The notes under the pieces are model-generated. The model searched no databases and had not been told where the DNA came from. It saw only the letters and a list, made by a program, of their open reading frames with translations. Source: Diplonema japonicum (taxonomy: Eukaryota > Protista > Euglenozoa: Diplonemea). From it: a stretch of DNA of 64,000 nucleotides. Positions 1-64,000 of the stretch are shown one piece after another (position 1 is the stretch's first letter; each line of letters begins with the position of its first letter). The translations under genes and the position numbers were made by a program. The stretch spans positions 534,441 to 598,440 of the forward strand of contig OZ025680.1 in NCBI GenBank assembly GCA_964019335.1, in the 5' to 3' direction.

Positions 1-2
1 TC

Positions 3-2228
3 GTGACTTTGAAAAACGTGTCCGGATTGCCTGCGGTGTTCACATGGGGGACCTTGGATGGGGAGTATCCTATTGAGGCAACAGCTTACCCTGCCACGGG
101 GACACTGCCAGCAGGGGGGTCTCTTGATGTGAAGCTAACTGTCACCCCTCTGCAGGAGGGCTTTGTGGATTCGTTGGTGACGTGCATCATAAGAGAGCAC
201 GGCATCCAGTCAGCACCTGAGAGCTTCCTTGCCGTAGAGGTGTCTGGGATCGTTGAAGGGCCGTCCATCTCCATCGAGACCAATACTACAGAGTCTCTTG
301 AGACCTTCATACATGGCATCCTCGATGGCATTCTTGCTGAGAAAGTCTTCAAAGCTCAGCGCCCCGTGAGGACCGCCCCGTTGATCTTCGACAACGTTGA
401 ACTCTTTACGCCAGTCACAGGGCCCATTATTCTGCGGTCTCACCAGGGACCGGACTTAGGCTACAAACTAATGGTGCAGAACCACCCCGTGCCAATCGAA
501 GAGAAGCTGGGCTCCGCCAAGAAGCTGCTTGCAAAAAGAACGTTCAAAAAAAGTGCAGACGGTAGTGGTGGGGTGGAGACGAAGGAGAAGGCTGAGCAAG
601 AAGAGGTGCTGAACCAGATATTAACGCAGTGTTCAGGTGTAGCCATCCAGATTGGGGGGCAGGAAGGCGTTTTGCCTTCAAGGGGCGAGGTGGCGCTGCA
701 GGCAACGATACACCCTAGCCTCCCAGGCAGGTACACGGACAGCATTGATGTATACCTCGAAGGGACTACGGAGCAGATCACCATCCCTGTGGAAATCACA
801 GTTCGAGGGCAAGTCTTGTCTTTGTCTGCCACTACACCAGGTATGCTCCTGAACACAGGGACAGGCAAGCCGCCTGTACTGGGGTTCCCCGTGTGCTGCG
901 CTTCCGAACTAAACCACCGCGTGAAATACTTCAAGGTTTTCAACAGGCTTAACGAAGCTGTTGAGGCAGAGTGGAGGGTGTTCTGCGATAACAAGACTGC
1001 TGTTGTGTCCGTGGTTGACAGCAAGGTGGTCATCAGCGAGGTGAGCGAGCAAGACACCGACCACACAAGGATCACACCCAAAAGAGCTGTAATCCCAAAG
1101 AAAAGCGGCTGTACATTCAAAGTAACGATGCTCATGCCCACGCCAGGGAAGTACAGCACATCGCTGTTCTGCGAGCCGAAGATAGTGAGCACAGGGAGTG
1201 TGAAGAGCGAGAACATAATACCTCTCTCCGTCGATGTGAAGGCCGAGGCCATGTCACGAACACTGGAAGTGAACCCAAAGACAGGGAAGTTCTCGTGCAT
1301 CGGGTGCGTGGCCACTGGCATCGACTATTCTGCTGGTGGACATCGTCAGAAGTTCTTCCTCACGAACAAGCTCCCCGCTGCAGTTGATTTCACGCTCGCC
1401 ACGAGAGAGCCATTCGCCGTGACGGGGTACGAGGTCCACCCGGCGAACCCGATGGAGCATCAGCTGAAGTCCTCAAAGCCGCCTGGGAACACGCTATTTC
1501 AACTGAAGCCTGGTGATGCGTTGGTGTTGGTGGTACAGGTGGAGTGGTCCTTCGACTTGACGTCTATTGGGTTCGGGTACTCGTCGTCAACGTCGCCGAA
1601 GATGTTACAGAGTTCAGCAAAGCAGCCACACCGCGAGAGGGGCAGGGTCCAAACCTGCGATGTAAAGAAGATCGAGAGGAACCTGGTGGTGGAGTACACA
1701 GAAGGCGTGGTGCAAGAGATCCCTATGGTGGCTATCATCAGCTACCCTGCCGTGACAGTGAGTCCCATGGAAGTGCTCTTTGACACGAAGGACGACGGGT
1801 GGGTGAAGAGAGTCTTCTTGGCCCCTGTTACGCTAGCGCCTGTGACCTTCACGATACAGCACAAGCCTGTAGCCAGACCAGTAACACAGCGCACTGCCCA
1901 AGACGTTTCGAAGGAAGGCATCCTTGGCCAGTCTCGTTCGGCAGTGTCCCGCCACCTAGATGGAGCCACCACTCATGCACTTTCTACCGACGACCCGTCT
2001 GTCTTCTCGTTCTCCCCATCGTCGGCCACCGTTCCTGGCCTCGAGGCAAACGCACCCCCCTTCCCGATCGAGATCCGTTTCACACCGAAAGGCATCAAGA
2101 ACTTCCAAAGCTGTTTTACCATCTCCATCGACGGCGGGCGGGCTGTTGACATCGTCATCAAAGGCAGGTCCTCAGAGATGGAGTACAGCTACATTAATAG
2201 GTCGGCAAAGATGCTCACGGACGAGTAG
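3..2228 (+). CDS. 5'-truncated cilia-associated protein with tandem ASH/Ig-like beta domains (DLEC1/CFAP81- or hydin-like)
   Basis: Open from the window edge, 741 aa. Repeated beta-strand units of the ASH type (TLKNVSGLP.FTW, FKVFNRLNEAVEAEW, FFLTNKLPAAVDFTL, IEIRFTP). Family assignment by motif resemblance only. Confidence 0.5.
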   Translation: MTLKNVSGLPAVFTWGTLDGEYPIEATAYPATGTLPAGGSLDVKLTVTPLQEGFVDSLVTCIIREHGIQSAPESFLAVEVSGIVEGPSISIETNTTESLETFIHGILDGILAEKVFKAQRPVRTAPLIFDNVELFTPVTGPIILRSHQGPDLGYKLMVQNHPVPIEEKLGSAKKLLAKRTFKKSADGSGGVETKEKAEQEEVLNQILTQCSGVAIQIGGQEGVLPSRGEVALQATIHPSLPGRYTDSIDVYLEGTTEQITIPVEITVRGQVLSLSATTPGMLLNTGTGKPPVLGFPVCCASELNHRVKYFKVFNRLNEAVEAEWRVFCDNKTAVVSVVDSKVVISEVSEQDTDHTRITPKRAVIPKKSGCTFKVTMLMPTPGKYSTSLFCEPKIVSTGSVKSENIIPLSVDVKAEAMSRTLEVNPKTGKFSCIGCVATGIDYSAGGHRQKFFLTNKLPAAVDFTLATREPFAVTGYEVHPANPMEHQLKSSKPPGNTLFQLKPGDALVLVVQVEWSFDLTSIGFGYSSSTSPKMLQSSAKQPHRERGRVQTCDVKKIERNLVVEYTEGVVQEIPMVAIISYPAVTVSPMEVLFDTKDDGWVKRVFLAPVTLAPVTFTIQHKPVARPVTQRTAQDVSKEGILGQSRSAVSRHLDGATTHALSTDDPSVFSFSPSSATVPGLEANAPPFPIEIRFTPKGIKNFQSCFTISIDGGRAVDIVIKGRSSEMEYSYINRSAKMLTDE

Positions 2229-2426
2229 AGTTAAAGAACTTGAGGTTACCACCTCCAGGGGGGTGGGGTAAAGCTTCAACTGAGGGTAATTTAAAAGGGG
2301 AGAAAAATAGGAATATTTTTATGCTTCTGCGGTTCGGTCTGTCCATGTATATCTTCTTCCTTTGTCGACATGCTATTATCTCACAATCTACAGGGTGGAA
2401 CACCCACGTCCACGAAGAAAGAAAAA

Positions 2427-3536
2427 ATGAACCCGAATGTGAATCCGTACAGTTCAGGAGCCAACATGTTTGTGGGGGGGCCGGCACAGCAAGAGCAAGG
2501 GAGCGAGGCCCCTGCTCCTGCTCCTGCTGCTGCGTCGCCTGCGGGTGATGATCTGTTCAGCGAGATGAATGTGTTTGAGGATCCTTTTCAGCAAGGGGGG
2601 GGCTCTACAGCGAAGGAGGACCCGTTCAAAGCACAGGGGGCGCAAGAGAACCCTTTCCAGCAGGAGGAGGAGATACAGTTTTACAACCCGAGTGGGAGCA
2701 GTGGGGCGAAGGAGAATGTAGCATTCACACCAGAGGGGATGGAAGAGGAGAGTGTGTCCCCTAGGGTGGAGGTGAGAGTGGAGAGCACCGCTCCAGCACA
2801 AGTTCCGGAGCAGGAACTAACACATGAAGCGGAGGAGGAGACGGCACCACGTGAGAAGGTGCAGCGGACCGCCAAATGCTGGACGCTGGGCTTCTACCAG
2901 CAGTACTTCGACGTTGACACTGAGGAGGTGACTGGTAGATGCAGAGAAGTGCTGACCTTCAAGAAGCCGAGGTTTATGATGTCAGACTGTGAAGGTGGCG
3001 AACCTGCGGACATGTACGGCCCTGTGTGGGTTGCAACGACGCTGTGGGTTGCGTTGGCTGTCTTTGGGGAGATCGGCGGTGAGTTGGACAGCAGCTCGTC
3101 GCCTGCAGCCAACACAACCTCCGATCAGAGCAGCGACGATGGGAGCAGCAAAAGCTTCAGCTTCAATTTCTACTACTTTGTCATCATCGGCATGACTGTT
3201 GCTTATGCCTACGTCGTCCTCACGCCCCTCCTCGCCTGGGGGTTGCTCAAGATCAACGACATCAAGATAGACCTCACGAAGATCATCTCCCTCTACGGCT
3301 ACTCCATGATCCCTTTGCTCTTCGGGTCCCTTATCACCATTGTCCCAAACAAATCCGTCAAGTGGGGTGCCATCTTCCTCACCTCGGCGGTCTCCTTCAC
3401 AATCATCATGTTCAACATGTACGGTTTCGGCAGCTCCCTCACTTACAACTGGAAATTAGCTTACTACGGCAGCATCTCCGTCTGCCACGTTGCCATGTCC
3501 ATCTTGCTCTTCTACGAGATCCTCTTCCTGGACTAA
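2427..3536 (+). CDS. Yip1-domain Golgi membrane protein (YIPF1/2-like)
   Basis: FYQQYFDVDT, DMYGPVWVATTL and LYGYSM motifs, plus about 5 C-terminal hydrophobic helices. ATG 2427 chosen as the likely start. Confidence 0.85.
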   Translation: MNPNVNPYSSGANMFVGGPAQQEQGSEAPAPAPAAASPAGDDLFSEMNVFEDPFQQGGGSTAKEDPFKAQGAQENPFQQEEEIQFYNPSGSSGAKENVAFTPEGMEEESVSPRVEVRVESTAPAQVPEQELTHEAEEETAPREKVQRTAKCWTLGFYQQYFDVDTEEVTGRCREVLTFKKPRFMMSDCEGGEPADMYGPVWVATTLWVALAVFGEIGGELDSSSSPAANTTSDQSSDDGSSKSFSFNFYYFVIIGMTVAYAYVVLTPLLAWGLLKINDIKIDLTKIISLYGYSMIPLLFGSLITIVPNKSVKWGAIFLTSAVSFTIIMFNMYGFGSSLTYNWKLAYYGSISVCHVAMSILLFYEILFLD

Positions 3537-3993
3537 ACCAGCAGCCGTAGTTGGTATGGTCGCTCCGCCCACTCCGCCTTCACTACCTGTACAGATGTGA
3601 TGCCTACAGCGCGTGGCCAAGAGAACAGTGAACAGTGTTCTACGAAAGAGGTTTTTTTTCAAGGTGGTGGGGGGGGGGGGGGGGGGGTAACATGGAGATA
3701 TAAGGAAGTACATCAGATATGTACCCGAGTTGGTGCTTGGTTGCCTAGGGCATCTGTAGCGATAAAGTGGCCTCCTTATCTCCTCGTTTTCTTTTGGGGC
3801 GGTGGGGTAAGACGATTATTAGTGTGTCGCATTTGACAAAAAAAAGAAGTTACCCATCCATCCCCCTCCCCTTCATTCTGTTATTATATCTTCACATACC
3901 CCGCCTTCCTACTCACCTCGTTGCTAACCGTGTCTGACATTGGAACACCTCGTTCGCAACCACCACGACACCAACAGTACACCAACAGACAAC

Positions 3994-5250
3994 ATGAATG
4001 TCCAGATGGTTGCGAAGATGGTGGTGATAGCTGTGGGCTGCTTTTTCACGTTTCACGGATCACACGAACGGCTCACCGATCTCGACTACTCGTCGAGGGC
4101 AGGGTACAAAGGGAATGTGGAGGGAGTGCGCGCAACGTTGAGATATATGCAGGAGAATAATTTGGAGCCTCAAAACGTGGCGTACGTGGGGCGGCATGCT
4201 TCAAGGTTCGCAACGAATGACAAGAGCTGCCAGCAGGCAGGAGAAGGGTTACAGGAAAAGTGGACGTGCCCGATGGATGAGGCGGAGGTGTCAAAATACG
4301 ACAGTATCACGGAGAAGGGGAAGGGAGAGGCACGCGGCATCGGGACACGAGTTGGGGAGCTGCTCCAAAAGGTGGTTGGGGGACGAAAGGTCGTTGTGCA
4401 GACGACGGCAAAGAGAAGGACAAAACAGACTGCATCCCAGTTTCTCAAGGGGGCTGGGCTCGAGGTTTCTGAGAGCGACTTTGTGTTTTCAGAGCTACAT
4501 AATGACCGCGATCTACGGTTCTTCGACGTTTGTAACAATTACAACAAACTGTGGGAGAAGCGTGACCCAGCAGACCCCAACACGAAGCCCCTCAAAACCT
4601 TCGAAGACACCGTCCTTCCGAAAGTGGTCTCGAGTGTCGCTGCAAACATCCCGTTCAAGGATCTGACTCGCAAGCAGGCAGAAGCCATCTACAAGGAGTG
4701 CGGCTACAAGTGGATGCTAGAGGAACCTTCGCGTCGTGACGAGCACAACAGCGTTCTGTGTGATGTGTTCAGCAAGACCGACTTCAACGCCTTTTCGTGG
4801 CACAAGGACATCAAGGAGTACTACAAGAAGGGTCCTGGGAGCAGAAAGTACAACGGCGTGCAGATTAGCTGCGGAACCATGCAGAAGCTACTGAAAGGCC
4901 TCGAGAAAGGTACAACGGTCAACTTGTTCTTTGCTCACGCTGAGACGCTTGTTCCAATGTACTCTCTTCTTGGACTCTTTTCGAACCTTCCTCCGCTCCC
5001 CCCCGTCTCCCCTGCCCCCTCTGAAGCAACTGACACCACAAACTGGCGCTTGTCGCGTGTTTGTCCCATGGCCTCCAACCTCATCGTCATTCTCACCAAC
5101 ACGCAGGAGCTTCTTCTCCTGCACGATGAAACACTCGTTCCGTGGGAGATAGGTACTGGGTGTGAGGGGCGCTTCAGATGCCATATAAACACTGTGAAGC
5201 AAGCACTTGCTGCTGAGGTGTGCGACTGGGATGTGTTGTGCAATGACTGA
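3994..5250 (+). CDS. Histidine acid phosphatase, MINPP/phytase-like
   Basis: RHASR (RHGxR variant), LRFFDVC, FAHAETLVP (HAE acid motif), PMASNL; N-terminal signal/anchor. Confidence 0.85.
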   Translation: MNVQMVAKMVVIAVGCFFTFHGSHERLTDLDYSSRAGYKGNVEGVRATLRYMQENNLEPQNVAYVGRHASRFATNDKSCQQAGEGLQEKWTCPMDEAEVSKYDSITEKGKGEARGIGTRVGELLQKVVGGRKVVVQTTAKRRTKQTASQFLKGAGLEVSESDFVFSELHNDRDLRFFDVCNNYNKLWEKRDPADPNTKPLKTFEDTVLPKVVSSVAANIPFKDLTRKQAEAIYKECGYKWMLEEPSRRDEHNSVLCDVFSKTDFNAFSWHKDIKEYYKKGPGSRKYNGVQISCGTMQKLLKGLEKGTTVNLFFAHAETLVPMYSLLGLFSNLPPLPPVSPAPSEATDTTNWRLSRVCPMASNLIVILTNTQELLLLHDETLVPWEIGTGCEGRFRCHINTVKQALAAEVCDWDVLCND

Positions 5251-5344
5251 GTCTAGCAAGCAATTATTCGTTTTTAGAGATTTGCATATTTTGGGTTTTT
5301 AATAAGAACCTTTGTTCTCAAAGTGCACTGTCTATCACAGGGAT

Positions 5345-7567
5345 ATGTCTTCTGACGACCAGCATGGCACAGGGGCCGCTGATGTTGAGTACAAGATCCA
5401 AGAATATGAAGGCGTGAAGCAGAGATGTGCAGAGCTGGAGAACACAATGAAAGAGTTCTGCACTTCTGCCAGCTGGGTGACGGAGATGAGAGAATGGGTC
5501 GGGCAGAGCTTGGAGAAAATACAAGTGATGAGGGAAGAGTGTCAAGAGTCGTTGGAGAAGATGGAGAAGGCGGTGGCTGTACCGCAAGGTACTTACTGGT
5601 CCACGAAGATGCTCTCAAGGCACTGCTCTCTGATGCTTGATGAGAAAAGACTGATAAGAAAGGACGGGAACGTTCTGCCCAAGAACAACCCTTCGTGGGC
5701 AGACGTCATCAAGCTCACATCAACACTCACGAATCTTAAGACGAAAGGCTTCGTCACAAAGAAGCAGGCTGTGTTCATTGAAGCTGTCGAGGAGCACCTG
5801 AAGGGGGTGTTCTTCGAGGGGAAGGAACTTCGTAGGATCACTGAAGCCCTTGCGACAAAGCTGTCCGAGGAAATCGAACAGCAGACCATCACCGCTGACC
5901 TCACTAAGCACGAGCACGTCATTTCCGATCTTGTCCCCGACCTTGAGAACTGCGAGAACCTCTTAGAGGCCGCCCTGCTGAACGGGGACATGGCCCTCGC
6001 GGAGGAGATCTCATACAATCAGATCGCACTCCACGAGAGACTGCTGAGAATCGTGCAAGAGCAGTACCCCATCATCAGAAAGCGCCAGGAAGACTCACGA
6101 GAGTTCAAGCGGAGAAGGCGCTGGGCGATCTTCAGGATGGCAAACAGGGACGTCGCCTCTGTCGTAGAATTGAAGTACAGACAGATCGAGGCCTGTGAGG
6201 ATGACATTCAGAAGATCAAGACGCAAGTTGCTAACTACTCGCAGGACGACCTCGGGCAGCGCAGGCGGTACGACTTGGACAAGGCAGAGTCTGATAAGTT
6301 CCTTTCTGAGAACGCTGCACATCAGGATTCTTTGTGGAAGAAAGTCAGTGACCTGTGCACAGAGCTGCAATCCACGCAGAAGGAGCTAGCCGACCTTGTG
6401 GAACAACGTAAAAAGGAGTTGAATCGCCGATCGGTGCTCAGGGAGAAGGAAGAGGGGAGGCGCTCTGGCCACCTGGCATTCTTGAACGTGGCGGAGGTGT
6501 ACCTGGGAAACCTCAACGCGACAATAGAGAACTCTGAGAAGGCAAAGGACATCTGCAAGGCGATAAACGATTTCATTCTAGACGGCTGTGACTCGGTGGC
6601 GCTCAAGTTCGACCGCACAGAGTCTGTGCTCGCAGAGATGGCCACTCGTGTGAACAGGCAATACTTGAAGCAGTTCACCGACTACTACTTAGCCGTGGGG
6701 CGCCTGCACCATAGAAAACACAAAAAGCGTGCTTTGCTCGAGGCCTCTATATCCGAGCATCACGTCCGGCTGGAGCTGGCTCTGGACAGCATCGATCCTC
6801 TAGCCAAGAAGCACGCAGAGGCAAAGGCTTCGGCATTGGAGCAAAGAAAGTCACTGGATCACGAGATGGAAGCGCTGCACACGAAGATGGTGTCGTCTAG
6901 CAAAGCGTTCGAGGAGGTGGCAGACTCTTTGCGAAGCCTCAACATACCCTTCGTGCACCCGGAGGTGATCCTGCAGAAGTCTTGCGACGACCGCAACGAG
7001 AAGATCCTCGACTACAGAGACCTCGTCAACACAACAGAAGCGAAGCAGGAGCAGCTACTAGAGGAAGAGGCAACTCAGCTTTCGAAAGAGAAAGAAGCTC
7101 ACACCATAAAGGTGCGCGCAGCGCAGAGTCAGAAGGCAGCTGCGAAAGGGCTGCACCCTATACCCCCCATGGGGGCTGGGTCCAACAGGGCTCTGGCTAA
7201 GTACCACGCGGCGTCCTTCTCGAGATACAAAAATCTGTGCGACACGGTGCTGACGCAGGATGAGGTAGAGGCTGCAGAGGTAGAGCAACAAGCGGCTGCA
7301 AGCACCGAGGCAGCAACCATGGTCACGGCCCCCCCTCACCCGACACACAAACCCAATCTGCCGGAACGCATCGAAGGGCGTGTTGTGATGGCAGTATACC
7401 CCTTCCGCGCCACCTCCAGCGACGAACTGACCTTCAACAAAGGTGAGCGGATAGTCGTAATCAACGAAGGAACAGAAGACGGATGGCACTACGGCATCTG
7501 CAATCAAAGGACTGGTCTCTATCCATCCAACTACGTCACGCTGGCACCTGAAGAGCTGGAGTACTGA
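5345..7567 (+). CDS. Paraflagellar rod family protein with C-terminal SH3 domain (PFR5/PFR6-like)
   Basis: Long coiled coil with PFR-like segments (LELALDSIDPLAKKHAEAK, IPFVHPE). SH3 motifs AVYPF...ELTFNKGE...DGW...GLYPSNYV. Confidence 0.8.
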   Translation: MSSDDQHGTGAADVEYKIQEYEGVKQRCAELENTMKEFCTSASWVTEMREWVGQSLEKIQVMREECQESLEKMEKAVAVPQGTYWSTKMLSRHCSLMLDEKRLIRKDGNVLPKNNPSWADVIKLTSTLTNLKTKGFVTKKQAVFIEAVEEHLKGVFFEGKELRRITEALATKLSEEIEQQTITADLTKHEHVISDLVPDLENCENLLEAALLNGDMALAEEISYNQIALHERLLRIVQEQYPIIRKRQEDSREFKRRRRWAIFRMANRDVASVVELKYRQIEACEDDIQKIKTQVANYSQDDLGQRRRYDLDKAESDKFLSENAAHQDSLWKKVSDLCTELQSTQKELADLVEQRKKELNRRSVLREKEEGRRSGHLAFLNVAEVYLGNLNATIENSEKAKDICKAINDFILDGCDSVALKFDRTESVLAEMATRVNRQYLKQFTDYYLAVGRLHHRKHKKRALLEASISEHHVRLELALDSIDPLAKKHAEAKASALEQRKSLDHEMEALHTKMVSSSKAFEEVADSLRSLNIPFVHPEVILQKSCDDRNEKILDYRDLVNTTEAKQEQLLEEEATQLSKEKEAHTIKVRAAQSQKAAAKGLHPIPPMGAGSNRALAKYHAASFSRYKNLCDTVLTQDEVEAAEVEQQAAASTEAATMVTAPPHPTHKPNLPERIEGRVVMAVYPFRATSSDELTFNKGERIVVINEGTEDGWHYGICNQRTGLYPSNYVTLAPEELEY

Positions 7568-7876
7568 TATTATCTCTCTATTCCTCACATCTAGTTTCCA
7601 CTACGATGACATTGAGGACACACCCCATCCTGTGGAAGGAGCAGATTTTTTTCTTCATGAAGTGCACGCCCTTCAGCCCCTGCACAACGATCCCTTCAAA
7701 TCCCTTTAAAGTAATGTTAATAGAACCCACTCATCCCCTCCTCCCCCCTTTTTCCCCCAGTAAGGGCACCACCCAACATTGCCTCCTCTATCTCAAAGTG
7801 AGAAAAAGAAATAAAAAAAATTTTTTTCCACCACAATTATTCCGCGTACTCCAGCAGGAGGTGGGGAAATGGTAGG

Positions 7877-8476
7877 ATGAGGGTGGTACTGCTGGTGTTA
7901 TTGAGACTATACGGGGTGGTTGCGGTAACCCCTACAGTCACAGTGACCACAAGCACGATTATATTTGATGAGTGTGACGGCTTCGATGTGAGGATAGGAA
8001 GTGCGATGTGTACAGGGGAGTTGTGCCAAGGGGTTGCGACAGGCGTCAGAAGGAAGTACACGGAGTACTTGCCTTCCAACAGTACAGTGTTCAATGTTCT
8101 TGATCTTCTGAACGTGACCTCTCCCTGCGAAGCGTCCTTCGTACTGTCGAACAGCAGCCTCTTCTTATGCCCGGGCAACCTCACGGAGCCTATCTGCATT
8201 GCGGCCTCTTCATCTTCTTCTTCCTCCTCGTCCACGACGCTTGTTATTGTCATGGTCCTCCTCGCCTTTGTTGTTGTCGGCCTGTGTATTGCCTTCCTTG
8301 TATACAAGTTCGTGCTATACCCCAATGACCCGGGTGCCCTCTCCCTTGCCTCGTCCCCTGCACTGATGGACATGCGCGAGGTCGACAAGGCGCAAAAAGA
8401 GAAAATAGAAACTTATTACGCTGCGCGCGGTGAAGTGAGCGACAAAGAGCAGGCCATGCTCCAAAATATGTTGTAG
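7877..8476 (+). CDS. Small type-I membrane protein, unknown function
   Basis: Signal peptide, Cys-containing ectodomain, Ser linker, one TM helix, short tail. Confidence 0.7.
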   Translation: MRVVLLVLLRLYGVVAVTPTVTVTTSTIIFDECDGFDVRIGSAMCTGELCQGVATGVRRKYTEYLPSNSTVFNVLDLLNVTSPCEASFVLSNSSLFLCPGNLTEPICIAASSSSSSSSSTTLVIVMVLLAFVVVGLCIAFLVYKFVLYPNDPGALSLASSPALMDMREVDKAQKEKIETYYAARGEVSDKEQAMLQNML

Positions 8477-8625
8477 CAATAGAAACCAAACATTTAGAAG
8501 AATTTACGTCCCGCATTTTCATTGGACATCTGACGGCTGTCTCAACAGGGAGGCCGTATTTCTTTTTTTCTCCTTTTTTTTCCCCTTTGCACGAGTAACA
8601 GTAGGATTTGATCTTTTTTATTTAT

Positions 8626-9569
8626 CCCCTAAACGCCCGGAGCCTATCTACGGTACCCCCCCATTTTCGTTGTTGCTTTAAATACTCAAAAAGGCATATG
8701 CAAAACGTGTTTTTTACCCTTGCATGCTACCCCAGCTGGAAAAAAATCTCACAAGTTGCTTTTTTCATCCCACAGCCCCAAAAAGTCTCACTGGGGCACC
8801 AAATAGGGCTGAATGCTGCCCTTTTTAGCCCATAACTCCACGGACCCCCCACGACAAGACCCCCAAAATCGGGACATAAAAAGTACACCTTCAATCCCCC
8901 TCTTACACACATAGTTAAGTGTTCTCATCTGAATCTGGCACCTGGAATTGAAAATTTTAGTACCGTTTACCCTTTCCTTGCACCTTCCTATGGTTGCATG
9001 CTGCCCTTTTTTTGAGTATTAGCGATTACCTTGATGCCCACCGAGTTGCTTTTTCGTGGTGCCATGACTTTTATTGTTGTCGGGATAACACAACAGACAA
9101 CCACTTGCCAGGGGTCCGCACAGTCCTACACCGGTTGACAATGATGTAGTACCGCGTGTGTAAAAAAAAAAGATTAAAAACACCCTCCTCATTGGCCGCT
9201 TCACCTAGAGGTGTCCTAAGCCCACCTTTTTACGGAAATGATATGTTTCGGGCCTTTGGGAGTATTTCTCCCACCCAAGCATCGTTTCCGGCCCCTCTTT
9301 GACCGCCTCATCGTCTTTTTCTTCTTTTTCTGACCAGTCGGGGGAGACTCACGTTTTCGCTGCTATTTTGACCATCTGATTTCATTTTAAGCCAACCCTG
9401 CCGGTTTCAATTAAAACAAAACTTTTAACGCAAAATGTAGTTCCGAGACAAAATAAACCGCGCAACAACGCCATATTTTGAAGTCCAGGGGCCGTGTTCA
9501 AAAAAAAGTACTTAGCGAAAAAGCAAATTTTGAAATAAGGACAAAAACGTCCGCGCGGGCGTTTAGGGG
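8626..9569. mobile_element. Non-autonomous piggyBac-like element (944 bp) with TTAT target duplication
   Basis: Perfect 14-bp TIR CCCCTAAACGCCCG (8626-8639) / CGGGCGTTTAGGGG (9556-9569), TTAT on both sides. Minus-strand remnant GVGLCGPLASGCLLCY resembles the piggyBac Cys-rich C-terminus. Confidence 0.75.
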
Positions 9570-9672
9570 TTATTTTATATCTCTTGTTCTTTTATGTGTA
9601 TTACATTGCCGCTTTTTTTTATTGTTGCTCTTCCTGCATCATGCATTGCTGACAGTGCCCTCACTTATTTAA

Positions 9673-9895
9673 CACCCAATATCTCTAAAACCGGTCTAGT
9701 CAATCCTGGACATGCTCTAAGAGGGCCATAGAGGGATTTTTCGAAAAGTCTTCCTAAGGTTGCTGTGAATCGTTGGAAAAAATAAATTGTGGTCACCCCT
9801 TTACACTCGTGGCAAGGTGTGGTATTTTTTTTTGGGGGGGGGATTTCTACCTCTCGACACATGGAAGCTAAACGGGTTTTAGAGAATATGAGACG
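9673..9895. mobile_element. TTAA-flanked MITE, family A copy 1
   Basis: TTAA at 9669-9672 and 9896-9899. Imperfect TIR ...ATATCTCTAAAACCGGTCTAG / CTAAACGGGTTTTAGAGAATAT...; homologous to 29530-29802. Confidence 0.7.
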
Positions 9896-9948
9896 TTAAA
9901 AAAAAAAAAAAATAAATAAATAAAAAGTATTAAAAAAAAAAAGGGAAG

Positions 9949-10608
9949 ATGTGCAAATCGATATTCAAGCACGCTGGGCGGAAGGCCCTGGACCAGATCC
10001 TAAAGATGGAGTTGATAGAGAACGCATCCCCGCCCGCTATCATCAACCTGTGGTACACCCACCACGAGATGATGATGCAGTACTGGGGGAGGGTCCTGTC
10101 AGGTGACGCGTACGACGCCATGTATCCAAGGCTGAAGGCGAACCCGTACTTCGTAGTGCCGGTGTTCAGGGACAAGGGGTTATTCAATGTTGTGACGAAC
10201 TTCAAGACGGACGAAGACATTGTGCTGTGCTGCCCGTTGGGGGAGTGGCAGGAAAAGCAGGATCACGCCTCCGTGCACATGACCATACAGTTCTTCACAG
10301 AACTGAAGCAGTCGAAGAACCTTGTCCTTGTCCGGTGTGAGCTGCAGGACAACCACATGACGAAGCAGGATGCCATGTTTGTGACGCACTGCCTGATGAA
10401 GTACTACACTATGCCCAAACAGTTCGAGTTCGTTGAGACCTTCAACAAGAACCCTTCGCAGTTCAATTACCACAACTACCTCCGTGCCATGAAGCTCGAC
10501 GCAGAGGCAAACACGGGCAAGGGCGGGAACATCGAAATCCTCGAAGAGAAAAAGACCTGGCTTACAGACGCGTACAAAAAGCCCCCCCCGACTGCATCGT
10601 CGGCGTGA
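9949..10608 (+). CDS. ATP11: Mitochondrial F1-ATPase assembly chaperone ATP11
   Basis: IINLWYTHH, PYFVVPVFRD, TIQFFTELKQSKNLVLVRCEL, VETFNKNPSQF match the ATP11 pattern. Confidence 0.8.
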   Translation: MCKSIFKHAGRKALDQILKMELIENASPPAIINLWYTHHEMMMQYWGRVLSGDAYDAMYPRLKANPYFVVPVFRDKGLFNVVTNFKTDEDIVLCCPLGEWQEKQDHASVHMTIQFFTELKQSKNLVLVRCELQDNHMTKQDAMFVTHCLMKYYTMPKQFEFVETFNKNPSQFNYHNYLRAMKLDAEANTGKGGNIEILEEKKTWLTDAYKKPPPTASSA

Positions 10609-10762
10609 GAGATCCCAACGTGGCTGAGACCCGTATCAAGGAGACATCAGAGACAGGGTGTGAAGGGAGGGTTTCTTTTTATATTTCATCCGTTGAGTTT
10701 TTTATTTCCTCTTTTTTTTTTTCCATCTCCAGTCATCAACAACAGGCGGTCAACCAGCAGCA

Positions 10763-11770
10763 ATGTCGATCGTGCAAGAGGAGGTCCACACGGAAGAGAA
10801 CCCGGCAACCGAGACACCTGAAGCCGAAGAAGAAAAAGCGAAAAAACCAGTGCGTGCCTTGGTGGTGCTAGTGGGGGAGAAAAAGAAGAATTCTGAAAAA
10901 GGGGAAGAAGAAGAAGAAGAAGATGAGGAGCCCGGGAGGAGGGTGTTCTTGGGGAACCTGCCTGAAAGCGCATTGCGGTCTGAGGTGATATCCTTCTTGG
11001 GTGACATGATGAAGAACGTGGTGATGGTGAAGATGGCGAGGGACAGGGCAGACCGCAAGGTACACAGGGGGTATGCCTTTGTCACGTTCAAGTCGAAGGA
11101 GCAAGCCGACGAAGCGGTGGAGGAGCACAACAACACATATTGGCGGCGTGGGCCGGAGAAGAACGACCGTAGCAGAAAGGTCAACGCGCAGATATCACCT
11201 TTCTTCACTGCGAGGGGGAAGTGCTTCTACTGTGGGTCCAAAGACCACACGAAGGATACCTGCACACGTAGTGTGAAGGGCTTCGCAGGATCAACGTGCT
11301 ACCGTTGTGGACTGACAGGGCACATTGTCAAGGACTGCCCGAAGGTCGCAGAAATCAAAAAAAGAAAAGCAGAAGAAGAAAAAGAACGCCTCAACGACGC
11401 ATCTGGGAGGGCAGCCGCAGGACACCATGGCTCTTGGGACTCCGATGCCAAGAGGCAGCGAACCAGCACATGGACAGAACCCGAGCCCACTGTGAACGAA
11501 ACAGAGAAACCCGCCGAAGCCGCAACAAACCAGCCAGAGGGAAAACCCCCTGGGCACATGTCGAGGCGGGAGAAAGCAAGGGCGGAAAACACCGTGTGGA
11601 AGAATAATTCATGGAAACAAAACCAGTGGTCCAGCTGGGAGAACAGCAACAACAACAGTACCAGCACCGGGTCTACGTCAACAAAAGGGAAGACCCTGGG
11701 GCAGCTCTCCAAAGAAAGGCGAGGCAAGTCTGAAAATACCGTGTGGATAAATAAGGAGAAAAGGTGGTAA
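10763..11770 (+). CDS. RRM + two CCHC zinc-knuckle RNA-binding protein
   Basis: RNP2 VFLGNL, RNP1 RGYAFVTF; knuckles CFYCGSKDHTKDTC and CYRCGLTGHIVKDC. Confidence 0.85.
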   Translation: MSIVQEEVHTEENPATETPEAEEEKAKKPVRALVVLVGEKKKNSEKGEEEEEEDEEPGRRVFLGNLPESALRSEVISFLGDMMKNVVMVKMARDRADRKVHRGYAFVTFKSKEQADEAVEEHNNTYWRRGPEKNDRSRKVNAQISPFFTARGKCFYCGSKDHTKDTCTRSVKGFAGSTCYRCGLTGHIVKDCPKVAEIKKRKAEEEKERLNDASGRAAAGHHGSWDSDAKRQRTSTWTEPEPTVNETEKPAEAATNQPEGKPPGHMSRREKARAENTVWKNNSWKQNQWSSWENSNNNSTSTGSTSTKGKTLGQLSKERRGKSENTVWINKEKRW

Positions 11771-11971
11771 AAAGAAAAATAAGACGAGGGGGGTTTTTTT
11801 TCGACATAAGATAGGGAATGGAAAGAACTAACAGAAAAAGAAAGAGAAGATTCAAAAGAAGAAGACGAGAAGGGAAAAAAAAAAAAAAAAGCTATATCAA
11901 GCAAGCACCTCATTCATGTTTCTTTTATCGGTTGTCAGTACGAATCATATCAGCTTTCTTCAGGATATATT

Positions 11972-12004
<33 letters not shown>

Positions 12005-12011
12005 ACCAGCT

Positions 12012-13196
12012 ATGTCTCACCGTAAGTTCGAGCAGCCCCGTCACGGTCATTTGGGATACCTTCCCCGCAAGAGGTGCCGCCACGTGAGGGGCCGTGTCAG
12101 GTCCTTCCCTGTGGACGATGCCACCCAGGCCCCCCACCTGACCGCCTTCATGGCGTACAAGGCGGGTATGACCCACATCGTGCGTGACCTTGACCGTGCC
12201 GGGTCCAAGATGCACAAGAAGGAGGTCTGCGAGCCCGTGACCATCGTGGACTGCCCCGAGATGGTTGTTGTGGGTATCGTTGGTTACAAGCCCACCGCCA
12301 GGGGTCTCAGGGCCGTGTCCACTCTGTGGGCCCAGAAGCTCTCCGACAGCATGCTGAGGAGGTACTACAAATCTTGGTACGCCGCCAAGAAGAAGGCCTT
12401 CACCAAGTACACTTCCAAGTTCGAGGAGAACAAGGAGGCCAGGGAGACCATGTACAGCCGCATTGAGAAGAACGCCACCGTCCTCAGGGTGCTCGCCCAC
12501 ACTCAGCCCAACAAGCTGAAGCTCGGCAGCAAGAAGGCCTACGTCGCGGAGATCCAGATCAACGGCGGGTCCATGGCCGACAAGTTGAAGTTCGCCCAGG
12601 GCCTCCTCGAGCAGCAGGTTACCGTTGGCCAGGTCTTCAAGGAGTCCGAGAGGTGCGACGTCATCGCCGTCAGCAAGGGTCACGGTATGGAGGGTGTGAC
12701 CCACAGGTGGGGTGTGTCCCGTCTGCCCAGGAAGTCCCACAGAGGTCTGAGGAAGGTCGCCTGTATCGGTGCCTGGCATCCGTCCCGTGTGGCCTACACG
12801 GTGGCCCGTGCCGGTCAGAACGGGTTCCACCACAGGACTGAGCTCAACAAGAAGATCTACAAAATGGGTGAGGCCGCCGCCAAGTGCGAGAAGGGTAACG
12901 CCACCACCTCCATGGACATCACCGAGAAGCACATCACCCCCCTGGGCGGCTTCCCCCACTACGGTGTCGTCAACAACGAGTACGTCATGCTCAAGGGCTC
13001 CGTCCCCGGGCCTGTCAAGCGTGTCCTCACCCTTCGCCGCCCTCTCGCCCCCCAGACCAGCAGGGCCGCCCAGGAGCAGGTCTCCCTCAAGTTCATCGAC
13101 ACTAGCTCCAAGCAGGGTCACGGTCACTTCCAGACCCAGGCCGAGCGTGCCAAGTTCATGGGCACCAGGAAGAAGGACATCCAGAACTCGGCCTAG
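12012..13196 (+). CDS. RPL3: 60S ribosomal protein L3 (uL3)
   Basis: [43 protein letters not shown]; strong codon bias. Confidence 0.99.
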
Positions 13197-13359
13197 AGAA
13201 CTGCTGTTGTTTTTTATCAATTATTTTATCTTTTCGCATTACCCTGCCTCCCGTCCCCCCTTTTTTTAAGCGATTCGCTTCAATTACGGTATTTCTCTCT
13301 CTTTTATTTTTTTAAATAATCCCTTGTTCCGACATTACCATTAAGGAGGGTATCATAAC

Positions 13360-16326
13360 ATGGCATCACCGGAGATCGTTGCGATCCTGCAGAGGCTTGG
13401 AGATGCGATTGTGAGAGTCCCTGCGAACCTGCCCGCAGTGGAGCGAGACTTGGGAGTACTACAAGAGCAGAAAGGGGTTGTAGGGTTCTGTAGGGAGGTG
13501 CTGGAGGTGATGCAGGGGAGCAGTGGAGTGACCGGCGTGGTGGAAAGGCAGGCTGCGGGGATGGTCGTGAAACAGGTGTTCGAAAGGAATAAGACAGCTG
13601 TGGAAGGCGATGCAGGAGTGCGGGGGTGCTTGATCGAGTGCTTGAAGGACTCTTTGAGTGAAGTGAGGAACACAGCATGCACACTGGTTGCCCAGTTGCA
13701 GTCTAACTGGGATAGCCTTTTCCCCACACTTGTAGAGATAATCAGGGCAGCACAAGCCCCTATCCCAGGAGTCCTCCTCTGTCTCCACCGTCTCCTCGAG
13801 CCATGCAACACCCACCTTCCCACCTGCATGGCGATGGCACAGCTCGTCCCTGACATCATGAGGCTTACACCTATGTCGCCCCAAGAAGGCCTGCTGGTGC
13901 TCCGTGCTATTTTTGAGATCCCCGAACTCCATGAAGACGAGGGGGGTGTCATCGTTGCTGCGCAAGACAGTGCCGCCACTGCCTATGCTAACTTGCTGTT
14001 GAGTATGCCCGACAAGAGCATGGTGCTGGGCAATCTGACGGGCTTTGTGAACCACTGGTCTGCGGTGACCGACCAGAAGCTGATCGACGAAATGCTGAAG
14101 ATCGGGCTGATGGGGCTGATGAACGGAGATGAGAAGCAGAAGAAGACCGCAGCAACGTTCTGGGGAGAAGCAGGGTGCTACGACCCTGTGGAGGGTATCG
14201 TTAAACCTTACGTGTCCGAGGTGGTGAAAGGCCTGGTGCAGTGCGTGCAGTTCACAGACGAGGTGCTTTGCGACAGGCCTGGGTTGACAAACGATGCAGA
14301 CTGCGCCGTGCCTGACGAGGAGAGGGGGCTGGTCTTTCACAAGGAAGACGAGGCAAATGCCGATGATGTGCTAGACGAGCCTGACAGCCACCCCCACCCG
14401 CACTCGAACCTGGCTGATGAGGGGAACCTTCGGGCTGAGGCTCATCTTGCTCTTATGACGTTGTCTGAGGAGCACCCAGCACCCACCGCAAAGATTCTCC
14501 TTGACCTCCTGAAGGACATCGCCACCTACCCTTGGAAGCTCACCGAGGCGGTGCTGACTTCTTTTTCAGCCGCTGCAATCGGGTGCAGCTCGGCCATGAT
14601 GCATTGCTTTGAGCCCCTGTTGGCCACCTTGCTGCAGCTCGCAGATACCAACCCCCACGGCCTAATCAGGGCGGCCAGTATTACAACTTTGACGGAGATA
14701 GTCTCAGCACTGTGCGAGGAGATGTGCGGGGAGGAAGAAGAGGACGACGAGGAGGAGGTTTGTGGGCAGAAATTCCTTCAGAATTTCTTGCCCAAAGTCC
14801 TCACCTGCTTCTCGCAGCATCTCCACGACCCTAACAAGCGCACGCAGACGGCTGCCATCTCAGGAATCCATTCACTGCACAGCGCGTCGGAGCTGTGCAA
14901 CGACCCCTCGAACAGCTGCATCCACTGGGTGCTCGACGCAGGGTGTTCGGGGAGGCTACAGGCGGCAAACCGTATGGCGTGCTTCGAGAAGGTTGCTATG
15001 ATGGTACGTGGGTCGGGCCTATCAGACACAGGTGCAGATGCTATATTAGTAAAGCTGATCGGGTATGTAAAAGGGAAGCTTGCGCAGAGCGGGGCTGAAG
15101 ACCTGGTGAAGCAGACAGAGACGGCGAGCGTGCTGTGGGGCGTGTTGCAAGCTGTGATGGAAAAGTCTGACGAAGGCGATGCGGAGAGCACGAAGAAGAA
15201 TAACGCAATGCTGACAGAGGTCGTACAGATTACAGTCGGGGTTGTAGAGACGGTGACAAAAATGGTGCAAGCCGGCAACGACGCGGGGATGGGCGCTGCG
15301 ATCACAAGCATCGACGTTATTTCTGCTGTGGCCGACACCTTCCCTGAGTTTTTCCAATCACAGGCAGCGGCTACGGTGTCGCTTCTGTCCACCTCCATGA
15401 GCCTCCTGAAACTTTACCACGCCCACAACGGAGCCTCAGGCCTTTCTACGTGCCAGCATCTCATTCACTCGCTGGCGTCCCTTACCGGCGATATTGTATC
15501 GAACTGCTACGAGGCCATCGTCCAGCACCTTCCCCTCCTCACTACTTTCTTCTGGTCCGACATCCTCTCGGGCACCCCTGAGTGCATCCCTTGCGACAAG
15601 ACAGATAGCGAAGGCAGCCGTGCAGTGTCCAACGTGTACTGGGCACTGTCTGAAATTGTTGGGAAAACAACCGACCTGCAAAAAGTGTTCCCAAGCCAAG
15701 AAGCTATTAGTCTTGTTGTCGCTCACGTACTGGAGTGCATTCGCACCCCTGGTGTGCAAGACGGAATGCATCAGAATGCTTGCTGCTTGCTTGGAAACTT
15801 AGTGGGGAAGGCACCTGTGCGAGTGGAGGACATGCTGACGGTGATGCCTTTGTGGCTGCCGTCGGTGGCGTCTTTGGAAGGTGGCACCGAGAAAGAAGGG
15901 TGCCTTGTGTCGCTGACAAAGTTTAACGATCTGAGAATGTTGCTCTGCGCAGGTGTGCTTGCAAGCACATGGAAGGTAGCTGACGTCGAAACTCTGCCTG
16001 CTGCATGCACACCAGGGGTCTTCCGTTCGTGCGGCGGAGTGGCCACGGCTTTCTCAGACCCCAACCTGAAGCTGACACTCGTCTTCTGTTTTGCGAACCT
16101 CCGCTCCTCGGGGCACCTTTCCCTCCCGGAGCTCAATGAACTCTTCGCGATGGCAGAGCCCAAGTCACATCTCGATGAGAACAGCTGGAAACAACTCTGC
16201 AAGTCGCAGTTCTGCAGCCCCTCCACTGGGATTAACAAGGAGCGCCTGGGCGCCATCTACACGCACGGCATGCGCAACCTCGATACTGACTTCGCGGAGG
16301 TAGTCAACAGGGTAGCAGGGTTCTAG
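13360..16326 (+). CDS. HEAT-repeat karyopherin (importin-beta/transportin-like)
   Basis: IBN_N-like RQAAGMVVKQ; acidic loop followed by NLRAEA; WKLTEA, HGLIRAAS, DPNKRTQTAA and HQNACCLLG HEAT units. Confidence 0.7.
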   Translation: MASPEIVAILQRLGDAIVRVPANLPAVERDLGVLQEQKGVVGFCREVLEVMQGSSGVTGVVERQAAGMVVKQVFERNKTAVEGDAGVRGCLIECLKDSLSEVRNTACTLVAQLQSNWDSLFPTLVEIIRAAQAPIPGVLLCLHRLLEPCNTHLPTCMAMAQLVPDIMRLTPMSPQEGLLVLRAIFEIPELHEDEGGVIVAAQDSAATAYANLLLSMPDKSMVLGNLTGFVNHWSAVTDQKLIDEMLKIGLMGLMNGDEKQKKTAATFWGEAGCYDPVEGIVKPYVSEVVKGLVQCVQFTDEVLCDRPGLTNDADCAVPDEERGLVFHKEDEANADDVLDEPDSHPHPHSNLADEGNLRAEAHLALMTLSEEHPAPTAKILLDLLKDIATYPWKLTEAVLTSFSAAAIGCSSAMMHCFEPLLATLLQLADTNPHGLIRAASITTLTEIVSALCEEMCGEEEEDDEEEVCGQKFLQNFLPKVLTCFSQHLHDPNKRTQTAAISGIHSLHSASELCNDPSNSCIHWVLDAGCSGRLQAANRMACFEKVAMMVRGSGLSDTGADAILVKLIGYVKGKLAQSGAEDLVKQTETASVLWGVLQAVMEKSDEGDAESTKKNNAMLTEVVQITVGVVETVTKMVQAGNDAGMGAAITSIDVISAVADTFPEFFQSQAAATVSLLSTSMSLLKLYHAHNGASGLSTCQHLIHSLASLTGDIVSNCYEAIVQHLPLLTTFFWSDILSGTPECIPCDKTDSEGSRAVSNVYWALSEIVGKTTDLQKVFPSQEAISLVVAHVLECIRTPGVQDGMHQNACCLLGNLVGKAPVRVEDMLTVMPLWLPSVASLEGGTEKEGCLVSLTKFNDLRMLLCAGVLASTWKVADVETLPAACTPGVFRSCGGVATAFSDPNLKLTLVFCFANLRSSGHLSLPELNELFAMAEPKSHLDENSWKQLCKSQFCSPSTGINKERLGAIYTHGMRNLDTDFAEVVNRVAGF

Positions 16327-16436
16327 TCCAGAGGTTTAGTTTATCACATTTATTTTCTCCAATCCGTCTCACATCAGTATTCTATTTATGCCTCTTGCAC
16401 CACAATACACATCGCAAGGAAAGAGGGTTGGCAGAT

Positions 16437-18138
16437 ATGAATATGGAAGGAACAGGGTCGCCAGCAGGGCAGACCCAGCAGCCCGACGACCAGCTGATGG
16501 TCCCTGCAAAGATGGTGGGGGGTTTGAATGTGAAATCTACAGGCATGCTGAAAAACTGGAAGCAAAGGTGGTACGAGCTGCGAGGACGGCACCTGTACTG
16601 CTTCAAAGGGAGCGAGACCGAGAAACCGAGCAGTATGATAAATCTGCAGCACAGCATGCTGGTGGTGGAGCCACCGCCGAATCAGAAGCTAAAGTTTAAC
16701 ATAAAACAAGTGAAGGAGTCGAAGGTGTACGAGTTCCAGGCTTTGAACAGCGAGGACCTCACGAAGTGGGTGGAGCAGTTGCGATCTGCCTGTGGAGCGG
16801 GCTACAACGCAGGAGGTGGTGGAGGAGGAGGAGGGACGGTGACCCAAGGTCAAACCACTCAGTCCCCCTCACGGCTGCACTTGTCTCTGCAACATTTGAA
16901 ACTTTTCGACGCGCAGGACGAGCGGAAGCCCGTCACCATCAAAGACTTTGAGTTGGTGAGCGAGCTAGGCAAGGGGTCGTACGGAAGGGTCCTCAAGGTG
17001 CAGAAGAGGGACGCTCCTGGGGTCTTCTACGCTCTGAAGGTAATGAAGAAAGAGGCTATAACTAAGCCCCGCGAGGTGATGTCTGAACGGGCAGTTCTGC
17101 AGAACATCGACCACCCGTTTATCGTGAAGCTTATCAACGCCTTCCAGTCGCCTTCAAAGCTGTTCCTAGTGCTGACCCACCTCCCTGGGGGGGATCTAAA
17201 GCACCACCTGAAGGAGGGCACTCTGTTTGCTGAAGAAAAAGCTAGATTTTACGCCGCAGGCATCCTCTTAGCCCTCGAGCATCTCCACACCAGAAGCATC
17301 ATCTACCGGGATCTGAAGCCAGAGAACCTTGTGCTTGATGAAGTGGGGTACCCTGTGCTCACTGACATGGGGCTTGCACGGGAGCTGCTGTTTGATCCTG
17401 TGGCGTACACCTTCTGTGGCACGCCTCTCTACGTCGCGCCCGAGGTGCTGCGGAACAAGGGCTACACCAAGGCTGTCGACTGGTGGTCCTACGGTGTTAT
17501 CCTTTACGAAATGTTCTTGGGGATCACACCCTTCGCCGCCAAGACCGCGCAGGCAGTCTTCCAGCTCATCATATCAAAGAGTCCACAGGTCCCTCGAGAC
17601 CTCCTCACCCCCGCCACCAGCAATCTCTTGGAGCGCCTCCTCATCAAGGACCCTGTCCAGCGTCTATCCGAGCCTGAGGAAATCCGCTCTCATAAGTTTT
17701 TCGCAGGCATCGACTGGAGTAAATATGCAAGAAGACAGGTATGTGGGAATAAAAAGGAGACACACATCACACAGTACATCGCACCTGGGAAGGGCCAGAC
17801 GCGATCGGCGAGTGTGAAACTAACGGAGCAGCAGGTGTGCAGGGGGAACTTAACGACACCAATAACAACAACAACAGATTCGAGAACTTCTTGCTGACTT
17901 CAAAGAGGACGCTGCGTCCACCCGGCATAAGCCAGAGACATTCCAGGTATGTCTATTTCATTATTCGCATCACATCCAACAGGGCTTCACCTTCTTTGGT
18001 GATGGCAAAGATCAGGCCCCACAGTCACCAGTGTTGCACAGGTCCTCTGGAGGCTATCAAGGGCAGAGCAAGGCAGGATCGCCACATCAGCAACATCGTG
18101 GGATGGACTCCAGAGGCAGGCCACACCATGGGTCGTGA
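16437..18138 (+). CDS. PH-domain AGC kinase (Akt/PKB-like); introns 17739-17774, 17835-17877, 17947-17982
   Basis: PH domain (KNWKQRW...W); GKGSYG, YALK, YRDLKPEN, DMG, TFCGTPLYVAPE. Removing three GT-AG introns extends the frame and builds the AGC hydrophobic motif FQGFTF; stop at 18136-18138. Confidence 0.92.
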
Positions 18139-18199
18139 GGGTGCGAGGGAGAATGGGAGCGTAACAGAAAAAAAAAAGAAAAAAGAAAAAATGAAATAA

Positions 18200-20115
18200 A
18201 AAGAAGAAACCACCTATCCCTTTATCCACCCCCCCCCCAATTTTTTTCTTCCGTGATTCCCCCCCCCCCCCTAATCCCTTCTGTCTCTTTGTCACCTCCT
18301 CCCCTTCTCCTTCGTCCTCTCTTTCCCTTAATGCATCCCATGGTTGGGGTTTTTTTTTTCACGATGTGCAAAATGAAGAGCGAAAAGGAAAGAATTCAGA
18401 GAAACTAATAATAATAGGCAAAACAAAAATTATATATACCCGGGGAGACCCTTCCCCGAGCAAAAGGGGAAAACAAAACAAAAAAAAAAATATTAGGGCC
18501 AGGACCAGCCTGGCTATTCAGAATGCTTGCGAAGTTCCTCAAAAAAAAAAAAAAAAGAGAATAAACTGTAACAAAAAAAAATCCAACTTTGATACACTTT
18601 CTTTTTTTTTTTTTTCAAAAAGGGAAAGACAGGAGGAGTACAAGAGAAAACGGCGAAAAACATGGGGACAAAAAGCAAAAAAAAGAGAAGGCGGGGGGAG
18701 AGGGAAAAAAAAAGGCCGAGAAAAAAGATTTTTTTCTTTGCGAACGGAAGACTTATTTTACGCATGCTTATCCACGCCCCCCTACCCCTACCCCTCTCCC
18801 TCTACCTCACTCTCTAGACTGGGTTCTGGCTTAGAGGCGTTCAGCCATAATCCATCCAGTGGTGGCATTCTCTGGAGGGGAACGCTAATAAGGAATGAAA
18901 TGAAAACAAAGAGAAAATAATAAAAAAAAGAGGCAAAAAGAAATCTTTTAGCAGAGAGAAGGGGGGGGGGGGGGGGGGGCTGGTTTATATATACTTGATA
19001 ATAATATATAAATAAATAAATAAATAAAATGAAATGAAATATGGTCCCCTCTCCACATATTTATATGTCACAAAACTAGTGCATTCCCTCAAGGGGAGTA
19101 TTTGCACTACCCCTCAGCACAACACAAATTGCAAAAAAAAAAAGAAGAAAGATTCCCATTTTCTTAAAAGAAAATAAGATACAAAATGGCGTAATGGAAG
19201 TGCTGCACACATAGGGCTGTAATTAGTAATTTTGTGAACTACTAGAAAAAAAGAGTAGCGGCAACATGTGGTGAGAGTTATATAAGAGAAATGGCCGTCT
19301 TTGGAAGGGAAAAAAATTCTTTTTTTCTGTCTGGAATTAAAATATTCGGTTTTTTTTTGGGGGGAGGATGGGGGAAGCGGAACACAAGAAAAAGGGGAAA
19401 AAACGTTAATTTGATACAAGGAGGGCGTTTTTTTGACCTCCCCCTTCTTTTTTCGGAGGTTACGAATTCGCTTACGTTTTTATCCAAAGGCGGTGTCTAC
19501 CATGGTCAATTATAAGGTACTTGGCGAGACTGGAAAAAAAAAAGAACACATTTTCTCGCCATCTCTGAGAATTTAGTTCTGGGCTACAGTCCCATATTTT
19601 TATATATATATATATATATATTTCACCGCTCAAGGTAGAGGCACGAATTCAAAAATTCTTTGAATACAAATACCGAAAACTCGACCATTAAATACCATGC
19701 CTTGTCTGCTGGTCATGAATCGTGGCCTATTTGTTTTCTTTTCTTCTTTTTTTTTTCTGGTGAATAGAACCAGCAGAAAGAAAAAAGAAAAAAAAAAGAA
19801 AAACAATGTTCTTTATTGGATAAAAATTGCCCCCCACCCCCATCCCCAACTGCTCGAAAAAAAAGAGGGGTAAAAAAAAAAAAAGGCAAACACTTTCTTT
19901 TTTTTTTCTAGAGGCCGTTTCTTTTGCACCCCCCCCGCTCCCCCTCTTTGGAAGAAAAAGGAGAAGGGACAAATATAGTACAAACAAAACAAAACAAAAT
20001 AAAAAAAAAAACAATATCGATTACCGTATTTCTAAGGAATTAAGGTCTGAAAACGATTAAGGAATTAATTTTATTAAGTTTGTTGAGTGAAGATCAGACC
20101 AAATTTCATTCTTTA

Positions 20116-20151
<36 letters not shown>

Positions 20152-21502
20152 TATTTAATTTAAAGTATGGTAATTCTCAAAGAGAAAAAAAAAAGGGAAA
20201 AAAAAAGAGAAAACCAACCTCCTTTCTTTTTTTTTTTTCTTGGTGTTTTAGCCTTATATAGGCAACAACTCCAGTATGCTGCAAAAAAAAAAAAATAAAA
20301 TAAAATAAAAAAAAAAAAAAAAAGTAGATCAAAGTTAGAAAGGGAAGAAAAAGAAGAAGGAAAAAAAAAAAAGGAAGAAAGTGACAAAAAAAAAAACTTC
20401 CTCCCTCCCTCCCCCCTTATTGATGTACCGCCTTTGGACTGTGCAGTGTTACACAAATGAACTGCATTTCGATTTTGGAATCAGCAAAATACAAAAAAAG
20501 AAGATGGGCAGGGGAGAGAAGTAGGAAAAAGACACTGGAACGTAAAGATGATCAACATGCCCAGATTGAAGGCGTTCTCGTCTGCCTTGATGAAGAGTCG
20601 AAGCAGAGAGCAACTGCTTTTTGCCTTCTTTCCCTTGTCTAACCGTTTACAAGAGTTGTGCTACGGGGCCCAAAGCTGCCTTTAAATGGCTCTATATCCA
20701 CCTCCCCTAAAAAAAAAAAGAAGGAAACTACTAGAAATCACACTCCAATCTTATGGGAGCTCAAAAAGAGCTTTTACTTTTTTTTTTTTTTTCTTTTTTT
20801 TTTTTTGCCAATTTTTTCAACCCTTCTTCCCCCCCCACCCTCTGATGATTTTTCGTTCTTTTTTACAGTAAATCTTTTTTCATTTTCTGCAGACGGGAGA
20901 GGGGACTACACAAGGGAAGAGGGGGGGGGGGGGGGGGAGAAAGAGAAGAAAAAAATCCCCATCCCTTTCCCCATTTTTTTTTTTCCAAATAAAATTTATA
21001 AAAAAAAATAATAATAAAAAAAAAAGATAGCTTTATACAGAAGTGGTGCTGAATTGGGGAGATTTCTTTTTTGTTCTATTTTCACGCTCCGTGGCGGTAT
21101 TCTCCTCTTCAATAACAAAAAAAAAAAAAAGAAAAAAAAATCAACATAAGCACCCGCACCATGTGCATACTAGGGCGGGTGTTGTGAGAAGATACATAAC
21201 CAAAAGGAAAGAGGAGCGGACCAAGCAAATCAGCTTATCCGGAGTAGTGATCCCCACCCACCTTCTTCTTCTTCTTTTTTTTTTGTTGCATAGAGCTTGC
21301 TAGGCTAAGAACCGTTTCCTCTCACCGATCACGCGCTTTGGCCCGCTCCTTGCCTCCCTCTCGTCTGTGGTGGCTAGTCACGTGATTGACACTAATTAGT
21401 GCGTTTTTCTTCTTCTTTTTTTTTCCCTGCTTGAATGTAACCCTCTGTGCTACCACCCTGGGGGGCAGAACGAGGGGTATGTGTTTGTGTTCCTGATTTG
21501 TG

Positions 21503-21538
<36 letters not shown>

Positions 21539-21921
21539 TCCAACCAACACAACCAACCTGGCGATGGGTAGTAGGGCCTGTCTTGGTTACCTTTAGGTCG
21601 TGCCGCTTGCTGGGCACGGTTGATAGGTAGCTTTTGTTTAGTCGTCTAATGGGAAGTCTGTTAGTTTGAAGGGGTGTTTTTTTTTTTTTTTTTTTTTTCT
21701 CCTCTATTTCTGTGTGTGCGCGTGTTGTGTGGCTGAGGTGGCTACAAGTGGCTGCCCGGGTGATAAACAGCATTCCCTCCCGCCCCCCCTTTCCGCTTGT
21801 TTATTTATTCTTTTTTTCCTGAATTTTTTTTTTCTTTGAGGCTGCACACACCCCCGGAACTACTTTGTTTCAAAGTAGTGCTCACAAGCTATATATCCCG
21901 CCACCACAGTCTCAAGGTGTC

Positions 21922-21958
<37 letters not shown>

Positions 21959-22058
21959 CGTGAGCCTTTTTTGCAGAACAGAATATGAAGAGTACCCTTC
22001 TCCTCCAAAGAAAATATGGATATGATTTCCGCCCACACGACCATTTCCCAGGTTCGCC
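18200..22058. repeat. AT-rich low-complexity spacer with many A/T/G/C homopolymer runs
   Basis: Dense poly-A/poly-T tracts; ORFs here are poly-K/poly-F artefacts. Confidence 0.8.
18813..18870 (-). pseudogene. Isolated ~58-nt fragment of LSU (28S) rRNA 3' region
   Basis: Reverse complement contains GGATTATGGCTGAACGCCTCTAAGCCAGAA, a conserved eukaryotic LSU motif; flanks are not rDNA. Confidence 0.8.
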
Positions 22059-22062
22059 TTAA

Positions 22063-23852
22063 CCATCTACCAACGGACCATTTTTGCCCACCAGGGGGTA
22101 AATTTTCAAAACTTCAAAAAAAGCTATTCTAGCGCAACGCCGGGGCTATATGCCCCCGAAAATGCCTCCAGATGTCCCAATTCTAGAGAGAGGGTGCCCA
22201 CAGCAGGGCCCACCCCCACAACATTGTCAAAAATATCGTTCCTGAAGTGCTCGAGAGGGGGTACAAAAAACAAGTCAAAAAAAATCGACTGTAAAATTCT
22301 ATAAAAAGCTATTTAAGGCCTTCTTGTCGCGGTTCGTACGTGCCCCAGGGCTGGGGGACTTCTTTTTTGACCCCGAGAGGGGTTTCTGGGGGGTATCCCC
22401 GGCAAGGTGGCAGTCTTTGAAGCACGGAGTCACGCAAAGTTGTACCAAGCAGGCTGAACACTGAAATAGGGGTCTTTTCGACTTGAAATGCTTGCACCGC
22501 ACGTTGCACTACTTTTTCGGGGAAATGGTCCCAGAAGGTACTGTCACGGCGCATTGGGGTCTCAGAGCACTCGTTCTGTGTTTCGGGGCATGGTATTGGG
22601 GCAGCCTGCTCTGTAGTTGACTTTATCTGTTGTTTAGACTGCCTCCCTAGTAGCCCTTCGATGACTGCCTCTTTGAAAGGCGTGAATCCACTGTCGTTCG
22701 TACTCAGGGTGTTGGGGGGCAAGGCTTCTTTCCAAACAAGCCAAGCATTCGCCAGAGATTTACCTAACAAGTACGAAAATACTTTTAGGGGCCACTTTTA
22801 AGTCATAAGGGTGCGTTTATGGCGTTTTGTCACAGCGTCACCCAGCGTCGGTTCCGCCCATTGCGGTGTTGTAAATATGCACTTGGTGGGGAGTGGGATG
22901 TCCTTTCCGGCTTTCATTCTCTTTTGGCGGACGGTCAAATTTGACTTCACTGGAACATCCAACGTCGATAGAAAGCACACAGGCTTGATGTCATGCCACG
23001 TTGTGGTGCAAAGGATGCTCGCGTGCTGGTGGAACTGTGTCCCCACGGGATGCGCGTCCTTGGGCTTGCGGCCTCGCTTCTTTGGGGCATCCATGATCTC
23101 CGGGAGGCCTTCGCGATAGGTAGAAGTCAGCACGCTTGTTTGTTTCGCTGTGGAAACACAGATTTCCCAGAATAGTCAAAAAGCGGACATGACGGTAGCG
23201 TACCCAGGTGTAGTTGAGAAACGTGGAGCCAGTGCACCAGTAATCAGAATAATCTGGCTTGATATCCAAGTCCATCGACAAAAGGACACCTAGGAAGGTA
23301 CGCAGAGAAGCAGCATCGAGATCCAGGGAGACACCTTTTTTAGCCGCATTTGCCACATTGTTCGAAGTTATGACCCGAATAAAGTTTGGACGAGCATTTG
23401 GGAGAATATATGGAATGGCGTTGAGCCTCTGATGTCAAAACAGGGTCCACAAGGATTCCGATCTTCACGAAACCGGATGCCTTCCAACTGCTCCGGCTTT
23501 GCCGTCCAATCACCCTGCTGTGACTCGGAATCGGTCGAATTCGTGTCAGAATCACTGTTTGTATCAAAATTGCATAATAGGGATGAGCCATCAGTGCTGC
23601 CATCACTCATAACGTCCTCTTCCGGCCTCTTTCCGGGCGCCTTTTTTTGAAGTGATTTTTAAGGGTAAATTTGGGCTGGCGTTTTTTTTTATTTTTTCAT
23701 TTTCGTTAGGGCAGCATTTAGTTTATATTTTTCATATTTTCCGCGCAGGACCCCGCCGGCAAGAAAGGGCCGGGCCGTATTGCATTGAAAGCCCTTTGCG
23801 TAAAAGATTTTTTTTTCAAATCGTCTATATATTGACGCTCGTTGATAGATGG
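22063..23852 (-). mobile_element. Decayed piggyBac DNA transposon (1790 bp)
   Basis: TTAA at 22059-22062 and 23853-23856; TIR CCATCTACCAACG / CGTTGATAGATGG (12/13 match); transposase remnants inside. Confidence 0.92.
22318..23650 (-). pseudogene. piggyBac transposase pseudogene (frameshifts, central deletion); ends approximate
   Basis: Fragments across frames: FLGVLLSM...PDYSDYW, WHDIKPVCFLST, YNTAMGGTD, LANAWLVW, CSACLVQLCVTPCFKDCH. The regions with the first two catalytic Asp are not found. Confidence 0.88.
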
Positions 23853-23873
23853 TTAAAGATTGAATTGTAGTAA

Positions 23874-24100
23874 TCATCTACCACCACGGGCTTTGTGGTT
23901 ATGTGGTATATTTTTTTGAAACTTTCAAAAGATATTATTTTAACACACCACAGGGGGCACGCACGGGGGGAGGAATGAAAAAAAAGGTATTTTATGTTTC
24001 TTCCTTTGCAATGTGTACTTTCCTGATTGGCTAGACCTTCACCTAAGGGCTACCAGCCAAGCGTGCCCTGCCCATGATACACATGCTCGGTGGTGGATGG
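23874..24100. mobile_element. MITE related to the adjacent piggyBac
   Basis: (GTAA)TCATCTACCACC ... GGTGGTGGATGG(TTAA); both ends resemble the ends of 22063-23852. Confidence 0.65.
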
Positions 24101-24265
24101 TTAATAAAAATAAATCAAACCCGATTTTTACCCGTGTGGATGTGTGTTTTTTTTTATTCTTCTTTTTTTTTTTTTCCCTTTCTTTTTTTTGGGGTAAGGG
24201 GGAAAAACAGCTATTTATTGCCAACAAATATGGCTCATTTGGCGACAAGTAAGTCGTTTTATTTC

Positions 24266-24585
24266 ACTCTTCGTCATTTGAGTAACTCGTTTTTTTCCAC
24301 ACAGGTCAACTTTTTTGGAGATTTCCCTAAGGTAGTACGGGGTAGCTACTTCGCCGTGGCATTTTAAGGGGAAGTAAAGCACTTATTCCCGCTTTTAAGG
24401 GCCGGAATAGGCCTCAGATGGCTAAAAATAGTCAAAATACCCCCGCCCCAAGAAAGTTTTCAAGGGGTTGGGTTCATTTTCTTTTTTTTTTCCCCGGCAA
24501 GACCCATTTTTTCCACTCCCAGTTAAGTAATGGCCATTTCACGTTAGTTAATGAGTCCTAGTGAGTGAAGAAAATGACGAAGAGT
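24266..24585. mobile_element. Putative MITE with 14-bp TIR
   Basis: ACTCTTCGTCATTT (24266-24279) / AAATGACGAAGAGT (24572-24585), perfect inverted repeat; non-coding interior. Confidence 0.55.
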
Positions 24586-25096
24586 AAAATAATAATAAAA
24601 AAAAAGAGCAGCACTCGTAAGAAAATCAGGTGAATTCCTTTTATACACAATCCGTGCGTGGTATGTCGAGAATTGTTGTTTTTATTATTATTATTATTTT
24701 ATTTTTTGCTTCCCACCCCACTCCCCCCCTTTTTTTTTGCACCCTGGAGAAACCGTTACCAGGGGGTTTATTTATTTTTTTTTCTCTTTCTTTCATGAGA
24801 CTAGTTTTTATATCTTACATTTCGTTAAGAAGGTGATACATTTTCTTTTTGTTTTTTCTTTTTCTTTTTCTTTTTTGTTTTTTTTTTTTTGCCCTCCTCT
24901 TTCTTCCTTTATCCCTACCCCTCGGCGTGGTACCCACTTTTCTTTGTTGAATGACAAAAAAAAGAACCGAGGAAGGAAAGTATGAAACATTTAAAAAAGG
25001 GAGAAGAGGGAAGAAAAAAAAAGAGAGAAAAAAAAAGAGAAAACCAATAAATTACGAAATAAAAGAATTTGAAATGAGAGAGAGAGGGAACAATTA

Positions 25097-25131
<35 letters not shown>

Positions 25132-25362
25132 GGATCCTAATGCTGCTATATTTCTTTTTGTTTTGGTTTCTTCACAACCCTCCCACCTCTTCACCCCTCG
25201 ACCTCATCCTGACCCTTCCCATTCTCACTGTCCATCGTCCCCACCCGCCATCTTAAATACGTTTTTTTTATTTTTTTTTTATTCCCTTTTTGTTTCCCAT
25301 CATGTCTCTCCTCTCCATGCTCTCCTTGCAGGACACAAAGGTGTGTTTGGAACACCGAAACA

Positions 25363-27322
25363 ATGTACCGCAACCCATGCTTTGCTAGGCAGCTGCGCAG
25401 GCTGACGGCAGCAGCGTACCCAGAAGACGGTGCACGGGGTCCTACAGGGTCTTTCGTGGGGGCAAAGACCGCGGAAGACAGGGTTTACAACGACTTGGGG
25501 AGCCTTGCAGCGTGGCCGGGGCATGGGAAGATGCTGAACGTCGCTGACGAGGAGGACAAGCCTGCACGCACTTTGAAGTATGAGAGCTGGTCGGGTGACT
25601 TCCCTAACGGGATGACCCTCCCCGCCACCAGCAGCAGCGTCGCCGCCGATGTGCTGGAGGCCAAGCTCAACCCCCCTGTCAACTTCCACGACCGGCTGGC
25701 AGTGGGCGAGTACTACACAGGCCTCCCCAACGCCTTCGTGGGTGGTGTAGTCGACCCTCTGCACAGAAAGTGCCTCCACGAAAACCACGGCATCTCCAAC
25801 GACCACGCTGTCTACATCAACCCCAGCGCGCAGAACCTCGCAGAGGCCAAGCACCCCTCCGACACCTCCACCTCCCCGAACTACCTCGAGCAGAACCTCT
25901 CCTCAACAGGCCCTGCTGCCGCCATCTTCCAAGCCCCCTTCACCTCCGAACGCCAAACGCAGGGCTTCGCCGAACTTCCCAAGATCAAGGGCAGCGTGCT
26001 CAGCGACGCCAGGCACCCCGGGAGGCTCGAGAAGGAGATCAAGTACCACTTCTCCACATGCGGTGCTCTGTACGACGTGCACGGCACCACGGGCTCCACC
26101 AACGACGACGAGGTCAACGTGGGTGTGGTGACGGACCATGCAGCGCTGGCACTGTTCTGGAGGAACCTCCTTCACCCTATGAGGCCGAAGGGGTTCTACG
26201 AGAACACCGACTACTCCCCTATGGTGCAGATCTACCACGCAGGAGGGTACACCCTGGAGCGCGAGAGGGTGATAGAGGAGTTCGGTGGTCCCAAGCCGCA
26301 GGACCTTGGAATCGAGCATGAAAACTTCGTCCTTGTGGACCCTTATTCCAAGCCTGCGACGGCCCTCGTGTCAGGTGTGCTGGATGTGGGTGCATGCCGC
26401 GACCTTGCAGCGTATCTCAACAGCTTGGTGCTTTTCGATGAGCTCGACACGCTGACCCTCCCCGGGCACGCCACCTACGACATCAAGAGCAACACCGTCG
26501 ACGTCTTCATCAACGGCCCTGCGGACCTGACCGCATCGCCTTTCCTTTATGGCGCACACCACCTGACCCTCTCCCCTGACGGTCTGGGCAGGGTGTGGAA
26601 TGGTGTCACAAGGAGCGGTGCGGCAGCGGACAACTACAACCTCATCACGAAGCAGGGCGAGACAGTGAACACCACCACTGTGCTTCCGAGGAAGATCAAC
26701 GACCCTGCTAGCGCAGCGAAGATGAGGAGCTTCTACACCGACGCAAGTATGCTTTCAAACCACAACACTTCGCCACACACCACACAGGCAAGGTGATGCC
26801 GCAGTCAGCCCAGTACACCTCTCACCCCAAGCAGGCCTCCATGACCCTTGGGAAGCCTTCGGCAGCGTCCTCTGAGTCGTGCTTGAGACCGAATTTGGTA
26901 TGTTCTATGAGCTAGCAGCACACACGGCAGGTCGCTCTAGCGAAGACGAACCTGATCTTCAGCAGACCGCAGAGCGTAGGGAAGAAGGAGCTGAGTGCAA
27001 GCGAAGCGGGCCAGATGCTCATCGAGGACCTGACTGCGTGGGGGTACCTTTACGGGGAGCAGGGTATGTCAAAGTAGAATAAGGAGAGGTGGTGGAAACA
27101 AATAATACAGAACCCATTTTGAAGGCTGTTGAAGATGCCATGCAGAACGGTGTCAAGTGCTACAGCCAGGGACCCGCTGCCAGGCCCACCCCTACACCGA
27201 CACCGACACCGACACCGACACCCACCCCAACCGCTAAGCCCACACCTACTCCAGCGGCCGAGCCCCAATCTACACCCGCACCTAAGGCGAAGAAGACCAA
27301 AGCGAAGAAGAGCAAGAACTAG
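25363..27322 (+). CDS. Divergent PEP-carboxykinase-like protein, probably mitochondrial and non-catalytic; introns 26747-26787, 26898-26930, 27064-27110
   Basis: Arg-rich presequence. LYDVHGTTGS...VGVVTDHAALALFWRNLL resembles the PEPCK(ATP) N-domain; no GxxGxGKT P-loop. Three GT-AG introns join the ORF to the Pro/Thr-rich ORF ending at 27322. Confidence 0.6.
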
Positions 27323-27870
27323 GAATGCTTTCTCAAACAAACGCTGATTCAAGTAAGAGAATGAAGAAAACTAAGGAAAACAAAAAGCAGTGTTAGTGTG
27401 TTCCCCCTTTTTTTTTTCCCATTTTTTTTTTCTTCTTGTGGGTAAAGGGCAAGGGTCTCGCTGGAGGTTTTTCTTTAAAAAAAAGTCCATTTCTTCACTA
27501 CCACGTTACTTTCTTTTTTTTTATTCTTATAATAAAATATTCTTTTTCGTATTTTTCGGATTTATTTTTCCTCAAAAGAAGGAAATGGACTTTTTTTTTT
27601 GGGTTGTATGTACATAACAAGAAGAGAAAAAAAAAAAGAAACTATGGGTGTTTCCCTGCTGCCCTCCTTAACGCTCGGCGCGACCTTTTCCTTTCTTTTT
27701 TTTTTCTTTTACATTATAAGTGTGCTTTGGTTCTCCGCCCCGTTCTTTTTCATTTTCTTTATCCTTCCCTGTTCCACCACCCGTGATTAGTATCCTTCTT
27801 TTGTCCCCCCCTTTTTTTTCTTCTTCTTCTTACCATCATCGCAGCAAGGGGTGTTCCAAACGCCGCAAAA

Positions 27871-29349
27871 ATGAACCTTTTCACTGGTCCCATGCTGATG
27901 TTCTGGTTCTGCTTGTTGCAGTTCCTGAACTTTGTGGAGCGAGGTGCTGTGTCCTCGAACTCTATCAAGGGCACCTACGACGACGAGGCGTGCTCAAAGA
28001 CGTGCTCCGACAAGGAGAGCCGTGACTGTCGCAACCTGTGCGGGTTTGACGGAATCCAAGGCGAGTGGAACCTCACCGATGCTGAGATGGGTTTGCTTGC
28101 ATCGATGTTCACAGGCGGCCTCACCATCGCCTCCCCGATCAGCGCGCACATGGTTCGTCTTGTCCACCCGTTTGCCGTTATTGGCTTCGGGCAGCTGATA
28201 TTCACCGTCGCCCTTTTTGGGGCAGGCTTCTCTGTAAACTTCGGGATGCTGCTCGGCTTCCGAACGCTTGTCGGTGTCTCTGAGCCCTCCTTCATCGTAG
28301 TGGCCCCTGCTATGATCGACATCATCGCACCCCCCGAACGCAGGTCACTATGGATGGCCATCTTCTACATGTGCATTTCCGTCGGGTCAGCTGGTGGCCT
28401 TGTCCTCGGCACTATCGTGAAGGCGGCTGGGGGGAGCTGGCGGTGGAGCTTCTGGGTCCAAGCTATCCTGAACCTGCCGCTTGCGCTCCTTTTCATCTTT
28501 TCGCGTCCTGCGGACTTCACTTGGGACAGGATTAAAAACAGCGCGCCACCTCCCTCCCCCTCCCCTGCTACCGAGGAAGACAAGCTTGTCCCTTTGGAGG
28601 TCGAAGAGAACGGCGAGGAGCGTGAGAAGGAAGAACAAAAGAACCCCCTGCGTGCCGTGGCGCGGGCGAGCTTACCGATGGACGAGAAGCGCAGTGCGTG
28701 GGAAGACATGAAGGAGCTCATGACGTCGAGGAGGTACGTTCTGCTGGTGAGCGCCTACTCGCTGATGATGGCTGTGGGCGGCGTGATCCTCTTCTGGGGC
28801 CCGAAGGCAGGCCGCGACACATACGAAATCGAAAACAACGCAGACCTGTACTTCGGTGCGATGGTGGTGGTGTCGGGTATTTCGGGGACCCTTATGGGCG
28901 GGTGGCTGCTGGACAAGATCGGTGGTGGGTACGACATGGCCTGCAAGGTCTGTGCCGTGCAGTTGTCCATTGCGGGAGTTCTGTGCACGATGGCATTCTG
29001 GATCCCCCCCAGCACTACAGAGCCTAATGTGTACGCCTTCTTTGCCTGTTTCTCTATAGGGTATTTCTGTCTTGCCTCGTTCTACGGCCCTGCGACTTCG
29101 ACCCTTCTGTGGGTGTGCGCACCTGCGCTCCGTGCGCAGTCCGTAGGTCTCGCAACCCTTCTTTTCCACGTCTTTGGGGACGTGCCTTCCCCCTGGTACG
29201 CAGGGGCCATTCACGACTACGGGGACCTCTCCTGGCAGTGGACCTTCACCGTCATCACTCCTGTGCTCATCCTTAGCGGGGCCCTCTTCGCTTTGGCGTA
29301 CATCGTACCGGAGAACAGCTCGAGCAAAGTTAGATACACCAATATGTGA
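27871..29349 (+). CDS. MFS transporter, spinster family
   Basis: LNFVERG, RTLVGVSE, APAMIDIIAPPERRS.W, HVFGDVPSP; about 12 TM segments. Confidence 0.9.
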   Translation: MNLFTGPMLMFWFCLLQFLNFVERGAVSSNSIKGTYDDEACSKTCSDKESRDCRNLCGFDGIQGEWNLTDAEMGLLASMFTGGLTIASPISAHMVRLVHPFAVIGFGQLIFTVALFGAGFSVNFGMLLGFRTLVGVSEPSFIVVAPAMIDIIAPPERRSLWMAIFYMCISVGSAGGLVLGTIVKAAGGSWRWSFWVQAILNLPLALLFIFSRPADFTWDRIKNSAPPPSPSPATEEDKLVPLEVEENGEEREKEEQKNPLRAVARASLPMDEKRSAWEDMKELMTSRRYVLLVSAYSLMMAVGGVILFWGPKAGRDTYEIENNADLYFGAMVVVSGISGTLMGGWLLDKIGGGYDMACKVCAVQLSIAGVLCTMAFWIPPSTTEPNVYAFFACFSIGYFCLASFYGPATSTLLWVCAPALRAQSVGLATLLFHVFGDVPSPWYAGAIHDYGDLSWQWTFTVITPVLILSGALFALAYIVPENSSSKVRYTNM

Positions 29350-29529
29350 TGCTCGTGCAGATAAAAAAGGGAAAAAAATAATGAGGGAAAAAAAGGGGTG
29401 TCTGCAAATATTTGCACTCCTTTTTACTCAACCTTTTTAGTCAAGAAATGTGCAACTTCCTTGTTTGTTCTCTTTCCCCTTACGTCCTCTTTACGTGTTT
29501 CCCCAATCATTCAAATGTTTTAACTTTAA

Positions 29530-29802
29530 CGCCACATATCTCTAAAACCCGTCTGGTCAATCCTGGAGTTGCACTAAGGGGGCTACAGCGGAAAATTTCG
29601 AAAAAATCTTCCAAGAGTTGGCTGGTATAATTCTCTCCAAAAAAAAACAAGCAAAAAAAATCGATGTCACCAGGTGTTTACACCAGGTGTTCAATCATTG
29701 AAGAGAGTCACGAAATGAGTTCATCGCAGCCATTGTTTTGAAGATAGCAAATTCCTGTGTCCCCCGACAACAAGGGGGCTAAACTTTTAGAGATATGAGG
29801 CG
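29530..29802. mobile_element. MITE family A copy 2
   Basis: TTAA|CGCCACATATCTCTAAAA ... TTTTAGAGATATGAGGCG (17/18 inverted match); first ~100 bp align with 9673-9770. Confidence 0.75.
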
Positions 29803-30522
29803 TAGATAGTATCAGAGCAAGCAGGAGGGTAGCCTTTGATCCCAGCACCTGCTGAGGTGGGTGTTGTTTGTGTTATTGTTTACTCGTGTGGACTGGGTGA
29901 AAGGCCCTGCGGCTGCTTTACGTTTACTGTTTCTTTGGTTAACACACTTTCCCCCCATCATAGTCTTTATTTTTCTCTTCAGCCCTGCAGGTTTCAAGCC
30001 TGCCGTGGACAATGTTTTCTTCGCGTGCTCTAAGAGCAGAACGACGAGGCTGCTTCCTGTCCCGCTGCTTCCCGATGTGCGTATGTTTCGGGGGACGCGT
30101 CCCTTGTTGTAAATTTTATTTCTTCGTGTGAATGGTTCTTGTGGGAATCACTTTTACTAGTGTTCTTTCCCCCCCCCTTTCTACCTGTAGTCTGAAAGCG
30201 CTAGATGTTGGATGTTCCCGAGGGTGGTTGTTTTCATTAGTTTACGCAACTCCCTCGATTTTAGTTTCTTCATTTCTCAAAAAGACCTTGGAACATTCTA
30301 TTGGCTCGACATACAAGGCCTCTGGGAGCCTATGGAACGAGTTTCCCTTTGGCGGTAATTAAGTCGTGAGAAAATAAAAAAAACCAAAATCCGACCTTTT
30401 CCTTTTCTTTCTGTAGTTTCTGTTCTTTTTTTTCTTTTTTCTACTGATCTTTTTTTTTCTCTCTGTACTACTAGTACTTCTGATTTACTTCTTTGAACAC
30501 CAGACAGGTGCAGGAGGGCGCC

Positions 30523-32682
30523 ATGGACTACGTGAAGACCCCCCCACCGCTTCTGAAGGACCTTGATGCAAACGGGAAGGTGCCCCTCAGTGTGGAGGAA
30601 GTGCTTGAAGAGCAATTGTATCTATGCAGCGATGAGTTCACTGTTGTGAAGGAGGTGAAGGTTGCTGTGTGCAGCTGGAACATTGATCAGAAGAAACCTG
30701 CGGAGAGTATGGAGAAAGCTTTCCGGGAGTGGCTGATGGTGAATGCACCTGACCATGATGCACCTAAAGTTATTGCTGTTGGTTTCCAGGAATTGGACAT
30801 GTCGACGAATGCACTGCTGAGGGAGGAAACCGACAATGCCAAGCCATGGATAGAGTTCATCAAGAAGATGTGTGCTGGGAGGTACGAGGTCATCGTAGCA
30901 CGGCAGCTGGTGGGGCTGATGATGGTGCTGTTGGTGGAGAACTCTGTGCGCCCCTACCTGAAGAACGTGACGACGGGCATCGTGCGGTGCGGGGTGGCGA
31001 ACACAATCGCCAACAAGGGTTCCATCGGAGTCAGGTTCGACTTGCACAAAACAAGCTTCGCCTTCGCTACCGCTCACCTTGCGGCACACCAAGCCGAAGT
31101 TGAACGCCGCAACAAAGACTTCGAACGCATCACCGACACACTTCACTTCCAGACCCCCCTGGGCTCTGCCTCCTTCCTGTCTCACGAAAGAGTGTTTTTC
31201 TTTGGTGACCTGAACTACAGGATCGACCTCCCCTACGACCACACCCTGGAGCTTGTCGAAGCCAAGTCGTGGGACATGCTGCTCAACGAAGACCAGCTGA
31301 ACAAGAGGTTCAGAACAGAGCTGAAGCTGCGTGGAGACCACTCGCCCGCCTCTGCATCTTCTCACTCCGACCCCAAACCTGCTAACATGGCACATTTTGT
31401 CGACCTCACGCCCCGCTTCCCTCCCACCTACAAGTACAACCCTGGCACCACGACGTACGACACGTCCGAGAAAAAGCGAGTCCCTGCCTGGACAGACCGC
31501 ATCCTGCACAAGGCGTCCGATGGTATTAAGGTGCTGGACTTTGGCTACAACAGCGAGCTGCTGGCATCTGATCATCGCCCTGTGCAGGCTCTGTTTGATG
31601 TAAAGATCACGGAAGAGTGCCCCGACAAAAAGAAGAAGAAAGAAGAGAGCATCCGCAACACCATCAAGAAGCATGGTGTGTTCGAGGCGCGGATCACGCT
31701 GTCGGAATCGACGCTCCCCTTCGGGGCGGTGACCTACGGGGATACAAAGAACAAGGATCTGTACATCACAAACAACGGACTGGGTGTGGTGTGCGTCCAT
31801 GTGCATTCATTTGAGGTCTTGAGCAACGGGAAAGACGATCACATGGTGAGCTCGCGGTCGTGGATCTCGGTGGAGCCGCACATGTTGCGGTTAGAACCGA
31901 AACAAACGAAGCCCATTAGCGTAAAGTGCTGCATTGACCGTGAGGCGCTAGCGTGCTTATCTTCCTACCACCCGTTCCAGAACAAGCCGTATCCCACTCT
32001 CTCGCACTTACTTGTGATTTCTGCGGGGCAGCATCGCTGCTGGGTTGAGACGACATGCAACTATAGGTTCTCGTGCTTTGGCTCGAGGCTGAGCCACTTG
32101 GAATGCATCGGGCTCACACCCATCTCGAAGGCGTATCTAGCTGGACCTGAGATGCAGAAACCGCTCCCCAAGACCCCCAGCATTCCTAAAGAGTTATGGC
32201 TGCCCATCGACTACATCTCAAAACACGGGCAAAAGGACCCTGACCTGTTCCAAGGCGACCTGGACTTCGAGAGCTTCAAGACTGTGCAGCAGTACCTGGA
32301 CGACGCACCAGGACTCATCCCTGCGGATTACGAGGTCACGCCCTCGCAGATGTCCCTCATCCTCCTCATCTTCCTCGGATCCCTCCAGGACCCTGTCATA
32401 CCTTATAGGTTCTACCAGGGCTGCCTCTTGAATCAGAAGATAACACCCGGTTCCCTCCCCGCCATAAATTATAATGTCCTGACGTATCTCATGGCCTTTC
32501 TCAAGTACCTCCTCCTCCCAGAGCACCAGATAAGTAACAAGCTCACTCCCGAGATCGTGGCGCACACGTTTGCCCCGATTTTATTGAGAAAGGACCCCAA
32601 TGCGGTGGAGGGCCCCGGAGAGCAGCAACGTGCTGAACGGAGCAAAGCAACCGCTTACATATTGAACTTATTAGAGCAGTAA
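30523..32682 (+). CDS. Inositol polyphosphate 5-phosphatase, OCRL/INPP5B-like (5-phosphatase + ASH + RhoGAP-like)
   Basis: GFQE, NKG, FFGDLNYRI, PAWTDRIL, SDHRPV; ASH segment; IPKELW...LQDPVIPY RhoGAP-like C-terminus. 5' end uncertain. Confidence 0.92.
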   Translation: MDYVKTPPPLLKDLDANGKVPLSVEEVLEEQLYLCSDEFTVVKEVKVAVCSWNIDQKKPAESMEKAFREWLMVNAPDHDAPKVIAVGFQELDMSTNALLREETDNAKPWIEFIKKMCAGRYEVIVARQLVGLMMVLLVENSVRPYLKNVTTGIVRCGVANTIANKGSIGVRFDLHKTSFAFATAHLAAHQAEVERRNKDFERITDTLHFQTPLGSASFLSHERVFFFGDLNYRIDLPYDHTLELVEAKSWDMLLNEDQLNKRFRTELKLRGDHSPASASSHSDPKPANMAHFVDLTPRFPPTYKYNPGTTTYDTSEKKRVPAWTDRILHKASDGIKVLDFGYNSELLASDHRPVQALFDVKITEECPDKKKKKEESIRNTIKKHGVFEARITLSESTLPFGAVTYGDTKNKDLYITNNGLGVVCVHVHSFEVLSNGKDDHMVSSRSWISVEPHMLRLEPKQTKPISVKCCIDREALACLSSYHPFQNKPYPTLSHLLVISAGQHRCWVETTCNYRFSCFGSRLSHLECIGLTPISKAYLAGPEMQKPLPKTPSIPKELWLPIDYISKHGQKDPDLFQGDLDFESFKTVQQYLDDAPGLIPADYEVTPSQMSLILLIFLGSLQDPVIPYRFYQGCLLNQKITPGSLPAINYNVLTYLMAFLKYLLLPEHQISNKLTPEIVAHTFAPILLRKDPNAVEGPGEQQRAERSKATAYILNLLEQ

Positions 32683-33019
32683 GTTGTTAACGAGTGATGC
32701 GTTTCCCGAGGTCTTGCTGCTACGAGTGCTCCTTTGTTACATATTATCGGGAGAGACAAATTAAGAAGAGGACGGAACAAAAAGAGGGAACGAGAAAGAA
32801 TAAAAGAAAAAAAAATACATAAAAAAGAGAAAAAATAGTGTTTGTAGTAGAGTTCGTTTCTTGTCCCCCCCCCTTTTTTTTCTTATCGCGTTCAGTTTTA
32901 AGTTTACCCTTCTCGTCCCCTTTTACTCATATGGATCTCGTGATGAAAAAGCTCCCCTTGCGGATAAAAAAAATTATAATTATACATTTGGTATTCTTTG
33001 CTAGTGCACAACAGGCTGG

Positions 33020-34774
33020 ATGAAACGCAAACATGATGAGATCACAGAGGCACCTACTACTCCAGTGTTCCTTCCCTTGAAGGTGGGGAGTGTGTTGGTG
33101 CTGGGCAGAGATGACGTCGAGGGCGGCGACATGAAAGTGTCGCGGAAACAAGTGGAGGTAAGCAGAAGGGCGGAGTGTGTGTGGGTGCACGTGCTGGGGC
33201 AGAACATGTGCAAGGTAGAAGGTCAACTGAGGAAGAAGGGGTGGAAGGGGGAAGGGAGAGACATCTGGCTCGATGATGTTGGAGAACACAAGTTCCTTGT
33301 TGTCGATGCTGACGAAGATGGAGAAGAACTCAGCAGCCGACCTCTTCAACCTCGGTCTCAACCTCAGCCTGCTGCACGTCCCTTCAACCCCATGAAGTCT
33401 ATGTTGTGGCGGCTGACTTCCTTGCACCCCTCTCTCACCCCCCCTTCAGCCAACATGGGCTGTGTCGGGTTCATAGAGCTCCTTGCCAAACCCCCATCCT
33501 TCATCCTCCTCTCCGACTACTTGATCGATCCCGTGTGGCTTACCTCGGCTCTGCCTTACTTGAAGACGCCGCACTCTACTCAAAAAGTGACTATTCTTAG
33601 CTGCAAAAAGGCGGGGCTGAAAAAGCAGCATGACATCCCCGCACACTGGAAGGTGCACGAGCTGTCCGGCCTCTCAGCCTACGGGGTACACCACTCCAAG
33701 TTCGTGATCGCAAAGTACAACGAAGGGCTACGTGTGGTCATCCACACTGCGAACTTGCTTTACGGCGACGTGAACTGCAAAACTCAAGGCGTGTGGTGGC
33801 AGGACTTCCCGCGTAAGAAAGAGGGGGCAAGCACTTCAGTTTTTGAAACCGACTTGCTGGACTATGTGAACCACACGCAAGGCGACTGCAGAGAACTAGA
33901 GAGGTGCCTCTCACAGTATGACTACTCCCTTGCGACCTGCAGACTTATCCCCTCTGTCCCAGGAAGGCACCAAGGCCTTGCCATGCACAAGTATGGGCAT
34001 ATGAAAGTCAGAGCAATCCTAAATGAGGAAAAGTGCAGAACAATGCTGGAAGAGCGTAAGGAGGTGTGTGGGGAAAGACGTTTCTACGCACAATTCTCAT
34101 CAGTGGGAAGCGTGAAAGAACCTTGGGTTAAGAATGACTTATGTAAGTCGTTCCGTGCTGGGTTAGAGGATCTGAGACTTGTTTGGCCGACCGAGACAGA
34201 GGTCGGAGAATGCATGGAGGGGTATGATGCGGGTGTGTCCTTGCCTGGGAATGGGAAAAACGTGAGCGGGATGATCGCAGCAGTGGGCGGCATCAAGAAG
34301 ATGCTGCGCTGGTCTGGAGGAGGCCGCGAGATGGCCATGCCGCACATCAAGACCTTCACACTTATGGAACACAGTGGCGACATCCTCGTTTCAGCTCTCA
34401 CTTCCGCGAACTTCAGCTCAGCAGCGTGGGGGAAGCTTGAAAAGAATGGCACACAACTCACCATACTTCACTACGAGCTGGGGGTGCTTTTCGTCCCTTC
34501 GTTGACCCCACCCGCCCCGCAATTCATGTTACCACAGGGGCCCCCTCCTCCTTCGTACCCTTACCCTCCAGCTTTCAATTCGGGTCGCTCACTCGATCGC
34601 CACCCTGCTGGGTGCTGCCTTATTCCATTACCTTTTCCAACAGGCCCAGACGAGGTGCCTTACACGTCCGGCAACACACCATGGGTGTGTGACAAGCCAG
34701 TTTACGAGACGCCTGACTGTCTTGGCCGGCACGGCCCGACGCAAGGGTGCAGGTTTGGAGTTGTGCAAGATTAG
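33020..34774 (+). CDS. TDP1: Tyrosyl-DNA phosphodiesterase 1
   Basis: Two HKN motifs (HHSKF...HTANL; PHIKTF...TSANFSSAAWG), LIPSVPG, YELGVLF; FHA-like N-terminus. Confidence 0.93.
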   Translation: MKRKHDEITEAPTTPVFLPLKVGSVLVLGRDDVEGGDMKVSRKQVEVSRRAECVWVHVLGQNMCKVEGQLRKKGWKGEGRDIWLDDVGEHKFLVVDADEDGEELSSRPLQPRSQPQPAARPFNPMKSMLWRLTSLHPSLTPPSANMGCVGFIELLAKPPSFILLSDYLIDPVWLTSALPYLKTPHSTQKVTILSCKKAGLKKQHDIPAHWKVHELSGLSAYGVHHSKFVIAKYNEGLRVVIHTANLLYGDVNCKTQGVWWQDFPRKKEGASTSVFETDLLDYVNHTQGDCRELERCLSQYDYSLATCRLIPSVPGRHQGLAMHKYGHMKVRAILNEEKCRTMLEERKEVCGERRFYAQFSSVGSVKEPWVKNDLCKSFRAGLEDLRLVWPTETEVGECMEGYDAGVSLPGNGKNVSGMIAAVGGIKKMLRWSGGGREMAMPHIKTFTLMEHSGDILVSALTSANFSSAAWGKLEKNGTQLTILHYELGVLFVPSLTPPAPQFMLPQGPPPPSYPYPPAFNSGRSLDRHPAGCCLIPLPFPTGPDEVPYTSGNTPWVCDKPVYETPDCLGRHGPTQGCRFGVVQD

Positions 34775-34870
34775 ATAGATACCTACTATTTCAGTTGCAT
34801 CCCTTCAGGGACGCACGTTTCATGACATTTAAAATAGCCACTGTTTGCCACTGCATACCACAGGAGACAG

Positions 34871-37660
34871 ATGACAGAGCCATATGGCGTCACGGTGAGA
34901 GAGCCTGCACCGGCACCTCTGCCTTTGAAGAAAACAGCGTCTACTGGAAGATCGGGCAGCGTACCTGCACTGGGCTTCAGGAAAGATGCAGTTAAGGTGG
35001 GCGAAGAGGTGGTGAAATTCTACAGTACGTATCTGAGGATCCGGCCGTACAGTCCATGGGAAGCAGGCGAGTGCCACAAGAGCGGTCTGGACACAGGGAG
35101 AAGTGTGCTTGAAATGGATGTAGAGAAGGACACAGTGTTCATCCAAGAGCCCGCCACTTTACGAGTGAAAAACCCGGCCGCTGCACCCCCTAAGAAATCG
35201 TGGCATCCCTCCTTGTTCACGAACCTTTTGTGGTCTTTCGGACGGGACGATGTAGAGCACTTGTGGGCCGACGACGTGAAGCACACTTTTGCGGAACAGC
35301 GCTCTGTGTACGACGTCGTATCGCAGTACGACGGCATCGTCAAGAGCCTTTACGACGGCTTTTCGCAGTGCATCATGGTGCATGGCGCACCGGGCAGCGG
35401 GAAGACCTATACTTGCATAGGTGAGCAGTCGGACCCAGGCATTGCTCCCCGTGCCATAACAAACATTTTTAACTCCCGAAAAACCCGTGTGAAGAGCCGC
35501 CCTGGTGAAAAGATTAAGGTAGTAATGCGTGTCCTGTTGCTCAGACTTTGGAAAGAGAATATCGAAGACCTGACGAACTCTCTCCACGACCCTAACAAAC
35601 CGCCTGTTACTTTGAAGCTGACGGGCGAAGGGATCCTCGAGGGGCACGAAGAGGTGGTGGTCGAGAATGACAACGACCTGTTGGACTTACTGAAGCGTGT
35701 GCACAAGCTCGGCAAACGCAGAGAAAAGAGGTCTCATGCCATCATAAATGTAACGTTGGAACAGATCTCAAACTTTGAAGGTGATGGCGCCGCCACGGAG
35801 GCTGTGAGGTGCAGTTGCATGACTTTTGTTGACATCGGTTCTGGTGTGAAGACAGAGAACGAGTCGCAAAACGACGGGAAACTTATTGTGAAGAGCAGGA
35901 CTGCGTTGCTAAGGGTTGTGGATATGTTACGCAACAAGACAGAGGTCGAAGTGCAAGCGGAGAAAGTCAATGCAGAGTATGGGCAAGGGAACCTCAAGGT
36001 AATGGCCCCGAAGGTGCCGTTCAAGGAGTCACGCTTAACACAGCTCCTAGCCGACCAGCTAGGTGGCAATTGCCAAACGCACATAATATGCTGCGTCTCG
36101 CCTTTCCACAAGCACAACGTCGACAACTCCATGACGATCGACTTCGGCCGTGTTTGCTCTCAGATCCGCTCCAGGACGCACAAGAAGGAGTCGAAAGATC
36201 TCGTTAAGCTTCGTAACCAGAACGACGAGAAGCTCAAGATCACGAAGCAGGTGACTCTCATGAACGAGAACGTCGAGAAGGTCCAAAAGGTGCTCCTCGA
36301 CAGGCAGAAGAGGATTAACTACCTCAAACAATACAACACAAGGCTCCACGAAAAGTTAGCAGAATTAGAGGAGGCCATCGAGGCACTGGAAAGGGAGAGA
36401 ATTCAGTCTGGAAAGGCCATCCAAGCCATCAGGACTATGAAAAACTCTGGAGACGGAGAGATCTTGACGACGAAGATGAGCGCTGCGATCAAGGAGCAGG
36501 AAGATATCCGCAGGAAGATAGCGAAGCTGAAGCAGGAGATCATGGCGATGGAGGTTGAGGCGGGTATGATGACCTCTGAGGACCTTGACAAGGACATAGA
36601 GCTCGCGAAGGCTGACGTGGATGCCGAGAAGCGGGTGTGCTACGAAGCAATCCAAAGCGACGCAAGGCAACTTATCAACAAGGACGACGACGAGGATGAG
36701 GACAATTTAATGCCCATCGGGGGCACCATCACCCTGAAGCGCAGGGGGACGTGGAACAAGGTCACCGTCAGGTCAAAAGTAAGTGACACGAAGTACACCG
36801 TAGCTGGCACTGACGGCACGGGTAAGTTCACTGAGGAGGTAGACCTCTCTGCCTCAGACGGGCAGATCAGAGGGCACAAGTCGCACCCCAGTAACGCAGG
36901 AGACGCACCTGTCAAGAAGCTGCTCCACTTCCTGTGCAACGAGAGCGTCGCAGAGGAGTGCCCGGGACTGGAGAAGATGGTGAAGGACGAAATCGAAGCG
37001 GAGACAGAAATCATATGCAAGCCATTTGACGGTAGGCCGCTGCGGAAGGATTTGAAGGTGCTGCTCGCAGCGGCAACCCCTGAGTTCGTTACCAAGGTGC
37101 TGAAGGCGATCAAGACGGCTCTGCCGAACTGCTCGTCGAAGACACGCGACCGTGTGGCGGGGTCGTTCAAGAAGTCTCTCGAGAACTGCGTCGAGACCAT
37201 CTCTCCTCGTTGCGACAATGCGAAACAGGCTGATAAAGCACTAGACTACCCTAGCTTGAAGGGTGTCACGCTGTTCAGCATAGCAGATGATGACAAGCCG
37301 CTCGCACTGCACGGTGTGACGGCAGCCATCGACGCCCTGCAGGTCCCTCGCACGCGTCTGGACATCCTGTATGACTACCTTCAGGCACGCCTAGGGCTGG
37401 AATCCGCACTCGCGGACTGGCAGCAGACGATGACGGCTTCGTTCGTGGCAGCACTAGAAATCACCAAGGAGGCGGAGCAAGCTGACAAACAGCGTGCACA
37501 GGAAGAAGCGGAGCTCAAAAAGCTAAAAGAAGAATCTGAAGCTCTCGAACAGCAGCTCGAGGCTGCTGCCGCTGGTGTGGTACGGGCGCGGGAGGCCAAG
37601 AATGACAAGGAAAAACTTCTTCACAAAGCGAAGAACGACGGGTGCTGCGTCATGATGTGA
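34871..37660 (+). CDS. Divergent kinesin-like protein with C-terminal CaaX box
   Basis: P-loop GAPGSGKTYT, RSHAI, VPFKESRLTQLLADQLGGN, coiled coil; ends in CCVMM. Confidence 0.85.
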   Translation: MTEPYGVTVREPAPAPLPLKKTASTGRSGSVPALGFRKDAVKVGEEVVKFYSTYLRIRPYSPWEAGECHKSGLDTGRSVLEMDVEKDTVFIQEPATLRVKNPAAAPPKKSWHPSLFTNLLWSFGRDDVEHLWADDVKHTFAEQRSVYDVVSQYDGIVKSLYDGFSQCIMVHGAPGSGKTYTCIGEQSDPGIAPRAITNIFNSRKTRVKSRPGEKIKVVMRVLLLRLWKENIEDLTNSLHDPNKPPVTLKLTGEGILEGHEEVVVENDNDLLDLLKRVHKLGKRREKRSHAIINVTLEQISNFEGDGAATEAVRCSCMTFVDIGSGVKTENESQNDGKLIVKSRTALLRVVDMLRNKTEVEVQAEKVNAEYGQGNLKVMAPKVPFKESRLTQLLADQLGGNCQTHIICCVSPFHKHNVDNSMTIDFGRVCSQIRSRTHKKESKDLVKLRNQNDEKLKITKQVTLMNENVEKVQKVLLDRQKRINYLKQYNTRLHEKLAELEEAIEALERERIQSGKAIQAIRTMKNSGDGEILTTKMSAAIKEQEDIRRKIAKLKQEIMAMEVEAGMMTSEDLDKDIELAKADVDAEKRVCYEAIQSDARQLINKDDDEDEDNLMPIGGTITLKRRGTWNKVTVRSKVSDTKYTVAGTDGTGKFTEEVDLSASDGQIRGHKSHPSNAGDAPVKKLLHFLCNESVAEECPGLEKMVKDEIEAETEIICKPFDGRPLRKDLKVLLAAATPEFVTKVLKAIKTALPNCSSKTRDRVAGSFKKSLENCVETISPRCDNAKQADKALDYPSLKGVTLFSIADDDKPLALHGVTAAIDALQVPRTRLDILYDYLQARLGLESALADWQQTMTASFVAALEITKEAEQADKQRAQEEAELKKLKEESEALEQQLEAAAAGVVRAREAKNDKEKLLHKAKNDGCCVMM

Positions 37661-38944
37661 GATGCCTGCGTCCATGCCACTTAGAATCTTTCTACATTTG
37701 CTTCCATTGTTAGATTTACATGAGGAGTTGCTCTCCTCTTCCTTTGCCTTTTTCACCCCTTTCTTTTTTGTTCCAACCGTCATCAATATTGCCCCGTTCC
37801 TCCATCTCTAGCAGCCCTCTGGCAGACCACGGAACTATTTGTAATCCATCGCTGTTTCAACTGTGTACAGCTACAGAAGGATTGTGGTTTCATGTTATGT
37901 CCCACATTGGTGGCGCCGGTTGTGTGCTCCATGAGAGATGAGTAGGTTAAAAAGGTGCACAAATGATTGATGGTCTCCCTTCTCCCCCCACCCCTAATAG
38001 CAGAATAGAGTCCATTTCCTACTGTATCAGCACCGCCCCTTTCCCTTTTCTTTTCAAAGAATGTCGATAACTAAAATTAGATACGTTGAGTGTGCGTGGG
38101 TATGTTCCTCAAACCCTCCCTTTTAAATTTTTTTTTGCGGATAAATGAAGATTTCTTTTTTGTTCTGCCCATCCCCGAGAAGAAAGGCGTGTCCTTCACC
38201 CGGCAGCGATTTCTCTTGGGTTCCCAGAAGAAACCCTCAACTCAAATGTACTACTTTGAAGGTCCTCTTCCCTCCTTTTGGTGGATTGTTGCTAACACTT
38301 CTCTCCACTGATTTTCTGCCCCAACCGTTCCCTTTCCCCCCCACCCACCACCCAATTGTTTAACAGTGATAATTGTCAAAGAATACTATCTTTTCTCTTT
38401 TATTCTCCTCTTTTATTTTTTTCCAGCACGAGTCCCAAGTTCATTCCCCTGTTTTGACAAATGGCACTTTCTGAGGAATTCTAATAGAAGGCGGGTCATG
38501 TCACTGCACAAAGTCAGACTGAGTCAAACTCAACAGGGTCTTCTTTCCCCGCTGACAGTTTCAAGTCCGTTCCCTTGACTGCTGTTTCGCCAGATAGTAG
38601 GTAGGGACAGAAGGAATCTCATTGGTCCATTCATGCGCGTCTTTAATTAGAAGACGAGCCTCGACGGGTTTTGAAGATTTGAGGCGTAAATGTTTTGATC
38701 GGCCTCTGCCCCACATGGCCTGCCCCTGTTGTAGTGCAACAATTGTTTTGATTTAGCAGAGCTGGCCTTTCAGCTTCGTGCATCATCAAGCTCTTTTGAC
38801 TTTTCTTCTTGCCTCGGAGGATGAACGCCACTGCCCATGAGACCTTTTTCCTTGCATCATGGAGCTAGTGTTATTAACGAGATCCCAACGTTGAAGAATA
38901 AGCCGTTGTTTTTGAGTGAAATAACATTAAAGAATGGAATACAG

Positions 38945-39332
38945 TATCTTATTAAAATGACCACTATGGGGTGACTATCACCGTTGCCACGTGGGGGCCA
39001 CCAACGACGAGCGCCACACGTAGGCACTTCGCGCCTCGAGACCGCCAAGAGCAACCTCCCTGTACGTTGTACTTGAATTTTAGGTTGCCAGCCCCACCAG
39101 GCTGGGTCTCGTGCTGACTTGTACTAAGAGATGCTCAGGAATGGCCATCAGAACAATGGACTCCTGGGACGGGAGATCTTGGCGACGATGAAGGAGCAGG
39201 AAGATGGCGAAGCTGAAGCAAGAGATCATGGCGATGGAGGTTGAGGGGTATGATGACCTCTGAGGACCTTGACAAGTGCCGAGAAGCGGGTGTGCTACGA
39301 AGCAATCCAAAGCGACGCAAGGCAACTTATCA
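38945..39332 (+). pseudogene. Chimeric, deletion-riddled copy of 14-3-3 copy A fused to a fragment of the upstream kinesin
   Basis: 38945-~39140 matches pieces of 39447-40150; ~39144-39332 matches pieces of 36425-36677. Confidence 0.85.
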
Positions 39333-39459
39333 GTCGCCTTTCCCCCTTTTACTGTACTAATCCAGTCCCATGTTATTTCCCCTTATTTTGTCCCCTGTCG
39401 CCAGCAACAATTACCAACAGGACATAGAGAGGTATCCAAGAATAAAATATCTTATTAAA

Positions 39460-40322
39460 ATGACCACCACTGCGTCGCCCAAATTCCGTCTCCCCACCAA
39501 CCGCGATGACCTCATCTTCGCTGCGAAGCTCGCGGAGCAGGCTGAGAGATATGACGAGATGGTTCTGTGCATGAAGGAAGTCGTCAAAGAAAACCCCAAG
39601 CTGTCCCAGGAAGAGAGAAACCTCCTCTCCGTTGCCTACAAGAACAGCGTTGGGATCAGGCGTGCCTCGTGGAGGATACTGAGTTCCATTGAGCAGAGGG
39701 AAATTCAGAAAAATACCGGCAACGCCCCCAAGGTATGGAACACAGCACATGGCAACACATTACAGGTTCAGGAGTACAGGGAGATGGTGGAGCAGGAGCT
39801 GTCGGAAATCTGTGAAGATATCATCAACCTTCTGGAGAAGGACGTCCTTGCCCACGGTGGGTCCGACGACAGGTAGGGTCCATCACATCCCACAACAACA
39901 CCACACACAGGGTCTTCTTCAAGAAGATGCAGGGTGACTACCACCGTTACCACGTGGAGGCCACCAACGACGAGGGCCACACGCAGGCGGCACTTCGCGC
40001 CTACACCGACGCACTTGAGACCGCCAAGAGCAACCTCCCTGTATGTTGCTGTACTTGAATTTTATTGTTTCTCTCGCAGGTTGCCAACCCCACCAGGCTG
40101 GGTCTCGTGCTGAACCTGTCTGTCTTCTACTACGAGATCCTCAGGAACACCGAGAGTGGTATCGCCCTGGCGAAGACCAACTTCGATGAGGCCGTGCAGG
40201 AGCTGGAGAACCTCCCTGAGGCTGAGTACAAGGAGGCCACTCTGATCATGCAGCTCATCAGGGACAACCTTACCCTGTGGTCTGAGGACGAGGCGGCCAA
40301 CAAGGACGGCACCCAGGTATGA
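39460..40322 (+). CDS. 14-3-3 protein, copy A; introns 39733-39765, 39873-39910, 40041-40079
   Basis: [57 protein letters not shown]; the frame is restored by GT-AG splicing. Confidence 0.96.
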
Positions 40323-40815
40323 TGGTGAGGGGTGGGAGTGATCTTCTTTCATCAAAATCACAGGTTGAGGACGTGAACTAAGAAAGTTCACGGATGGAAA
40401 GTAACGATAAAAAAAAAAAAACAAAAACTAGAAAAAAACAGATTTTTAAATGGAAAAAAAACTTGATCCTCACCCCCCCTTTAGAAAAATCTTTAAAAAA
40501 AGGCAAGTATTGTTTTTTTTAACCCCCTTTTTTTTTGCTCTCCCTCTCTTTCAGTTTCTTTATCCCCCTCCCACTCCCTCTATTTTCCTTTTTTAAAACA
40601 AACTGGGAAGAAAAAAAAATAAGAATAAAAAACTGGGTGGAAATAGAAAAAAGGGAGAAAATATAAGTACGGACAAAGTGCAATGACAAATTGCTTCCCT
40701 GAGTGCATCATCAGTGGTGGTGAGTTCTGGATTTACGGTAAAATAGTTCAATTGTTTGTCTTGCCAATGTTTCTTTTCTTTTCTTTTTTTTTTTCGCCAT
40801 CCCTTTTTTCTTCTG

Positions 40816-40846
<31 letters not shown>

Positions 40847-41500
40847 CCTCCATTCTCAGTTACCTAGATTGTTTTTATGATGGAAAATAAAGTTGCGAAA
40901 AAGAAGAAGAAAACGGGCACATGGGAAAGAAAATAATAAATAAATTGGATGAGGACAAAAGGGGGACAACACTGAATGAAGGGGGGTGGCAGAGCAAGGT
41001 GATGATGTGCCTTCTCTCTTTTTTTTTTCGTTTTCACACCCTCCCCCTTTTTTTCCCCCTGTCCTTTTTTTATTTCTTTTATTAATCTTTTTTTTTTTTG
41101 TTCTTCTTTTTTTTTCCTCTTTTTTGCCCTTTTCTTATTTTTTGGAGTCTTTTTTTTCTATTTTTTTCTTTTTCAGTGTTTTTTTTTCTCTCCCCTATTA
41201 TTTCTTACCTCCCATCCCCACGGAATAATTCTTTTTTTAAAAAAATTGCCCCCCTTTAAGAAAGGCCTTGCCCCCCCATTTTCAACTGAAAGCACAAAAC
41301 CGGAAAAAAAAAAAAAAAAAAAAACGACAACTGAGGACCGGTCAAAGGCCCACCCTTAGGCCTCCCGCCCCGTTCTGACCAACCGTACATACATAACATC
41401 CTTTCGCCCACCCCCAGTTCCCCCTTTTCTTTTATTTTTATTATTCATTTTTTTTTATCTACCATGCAAGGCACATCCATCCGCCTAGGCCTTATGCAGC

Positions 41501-43129
41501 ATGGCGCTGCAGTGGGTAGTCTTAGCATGCCTCGCTTTACAGGAGATCTCGCCTGGCATCGAACCACGGAACAATGTTCTTAAATTGCTGGAAGAAGCAG
41601 GTCCGAGATGCAGGGCTAAGGTGCTTCGCGACTACGACCTGGCAACAAGGGTGCAGGGTATACCTCTAAACGGCTACGACCTTGCTGATGAATGCAGTGA
41701 TGAGAACGCTGTCAGCCCCGAGACACCGCAGGGAGGCAGGGGCATCGTTATCTGCATCATGGCGCACACGGCATGTGGAGCAAACGGCCTCACTCGGCTA
41801 GTGGGTAAGCTCTCACACAATGATATTCACATCATCATCGCCTTCGATAAGAGTGCGAAACGAGTCGAAAAGAACTGTCTAAAGACCATCAAAGAGCGCT
41901 ACCCGCAGGTCCTGCTGCACATGACCACGGACGTCGAGTGGGGGTCGTGGGAGATGGTCCAAGCAGAGCACCTCGCCATGCAGACCGCAGTAGATGAGTG
42001 GGCAGACTGGACTCACTTCGTGCTGATCTCTGGCACCGATTACCCTTTGCAGTCTCCTGACCTGATTTTAGACTTCTTCGCAAAACATAAAAATAAGAGC
42101 TTTTACTACGAGAACACCATGCAGCAGAGCACACGGGTGCCGTTGTTCTCTGAGCTGGTGTCGACATGCGGGATGACTCTGTACCACCTTGGCTGGCGTG
42201 ACACGCCTCCTGTTCACTTCTTCACAGTCTCGAACTCGTGGAAGTTCTTCGAGCGTGCCTTCGTTGCTGATCTTGTTGCAGGCGGCAACTTGAACAGCAC
42301 GCCGCTCCTGCAGCTCTTGTTCTTGACGCTTTCCGTCGACGAGGTCTATCTGCAGACGCTCCATAAGAAGTCCCGCTTCTGCCATCGCATGGCCTCCATC
42401 GACCCGCGTGACTTCTACACCTTCTTCTGGCCAGGAGACTCTGTGGAGCGCACCTGCGACCCTTCTGGCATCAAAGGCACGTCGCACCAGTGGTACTGCC
42501 CCAAGCGGCCCTTCTACCTGACTACAAAACAAGATGCAGAACGGCTTGCATGGTCCCCGTCTCTTTTTGTGAGGAAGGTGCGAGGCGACGCTAGTAAGAA
42601 ATTCTTGGACTGTATTGATGAATCCTGCCTTGAAGATGTGAGGGCGCAGCAGCAGGGGCTGGAGGTGGGGGTGCGGCTCAGGGTGAAGAATCAGTACCTC
42701 AGGATGAAAGAAGTTGATGTGGCAGATGCTGGCGTGCCCTCCTTCATACAGGAAGACCTCGAGGCTGTGGTTACTTGGGAATGGGTCTCAGGCCCCCATC
42801 ACAGTACAATCTTCACGTTGGCGAACTGCACCTCGCCCAGCCGCTCGATGTGCACCGTGCAACATGGCCCGCTGTGCCTCGCCTACTCATCACCCACTCC
42901 CTCCTCACTGGCCTTTTCTTCCTGCAGAAGCTCTTTTGCCGAGCCATTGCTGTGGGACGTCTCGCAGCGAAATATATTACGATCCGCCTCAAAGGTGTCT
43001 CTTGTACAGTACAAAGCGGCCCACGGGTTGTGCGCAGCAAAAGGGGGGGCTGGAACCCCCATTGTCATGCTACCGTGCGCGGAGGTCGGTTCAGGAGAAG
43101 CAGTGGTACCTGTTTTAGTCCCAGTCTAG
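41501..43129 (+). CDS. Glycosyltransferase family 14 (core-2/I-branching/xylosyltransferase-like), possible ricin-type C-terminal domain
   Basis: Signal anchor; VEWGSWEMVQAE, HFVLISGTDYPL, SVDEVYLQT, LFVRKV. Confidence 0.85.
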   Translation: MALQWVVLACLALQEISPGIEPRNNVLKLLEEAGPRCRAKVLRDYDLATRVQGIPLNGYDLADECSDENAVSPETPQGGRGIVICIMAHTACGANGLTRLVGKLSHNDIHIIIAFDKSAKRVEKNCLKTIKERYPQVLLHMTTDVEWGSWEMVQAEHLAMQTAVDEWADWTHFVLISGTDYPLQSPDLILDFFAKHKNKSFYYENTMQQSTRVPLFSELVSTCGMTLYHLGWRDTPPVHFFTVSNSWKFFERAFVADLVAGGNLNSTPLLQLLFLTLSVDEVYLQTLHKKSRFCHRMASIDPRDFYTFFWPGDSVERTCDPSGIKGTSHQWYCPKRPFYLTTKQDAERLAWSPSLFVRKVRGDASKKFLDCIDESCLEDVRAQQQGLEVGVRLRVKNQYLRMKEVDVADAGVPSFIQEDLEAVVTWEWVSGPHHSTIFTLANCTSPSRSMCTVQHGPLCLAYSSPTPSSLAFSSCRSSFAEPLLWDVSQRNILRSASKVSLVQYKAAHGLCAAKGGAGTPIVMLPCAEVGSGEAVVPVLVPV

Positions 43130-43239
43130 CTTTTTGCTTTGAGTGCAGAATTCATTCGGTCCTTCTTGTTGTTTACTTTACTTGAAAGCACTCCACAGGG
43201 ACGCCCTCCCTCTAGAAAAAAACAGTAAAAAATAATAAA

Positions 43240-44097
43240 ATGGTCGGCACGTCGCCCAAATTCCGTCTCCCCACCAACCGCGATGACCTCATCTTCGCTG
43301 CGAAGCTCGCGGAGCAGGCCGAGAGATATGACGAGATGGTTCTGTGCATGAAGGAAGTCGTCAAAGACTCGGCCAAGTTGTCCCAGGACGAGAGAAACCT
43401 CCTCTCCGTTGCCTACAAGAACAGCGTTGGGATCAGGCGTGCCTCGTGGAGGATACTGAGTTCCATTGAGCAGAGGGAAGAACAAAAAAATACTGGGAAT
43501 GTCCCCAAGGTATGGAGAGACCACCATAGACCATGTATCACAGGTGAAGGAATACAGGCACATGGTGGAGCAGGAGCTGTCGGAAATCTGTGAAGATATC
43601 ATCAACCTTCTGGAGAAGGACGTCCTTGCCCACGGTGGGTCCGACGACAGGTAGGGTCCATCACATCCCACAACAACACCACACACAGGGTCTTCTTCAA
43701 GAAGATGCAGGGTGACTACCACCGTTACCACGTGGAGGCCACTTTGGACCCCAAGCACAAGCAAGCAGCCCTCCAGGCGTACACCGACGCACTCGAGACC
43801 GCCAAGAGCAACCTCCCTGTATGTTGTTGTACTTGAATTTTATTGTTTCTCTCGCAGGTTGCCAACCCCACCAGGCTGGGTCTCGTGCTGAACCTGTCTG
43901 TCTTCTACTACGAGATCCTCAGGAAGACTGAGGAGGGTATCACCTTGGCGAAGACCAACTTCGATGAGGCCGTGCAGGAGCTGGAGAACCTCCCTGAGGC
44001 TGAGTACAAGGAGGCCACTCTGATCATGCAGCTCATCAGGGACAACCTTACCCTGTGGTCTGAGGACGCTGCCAGCCCTGACGGCACCCAGGTATGA
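43240..44097 (+). CDS. 14-3-3 protein, copy B; introns 43510-43543, 43651-43688, 43819-43857
   Basis: Same motifs and intron positions as copy A. Confidence 0.96.
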
Positions 44098-44408
44098 AAA
44101 GGGTTTTTTGTTCTCACACAAAAAAGGTGGAGGATGTTGACATGGACAACTAAGCGCAAAGGAGAGTAGAAGGAGCGAAGCAAGAGAGGGGCGCACATAA
44201 CATGGGACACAAGACAAACAAACACATACTCACCCGCACATACCCTGTTTAGATTTAAAAGAAAGCCCGTCTCTTCTCCTCTTATCCCCTAATTCCTCCC
44301 ATGATCCCAAAAAAAAGATTTTTTTTTTAACTTTCTGTCTTACGCCGGCATGCTGTGCAGTGAAAAGAGACTGCTAAGCGTGAGGGTGTGAGGGAGTCAC
44401 TTCTTTAA

Positions 44409-44591
44409 CCAATTGTTTGCAAAAAAGAAAAATCGGCGCCAAGTAGTGTTCCTGGGCCCATTATTGTCCCCGTTTGCTGCTTCAAACTCCACAGTTTCTT
44501 TCTCTTGGTTGGCGATTTCGGATCTGCCATCTGGAGCCATTCCAGGGGATGTCCAGCCATGGGTATAAGCACCTTCACCGTAAACAATTGG
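44409..44591. mobile_element. TTAA-flanked MITE (183 bp)
   Basis: TTAA|CCAATTGTTTGC ... GTAAACAATTGG|TTAA (11/12 inverted match). Confidence 0.7.
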
Positions 44592-45522
44592 TTAAAAAAG
44601 CTTTTCTCACTTTTTCCCGCCCTTTGTACTATTTTATTCTTGGAAGAAAATCGTATTGGCGAGATGAGAAAGGAGTTAAAAAGAAGAAGAAAAGAGGAAC
44701 AGAATAAATGAAAGTAAATAGTTACAGCCAAAAGGAAGTTTAAGTGTATTTTTAATACCCCCTCATACCTCTTCCCCATACCCCCCTTCCCCCCTCTTCT
44801 CTTTAAAATAAGTTTAAAAAAAAAACCCCCCTACACACTTATTTCTTGCACCCCTCTACAAAAGAAATTCACGCCTAAAAAAGTTTTATTTTTCTTTTTA
44901 CCTCGCAAAAAAAAATTGACTGTTGTCTCTTGGAAGTCATAAAACTGTTGGTGTGCCTTCCTATCACATGAAAGAATGCTTGCCTTTAAAGCTGTGGGGC
45001 AGCTGCCCCACTTGATGAGCGAAACAAAACCAAAAACTGGTTTTCATGGTAGTTCTTTTTATAACTCACAACTCGTAGCAACAGTCATATTGAATTAACA
45101 ACACTTTTATTCTTTTGATTTCATTTTTTTTTTTATTTCTTCTTTGGTTTGAATCCCTTTTCTCTCCTACAAGGAGCCCTTTGCCCACCCACAACAAAGT
45201 TTTATTTTTATTTTTCGAGAAAAGAGAAGAAGAGGAAAGTCTCCTGGAGCGTTAGGATTGCCTGTCTTGCCTGTGGCAAGGGGCGAAGGTGAGGGGTGCC
45301 TAGAAAAAAAAAGAAATAAGAAAGTGTTGCCATTAACCAAAAAAAAAGAAGAAAAAGAAAAAGAAATGGAAAGGAAGAACAGGGGAAATTGTGTCGTTCC
45401 CCTCTTCCTCTTCTTTTCATCGACCCCCCCCCTTTTTTTTCATCCCTCCCTGCCCACTCCCATAGGTTGTTATTTTTCTTTTTTCAATCTTTCATAAAAA
45501 CTCATTCTCCTCACTCTCAGGA

Positions 45523-47073
45523 ATGCACCGCTTCTGGGTGACAGACCTGACTGGTGCCCAGCATGAAATAGAAGTAGACGGGGAGCTGACACTACCCTAC
45601 GTGAAGCAGGCTGTGGGGCGTGCTCTTGACATCGAGCCTGACACATGCGATTTATATTATGAAGAACGGATAGTAGACAACGTGCAGGATGTGCTGGTGG
45701 CAGACCCCGGGTGTGTGTTCGACATGAGGGCAAGCAAGCAGCTTTCGGCAAAGTTAGCTTTGAAAGACTTGCAGGTGCACCAGGACGTATCACAGCTTGT
45801 TACGAGCATCCAAAGTAAAAACGTAGAAGTAGCGGTCCTCCTCCTCGACGCTGGGGTTGAGTTTGTGACGGACAATTGGTGTGCATTGCATGAAAGTGCC
45901 TTGGAGGGGGACTGTTCCTTAGTCCAGAAGATCCTTGAGGAGCATCCCGAGCTGATTACGAAAAGCCTTGCCAACGACGCCAACACATTGAAGGGGCTGC
46001 CCATCCACTGCGCGGGGTCTGCTGCTGTCGTTGATGCGCTGGTGGCCTTCGGTGCCGACGTTAATTCCCCACTCCTGCGGGGCTTGATATGTCCCAGCGT
46101 GCCGCTCATGACAGCTGCTGCCCGAGGCGCCAGAGGGGCTGTTGAGGCACTCTTGAGACACAACGCCGACATCAAAGATGTCACGCTGGCCTCGATCCCC
46201 GTCATGGGCTCAGAGGTTGACACGGACACTCACGAAATCCTTACATGCCTTCGGCTGTTAATTGATGCAGGAGCGGCTCTGAACGACGAGCTGTTCCCTG
46301 TTCTAATGCACCCCGAGCCGGATTATGTAGAATTCTTCATCGAAATGGGAGCAGACGTGAACAGTACCTTCGACACATGTCCTGTGCTGATGTCTGCGGC
46401 AGCACGCAATTCGCGGCCATGTGCGGAGGTCTTTTTAAACGCTGGAGCCGAGATCGACAAACAGTGTTCGAAAGGAAACACCGCACTCTTCGTTGCTTTA
46501 TGGTACCAGTCACAAGCGCTTACATCTTACCTCATTGAAAAGGGTACTGCACTGCATCACAAAAACAAACAGGGGAAGCAGCCCATCCACATCGCGGCCA
46601 CGATGTGCGTTGCTGTTGATGTATTGTGCGATTTGAAGTGTGATGCCAACGCAAAGGATTCTGCGGGGCTAACCCCCTTACATTATGCGGCTTCTGCAGT
46701 TGCCGAGTGCCAGACGGATAGGGTCATTGCCGGGCCTGATCTTGTGGCTCTCGGGAGCCACCCAGGAGCTCCCCGAGATGCTTTCTTCTTCCCAGACTGC
46801 CCAGCCTCGCCCTCTCCCTCCTACACTACTAGGGGTGATGTGGCTCTTGCCATCACCAGACTGCATACCTCAGGTGCTGACCTCAATTCCCGCTGTGATA
46901 GCGGGTACACCCCTCTGCACATCGCTGCGGCACAGGGAATGACTTGTGCCGTTCAAGTTCTTGTCCGCCTTGGTGCCGATCGCAGCATGAAGTGTCGCAA
47001 AGGGATGACAGCTGAGCAGCTTGCTGGAGGCAATGGGCATTTCAAAACCCTTGGATCCTTCTTACCCAAGTGA
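45523..47073 (+). CDS. Ankyrin-repeat protein with ubiquitin-like N-terminus
   Basis: Repeats GNTALF, GKQPIHIAA, GLTPLHYAA, GYTPLHIAA; N-terminal VTDLTG...VKQAV resembles a Ubl fold. Confidence 0.85.
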   Translation: MHRFWVTDLTGAQHEIEVDGELTLPYVKQAVGRALDIEPDTCDLYYEERIVDNVQDVLVADPGCVFDMRASKQLSAKLALKDLQVHQDVSQLVTSIQSKNVEVAVLLLDAGVEFVTDNWCALHESALEGDCSLVQKILEEHPELITKSLANDANTLKGLPIHCAGSAAVVDALVAFGADVNSPLLRGLICPSVPLMTAAARGARGAVEALLRHNADIKDVTLASIPVMGSEVDTDTHEILTCLRLLIDAGAALNDELFPVLMHPEPDYVEFFIEMGADVNSTFDTCPVLMSAAARNSRPCAEVFLNAGAEIDKQCSKGNTALFVALWYQSQALTSYLIEKGTALHHKNKQGKQPIHIAATMCVAVDVLCDLKCDANAKDSAGLTPLHYAASAVAECQTDRVIAGPDLVALGSHPGAPRDAFFFPDCPASPSPSYTTRGDVALAITRLHTSGADLNSRCDSGYTPLHIAAAQGMTCAVQVLVRLGADRSMKCRKGMTAEQLAGGNGHFKTLGSFLPK

Positions 47074-47181
47074 TTTTTATCTTGTTACATCCTTTCTTTT
47101 ATCTTCTAAGCATGTTCTACTTTATGAAACTTTGTTGCCGTAGTAACGAAACCTTACAGGGCAGGTTGGGCAACAGGAATT

Positions 47182-49962
47182 ATGCCAGCAAGACGCGTGG
47201 TGCGCTCTACAGGGACCGCTCCCGTGAGTAAAAAGAAGACTAAATCTAAACTGACGGTGCCCGAATCAGCAGTAAGCAGGACCCCTTCTGAAGATGATCT
47301 GGAACACTCACTGACCACAAAGCGAACCATCTCAAGCGGTGGGGGTTTCCTTGGAGTGCCTGAAGAGGGTCTCCTGGCAAGGAAAGCATCCATCAACAAA
47401 GCGAAAGCGAGACAGTTGTCACGAAAACTCTCCTTCAATGCTGATGACAATGTGAAGGCGTGTGTTCGAGTCCGCCCCTTCAGGGACATCGAGCGTGAGC
47501 CTGCTGTGCCTTCTTGTGTCAAGGTGAAGGGACGAACTGTGACGATGCCGCACAACGGCGTGCAGCACTCGTTTGAGTTCGACCACGTGTTTTGGTCTGT
47601 CGACGAAAGCGATCCCGATTTTGCTGAGCAATCCACAGTCCACGAGGCTCTGGGCTCCAGGATACTGGAACACGTGTTCAAGGGGTACAACGCATGCATC
47701 ATGGCCTACGGTCAAACCGGGAGTGGTAAAACCTATACCATGATGGGGCCTGATTCAGTTTTCAACGAGAGGGGTCTAACGCCAAGGGTGTGTGAGGAGC
47801 TTTTTGCACGTCTGAACACTGAAGAGAGGAATCTGGAGGACGCAAGCATCCAGAGGTCGTATCAGATCGAAGTGCGATACATGGAGGTGTACATGGAGAA
47901 GGTCAGAGATCTGCTCGATGCAGGAAACCAAAGGAAGATGCTGAAAGTAAGACTGCACCCCATCACAGGCCCTTTCGTTGAAGGATTGTCATGCCATGAA
48001 GTCTCGTCCTGGCCTCAGTGCTTTGATCTCATCAGCCAGGGTATGAAGGCACGTGCCGTTGCGTCCACTAGGATGAACGATGTTTCCAGCAGATCGCATG
48101 CCATATTTAGGATTACCCTGACGCAGACCACGCGGATAGGTGGTCTGCAGTCTACTAGAATGGCTAACCTGAACCTTGTGGACTTAGCAGGCAGTGAGAG
48201 AGTGTCGCGTTCAGGTGTTCAGGGGGATCATTTAGCAGAGGCTGCCAAGGTGAACTTATCACTTTCGACCTTACGAAAGGTGATCGACGCATTGTTGCTG
48301 AAGCCCGGCGGGTCAAAGCGTCCTCTTGTGCCGTACCGTGAGTCCGTGCTTACGTGGGTTTTGTCTGATTCATTGGGGGGCAACTCACGTACCATGTTGC
48401 TTGCGACAGTGTCACCGCATTTCAGCAATTCTGAAGAAACTCTCTCAACGCTGGTCTACGCTAACAAAGCGAGGAAGATCGTGAACAACGTGAATGTGAA
48501 CGAAGACAACTCCCTTGAAATCATGCAGGAACTCCAGCAGACACTTGCTACCATGAAACAGGAACGCGTACAGTCACAGCTCCGCAATAGTAGCGTGCGG
48601 GTTCAAGAACTGGAAGAAGCTATCGAGCTCAACGAGAAGGCCCTTCAAGACATGGAGAACCAAAGCTCCAAGCTTGAAGCAAAGTACGCTGGTGAAGTCC
48701 GCGAGCTGAGAACAGTTGTTGCGGAGAAGGAAAGGCGGTCTATCCAACTAACTGAAGAAAACAGGCAACTAGAAGAAGAAAAACAAGAAGCACTGTGCCG
48801 CAGAGAGTCCTTAAGAATACGCTACAACAAAGCCAACGACCGGCTGTTGTCAAAAGAGGGGAAACTTCTGGATGCAGAAAGGAACAAACATGTTCTAGAG
48901 TCCGAAAATGAGCACCTGCAAAAGGACCTCGATAAGGAGACAAAGTCGCGAGATCTGGCAGAGAAGAAGGTAGATGTGATGCGTAACGAAGTGTCTACCA
49001 TCAAGAAAAAGATGGACAACTTCGACATGAAGTGGGCCCATGTCTCCACGGACACAGAATCGTGGAAGAGACGGGCCAAGCAGGCGGAGGAAGAAGCCGA
49101 CGAGGTTTCGCTGGAGCTTGCGAAGACGCAGCGCGAGAACAAAAAATTGAACGAAGCTGTCGAGATTATGAAAAAGGACATAGCCATTCTCAAGGCCGCG
49201 AACTCGGATGAGGTATTGCTCTCTACTGAGAAGGATGCCTTGAAAGACAAGGAGCTGAAGGAGTTGAAACAGAGAAATACAGAGCTAGAGCTTCATCTCG
49301 GGACGGAAACAGCGAAGAATGCAAAGCTGTCGGCAACAGCAGAGGTGATGGAGACGTCGTCTATCGCGTCTGACAAGAGGGCAGCAAACTTGTCAGTTGA
49401 GCTGAAGAAGACACGGGAGGGGGCTTTGGCCGATGCGCTGCAGAAGGATTTGGAGTGGAAGCTGAAGTTAGAAGGGGAACGTGATGCGTTGGTGATCAAG
49501 ACGAAGGAGCTGGGGGTGGAGTATGAAAAGAATCTGAAGGAAAGTTCTAAGAGGTACGAAATCGCACTGGAGAAGGAGCAAGACAACATCATCAAAATGA
49601 AGGCAGAATTTGCCGAAGAGTTGCAGCACCTAGAGAGTAAGTACTCTGATCTGCACAAAACCCTTCCTGTGTTGCGGAGGCTGCACGATCACATATTTGA
49701 GGTTGTCAATCAAGCCAACGAAGACTCGAAGCGCAACCCCAGCGCGTACACAGCAGAGCACCTGAGGTTGGTTAACATCGTGCTCCGATTCGACTCCTCT
49801 CTCAAGTCAGCCCCACTTCCTCACACTCTCGCCACGGCAACCCCTGCCTCGCTGACCTCCCCCAAGACCCGTCCACCACCCGTAGTGCAGTCCCCCACCA
49901 AGGCGGTACCGGTGACTCCACCGAAGCTTGCCTTCTGTAAGTTTGGCGGTTCACAAGCATAG
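47182..49962 (+). CDS. Kinesin motor protein, kinesin-3-like, with long coiled coil
   Basis: AYGQTGSGKTYTM, HPITGPFVEGLS, NDVSSRSHAIF, LVDLAGSER, VPYRESVLTW. Confidence 0.93.
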   Translation: MPARRVVRSTGTAPVSKKKTKSKLTVPESAVSRTPSEDDLEHSLTTKRTISSGGGFLGVPEEGLLARKASINKAKARQLSRKLSFNADDNVKACVRVRPFRDIEREPAVPSCVKVKGRTVTMPHNGVQHSFEFDHVFWSVDESDPDFAEQSTVHEALGSRILEHVFKGYNACIMAYGQTGSGKTYTMMGPDSVFNERGLTPRVCEELFARLNTEERNLEDASIQRSYQIEVRYMEVYMEKVRDLLDAGNQRKMLKVRLHPITGPFVEGLSCHEVSSWPQCFDLISQGMKARAVASTRMNDVSSRSHAIFRITLTQTTRIGGLQSTRMANLNLVDLAGSERVSRSGVQGDHLAEAAKVNLSLSTLRKVIDALLLKPGGSKRPLVPYRESVLTWVLSDSLGGNSRTMLLATVSPHFSNSEETLSTLVYANKARKIVNNVNVNEDNSLEIMQELQQTLATMKQERVQSQLRNSSVRVQELEEAIELNEKALQDMENQSSKLEAKYAGEVRELRTVVAEKERRSIQLTEENRQLEEEKQEALCRRESLRIRYNKANDRLLSKEGKLLDAERNKHVLESENEHLQKDLDKETKSRDLAEKKVDVMRNEVSTIKKKMDNFDMKWAHVSTDTESWKRRAKQAEEEADEVSLELAKTQRENKKLNEAVEIMKKDIAILKAANSDEVLLSTEKDALKDKELKELKQRNTELELHLGTETAKNAKLSATAEVMETSSIASDKRAANLSVELKKTREGALADALQKDLEWKLKLEGERDALVIKTKELGVEYEKNLKESSKRYEIALEKEQDNIIKMKAEFAEELQHLESKYSDLHKTLPVLRRLHDHIFEVVNQANEDSKRNPSAYTAEHLRLVNIVLRFDSSLKSAPLPHTLATATPASLTSPKTRPPPVVQSPTKAVPVTPPKLAFCKFGGSQA

Positions 49963-50144
49963 ATAGAAAGAAGCCGAGGTAACGTTTATTTATGTTAACA
50001 ACCTGGTTTATTTTGTCAATAATAAACTATAATCGTGGCAGCGTGCCAAGCCCGATATATTTTCTTTCTTCCAACAGTTACTTTATTCCTGTATTCTGTT
50101 TGAGCGTTTAAAAAAAGAAAAAAAGAAAAAAAAAGTGTTGAGTA

Positions 50145-50314
50145 CTGTAAACTCCTTAATGTTCTCAGAATGCCGGTGTTCCCGGAATTATGTCCCAGTG
50201 CCCGCTTTGGCAGAAAAAAAAACTCGAAGTAAAAAAGGACAATCTGAGGACAATTTTACATAGCCTTCCCCAAAGGAAATAAACCCGGGACCAAATATAG
50301 TAAGAGGTTTACAG
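50145..50314. mobile_element. TA-flanked MITE (Tc1/mariner/pogo-type)
   Basis: TA|CTGTAAACTCCTTA ... TAAGAGGTTTACAG|TA. Confidence 0.6.
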
Positions 50315-50796
50315 TACTTTTTTATTTATCCCCGTCTTCCTCTTTTATTCTCGTTTCTTTAGGAGGATTTTGACATTGTTGTTGTTTCCACTTTCTTTGT
50401 TCTGTTGTGTACTAGAGCAGGGCAATGGGCACGGTTAAGTGGGGAAAGATTTGTCGTTCAAATACAATCCGTTGACAGCCTCCGGCCAGCTTTTTCCCTT
50501 CTTCCCTCTTCCCCCCGCGGGATTCTTATTTTTCTTTGTGACCAATCCGCCGTTGTATCTGCCTCCCCATTTCCGTTTGCGAGCCCCTTTGTTTTTATTT
50601 TCTTGTCTTCAGGCACAATACGGGTGCACCGCAGTGATCTTCTCGGCCCCCTTGCGCATCAATGAATATTTCGGATGTAAGGCAAACAGAAATGCATCTC
50701 ACCCTTCTCAACTAAAGACAAAAGTTTTTTTTGCGGCCTCCTTCATTGACACAGTTTAGCGCTTTCATTGTTCGTTGCTATGTATTCACACAGGCC

Positions 50797-52110
50797 ATGC
50801 AAAAGTACACGGTCAACAAACTATTATTCTCCGATGGGCCCGTGGTGATGGTGCACGTGACGAGAAAAAAGGATGGACAAGATCTGGCAATGAAGGTGCA
50901 AAATTTCGCGAACCGGACGCAAGCCGACGAGCGCATGGAAGAAGTATGGCGACTGGCGGGATTTAGCCACAAGAACCTGATGCCTACCATAGAAGTTTTC
51001 TCTTCCGTGTCTGACCTAAACGAATGCCGCCAGCATGTTGTAATGCCGTACTACACTACAACACTCGAGACCCTCATACAAGAAAAGGCTGGTGAAGGCC
51101 TGCCAAAGGAGATGGTGGCCCAGATGCTCAAAAACATTGGAGAAGCATTGTCGCACATGCACGGCAAAGGGAAGGTGCACAAAGAAGTGGTTCCCTTAAA
51201 CATATTCAAAAGAGACGGGAAGAGCAGTCCTGAGTTTGTATTAGGTGACCGGGGCTTGCCTGAGGATGTAAAGAGCAATGAGGGTATACTCGGTCGTGAT
51301 TACATTCCGCCTGAGCTGCGTCAGGGTGGAAAGAAGAATCAGACGAACTTAACAGGGAAAATCGACCTATGGGCGCTTGGGGTTGCAGCGTCGCGTGCTG
51401 TGGTGACTGAGGGGCAGTGGGAGCGGATATGCAGAAGGATGCGGCACAACCATGTTCGTGCCGTGGCCTTCTTGGGCGACATGCTGCAAGACAAAATCGG
51501 CACTACGTTGGCAGCCGTTGTGCTGCAGCTGCTCCAGCAGGATCCTGTCCGCAGGCCGGACGCAAGAACCTTCTTAGAGGCGCTCCGTAAGGCCACAGCC
51601 GACCCCGCCATCAAGTTTGTGAAGATGCACCGTGACGGTATCCTCGTCGACGCCAATAACCAGTGGTACCACTGTGTGCAGTACAAGCTGAACAGCATGT
51701 TGATGTCAAATCTAGAAGAAGCAGCTGCGGCAGACCCCCGTGTTGTAGGTTTTTACTACCACAACCCCCGTTCAGAGGGCGGTCTAATGTACGACTACGA
51801 GAAGATTAAGGGTGAAGCCTGGCCAATCACCGACCCTGTACTCACACGCTGCGGCGGCTTCATTACATGGTCCTCGAGCAATCGCGGCTGGAACGGCACC
51901 GGCCCCCCAAGCAACAAGACCACCACCGAGGTCGGGAAGGGGTGGGAGACCTGGACGGCCCACAAACGTGAGGCAGCTATAGTGCTCACACCGGAAGTCG
52001 TTGCCTTTTCCGACCTGCTCTGCAGTCGGAATGAAGGGCGCAACGCACAGGACCCGGAAATTGATTCTATCTACGAGCTCATGGATTCTTTGAAGCACGA
52101 CGCAGAATAG
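50797..52110 (+). CDS. Pseudokinase (NEK-like fold) with unknown C-terminal domain
   Basis: LAMK, HKE in place of HRD, DRG in place of DFG, YIPPE, DLWALG, DPVRRP. Confidence 0.75.
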   Translation: MQKYTVNKLLFSDGPVVMVHVTRKKDGQDLAMKVQNFANRTQADERMEEVWRLAGFSHKNLMPTIEVFSSVSDLNECRQHVVMPYYTTTLETLIQEKAGEGLPKEMVAQMLKNIGEALSHMHGKGKVHKEVVPLNIFKRDGKSSPEFVLGDRGLPEDVKSNEGILGRDYIPPELRQGGKKNQTNLTGKIDLWALGVAASRAVVTEGQWERICRRMRHNHVRAVAFLGDMLQDKIGTTLAAVVLQLLQQDPVRRPDARTFLEALRKATADPAIKFVKMHRDGILVDANNQWYHCVQYKLNSMLMSNLEEAAAADPRVVGFYYHNPRSEGGLMYDYEKIKGEAWPITDPVLTRCGGFITWSSSNRGWNGTGPPSNKTTTEVGKGWETWTAHKREAAIVLTPEVVAFSDLLCSRNEGRNAQDPEIDSIYELMDSLKHDAE

Positions 52111-52257
52111 GCCCCCTAGCCCGTTATCTGTTTTGTGACATTGGTTTAGTCTCTCTTTTTTTTTTTTTTTTTTTTTTTTTCTTTCTTTTTTCAGTTCAGT
52201 TGATACGTAGGGAAAACCACTTTTCATCTAACAGCCCCACTGTACTCACTTCACAAA

Positions 52258-52908
52258 ATGCGATCGAGACAATACCGAAAAGGTCTGCTCATACAAGGCG
52301 CCAGCTACGACCTGACCGTCATGAAACTACGGCTGGCAGGGTTTGCCACGCATCAGGTGCACCTTGTGTCGCCTACCTGTTACGGGCGGCAAGATTTATT
52401 GGTGTATCCGGTGCAGGGGAACACGGAACAGGCGGACGGGCCGTTGCGATGGGTGTTGAGAACTTTAAATGTTGAGTACGAAGGTCTGAAGGTTGTGACA
52501 CTGAACCAGGACCCGCGACAGGATACAAAGGTGGTGATGCTTCAAGTACGGGGTGTAGCAGATCTGAGTGAGAAAGACGCCATGCGGTTAGTGCAGCACT
52601 TCAATACCACCTGCAGGAAAGCAGTCGAACCTGAAGACTACGAAGTAGGTGTGCAAAAGAACCCATCACCGAGAACTCCTGGAATCACCACTATTTATTT
52701 ACAACTCCCAACCGTTGCTGAGGCTACGGCTATCGCAAGCTATCAACGGCCAGCCTTTGATGGCACCCCCTACGTGTTAATCGCAGGACAAGAGATCACC
52801 CTCCACACACTGCAAACCTCTCCAAAGTCACACGTTTTCCGCAACATGCAAGACCGAAGTGAATATGATATCCCTTACCATTCTAACCCTTATACATATA
52901 GCTGGTGA
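52258..52908 (+). CDS. Hypothetical protein
   Basis: 216-aa ORF of normal composition after a polypyrimidine tract, on the same strand as its neighbours. Confidence 0.6.
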   Translation: MRSRQYRKGLLIQGASYDLTVMKLRLAGFATHQVHLVSPTCYGRQDLLVYPVQGNTEQADGPLRWVLRTLNVEYEGLKVVTLNQDPRQDTKVVMLQVRGVADLSEKDAMRLVQHFNTTCRKAVEPEDYEVGVQKNPSPRTPGITTIYLQLPTVAEATAIASYQRPAFDGTPYVLIAGQEITLHTLQTSPKSHVFRNMQDRSEYDIPYHSNPYTYSW

Positions 52909-53219
52909 ATACAGACAGTTGGTGTACTTTTGCTTATCTCAACCTCCCTAGCTTCTGGAAATTCTGCAACGCGGTTAACCGCTAAAGGTGAACTCGGGGC
53001 CTATCTAGTTCCACTTTGCCTTCTCCCTTTTTTTTTCTTATCCTTCTCTACCCTTCCAATTTTACACTCTGCTTTCTAAATATGCAATCGAAATCTCTCA
53101 GGTGCAATAGGATTCTCTCCCGTTAGACCTTTTGACTGTAAGCCTTTAGCGGGTTTTCAAAACAATGGCGGGTTTGCAGGAACTCAATCGACAAAGTCTT
53201 TAGTTCGTAACGTCGGGCT

Positions 53220-53263
<44 letters not shown>

Positions 53264-53329
53264 AGGCGTCCTGTCACATACCGCAGGTACCCTTAAATGT
53301 CTCTTTTTTTTTTTTAGGCGCGCAGAATC

Positions 53330-54167
53330 AAAGCTCTCATCGTAAAGATAAACACAGCATGCAGGGCACGGAAGAAGCGACGCCCCTTCCCAGCGGACGA
53401 GAGAAAAAGAGTGAAGTCCCTCATCGCCATTGGAGGAAAGGCAGCTATTGGTTTCTCCAGGAGGCCTATTTTCGCCACCCGCTCCACGCACGACAAGCTA
53501 ATGGAATTGAAAGCCGACTACAAGCGGGACCGCATCACACGACTCCGCAAGACGCTCACGGCCTCAATCGGAATGAAAGCAATGCTCCAGAAGCGCTGAC
53601 GGGGCAGGCAAGCAGACACAGGCGGCGAGGCTCGTGGCTCGCCTCCATGAGAACGGGTACCCCGTGCGCACGATGGACTTCCCACGTGACGATGCTGCGT
53701 ATGGCAAGAAGATCCGGGAGATCCTGTCTGGCAAGCACGGTAGCATCAGCGAGGTGTCGCCGCTGCTCTTCGCGACCGTCTACTCCTTCAACAGGGACGA
53801 CCTCCGCAAGGGCTACAATGTGATCCTCGACAGGTTCATGGAGTCCTCATACGGGCACCAGGCAGCAAAGCTCGATACCCCCGAAGAGAAGGCTAAGATG
53901 ATAGGCAGTCTTGAGGCTTACGAGACAAAGTGGCTTGGCATCCCAGCCTCCTCTGCTGTGCTTTATCTCGACCTTGACCCGCAGGTCGCCATGAAGGCCA
54001 TGCAACAGGACGGGACACGCAAGGAGCTCGACATCCATGAGAAGGCACGCGCTAACTACAAAGAGTCCGTCAGAGCATGCTTCAGATGGTGCTGTGAGCA
54101 CTTCGCCCACTGGCAAGAGATGCCCCAGCAGACAGAGGACGGTGCACGCAAGACAAGGGACAGATAG
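53330..54167 (+). pseudogene. Thymidylate kinase pseudogene (frameshifted P-loop, internal deletions)
   Basis: gaa gc gct gac ggg gca ggc aag cag aca cag reads E-[G missing 1 nt]-ADGAGKQTQ; also DFP, NVILDRF, YLDLDP, DIHE. Confidence 0.75.
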
Positions 54168-55146
54168 ACCCCCCCCCTCCCATAGGGCGGCCCTCTAGCG
54201 GGGGGCTTGTCCTGTACTTTGAGTTTTTTTTCTTACGCTCCATATTCGCTAAGTGACCCGCCCTATGTCCCAAAGGAAAAGCTAAGAGCTGGGGAGCGAC
54301 GACCTGGTGCGGGACACGGTCAAGGTGCGCAACAAGGAGAACTGGGCCCCGGTGAACAGTGCGGTGGCTTGGCTGCAGCTCGAGTCGGGGAGGGCACGGG
54401 TGGGGCCCATACCCCACAAGAAGAGGTCCAAAGGCTCGCTGGCCAGATAGGCCAGCGGGGGTGTGGGGGGCTGTTCTCCCCCCCCCCCGCCATAGGAAGA
54501 TGTGAAACTTTTTTTTTTTTTTTCTGAGAAAAAAAAAAAGGGAAAAATAAAAGAATAGGGAACAGGTGCTACAACGGCCAGGCTAGATAGAACCACTTAG
54601 ATTTTTTTTTTTTTTCCTTTTTTTTTTTTTCTTTTTGTTTTTCCTTTTTTTTTTTTTTTTTTTATTTTTCTGTTTTTCTTTTTCTTTTTCTTTTTGAAGT
54701 GGAACCATCTCGGTCGACGTTTTTTTTTTTTTTTTTTTTTTTTTTTCTTTTTTCTTTTGTGGTGATGTGTTTTTCCTGTTTTTGATTTTCTTCTTCCCCC
54801 GCTCTATGCTTTTTCGCATGGACATTGGCCACTCTGCCCCTTTCCCCTTTTTTGATTCTCCCTCTTTCCCCCTCCTAAATTTTACCCCCTGCCCCACTCA
54901 TTCCTCCCTAGTATGTTTTTGAATTTGCCTCTTCTTCTTTTAAGCCTTTTTTGAGATTTTTATTTTTGAATTTTTATCATTTGGAGTTGCTTCTTCTTCT
55001 TCCCCTCTCCCTCCCATAAAGAAAAAGAGAAACCCATGCCTTCCTCCCAGGTTGGAACTTGATTGTCTGTTTTGGAATATTTTTATTTTCTCTTAAGATT
55101 TATCGTGCCTTGTGTGTCTTTTGAAGAAAAAAAAAAAAAAAAAACA

Positions 55147-55192
55147 TTCTCAAGTCCCCCTTTTTATTTATTTTCTCAAGTCCCCCTTTTTA
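55147..55192. repeat. 20-bp direct repeat TTCTCAAGTCCCCCTTTTTA x2 just upstream of the SL exon
   Basis: Identical copies at 55147-55166 and 55173-55192. Confidence 0.9.
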
Positions 55193-55197
55193 AAAAA

Positions 55198-55236
55198 AAC
55201 CAACGATTCTAAAGCTACAGTTTCTGTACTTTATTG
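55198..55236 (+). ncRNA. Complete 39-nt spliced-leader (mini-exon) sequence, diplonemid type
   Basis: AACCAACGATTCTAAAGCTACAGTTTCTGTACTTTATTG: 39 nt with the conserved kinetoplastid/diplonemid 3' half CAGTTTCTGTACTTTATTG. Confidence 0.93.
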
Positions 55237-55377
55237 GTCGTCTGTGTTTTTGTTGGTGCCTGCTGCGTCCGCTCGGTGTCCGTTCGTCGTCGTCTGGGGG
55301 GGTTGTTTCGGCCCGGCCCGCCTGCCGTTTAGCAAAGGATCCCCTCCCCCCTCAACACAAAAAAAAAAAAAATAAAA

Positions 55378-58300
55378 ATGGACCCTAGACGAAACGTCGT
55401 CGGAGACCGCCGCCCGCAGGAGGAACGCCTACGAGAGACGCCGACCAAGCCGACCACCCGACCAGACCGAAATCTGGCCGGGCAGTATGACCCCTCCCCT
55501 CCCCTTAGATCCCCTCTAGATGTCGTCAAAAATAATAAAAAACATAAAAAAATAGAACCACCCGCAGCCAGCGCGCCCGCTCCCGATTCCGCAGCCGCCA
55601 CCGCCACCCGCCTGAAGACTGAGAGGGGGGAAAAAAAGAAAAAAGGAGGGTGGGTGCTCACGGGAGGGGACCACCCCCCGGGCTTAAGAACAGGCCCAGC
55701 CCCCACCCACCCAGAGACCTTGCTCTCGGGGAGGTGGGAGACCATTTCGGGGAACAAAGGGAGGGAAACCCTCCAATTTGGTTTCAGGTGGGTGGGTGCC
55801 CGTGCCAAAGTGCGCCGCACCACCCCGATCCCAGAGGGGGCCAGGGGTTGGGTGGCGGAGGTGGCCACCGCAGCGGGGCTGGGGATCACCCCAGACCAGG
55901 TGCTCGTAAATCGATACGAGCCTGGGTGTGGAATCGCCCACCACACCGACGACGTGAGGTTGGGACCAGTGGTCCTCATCCTCTCGTACGGCGCAGAGAC
56001 CACGATGGTCCTGAAGAAGGGGTCCAGGGTATCGAAGTACCTGGTGCCTCCCTTCACCTGGGCCATTCTGGAGGGTGAGGCCCGCTACGAATGGACCCAC
56101 CACATCCCCGAAGGGTGTTCTTCGGGCTCCAGGGTGTCGATCACCCTGCGGACGGTTGGCTGCCCCGTGCCCCTCCCCTCCCCCTCTGTGTCCTCTGTGG
56201 AGGAAATAGAAAAAAAAAAAACTGTGTTTGTGGGGAGAAGGAAAGAGAGTGCGAAGGAGGTGTCCCCGAGAGAGGGAGGCGCCCCTTCCCCCCCTTCCTC
56301 CGCTTCTTCTTGTTCTTCTTTCTCTTGTTTATCTGTCCCCCCTCTTGTAAATTCCCCCCTTGTAAACCCCCCCATTGTAGATTCCCCCCCCTTTGTTCCC
56401 TCCCAGGAGGAGGATAAGAAAAAAAAAAAAGGGAAGGGTGCACTCCCGAGAGAGGGTAGCGCCCCTTCCTCTGCTTCTTCTATTTATGGTTTATCTGTCC
56501 CCCCTCTTGTAAATCCCCCCCTTGCAAACCCCCCCCAAGTGGATTCCCCCCCCTTTGTTTCCTCCCAGAAGGAGGATAAGAAGAAAAAAGAGAAGGGTGC
56601 TCTCCCTAGAGAGGTTAGCGCCCCTTCGGCCCCCCCATTGTCACCCCCCCTTTACACCCGGATCCGAATGGGTCCGGGACTTTTTTTGAGGGTGGAAAAT
56701 AAACAAAAAAACACACCCACACTCACTAACAGGAGGGGGGTCCTGGCCCCCGTTTCCACCACCCTCCAGGGGGTGGTGGGGGCGGTGGCCCAGGAGGAAA
56801 GATGGAAGCCGGAGCGCGCCCCGCAGGGGAGGAAAGGAGGGGGAGTACCCTGGTTGGCCCCGGGACCCCGGAAGACGAGGCAGACGGTGACGAAGGGCCG
56901 GAGGAGGAGACACCGTAGCGAGGCCACCCTCCAAAGGCGCCGCGAGGAGAGGGCCCAGGCCAGGGAGAAGGCTAGGGAAATCGCTGACAGGGAACGGAGG
57001 AGGCTGCACCGCCAGAGAAGGGTCGAGAAGAGGAGGGAAAGGGAAGCCCGCAAGAAGAAGGGGTGCGGTCCCGCCCCTCCAGCTGTTGCAGCCCGGCTCA
57101 TCGGGATAGCGGAAGCGGAGGAGAGGGCTGCGATGGCCAGGAGGGCCATCAGGTCGAGGGCCGGGAAACACCTTGCGAGGAAGAGGTGGGTGGCCAGGAG
57201 ACGTTGGGGGCCCTATACCAGGGTGGTCTATCGGAGCCCCGTGCCCCACCTCCCCTTTGAAGCCTCCTCGCTCAAAGGCGGAGCAACGCTTTCCCAACCC
57301 CCACCCCCGCCTCCGCCCCCAGGCACAGCCGGAGGCCCCCCCGCCACCAGTAGGAGCACGGCCGGGGCTTCCCGAAGGACCGACGGAGTGTGGGAGTGCC
57401 TGCTGTGTGAGAAGGGTAGGAAAGAGCACTCGTCGAAGGCGGGCTTGCAGTACCACCTGTCGAAGACCCACGCCGGAGAGCTCACGCCAGAGAACGCGAA
57501 GGCGATGGGTTTCGCGATCTGCGGAGGGTGCAGCGTGCTGTTCACGGCGGGGAACAAGGAGCGGTGCGTGAATTGCCGGCCCAAGCCCGAGAAGGAGCCC
57601 TCCCGCCTCGTCCGTGGGATATCGGGCACGTCTGTCACCAGGGAGTCGATCCTGCACGAGGTGGGTGCCAAGGAGGAGGATGCTGGGGGCGGAGGGGATT
57701 GCTTGTTCCGCTCTCTGGCTGTGGTGCTGCTGGGGGAGAAGGAACGACACGGAGAGGTGAGGAGTCGGGTGGTCAGCCACATAAGGGACAACAGGGGCAG
57801 GTTCGAGAGCTTTGTGGATCCGATCGGTTTTGAGGCCTACATCGACTACATGGCAAAGCAAGGGGAGTGGGGGGACCACCTTTGTCTGCAGGCGGCGGTG
57901 GAGGTCTGGCAAAAGACGGTCGTGGTCGTGACCGGGGGTGACGCCCAGGTCTTGAAGCTCGGGGAGGCAAGGGAACCGGAGGATACGGTGGTGCTTGGCT
58001 TCACGGGATCCCACTACAGGCCTGTGTTGGTCTCGGAGGGCGGAAAGTCCACCCTGGTGGATTGGGCGGTGGAGGCGAGGCTAGCCCCCTCGGGGACCAG
58101 GCCCGCCATCCTGGACCTCGCCCACCTCCTGATGCCGGAGTCCTCCATCAGGCCCAACGGACACCACATGAAAGATGCCCCACGGCTGGACAGCAAGGTC
58201 AGGAGTTTCCAGTGCCCGGTGAGGGGGTGCGAGAGGTCGTCCCACATGGGAGGCCCGGCGATCTTGGGGTGGGAACTGCTGAAGTCCCACTTGAACGACC

Positions 58301-61300
58301 ACCTGCTGGACGAGGAGGTACTCCCGCAGGAGCTGAAGAAGTTTGGCCTCAAGACCTGCGTGTGTGGGTCGGTGGTGGGCGAACGGGAGGCGGCTCACGT
58401 CAGGTGCATCGCCAGGTACAGCGCTCCTGGGGGTCCCGTGGATGTGAAGGCGGCCCCTAGCCGGGACGCACTTCCTTCTCTGGAGGAGGTGGCCACCCGG
58501 AAAGTGGGCCTCATGAAGCACATCCCCGTCCCGCTCCAAGGGTTGTGGAGTCTGGCGCTAAAGACGGCACTGGTGAGGGTGAAGCAGGAGAACTCCTACC
58601 TGTCGTGGGTGCTGCTCCTGATGCTTCCGAAGGCTTGCCTGGGCAGACGCAGGGGTGGAAAGGCACGTCGGAAGTCCGGGGAGAGCAGCGCCAAGCAGAA
58701 GTTGGAGGCCTGGATCAGAGGGGAGTACCAGCAGGTGTGGAACGGAGTCCCCCTATCGGAGAAGAGAGTCTCGAAGGATCCAGACGACGAATCCAGGCTG
58801 AAGAGAGGGGAGACGCTGTGCAGGGATGGGCGCTTCTCCAGAGCCAACGCAGCGCTAACTGCGGGAGGGTTGGCGGAGGACTCCACCGAGACCTTCGAGA
58901 AGCTCCTGGGCCTCCACCCTGAGGCATCGGTTGACCCCTCGGGGTTAGAACTGAATCCGGCTGACTCCTTCGAGGACGTCACGGCCGTCGACGTTCTGAG
59001 CATGGTCCGGGACTTTGACAAGGGGAAAGCGGCTGGGCCGACTGGGTTGAGCGCCCAACACCTGAAGGACGGGGTGGACGGCGTGGTGACGGAAGTAGGG
59101 GCCCTGGCGGCTCTCACCGAGGTGTGCAATATCATGGCCAGAGGTCAGACTCCGGCTGAGGTGGCACCGGTGCTACTAGGGGCGAGCTTGATTCCGCTGC
59201 GGAAACCGGACAGGGGAGTCCGTCCGATCGCCGTAGGAGAGAGCCTGAGACGACTTGTAGGGAAGGCAATCCTTGACAAGGAAGGGGCGGAAGTGGCCAA
59301 GTCCTACCTGAGGAAGGGGGGCCAGATCGGGGTGGCGGTCCCCGCGGGGATGGAGGCGGCTGTCCACGCGACAAGGCAGTACGTGGAGAAGGCGAAACAG
59401 GACGACGTGTCCCGAGTGGCGATCAAGATAGACTACGCAAACGCCTTCAACACAATCAGCAGGTACGAGATGCTAAAGGAGGCGTGCGCGAAGGTTCCCA
59501 AGGGGTACAAGTGGGCCGAATCTTGCTACAGACACCCATCCAAGCTGTTCCACGAGGGGACGGAGCTACTCTCGAGGGAGGGGGTCCAGCAGGGCGACCC
59601 GGTGGGTCCGTTGCTGTTCTCCCTCGCGCTGCAGCCAGTACTGGAGAAGATAAGGGCGGATACAAGTCTGGACCTCCAGTTCTTCTACCTCGATGACGGG
59701 TTCCTGGCCGGAGAGAGGGGACAGGTGGAGAAGGCCTACCGCATCGTGGTAGAGGAGTCGGCGAAGCGAGGCCTGAAGGTGAAGCCGCAGAAGTGCGAGT
59801 TGATCTGGGTGTCTGGTGAGAAGCCGACCGACCCAGAAGAGTGGGGCTTCTCCGGTTTCTCCAAGGAGAAAATGAGCTCGGATGGGAACTTCGAGCTCCT
59901 GGGGACCCCCATAGGGGACGCGGAGTACACGAAGGCTTTCTTGGCAAAGAAACTCGAGGCCCTGGGCAAGACCTTCGAGATGCAGAAGAAGATGAGGACC
60001 CAGTCGGGCTACGCCTTGGTGAAGAACTGCAGCTCGTACAGCAAGATGGTCCACCTCATGCGCACGGTACCGCACACGCAGCTAGCGGGCCCCTTGACGG
60101 AATTCGACGGCCTGGTGAAGGGGGCGATGGAGCACCTTCTTGCCCGGGAGCTCGGGGAGAGGGAGTGGAGCCAGGCGAAGCTTGCGACGAGGAGGGGAGG
60201 GATGGGCCTTCGCAGCTGCAGCGAACACGCCCTAGTGGCGAACATGGCCTCGCTGGCGGCGACCCAGGAGCTGGCGTCGGAGATCCTGGGGGGGTACGAC
60301 TGGGACGCTTCACTGGCGGGTGGCTGGGAGTGGGGGGTCGAGTGGTTCAACGGCCACCTCGCAGCCGACGATCCTGACAGGCTCTCCGTGGACCTGCTGC
60401 GAAACACCCCGAGGCTGTACCCTCAGAGGAAGATGTCGCAGATCCTCGAGGAGAAGTCCTGGGGTGCGCTGTTCGGGAGCTCCCCGGGTGGTAGGGACAA
60501 GGCCAGGTTGAACTCGCTGAAGGTTCACAAAGCAGGGGCTTGGCTGACGGCGATCACGGGCTTGAATAACGAACTAAAGAACGATGAGTTCAGGACGCTG
60601 ACCAGCTGGCTCCTTGGCATCGCAGTCGGGTCCGAGGGGAAGTGCCCGATGTGCGGTGAGGACAACGACGCCCTAGGCGACCATGCCATGGTTTGCAAGA
60701 GAGGTGCGGTCATGACGAAGAGGCACGACAGGGTGAGGGACATGTTGGTGAAGCACTGCTACAGCGGCGGGTTGCAAGCGGTGAAGGAGCAACAAGGCCT
60801 CCTGGGTGACGGGAGAAAGCCTGCTGACGTTTACCTCCCGATGGGGGTGGAAGGCGAGGGCCCTCTGGCCATCGACGTGACGGTGGTCCACCCGTGCGCG
60901 AGCGCCCACCTGGCGGCGGCAATGGCGGTTCCGGGGGCGGCTGCGGAGAAACAGGCGGAGTCGAAGCGGGCGAAGTACGCGAGCGACTGCGAGAGAGCCC
61001 GGATACGGTTCACCCCCTGTGCTCTGGAGACGTTTGGCGGGTTCGGGACCGACGCCAGGAGGGTGCTGAAGAGGATCGCGGCGGAGGTGGCGAAGAAGAG
61101 GCAGCGGGACGCGACGGAGGTCTATAGGACCATGACAGAGGAACTGAGCGTAGCCCTCATGAGAGAGGTGGCAGTGGAGACGAGGAGGAGGCACCCGATC
61201 AAAGAGACACAAGCACCGCCCGACCCACCCCCGGCCCCAGACATCCCCCCCGATGGCCCAGGAGACGAGGAAGCCCAGGCAGCGGGCGCCCCCCCACCCT

Positions 61301-64000
61301 CGACGGAGGACGCGTCAGGCACGACAAAAACCGAATCAGCCGACATGCCCGCTGGAGAGGAGGAAGTGTGCACGACGCAGGATGGCCCCAGCGCGATGGA
61401 GGAGGACCCGGCAGAGGACATGCCAGAGGAGCAGGCGGCGTTGCAGACAGGCCCTCTCTCATTGCAGGGGGAGGACTTCGGCTTGATGGAGGTGGAAAGC
61501 GAGGACGGGCTGGAGGGCGGTGCTCCGCAGGCGGACATCCCCGCCGCCCCCCCGGTCGTCGGAGGGACGGACTTGGCCCCCGCGGGGGAGGGGGGAACCC
61601 CTGACGCGACGGAGGTGAGGGAGCCCTGGGGGGCAGTGCCGCTACCAGACATCTCCAGCCCCGACGCGATGGAGGAGGATACGGCAGGGAGCTCGCTCGC
61701 AGAAGGGTGGGTTCCGCAGGCAGGCCCCGCTGCCCCGCGGGTGGACATCTCAGGTTCTAAAGAAAACGAAACAGCCGACTTGTCCATGGGGGAGGGAAGT
61801 CCTCAGGAGGAGGAGCCCGGCTTGATGGAGGAGGACACGGAAGAGAGCGGGGATGGGCAGGGCGGAGGGACGTCGCTGGGATACACCTCCACCCCGGCGG
61901 AGGAGGTGGGCCCGACCGACATGTCCGTGGAGGAGGAGGAGGAGAAGAGTGATTCGATAGAGGGTGGGGAACCCATGGAGGGGACGTCTCAGTCGGACGC
62001 CTCCGACTCCTCCTCGGAGGGCAACACTGGCACAGAAAACACCATCCAAGCCGTATTGCCTGAAGGAATGGAGGAGGAGGACGCGCAGGGAACGGACCGG
62101 ATGGAGGTTGAGGGGGGCCTGACTCCGCCGCAGGCATCAGAGGGGAACACTGGCACAGAAAACACCATCCAAGCCGTATTGCCCGAAGGAATGGAGGAGG
62201 AGGGCTCGCAGGGGACGGTCCAGACGGAGGTTGAGGGGGGCCTAACCCCGCCACAGGCATCAGAGGGGGATGAGCCTATGGGGCCACTCCTGCTCGAGGG
62301 ACGGGCTGAGGTAAGTGGAGAGCCGAGCAACCACCAGTTTCCCCTCTCTCCGTCCCCCTCGGGAAGGGAGGACGACCAGATGTCGTGGCAGGGGCCGCAG
62401 GAAGGGGAGGGGGGGCCCTCACCGTCATCTTCGGTGGAGGAAGTCCTCTCGTCCGCCCCAGAGTCCAGCAGCGAAGGCCCCGGGGTCGGAGAAGGGGACG
62501 CAGAGTTGCAGAGCGCCGGAGGGGAGGGAGGTTCGGAGTCACCCGGGTCGGCCAGCCCGATGAGGGAGGACGAAGGGAGCCCCGATCTGGAAGCGGCAGA
62601 AGCCGGAGGCCCGCCAGCGGCGGTGAGCCAGGAGGTGGAGCGGACCGGGCTGGGCGCGTTCTCTAGGGAGCAGATCATGGCGATCCTGGAGGCGGATGTC
62701 TTCTCTCCTGTACCCGCGGGAGAAAGCGGCCTGGGGACGACACAACCCTCACAGGGAGCGGCGGTGCTAACCCCAAGGGCCTCCCAGTCGGTGCTCGGAG
62801 GAGGGTGCGACTCCCCCATTGTGGCGGCGGTGTTGGAAGGGGCTGCCCGAGGCCCCCCTTCGTCGGAGGGGGACAGGGCAAGGCTTGGGGGAGACCGTGA
62901 GTCAGGCTCTCCGGAGGCCAGGAGCACGGGGAACACACCGTCCGTGACGCTTGTGGGAGCCATCGGGGAAAGCCTGGTGAGGAAGAGGGTCCCGTCCAAC
63001 GAGGCCCTGTCCGCCCAGAGGGATCCCAAGGTACAGAGGCACCCAGCGTTGCTGGACGTCAGGGGGCCTGCGGTCCGCCCCTGGTTCCCAGTCCAACTAG
63101 AGTCAGACGAAGTTTGCGTGGCGCGGGTTCTCTTCGAGGCGGACGGGGAGGAGGAGTCCCCCATCCAGTCGGAAGGCGTCGAACCCCCTATCCAGGCGGA
63201 GGGTGGTGAGTCCCATGTCCGGGAGCTCCCCGCCCAGGAGGAGGAGGCTGGGTCTCCCACCCAGGCGGAGGTGGGTGAGTCCCCCACTCAGACGGAGGGC
63301 AGTGGATCCAGCATCCAGGTGGAGGATAGCGAATCCCCTACTCAGTCGGAGGGTGATGAGTCCCACATCCAGGAGGAAGGAGGGGAGTCCCCTGCCCAGG
63401 CGGAAGGTGAAGCTAATGAGCCCCCCATCCAGACGGGAGCGGCGGTGGAGGACGGGACCGCGCCCGAGCCCCTCGAGATTGATTCGCCGGAGGTCAGTGG
63501 GAACAGGGGTCTGGCGAGGAAGAGGGTGCCCTCGAATGAGGCTCAGTCCGCCCAGCGGACCCCAAAAGTGAAGAAGGGTCGCGGCCAGCTGGACGTAAGA
63601 GAATCGAGCCTGGCCGCTGGCATGCGCGTGCTGTTCGGAGCGGTTCCGCCCCCTTCCCTGACCCCCTTGGCCGTGGGTAGCAGGCCGCCGCAGGAGGAAG
63701 GCGAAACGGCGCAATCTCCCATTCCGGGGGCGAGCGGTGCAGGGCTCTACTCTCCAGAGGCGAGGTTCCCGGAGGCGCCCGTGGTGTCCATGGCCGCGGA
63801 CCTGTGCGAGTCGGACGGGATGGAGGCACATTCGGCCCCCTCCGGTGTGGACAGAGAGCCTTCGCCCGCTCGTCCGTCGCAGTCTCCCGTGCTGGGGGCT
63901 GAAGGCGGGGGGCGCCTCTCTCCGGAGGTCAGTACCCCAGAAACCTCCAACCCCGATGTCCGGGTAGAGGGCGGGGAAAAGGTCGCCAGAAAAAGGGTAC
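55378..64000 (+). CDS. Retrotransposon polyprotein (>=2874 aa, 3'-incomplete): AlkB-like dioxygenase - zinc fingers - OTU protease - RT - CCHC/RLE - acidic tail
   Basis: Manual translation from ATG 55378; no stop found. AlkB NRYEPGCGIAHHTD...RYEWTH...RVSITLR; C2H2 CLLC...HLSKTH; OTU GDCLFRSL...WGD...SHY; RT RPIAVGE, IDYANAFN, GVQQGDP, YLDD (59686-59697); CPMC...H...C, RHD, KPADV, AIDVTV, KRAKY, ETFGG. Confidence 0.93.
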   Translation, partial: MDPRRNVVGDRRPQEERLRETPTKPTTRPDRNLAGQYDPSPPLRSPLDVVKNNKKHKKIEPPAASAPAPDSAAATATRLKTERGEKKKKGGWVLTGGDHPPGLRTGPAPTHPETLLSGRWETISGNKGRETLQFGFRWVGARAKVRRTTPIPEGARGWVAEVATAAGLGITPDQVLVNRYEPGCGIAHHTDDVRLGPVVLILSYGAETTMVLKKGSRVSKYLVPPFTWAILEGEARYEWTHHIPEGCSSGSRVSITLRTVGCPVPLPSPSVSSVEEIEKKKTVFVGRRKESAKEVSPREGGAPSPPSSASSCSSFSCLSVPPLVNSPLVNPPIVDSPPFVPSQEEDKKKKKGKGALPREGSAPSSASSIYGLSVPPLVNPPLANPPQVDSPPFVSSQKEDKKKKEKGALPREVSAPSAPPLSPPLYTRIRMGPGLFLRVENKQKNTPTLTNRRGVLAPVSTTLQGVVGAVAQEERWKPERAPQGRKGGGVPWLAPGPRKTRQTVTKGRRRRHRSEATLQRRREERAQAREKAREIADRERRRLHRQRRVEKRREREARKKKGCGPAPPAVAARLIGIAEAEERAAMARRAIRSRAGKHLARKRWVARRRWGPYTRVVYRSPVPHLPFEASSLKGGATLSQPPPPPPPPGTAGGPPATSRSTAGASRRTDGVWECLLCEKGRKEHSSKAGLQYHLSKTHAGELTPENAKAMGFAICGGCSVLFTAGNKERCVNCRPKPEKEPSRLVRGISGTSVTRESILHEVGAKEEDAGGGGDCLFRSLAVVLLGEKERHGEVRSRVVSHIRDNRGRFESFVDPIGFEAYIDYMAKQGEWGDHLCLQAAVEVWQKTVVVVTGGDAQVLKLGEAREPEDTVVLGFTGSHYRPVLVSEGGKSTLVDWAVEARLAPSGTRPAILDLAHLLMPESSIRPNGHHMKDAPRLDSKVRSFQCPVRGCERSSHMGGPAILGWELLKSHLNDHLLDEEVLPQELKKFGLKTCVCGSVVGEREAAHVRCIARYSAPGGPVDVKAAPSRDALPSLEEVATRKVGLMKHIPVPLQGLWSLALKTALVRVKQENSYLSWVLLLMLPKACLGRRRGGKARRKSGESSAKQKLEAWIRGEYQQVWNGVPLSEKRVSKDPDDESRLKRGETLCRDGRFSRANAALTAGGLAEDSTETFEKLLGLHPEASVDPSGLELNPADSFEDVTAVDVLSMVRDFDKGKAAGPTGLSAQHLKDGVDGVVTEVGALAALTEVCNIMARGQTPAEVAPVLLGASLIPLRKPDRGVRPIAVGESLRRLVGKAILDKEGAEVAKSYLRKGGQIGVAVPAGMEAAVHATRQYVEKAKQDDVSRVAIKIDYANAFNTISRYEMLKEACAKVPKGYKWAESCYRHPSKLFHEGTELLSREGVQQGDPVGPLLFSLALQPVLEKIRADTSLDLQFFYLDDGFLAGERGQVEKAYRIVVEESAKRGLKVKPQKCELIWVSGEKPTDPEEWGFSGFSKEKMSSDGNFELLGTPIGDAEYTKAFLAKKLEALGKTFEMQKKMRTQSGYALVKNCSSYSKMVHLMRTVPHTQLAGPLTEFDGLVKGAMEHLLARELGEREWSQAKLATRRGGMGLRSCSEHALVANMASLAATQELASEILGGYDWDASLAGGWEWGVEWFNGHLAADDPDRLSVDLLRNTPRLYPQRKMSQILEEKSWGALFGSSPGGRDKARLNSLKVHKAGAWLTAITGLNNELKNDEFRTLTSWLLGIAVGSEGKCPMCGEDNDALGDHAMVCKRGAVMTKRHDRVRDMLVKHCYSGGLQAVKEQQGLLGDGRKPADVYLPMGVEGEGPLAIDVTVVHPCASAHLAAAMAVPGAAAEKQAESKRAKYASDCERARIRFTPCALETFGGFGTDARRVLKRIAAEVAKKRQRDATEVYRTMTEELSVALMREVAVETRRRHPIKETQAPPDPPPAPDIPPDGPGDEEAQAAGAPPPSTEDASGTTKTESADMPAGEEEVCTTQDGPSAMEEDPAEDMPEEQAALQTGPLSLQGEDFGLMEVESEDGLEGGAPQADIPAAPPVVGGTDLAPAGEGGTPDATEVREPWGAVPLPDISSPDAMEEDTAGSSLAEGWVPQAGPAAPRVDISGSKENETADLSMGEGSPQEEEPGLMEEDTEESGDGQGGGTSLGYTSTPAEEVGPTDMSVEEEEEKSDSIEGGEPMEGTSQSDASDSSSEGNTGTENTIQAVLPEGMEEEDAQGTDRMEVEGGLTPPQASEGNTGTENTIQAVLPEGMEEEGSQGTVQTEVEGGLTPPQASEGDEPMGPLLLEGRAEVSGEPSNHQFPLSPSPSGREDDQMSWQGPQEGEGGPSPSSSVEEVLSSAPESSSEGPGVGEGDAELQSAGGEGGSESPGSASPMREDEGSPDLEAAEAGGPPAAVSQEVERTGLGAFSREQIMAILEADVFSPVPAGESGLGTTQPSQGAAVLTPRASQSVLGGGCDSPIVAAVLEGAARGPPSSEGDRARLGGDRESGSPEARSTGNTPSVTLVGAIGESLVRKRVPSNEALSAQRDPKVQRHPALLDVRGPAVRPWFPVQLESDEVCVARVLFEADGEEESPIQSEGVEPPIQAEGGESHVRELPAQEEEAGSPTQAEVGESPTQTEGSGSSIQVEDSESPTQSEGDESHIQEEGGESPAQAEGEANEPPIQTGAAVEDGTAPEPLEIDSPEVSGNRGLARKRVPSNEAQSAQRTPKVKKGRGQLDVRESSLAAGMRVLFGAVPPPSLTPLAVGSRPPQEEGETAQSPIPGASGAGLYSPEARFPEAPVVSMAADLCESDGMEAHSAPSGVDREPSPARPSQSPVLGAEGGGRLSPEVSTPETSNPDVRVEGGEKVARKRV
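56266..56630 (+). repeat. In-frame tandem repeat (~160-180 bp unit, ~2.2 copies) in the retroelement ORF
   Basis: PREG.APS...LSVPPLVN.PL.NPP.VDSPPFV.SQ.EDKKK recurs at ~56266 and ~56446, with a partial copy at ~56604. Confidence 0.85.
62018..62270 (+). repeat. 123-bp in-frame tandem duplication in the acidic tail
   Basis: EGNTGTENTIQAVLPEGMEEE...EVEGGLTPPQAS occurs twice. Confidence 0.9.
63150..63440 (+). repeat. Degenerate 30-bp minisatellite encoding (E-S-P-x-Q-x-E-G-x-x)n
   Basis: About 10 units such as gagtcccccatccagtcggaaggc and gagtcccccactcagacggagggc. Confidence 0.8.

Follow-up and report, generated by a model that had tools for sequence, protein, structure and literature searches.

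A non-LTR retrotransposon with AlkB and OTU domains and an R2-type enzyme core at contig ends of Diplonema japonicum

In the present work, we analyzed a 64,000-nucleotide stretch of Diplonema japonicum DNA (the window) and found that it ends in a non-LTR retrotransposon with a restriction-like endonuclease (RLE) and an R2-type enzyme core, whose single giant polyprotein also carries an AlkB-type dioxygenase and an OTU cysteine protease. Long terminal repeats are absent, the 3′ end is A-rich, and both truncated copies and multiple insertion junctions occur. The fusion of AlkB, OTU, reverse transcriptase (RT), and RLE is real and old, and the copy in the window is probably a recently active, full-length representative of a 10.7-kb element with the life cycle proposed below. 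Beyond the original prediction, our data add the subtelomeric location of the element, its outward orientation, its arrangement in chains, a conserved LxGG motif, and homologues among public Diplonema papillatum proteins. The element and its immediate flank comprise the following features:

54284 to 55197, plus strand: 5′-truncated copy of a sister family (family 2) that retains its final 55 codons, 3′ UTR, and A-run and opens the terminal retroelement chain on the proximal side
55198 to 55236, plus strand: complete 39-nt spliced-leader (SL) exon with which the element begins, matching exactly the exon of the genuine SL RNA genes (contig C15)
55237 to 55377, plus strand: 5′ UTR, 100% identical to that of family 2
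55378 to 64000, plus strand: polyprotein ORF, 2,874 codons in the window and then the contig end; intact copies add 40 codons, a 3′ UTR of ∼1.5 kb, and A9
55753 to 56151 (aa 126 to 258), plus strand: AlkB-type 2OG/Fe(II) dioxygenase (Pfam PF13532, 2OG-FeII_Oxy_2, E = 8.9e-10)
56313 to 56627, plus strand: Pro/Ser/Lys-rich tandem repeat of variable copy number in the linker (TRF, period 162 × 2)
56785 to 57237, plus strand: Arg/Lys-rich, helix-prone segment, a candidate nucleic-acid-binding region by composition and translation
57271 to 57285 (aa 632 to 636), plus strand: L-K-G-G/A, a ubiquitin-C-terminus-like candidate OTU cleavage site (slash) at a conserved position
57397 to 57576, plus strand: C2H2-like and C4 zinc-finger region (motifs in the translation; kept in D. 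papillatum and family 2)
57680 to 58020 (Pfam aa 771 to 856), plus strand: OTU cysteine protease/deubiquitinase domain (PF02338, E = 5.6e-10)
58213 to 58407, plus strand: second zinc-finger region, Cx4C...Hx4H and then CCHC-like (translation; aligns with family 2 and D. papillatum)
58825 to 60642, plus strand: RT with N-terminal extension, fingers/palm (YLDD), thumb, and linker (Pfam RVT_1, E = 1.1e-18)
60643 to 61077, plus strand: CCHC knuckle and restriction-like PD-(D/E)xK endonuclease (residue conservation, R2 superposition)
61165 to 64000, plus strand: acidic Glu/Gly/Pro/Ser-rich C-terminal tail with internal repeats (composition, motifs, TRF repeats, frame openness)

The original prediction had proposed one giant ORF encoding AlkB, OTU, RT, and RLE, and Pfam, sequence, and fold searches bear this out, with each domain at the predicted position, the zinc-finger motifs on both sides of OTU visible in the translation, and the 2OG-Fe(II) and OTU profiles both matching above their Pfam cut-offs. 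As had also been claimed, the ORF is missing from the ORF track although its 2,874 codons are free of stops; it escaped the list because it extends past the window edge, which is the end of the contig (C33, position 598440). The five other frames of positions 55378 to 64000 contain 28 to 97 stops each. Even the low-complexity final third of the ORF has none, compared to 7 to 23 in the other frames, and none of 2,000 shuffles remained open. Two antisense ORFs on the minus strand (56641 to 58014 and 61989 to 63287) were discarded as side effects of the high G+C content of the sense frame. In intact array copies, the ORF encodes 3,005 aa within a unit of 10,659 bp, thus reaching 40 codons beyond the truncation in the window. 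AlkB, OTU, and RVT_1 are the only Pfam domains of the polyprotein, with the methyltransferase, helicase, and RNA-dependent RNA polymerase (RdRp) of a flexivirus-type replicase being absent. The order is AlkB, Arg-rich linker, OTU flanked by zinc fingers, RT, CCHC and endonuclease, and acidic tail. The region of aa 263 to 670 is rich in proline (14%), arginine (13%), and lysine (7.6%); here the window copy has one linker repeat unit fewer than the array copies, a 237-nt difference visible as overlapping matches (query 1 to 1146 and 910 to 6123). Three RKRVP-type basic motifs lie in the tail of ∼1,000 aa.

The AlkB domain scores 39.5 bits in the window copy and 50.6 bits in family 2, compared to a PF13532 cut-off of 31.2. 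Its HxD, distal His, and RxSxTxR motifs align to AlkB and to ALKBH8, the top PDB sequence match (E = 4.4e-8), and HxD...H and RxSxTxR are invariant across both families, D. papillatum, and 32 further homologues. The best 50 Foldseek matches of its structural model (pLDDT 93.3) are all AlkB-family chains, with E values down to 2.4e-11, and include ALKBH6, -8, -5, -3, -2, and -7, AlkB, Ofd2, and NMAD-1. A dN/dS of 0.245 at a dS of 0.88 (versus family 2) indicates that purifying selection acts on the domain, to which host AlkB genes are just 27 to 35% identical. PDB sequence and fold searches place it nearest to ALKBH6, ALKBH8, and Ofd2. These three are not classical m1A/m3C demethylases, and this proximity would count against a template-demethylase role of the element's AlkB. 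AlkB and OTU were originally seen as a counter-defense or template-repair kit, a function that they may have.

The OTU domain (40.3 bits; PF02338 cut-off, 23.3) aligns with OTUD3 (6.9e-7) and OTUD5 in the PDB through its catalytic motifs, the Cys in GGDCLFR and the His in GSHY, both of which are conserved among relatives. Where a third (acidic or amide) catalytic residue would be expected, two positions after the catalytic His, family 1 has an arginine (H-Y-R) and not an acidic residue, whereas family 2, the D. papillatum relative P0170, and P0001 and P0002 read H-Y-E. Upstream of the module formed by OTU and its zinc fingers, an (L/M)xGG motif is aligned in D. papillatum P0320 and P0328, in P0001, P0002, and P0003, and in family 2, where it reads LQGG/G. 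LxGG is a short motif that occurs five times in the window ORF; the candidate site is positionally conserved in six lineages, and in P0320 (2,635 aa) it is the single LxGG. This conservation suggests that the polyprotein may cleave itself.

For the RT, RVT_1 (aa 1275 to 1485) scores 68.2 bits against a cut-off of 29.6, R2 is the top PDB sequence match (1.9e-8), and the model of the RT core (pLDDT 93.3, pTM 0.91) matches the folds of R2 and LINE-1 ORF2p chains with Z scores of 22 to 25. YLDD is present, and its residues D290 and D291 are invariant in 54 homologues, as are C607, C610, C624, H634, E655, D684, and K714 of the CCHC knuckle and endonuclease, with H620 nearly so. The endonuclease residues superpose on those of R2; R2 chains align over model residues 1 to 751, whereas LINE-1 ends at ∼601, such that residues 602 to 751 are matched by R2 proteins only. 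The CRE-like placement given in the original prediction is plausible in view of the endonuclease motif and of the SLACS names of the D. papillatum relatives, but the element is not inserted in SL RNA genes. The SLACS/CRE consensus is C-x(1-3)-C-x(7-8)-H-x(3-4)-C-x(9-10)-RHD/N...E...R/KPD...D/E (PMC12857005), and the element reads CPMC-x9-H-x3-C-x8-RHD-x19-E-x9-KPAD-x15-D, with three spacers off by one; since the motif is common to other RLE clades, this spacing does not discriminate between them. The nearest RT relatives among the best 120 matches are elements without a family name, including some from dinoflagellates, a tardigrade, and a moth, and the clusters found in the ESM Atlas are labeled just "hypothetical protein, RVT_1."

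Three families exist in the genome, ∼40% identical in their core; family 2 (40% core identity) has the same domain order, and family 3 carries AlkB and RT in one frame. Families that elsewhere share ∼40 to 70% identity have an identical 5′ UTR and identical first 58 codons. At least 10 near-full copies are 97 to 100% identical, most with open ORFs, which supports the original view of a recently active element in the form "recently active or maintained." Some form a tandem array with an exact 10,659-bp period, each unit ending in A9 directly before the next; there are at least eight distinct 5′ junctions, including junctions to different truncated units, and units truncated at the 5′ end occur alongside units truncated at the 3′ end. 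The family-2 unit preceding the window copy is 99.3% identical to nt 8479 to 9360 of a full family-2 copy (L037, C16), with 100% protein identity over the final 55 residues, and adjoins unique DNA like an ordinary insertion. Because the same remnant lies upstream of family-1 copies on six further contigs (C79, C93, C45, C69, C24, and C47), part of the spread between chromosome ends may reflect subtelomeric recombination instead of transposition. In D. papillatum, GenBank proteins automatically named "SLACS" show the same domain order, with P0320 and P0321 carrying AlkB, OTU, and RT; at least seven AlkB-bearing proteins of this species are encoded by these retrotransposons or have the AlkB domain in common with them. 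A relative, P0002/P0013, contains a second deubiquitinase type, UCH. The element is also found in independent public sequencing runs, including as a 6.4-kb contig. In run X7, the SL is covered ∼15,000 times more deeply than the body of the element and, as expected for RNA, is fused to hundreds of different sequences; contigs tile 25 of 30 bins. Transcription of the element is therefore likely, with X7 being suggestive, as the type of this run is not on record.

The copies concentrate at contig ends. At least 114 AlkB matches and 76 RT matches lie almost all within ∼10 kb of contig ends and point outward (∼42:1). Within 12 kb of contig starts, the minus strand has ∼42 AlkB matches and the plus strand 1; at the five ends of contigs with known length, all are on the plus strand, RT matches follow the same pattern, and a few exceptions are internal or inverted (C12, C8, C81, and C52). 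Nearly every contig end carries units of the three families, arranged as head-to-tail chains and arrays. Within chains, upstream units break off at arbitrary 3′ positions, with a precise join to SL nt 1 to 3 of the unit that follows, and 3′ parts are not in excess over 5′ parts, as the match counts show. The distal, eroded (3′-truncated) copies are capped by the non-canonical repeat (GCAAACCC)n, with 2 to 5 nt of microhomology at the junction; the window copy and the array units adjoin other units and not octamers. TTAGGG telomere repeats were not found in the assembly. Many contigs terminate in octamer arrays alone, indicating that a separate repeat-adding activity probably exists.

The SL exon heads all 23 intact 5′ UTR copies, with nt 1 and 2 differing among copies and nt 3 to 39 constant. 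Immediately downstream of the exon, the SL RNA gene reads GTACCCAATC and the element reads GTCGTCTGTG; no insertion interrupts the genuine SL genes on C15, whose intron is unlike the element 5′ UTR. As the head consists of the 39-nt exon alone, with no other part of the SL gene, it was likely copied from a trans-spliced mRNA and not acquired by insertion into SL genes. Two copies (L009 and L013) carry the SL plus a partial second SL beginning after an internal ACAG, as if the encoded SL had been re-spliced, and in one copy the SL is joined 83 nt further downstream. Such derivatives imply passage through RNA at least twice. A search of the genome for a master copy lacking the SL but having an AG acceptor found none. 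An "anti-SL hairpin" predicted for the SL/5′ UTR was discarded, its stability being no better than that of shuffles (z = −1.47), and Rfam returned only sub-threshold chance matches to microRNAs on the SL-gene stretch.

On the basis of these data, we propose that the element is transcribed within an outward-reading terminal transcription unit and that its RNA would mature through SL trans-splicing and polyadenylation. At the conserved (L/M)xGG, the OTU domain would cleave the polyprotein of which it is part, freeing a putative RNA-binding protein, made of AlkB and the Arg-rich segment, from the ZnF-OTU-ZnF-RT-RLE enzyme; OTU may additionally deubiquitinate. AlkB could oxidatively strip base methyl groups off the template RNA, candidates being the cap-proximal methylations of the SL, m1A, and m3C, and their removal would allow the RT to reach the very 5′ end of the RNA. 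The endonuclease would nick terminal or subtelomeric DNA, and target-primed reverse transcription would add units in a single orientation, its cDNA product running colinear with the octamer's G-rich strand. Several observations count against this proposal, among them the affinities of AlkB, the Arg of the family-1 OTU, the shortness of LxGG, the possible contribution of subtelomeric recombination, and the lack of octamers beside the window copy. How an RNA beginning exactly at SL nt 1 is regenerated from an SL-headed DNA copy is unexplained, and the expected re-spliced forms are rare (2 of ∼20 junctions). A more far-reaching version, which we regard as quite unlikely in its combined form, holds that chromosome ends are built by a retroelement system without described counterpart, in which a trans-spliced, SL-capped AlkB-OTU-RT-RLE RNA is primed by the G-rich octamer strand to yield outward chains and a terminal repeat of inverted polarity, and in which AlkB erases base methylations of the hypermodified SL cap for the RT to copy the leader's first nucleotides. 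If true, this would be the first transposon-encoded epitranscriptomic eraser in the service of its own replication.

Other readings concern the targets of the accessory domains and the way in which units reach the ends. AlkB might hydroxylate or demethylate chromatin proteins or insertion-site DNA, like Ofd2 or NMAD-1, while OTU acts purely as a deubiquitinase that shields the RNP or disarms ubiquitin-dependent restriction. The nearest structures, which include the histone-directed enzyme Ofd2 as well as ALKBH6, ALKBH8, and NMAD-1, favor such host targets, as do the similarity of OTU to the cellular deubiquitinases OTUD3, OTUD5, and OTUD1, the added UCH domain of P0002/P0013, and the OTU genes of Helentrons, which are thought to modify host signaling (PMC4067079). 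We nevertheless consider this somewhat unlikely, given that the (L/M)xGG just upstream of the OTU module fits self-cleavage, that AlkB is joined to an Arg-rich segment such as nucleic-acid binders typically have, and that the AlkB-then-OTU pairing of plant viruses is located in the replicase. Alternatively, the elements and the octamer could form a domesticated or mutualistic telomere system that builds or buffers ends like Drosophila HeT-A/TART, with units added by octamer-primed RT and template jumping from the RNA 5′ end and not by endonuclease insertion. Single-orientation units on nearly every contig end, the unusual octamer in place of TTAGGG, the arbitrary 3′ cuts with precise joins to the next SL, the microhomologies between octamer and element body, and the lack of a 3′-part excess (76 RT versus at least 114 AlkB matches) would all fit. 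However, the invariance of the endonuclease catalytic residues over families and species argues for their use, the orientation is opposite to that in Drosophila, MoTeR, and FoTeR, the contigs ending in octamers alone make a separate repeat-adding activity probable, and the 5′-truncated unit at 54284 is joined to unique DNA. Taken together, this reading appears unlikely.

Improbable as well is that the copies are immobile, one old retro-copy having been spread and homogenized by unequal crossing-over, break-induced replication, and gene conversion, with frames kept open by conversion or a host function. The exact array period (10,659 bp), the family-2 remnant shared upstream on at least six contigs, the 97 to 100% identity among copies, and the identical 5′ UTR and first 58 codons across otherwise divergent families could be explained in this way, but the eight or more different 5′ junctions, some to different truncated units, the re-spliced derivatives with their implied two or more RNA rounds, the coexistence of 5′- and 3′-truncated units, the purifying selection on AlkB, and the tiling of the ORF by contigs of a probable RNA library all argue for mobility. 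Very improbable is a classical CRE/SLACS-type insertion in SL RNA genes that left the 5′ SL as a remnant of the target. Although it is favored by the contact between SL and element, by an endonuclease motif in line with the SLACS/CRE consensus, and by the automatic naming of the D. papillatum relatives as SLACS, this reading is contradicted by the intact SL genes on C15, whose intron differs from the element 5′ UTR right after the exon, and by the flanks of the copies: the whole exon, and not nt 1 to 11, precedes the element, the remainder of the SL gene follows none of the assembled 3′ ends, and what lies upstream belongs to other units, being either a poly(A) tail or a truncated 3′ UTR. Finally, an assembly artifact, or a single event in which a retrotransposon was fused to AlkB and OTU genes of the host, has nothing but the contig-end position in its favor and a negligible probability. 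A one-off fusion, a misassembly, and a lack of these domains in other copies are refuted by the number of copies, the three families, the occurrence in a second species, and the independent sequencing runs, and host AlkB genes are only 27 to 35% identical.

The original prediction knew of no description of this architecture, and we likewise found no paper describing it in the searched literature on AlkB or OTU in retrotransposons and on diplonemid transposons, although public D. papillatum proteins do show it. Neither a retrotransposon encoding an AlkB oxygenase nor a non-LTR element with OTU was found in the searchable literature; in the Chlamydomonas genome paper, OTU was not found as a whole word, earlier matches being word starts only. 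In the searchable literature, the AlkB-then-OTU pairing ahead of a polymerase is otherwise known only from plant RNA virus replicases, which suggests that a reverse-transcribing element reached the same accessory kit independently. Such a second system would make the debated role of viral AlkB, template repair versus erasure of RNA marks, testable in the element. Here, three euglenozoan oddities are joined, namely, trans-splicing, polycistronic terminal transcription, and a non-canonical chromosome end, and DNA copies carry the leader with errors at its cap-proximal nucleotides only. As at least seven D. papillatum AlkB proteins are element related, the "AlkB-type genes" read as host regulators in the genome paper of this species may be largely element derived, which would correct that published inference.

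Compared to known systems, the element resembles the RLE elements R2, CRE, NeSL, Utopia, R4, and HERO, in which one ORF likewise encodes, after zinc fingers at the N terminus, the RT, a linker, CCHC, and PD-(D/E)xK endonuclease. Its whole 751-residue core superposes on cryo-EM structures of R2 (Z scores of 22 to 23 over ∼680 residues), and R2-type elements share its A-rich 3′ end, lack of LTRs, and truncated copies. In contrast to the R2 type, its ORF is three times longer and adds AlkB, the Arg-rich linker, OTU, and the acidic tail of ∼1,000 aa; unlike R2, it is SL headed and lies outside the rDNA, with a sequence identity to R2 of ∼15 to 17%. With CRE1/CRE2, SLACS, and CZAR it shares a euglenozoan host, an association with the SL, and a close endonuclease motif pattern, and the SwissProt-type name that best fits the D. 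papillatum relatives is SLACS. Yet, CRE1/CRE2, SLACS, and CZAR sit within SL RNA genes, where they split the SL exon, whereas ours carries the whole exon at its own 5′ end and is subtelomeric, outside SL genes; no description of AlkB or OTU in CRE1/CRE2, SLACS, or CZAR was found in the searched literature. The RLE polyprotein of NeSL-1/Utopia opens with a Ulp1-type cysteine protease for ubiquitin-like modifiers, and NeSL targets SL genes (PMC4640811). NeSL-1/Utopia thus differ from the element in having Ulp1 and not OTU, in lacking AlkB, and in targeting SL1 or U2 genes and not chromosome ends.

Confinement to chromosome ends, fixed orientation, head-to-tail arrays, and variable internal tandem repeats are likewise found in MoTeR/FoTeR, TRAS/SART, HeT-A/TART, and Giardia GilM/GilT. 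MoTeR and FoTeR encode RT and RLE and are grouped with SLACS/CRE (PMC12857005), and, as in the element, their sense strand runs in line with the C-rich strand of the repeat. In contrast to these telomere-associated elements, the element points toward the terminus with its 3′ and not its 5′ end, an octamer with an inward-running G-rich strand forms the terminal repeat, and the SL head, AlkB, and OTU are added. As the original prediction had noted, AlkB and OTU are paired as in plant flexivirus replicases: in those of the Betaflexiviridae type, AlkB and then OTU precede the polymerase within a single replication polyprotein, an order mirrored in the element (PMC544882), which differs in having no methyltransferase, helicase, or RdRp. 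Given that its AlkB is closer to eukaryotic ALKBH6/ALKBH8 than a shared origin predicts, the likeness to flexiviruses is convergent and not homologous. Lastly, Helentrons and Ginger encode an OTU protease in which the catalytic residues are all present (PMC4067079, PMC2836005); in contrast to the element, these are DNA transposons, in which OTU is usually a separate ORF and accompanied by neither RT nor AlkB.

Translation bore out the giant stop-free frame on which the original prediction was built: window 55378-64000 holds 2874 codons in frame 1 with 0 stops, against 28 to 97 in the other five frames. Its low-complexity last third has 0 stops versus 7 to 23 in the other frames, and 0/2000 shuffles of it stayed open. 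The ORF was missing from the ORF list because it runs past the window end, the last base of the window being the last base of contig C33 (598440 bases). Contig C24 carries the complete element, tandemly arrayed with a unit of 10659 bp; compared with this unit, the window copy lacks the final 40 codons and one 79-codon linker repeat unit.

Unit of the C24 array, 5' to 3'
39-nt spliced leader (SL)
~140-nt 5' UTR
3005-codon ORF
~1.5-kb 3' UTR
A9

Window 1-54000 contains 23 ORFs longer than 250 aa, of which 19 are on the plus strand and face the contig end; its long intergenic tracts are T-rich and A-rich. A polycistronic transcription unit running into the terminal element chain has this layout.

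All domains originally proposed (AlkB dioxygenase, zinc fingers [ZnF], OTU protease, reverse transcriptase [RT], and CCHC knuckle with restriction-like endonuclease [RLE]) are present in one polyprotein; the zinc-finger motifs are seen in the translation, and the other domains were recovered by Pfam, sequence, and structure comparison.

Pfam domains of the polyprotein, all above the curated cut-off
aa 126-258, 2OG-FeII_Oxy_2
aa 771-856, OTU
aa 1275-1485, RVT_1

The AlkB domain aligns best with ALKBH8, followed by Schizosaccharomyces pombe Ofd2, ALKBH3, ALKBH6, and Escherichia coli AlkB; its HxD, distal His, and RxSxTxR motifs are in register with these proteins and invariant across 34 aligned homologues, and the top 50 structure matches of its model (pLDDT 93.3) are exclusively AlkB-family chains. 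The OTU domain has a Cys motif, GDCLFR, and a His motif, GSHY, and aligns with OTUD3, OTUD5, and OTUD1. For the RT-endonuclease core (aa 1150-1900, 751 residues) we found 262 relatives at E ≤1e-5, the best of them 30-37% identical over the full length. An alignment of 54 of the 262 shows no variation at the RT aspartates, at the three CCHC-knuckle Cys residues, or at H634, E655, D684, and K714, and almost none at the His of the knuckle, H620; the spacing of the endonuclease motifs is at most 1 residue off the SLACS/CRE consensus (quoted in PMC12857005). The AlphaFold model of the core (pLDDT 93.3, pTM 0.91) is nearest to R2 retrotransposon proteins (Foldseek, E 3.8e-21), whose chains cover model residues 1-751, including the CCHC/endonuclease end, whereas the alignment to LINE-1 ORF2p stops at about residue 601.

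This architecture is not a one-off fusion. At least 10 copies, near full length and 97-100% identical, are present in the 62.5-Mb genome (132 contigs); most have an open frame, and a few have frameshifts or stops. An AlkB-domain protein search of the genome gave 114 matches in three identity classes (97-100%, ~71%, and ~51%), several of them in open frames of 2,700-3,005 residues, and an RT-domain search gave 76 matches in corresponding classes (100%, ~62%, and ~56%); the host-type AlkB genes, 27-35% identical to the element's AlkB, are chromosome-internal. A full copy of the sister family 2 (L037 on C16) has a 2804-residue ORF with AlkB, OTU, and RT in the same order as in the window element (family 1), to which it is 40% identical across the ZnF-OTU-RT-endonuclease part, and the AlkB domains of the two families show a dN/dS of 0.245 at a dS of 0.88. 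The element was also found in independent public sequencing runs, one contig reaching 6.4 kb. Misassembly or chance fusion is excluded by the many copies, the families, the second species (Diplonema papillatum, below), the signature of selection, and the independent runs; the architecture is kept under selection.

Families 1 and 2 have a 5' UTR in common at 100% identity, and their first 58 codons contain one nonsynonymous difference (5' UTR and codons together, window 55198-55551 and L037:52-404), the remaining protein being ~40-70% identical. This near-identical 5' module points to either recent exchange, by recombination or template switching, or very strong constraint. At L030:1501-2690 (C69), a family-1 copy is cut after its AlkB and linker portion, leaving a 358-aa ORF; about eight irregular GGTAAGGGTGCAAAAA-type repeats follow, and then a family-2 copy that begins within its 5' UTR, without SL. 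At L028 (C43), matching window 55147-55192, the 26-nt end of a family-2 3' UTR stands in at least 7 tandem repeats before the next SL head.

The element opens with the euglenozoan spliced leader, a 39-nt sequence ending in ...CAGTTTCTGTACTTTATTG. On the minus strand of C15 (778700-779700), ~1 kb from a contig end, lie two genuine SL RNA genes 352 bp apart; no large SL gene array was seen. Their exon is the same as the element's head; after it, the gene reads GTACCCAATC..., followed by an Sm-like site, AATTTCTTG, and a T-run, and the element reads GTCGTCTGTG..., so that the exon alone is common to both. Sharing restricted to the exon is what is expected of a cDNA of a trans-spliced mRNA; insertion into the SL gene as in CRE/SLACS, which would not give this pattern, is disfavored. 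All 23 copies with an intact 5' UTR in the genome are SL headed, with no SL-less master copy among them. In two copies (L009 and L013), the first SL is succeeded by a partial one beginning directly after the internal ACAG; this fits resplicing of an SL-encoding transcript and implies at least two passages through RNA. In one copy, the SL is joined 83 nt deeper into the 5' UTR. We compared 20 different junction contexts, 18 from retro-copies and 2 from the genuine SL genes. Across them, SL nucleotides 3-39 are constant, save for one copy without the first four nucleotides, and nucleotides 1-2 read AA, TA, CA, CC, or GG; such a pattern is expected if the RT either misreads a modified cap-proximal end or adds bases there. 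In 59 SL copies, the next bases are GTA, GTG, or GTT; most of these copies are dispersed and chromosome-internal, and they may head other retroposon families.

The units occupy chromosome ends and share an orientation. Of the SL core, 214 occurrences were counted genome-wide; those near contig starts lie on the minus strand and those near contig ends on the plus strand. Within 12 kb of a contig start, the minus strand carries ~42 AlkB matches and the plus strand 1; at the ends of the five contigs of known length, all are on the plus strand, and the RT matches show the same strand pattern. Hence, units point outward with the 5' end proximal. Exceptions are few (C12, C8, C81, and C52); on C12, family-1 copies near both ends face inward (C12:344-4039, plus; C12:809761-811915, minus). 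Four tandem TTAGGG units are absent from the whole assembly. Contig ends consist instead of an octamer repeat, whose three-unit (24-nt) pattern has ~5,900 matches genome-wide and whose G-rich strand, GGGTTTGC, runs 5' to 3' inward from the contig end, so that the strand ending 3' at the terminus is (GCAAACCC)n.

Examples of octamer ends
C1:1-384
C4:1-248
C3:999806-999965
Genome stretches L002, L012, L014, and L021

Variant octamer units (GCAAACCCC, CACAAACCC, and GCAACC) occur in blocks. Four copies (C37, C47, C90, and C3) are cut at differing internal positions and capped by (GCAAACCC)n, which continues as far as the contig terminus; the junctions show microhomologies of 2-5 nt. Distal to the octamer block at L021:3426-3500 (C3) lies a T-run and then, as reverse complement, the 3' end of a different unit; this unit faces inward, and its poly(A) abuts octamers. 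Upstream of each SL head lies another unit's A-run or truncated 3' UTR, making head-to-tail chains; window 54284-55197 comprises the last 55 codons and 3' UTR of a family-2 element (99.3% identity), so the window order is unique DNA, a 5'-truncated family-2 unit, and the full-length family-1 unit. Unlike in ordinary LINE families, 5' parts are no rarer than 3' parts (the 114 AlkB against the 76 RT matches), which fits erosion from the distal 3' side.

Public sequencing runs, whose kinds were judged from their behavior, are suggestive of transcription. Run X1, with contigs totaling 61 Mb, behaves like whole-genome DNA; its loose ends lead to family 2, to the 3' end of the element itself, and to the true SL gene. 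In run X7, the SL bin is ~15,000 times as deep as the element body and the SL is joined to hundreds of differing sequences, a signature of mRNA; of the 30 bins of the element's first 6 kb, 25 are covered by low-depth X7 contigs of 99% identity. One contig of this RNA-like run joins window 58678 to 58828 and leaves out 149 nt of the ORF (58679-58827), a length not divisible by three; it could be a deletion variant, an assembly artifact, or a spliced form.

Viral proteases of the deubiquitinase type, OTU among them, cleave after ubiquitin-like ends. A candidate site resembling the ubiquitin C terminus, LKGG/A (slash, candidate cut), lies at aa 632-636, and an aligned (L/M)xGG, 125-145 residues ahead of the OTU cysteine and directly before the first zinc finger, is present in the D. 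papillatum proteins P0320 and P0328, in the divergent relatives P0001, P0002, and P0003, and in family 2; it is the sole LxGG of the 2635-residue P0320. A cut here would yield two products: a ZnF-OTU-ZnF-RT-endonuclease enzyme and, from the N terminus, a protein made up of AlkB and a segment rich in Pro, Arg, and Lys.

We consider the following four-step life cycle, taken as a whole, probable. The element would be transcribed with the outward terminal transcription unit, then trans-spliced and polyadenylated. The OTU domain would cut the polyprotein at (L/M)xGG, a self-cleavage that we predict from sequence with evenly balanced confidence. The AlkB protein might then bind the RNA and strip base methyl groups that block reverse transcription; action on template RNA is a tentative proposal, and the nearest AlkB relatives, ALKBH8, ALKBH6, and Ofd2, count against a demethylase. 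Among the cap 4 modifications of trypanosomes are base methylations that disturb pairing. This hypermethylated cap 4 occupies the first four nucleotides of SL RNA (PMC2879531), as known from trypanosomes, the host here being a diplonemid. Finally, the R2-type enzyme would carry out target-primed reverse transcription at terminal DNA, yielding cDNA colinear with the G-rich octamer strand.

Outside this genome, an exhaustive profile search returned no protein strongly matching the whole N-terminal part. Its best match, P0170 (KAJ9446222.1) of D. papillatum, combines AlkB and OTU in one chain and is automatically named an ALKBH8-like tRNA methyltransferase; its cluster mates KAJ9442719.1 and KAJ9464152.1, with AlkB, OTU, and RT, are automatically named "Retrotransposable element SLACS 132 kDa protein, partial." Homologues are already present, unrecognized, among public D. 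papillatum proteins. Six of these (P0170, P0179, P0184, P0320, P0321, and P0328) have one AlkB domain sequence in common and fall into three 90% clusters, and two of the six carry the tRNA methyltransferase name. The D. papillatum genome paper (PMC10161547) listed RTs of SLACS type apart from "a dozen" genes of AlkB type, which it read as host regulators, and made no link between the two; much of that dozen may come from retrotransposons. P0002 and P0013, RT-RLE core relatives at 33% identity from another organism (ENA assemblies), have OTU ahead of RT and UCH deubiquitinase and RNase H1 N-terminal domains after it, but lack AlkB; it seems that this RT lineage has repeatedly taken up proteases of the ubiquitin system as accessories.

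In the open literature (subscription journals and Repbase being outside the scope), we found no description of AlkB in a retrotransposon and no detailed description of diplonemid transposons. The enzyme core is that of RLE-bearing non-LTR elements. The original interpretation is supported in part. A CRE-like placement is plausible and fits the host group, the SL link, the motif spacing, and the automatic SLACS names of relatives; the insertion into SL genes that defines CRE is absent here. The N-terminal Ulp1 protease of NeSL and Utopia (PMC4640811) is a functional parallel to the OTU domain, and among DNA transposons, Helentrons and Ginger are known to carry OTU genes. MoTeR and FoTeR, with RT and RLE, are telomere confined in a fixed orientation, 5' end toward the terminus (PMC12857005), and, measured against the C-rich repeat strand, they are oriented like the present element. 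The predicted likeness to flexivirus replicases also held, since these have the same layout of AlkB then OTU upstream of the polymerase (PMC544882); the element has no viral hallmark domain, and the likeness is therefore one of convergence. In sum, the element is a retrotransposon of R2/CRE type that combines an AlkB-OTU accessory module, an SL head, and a subtelomeric niche.
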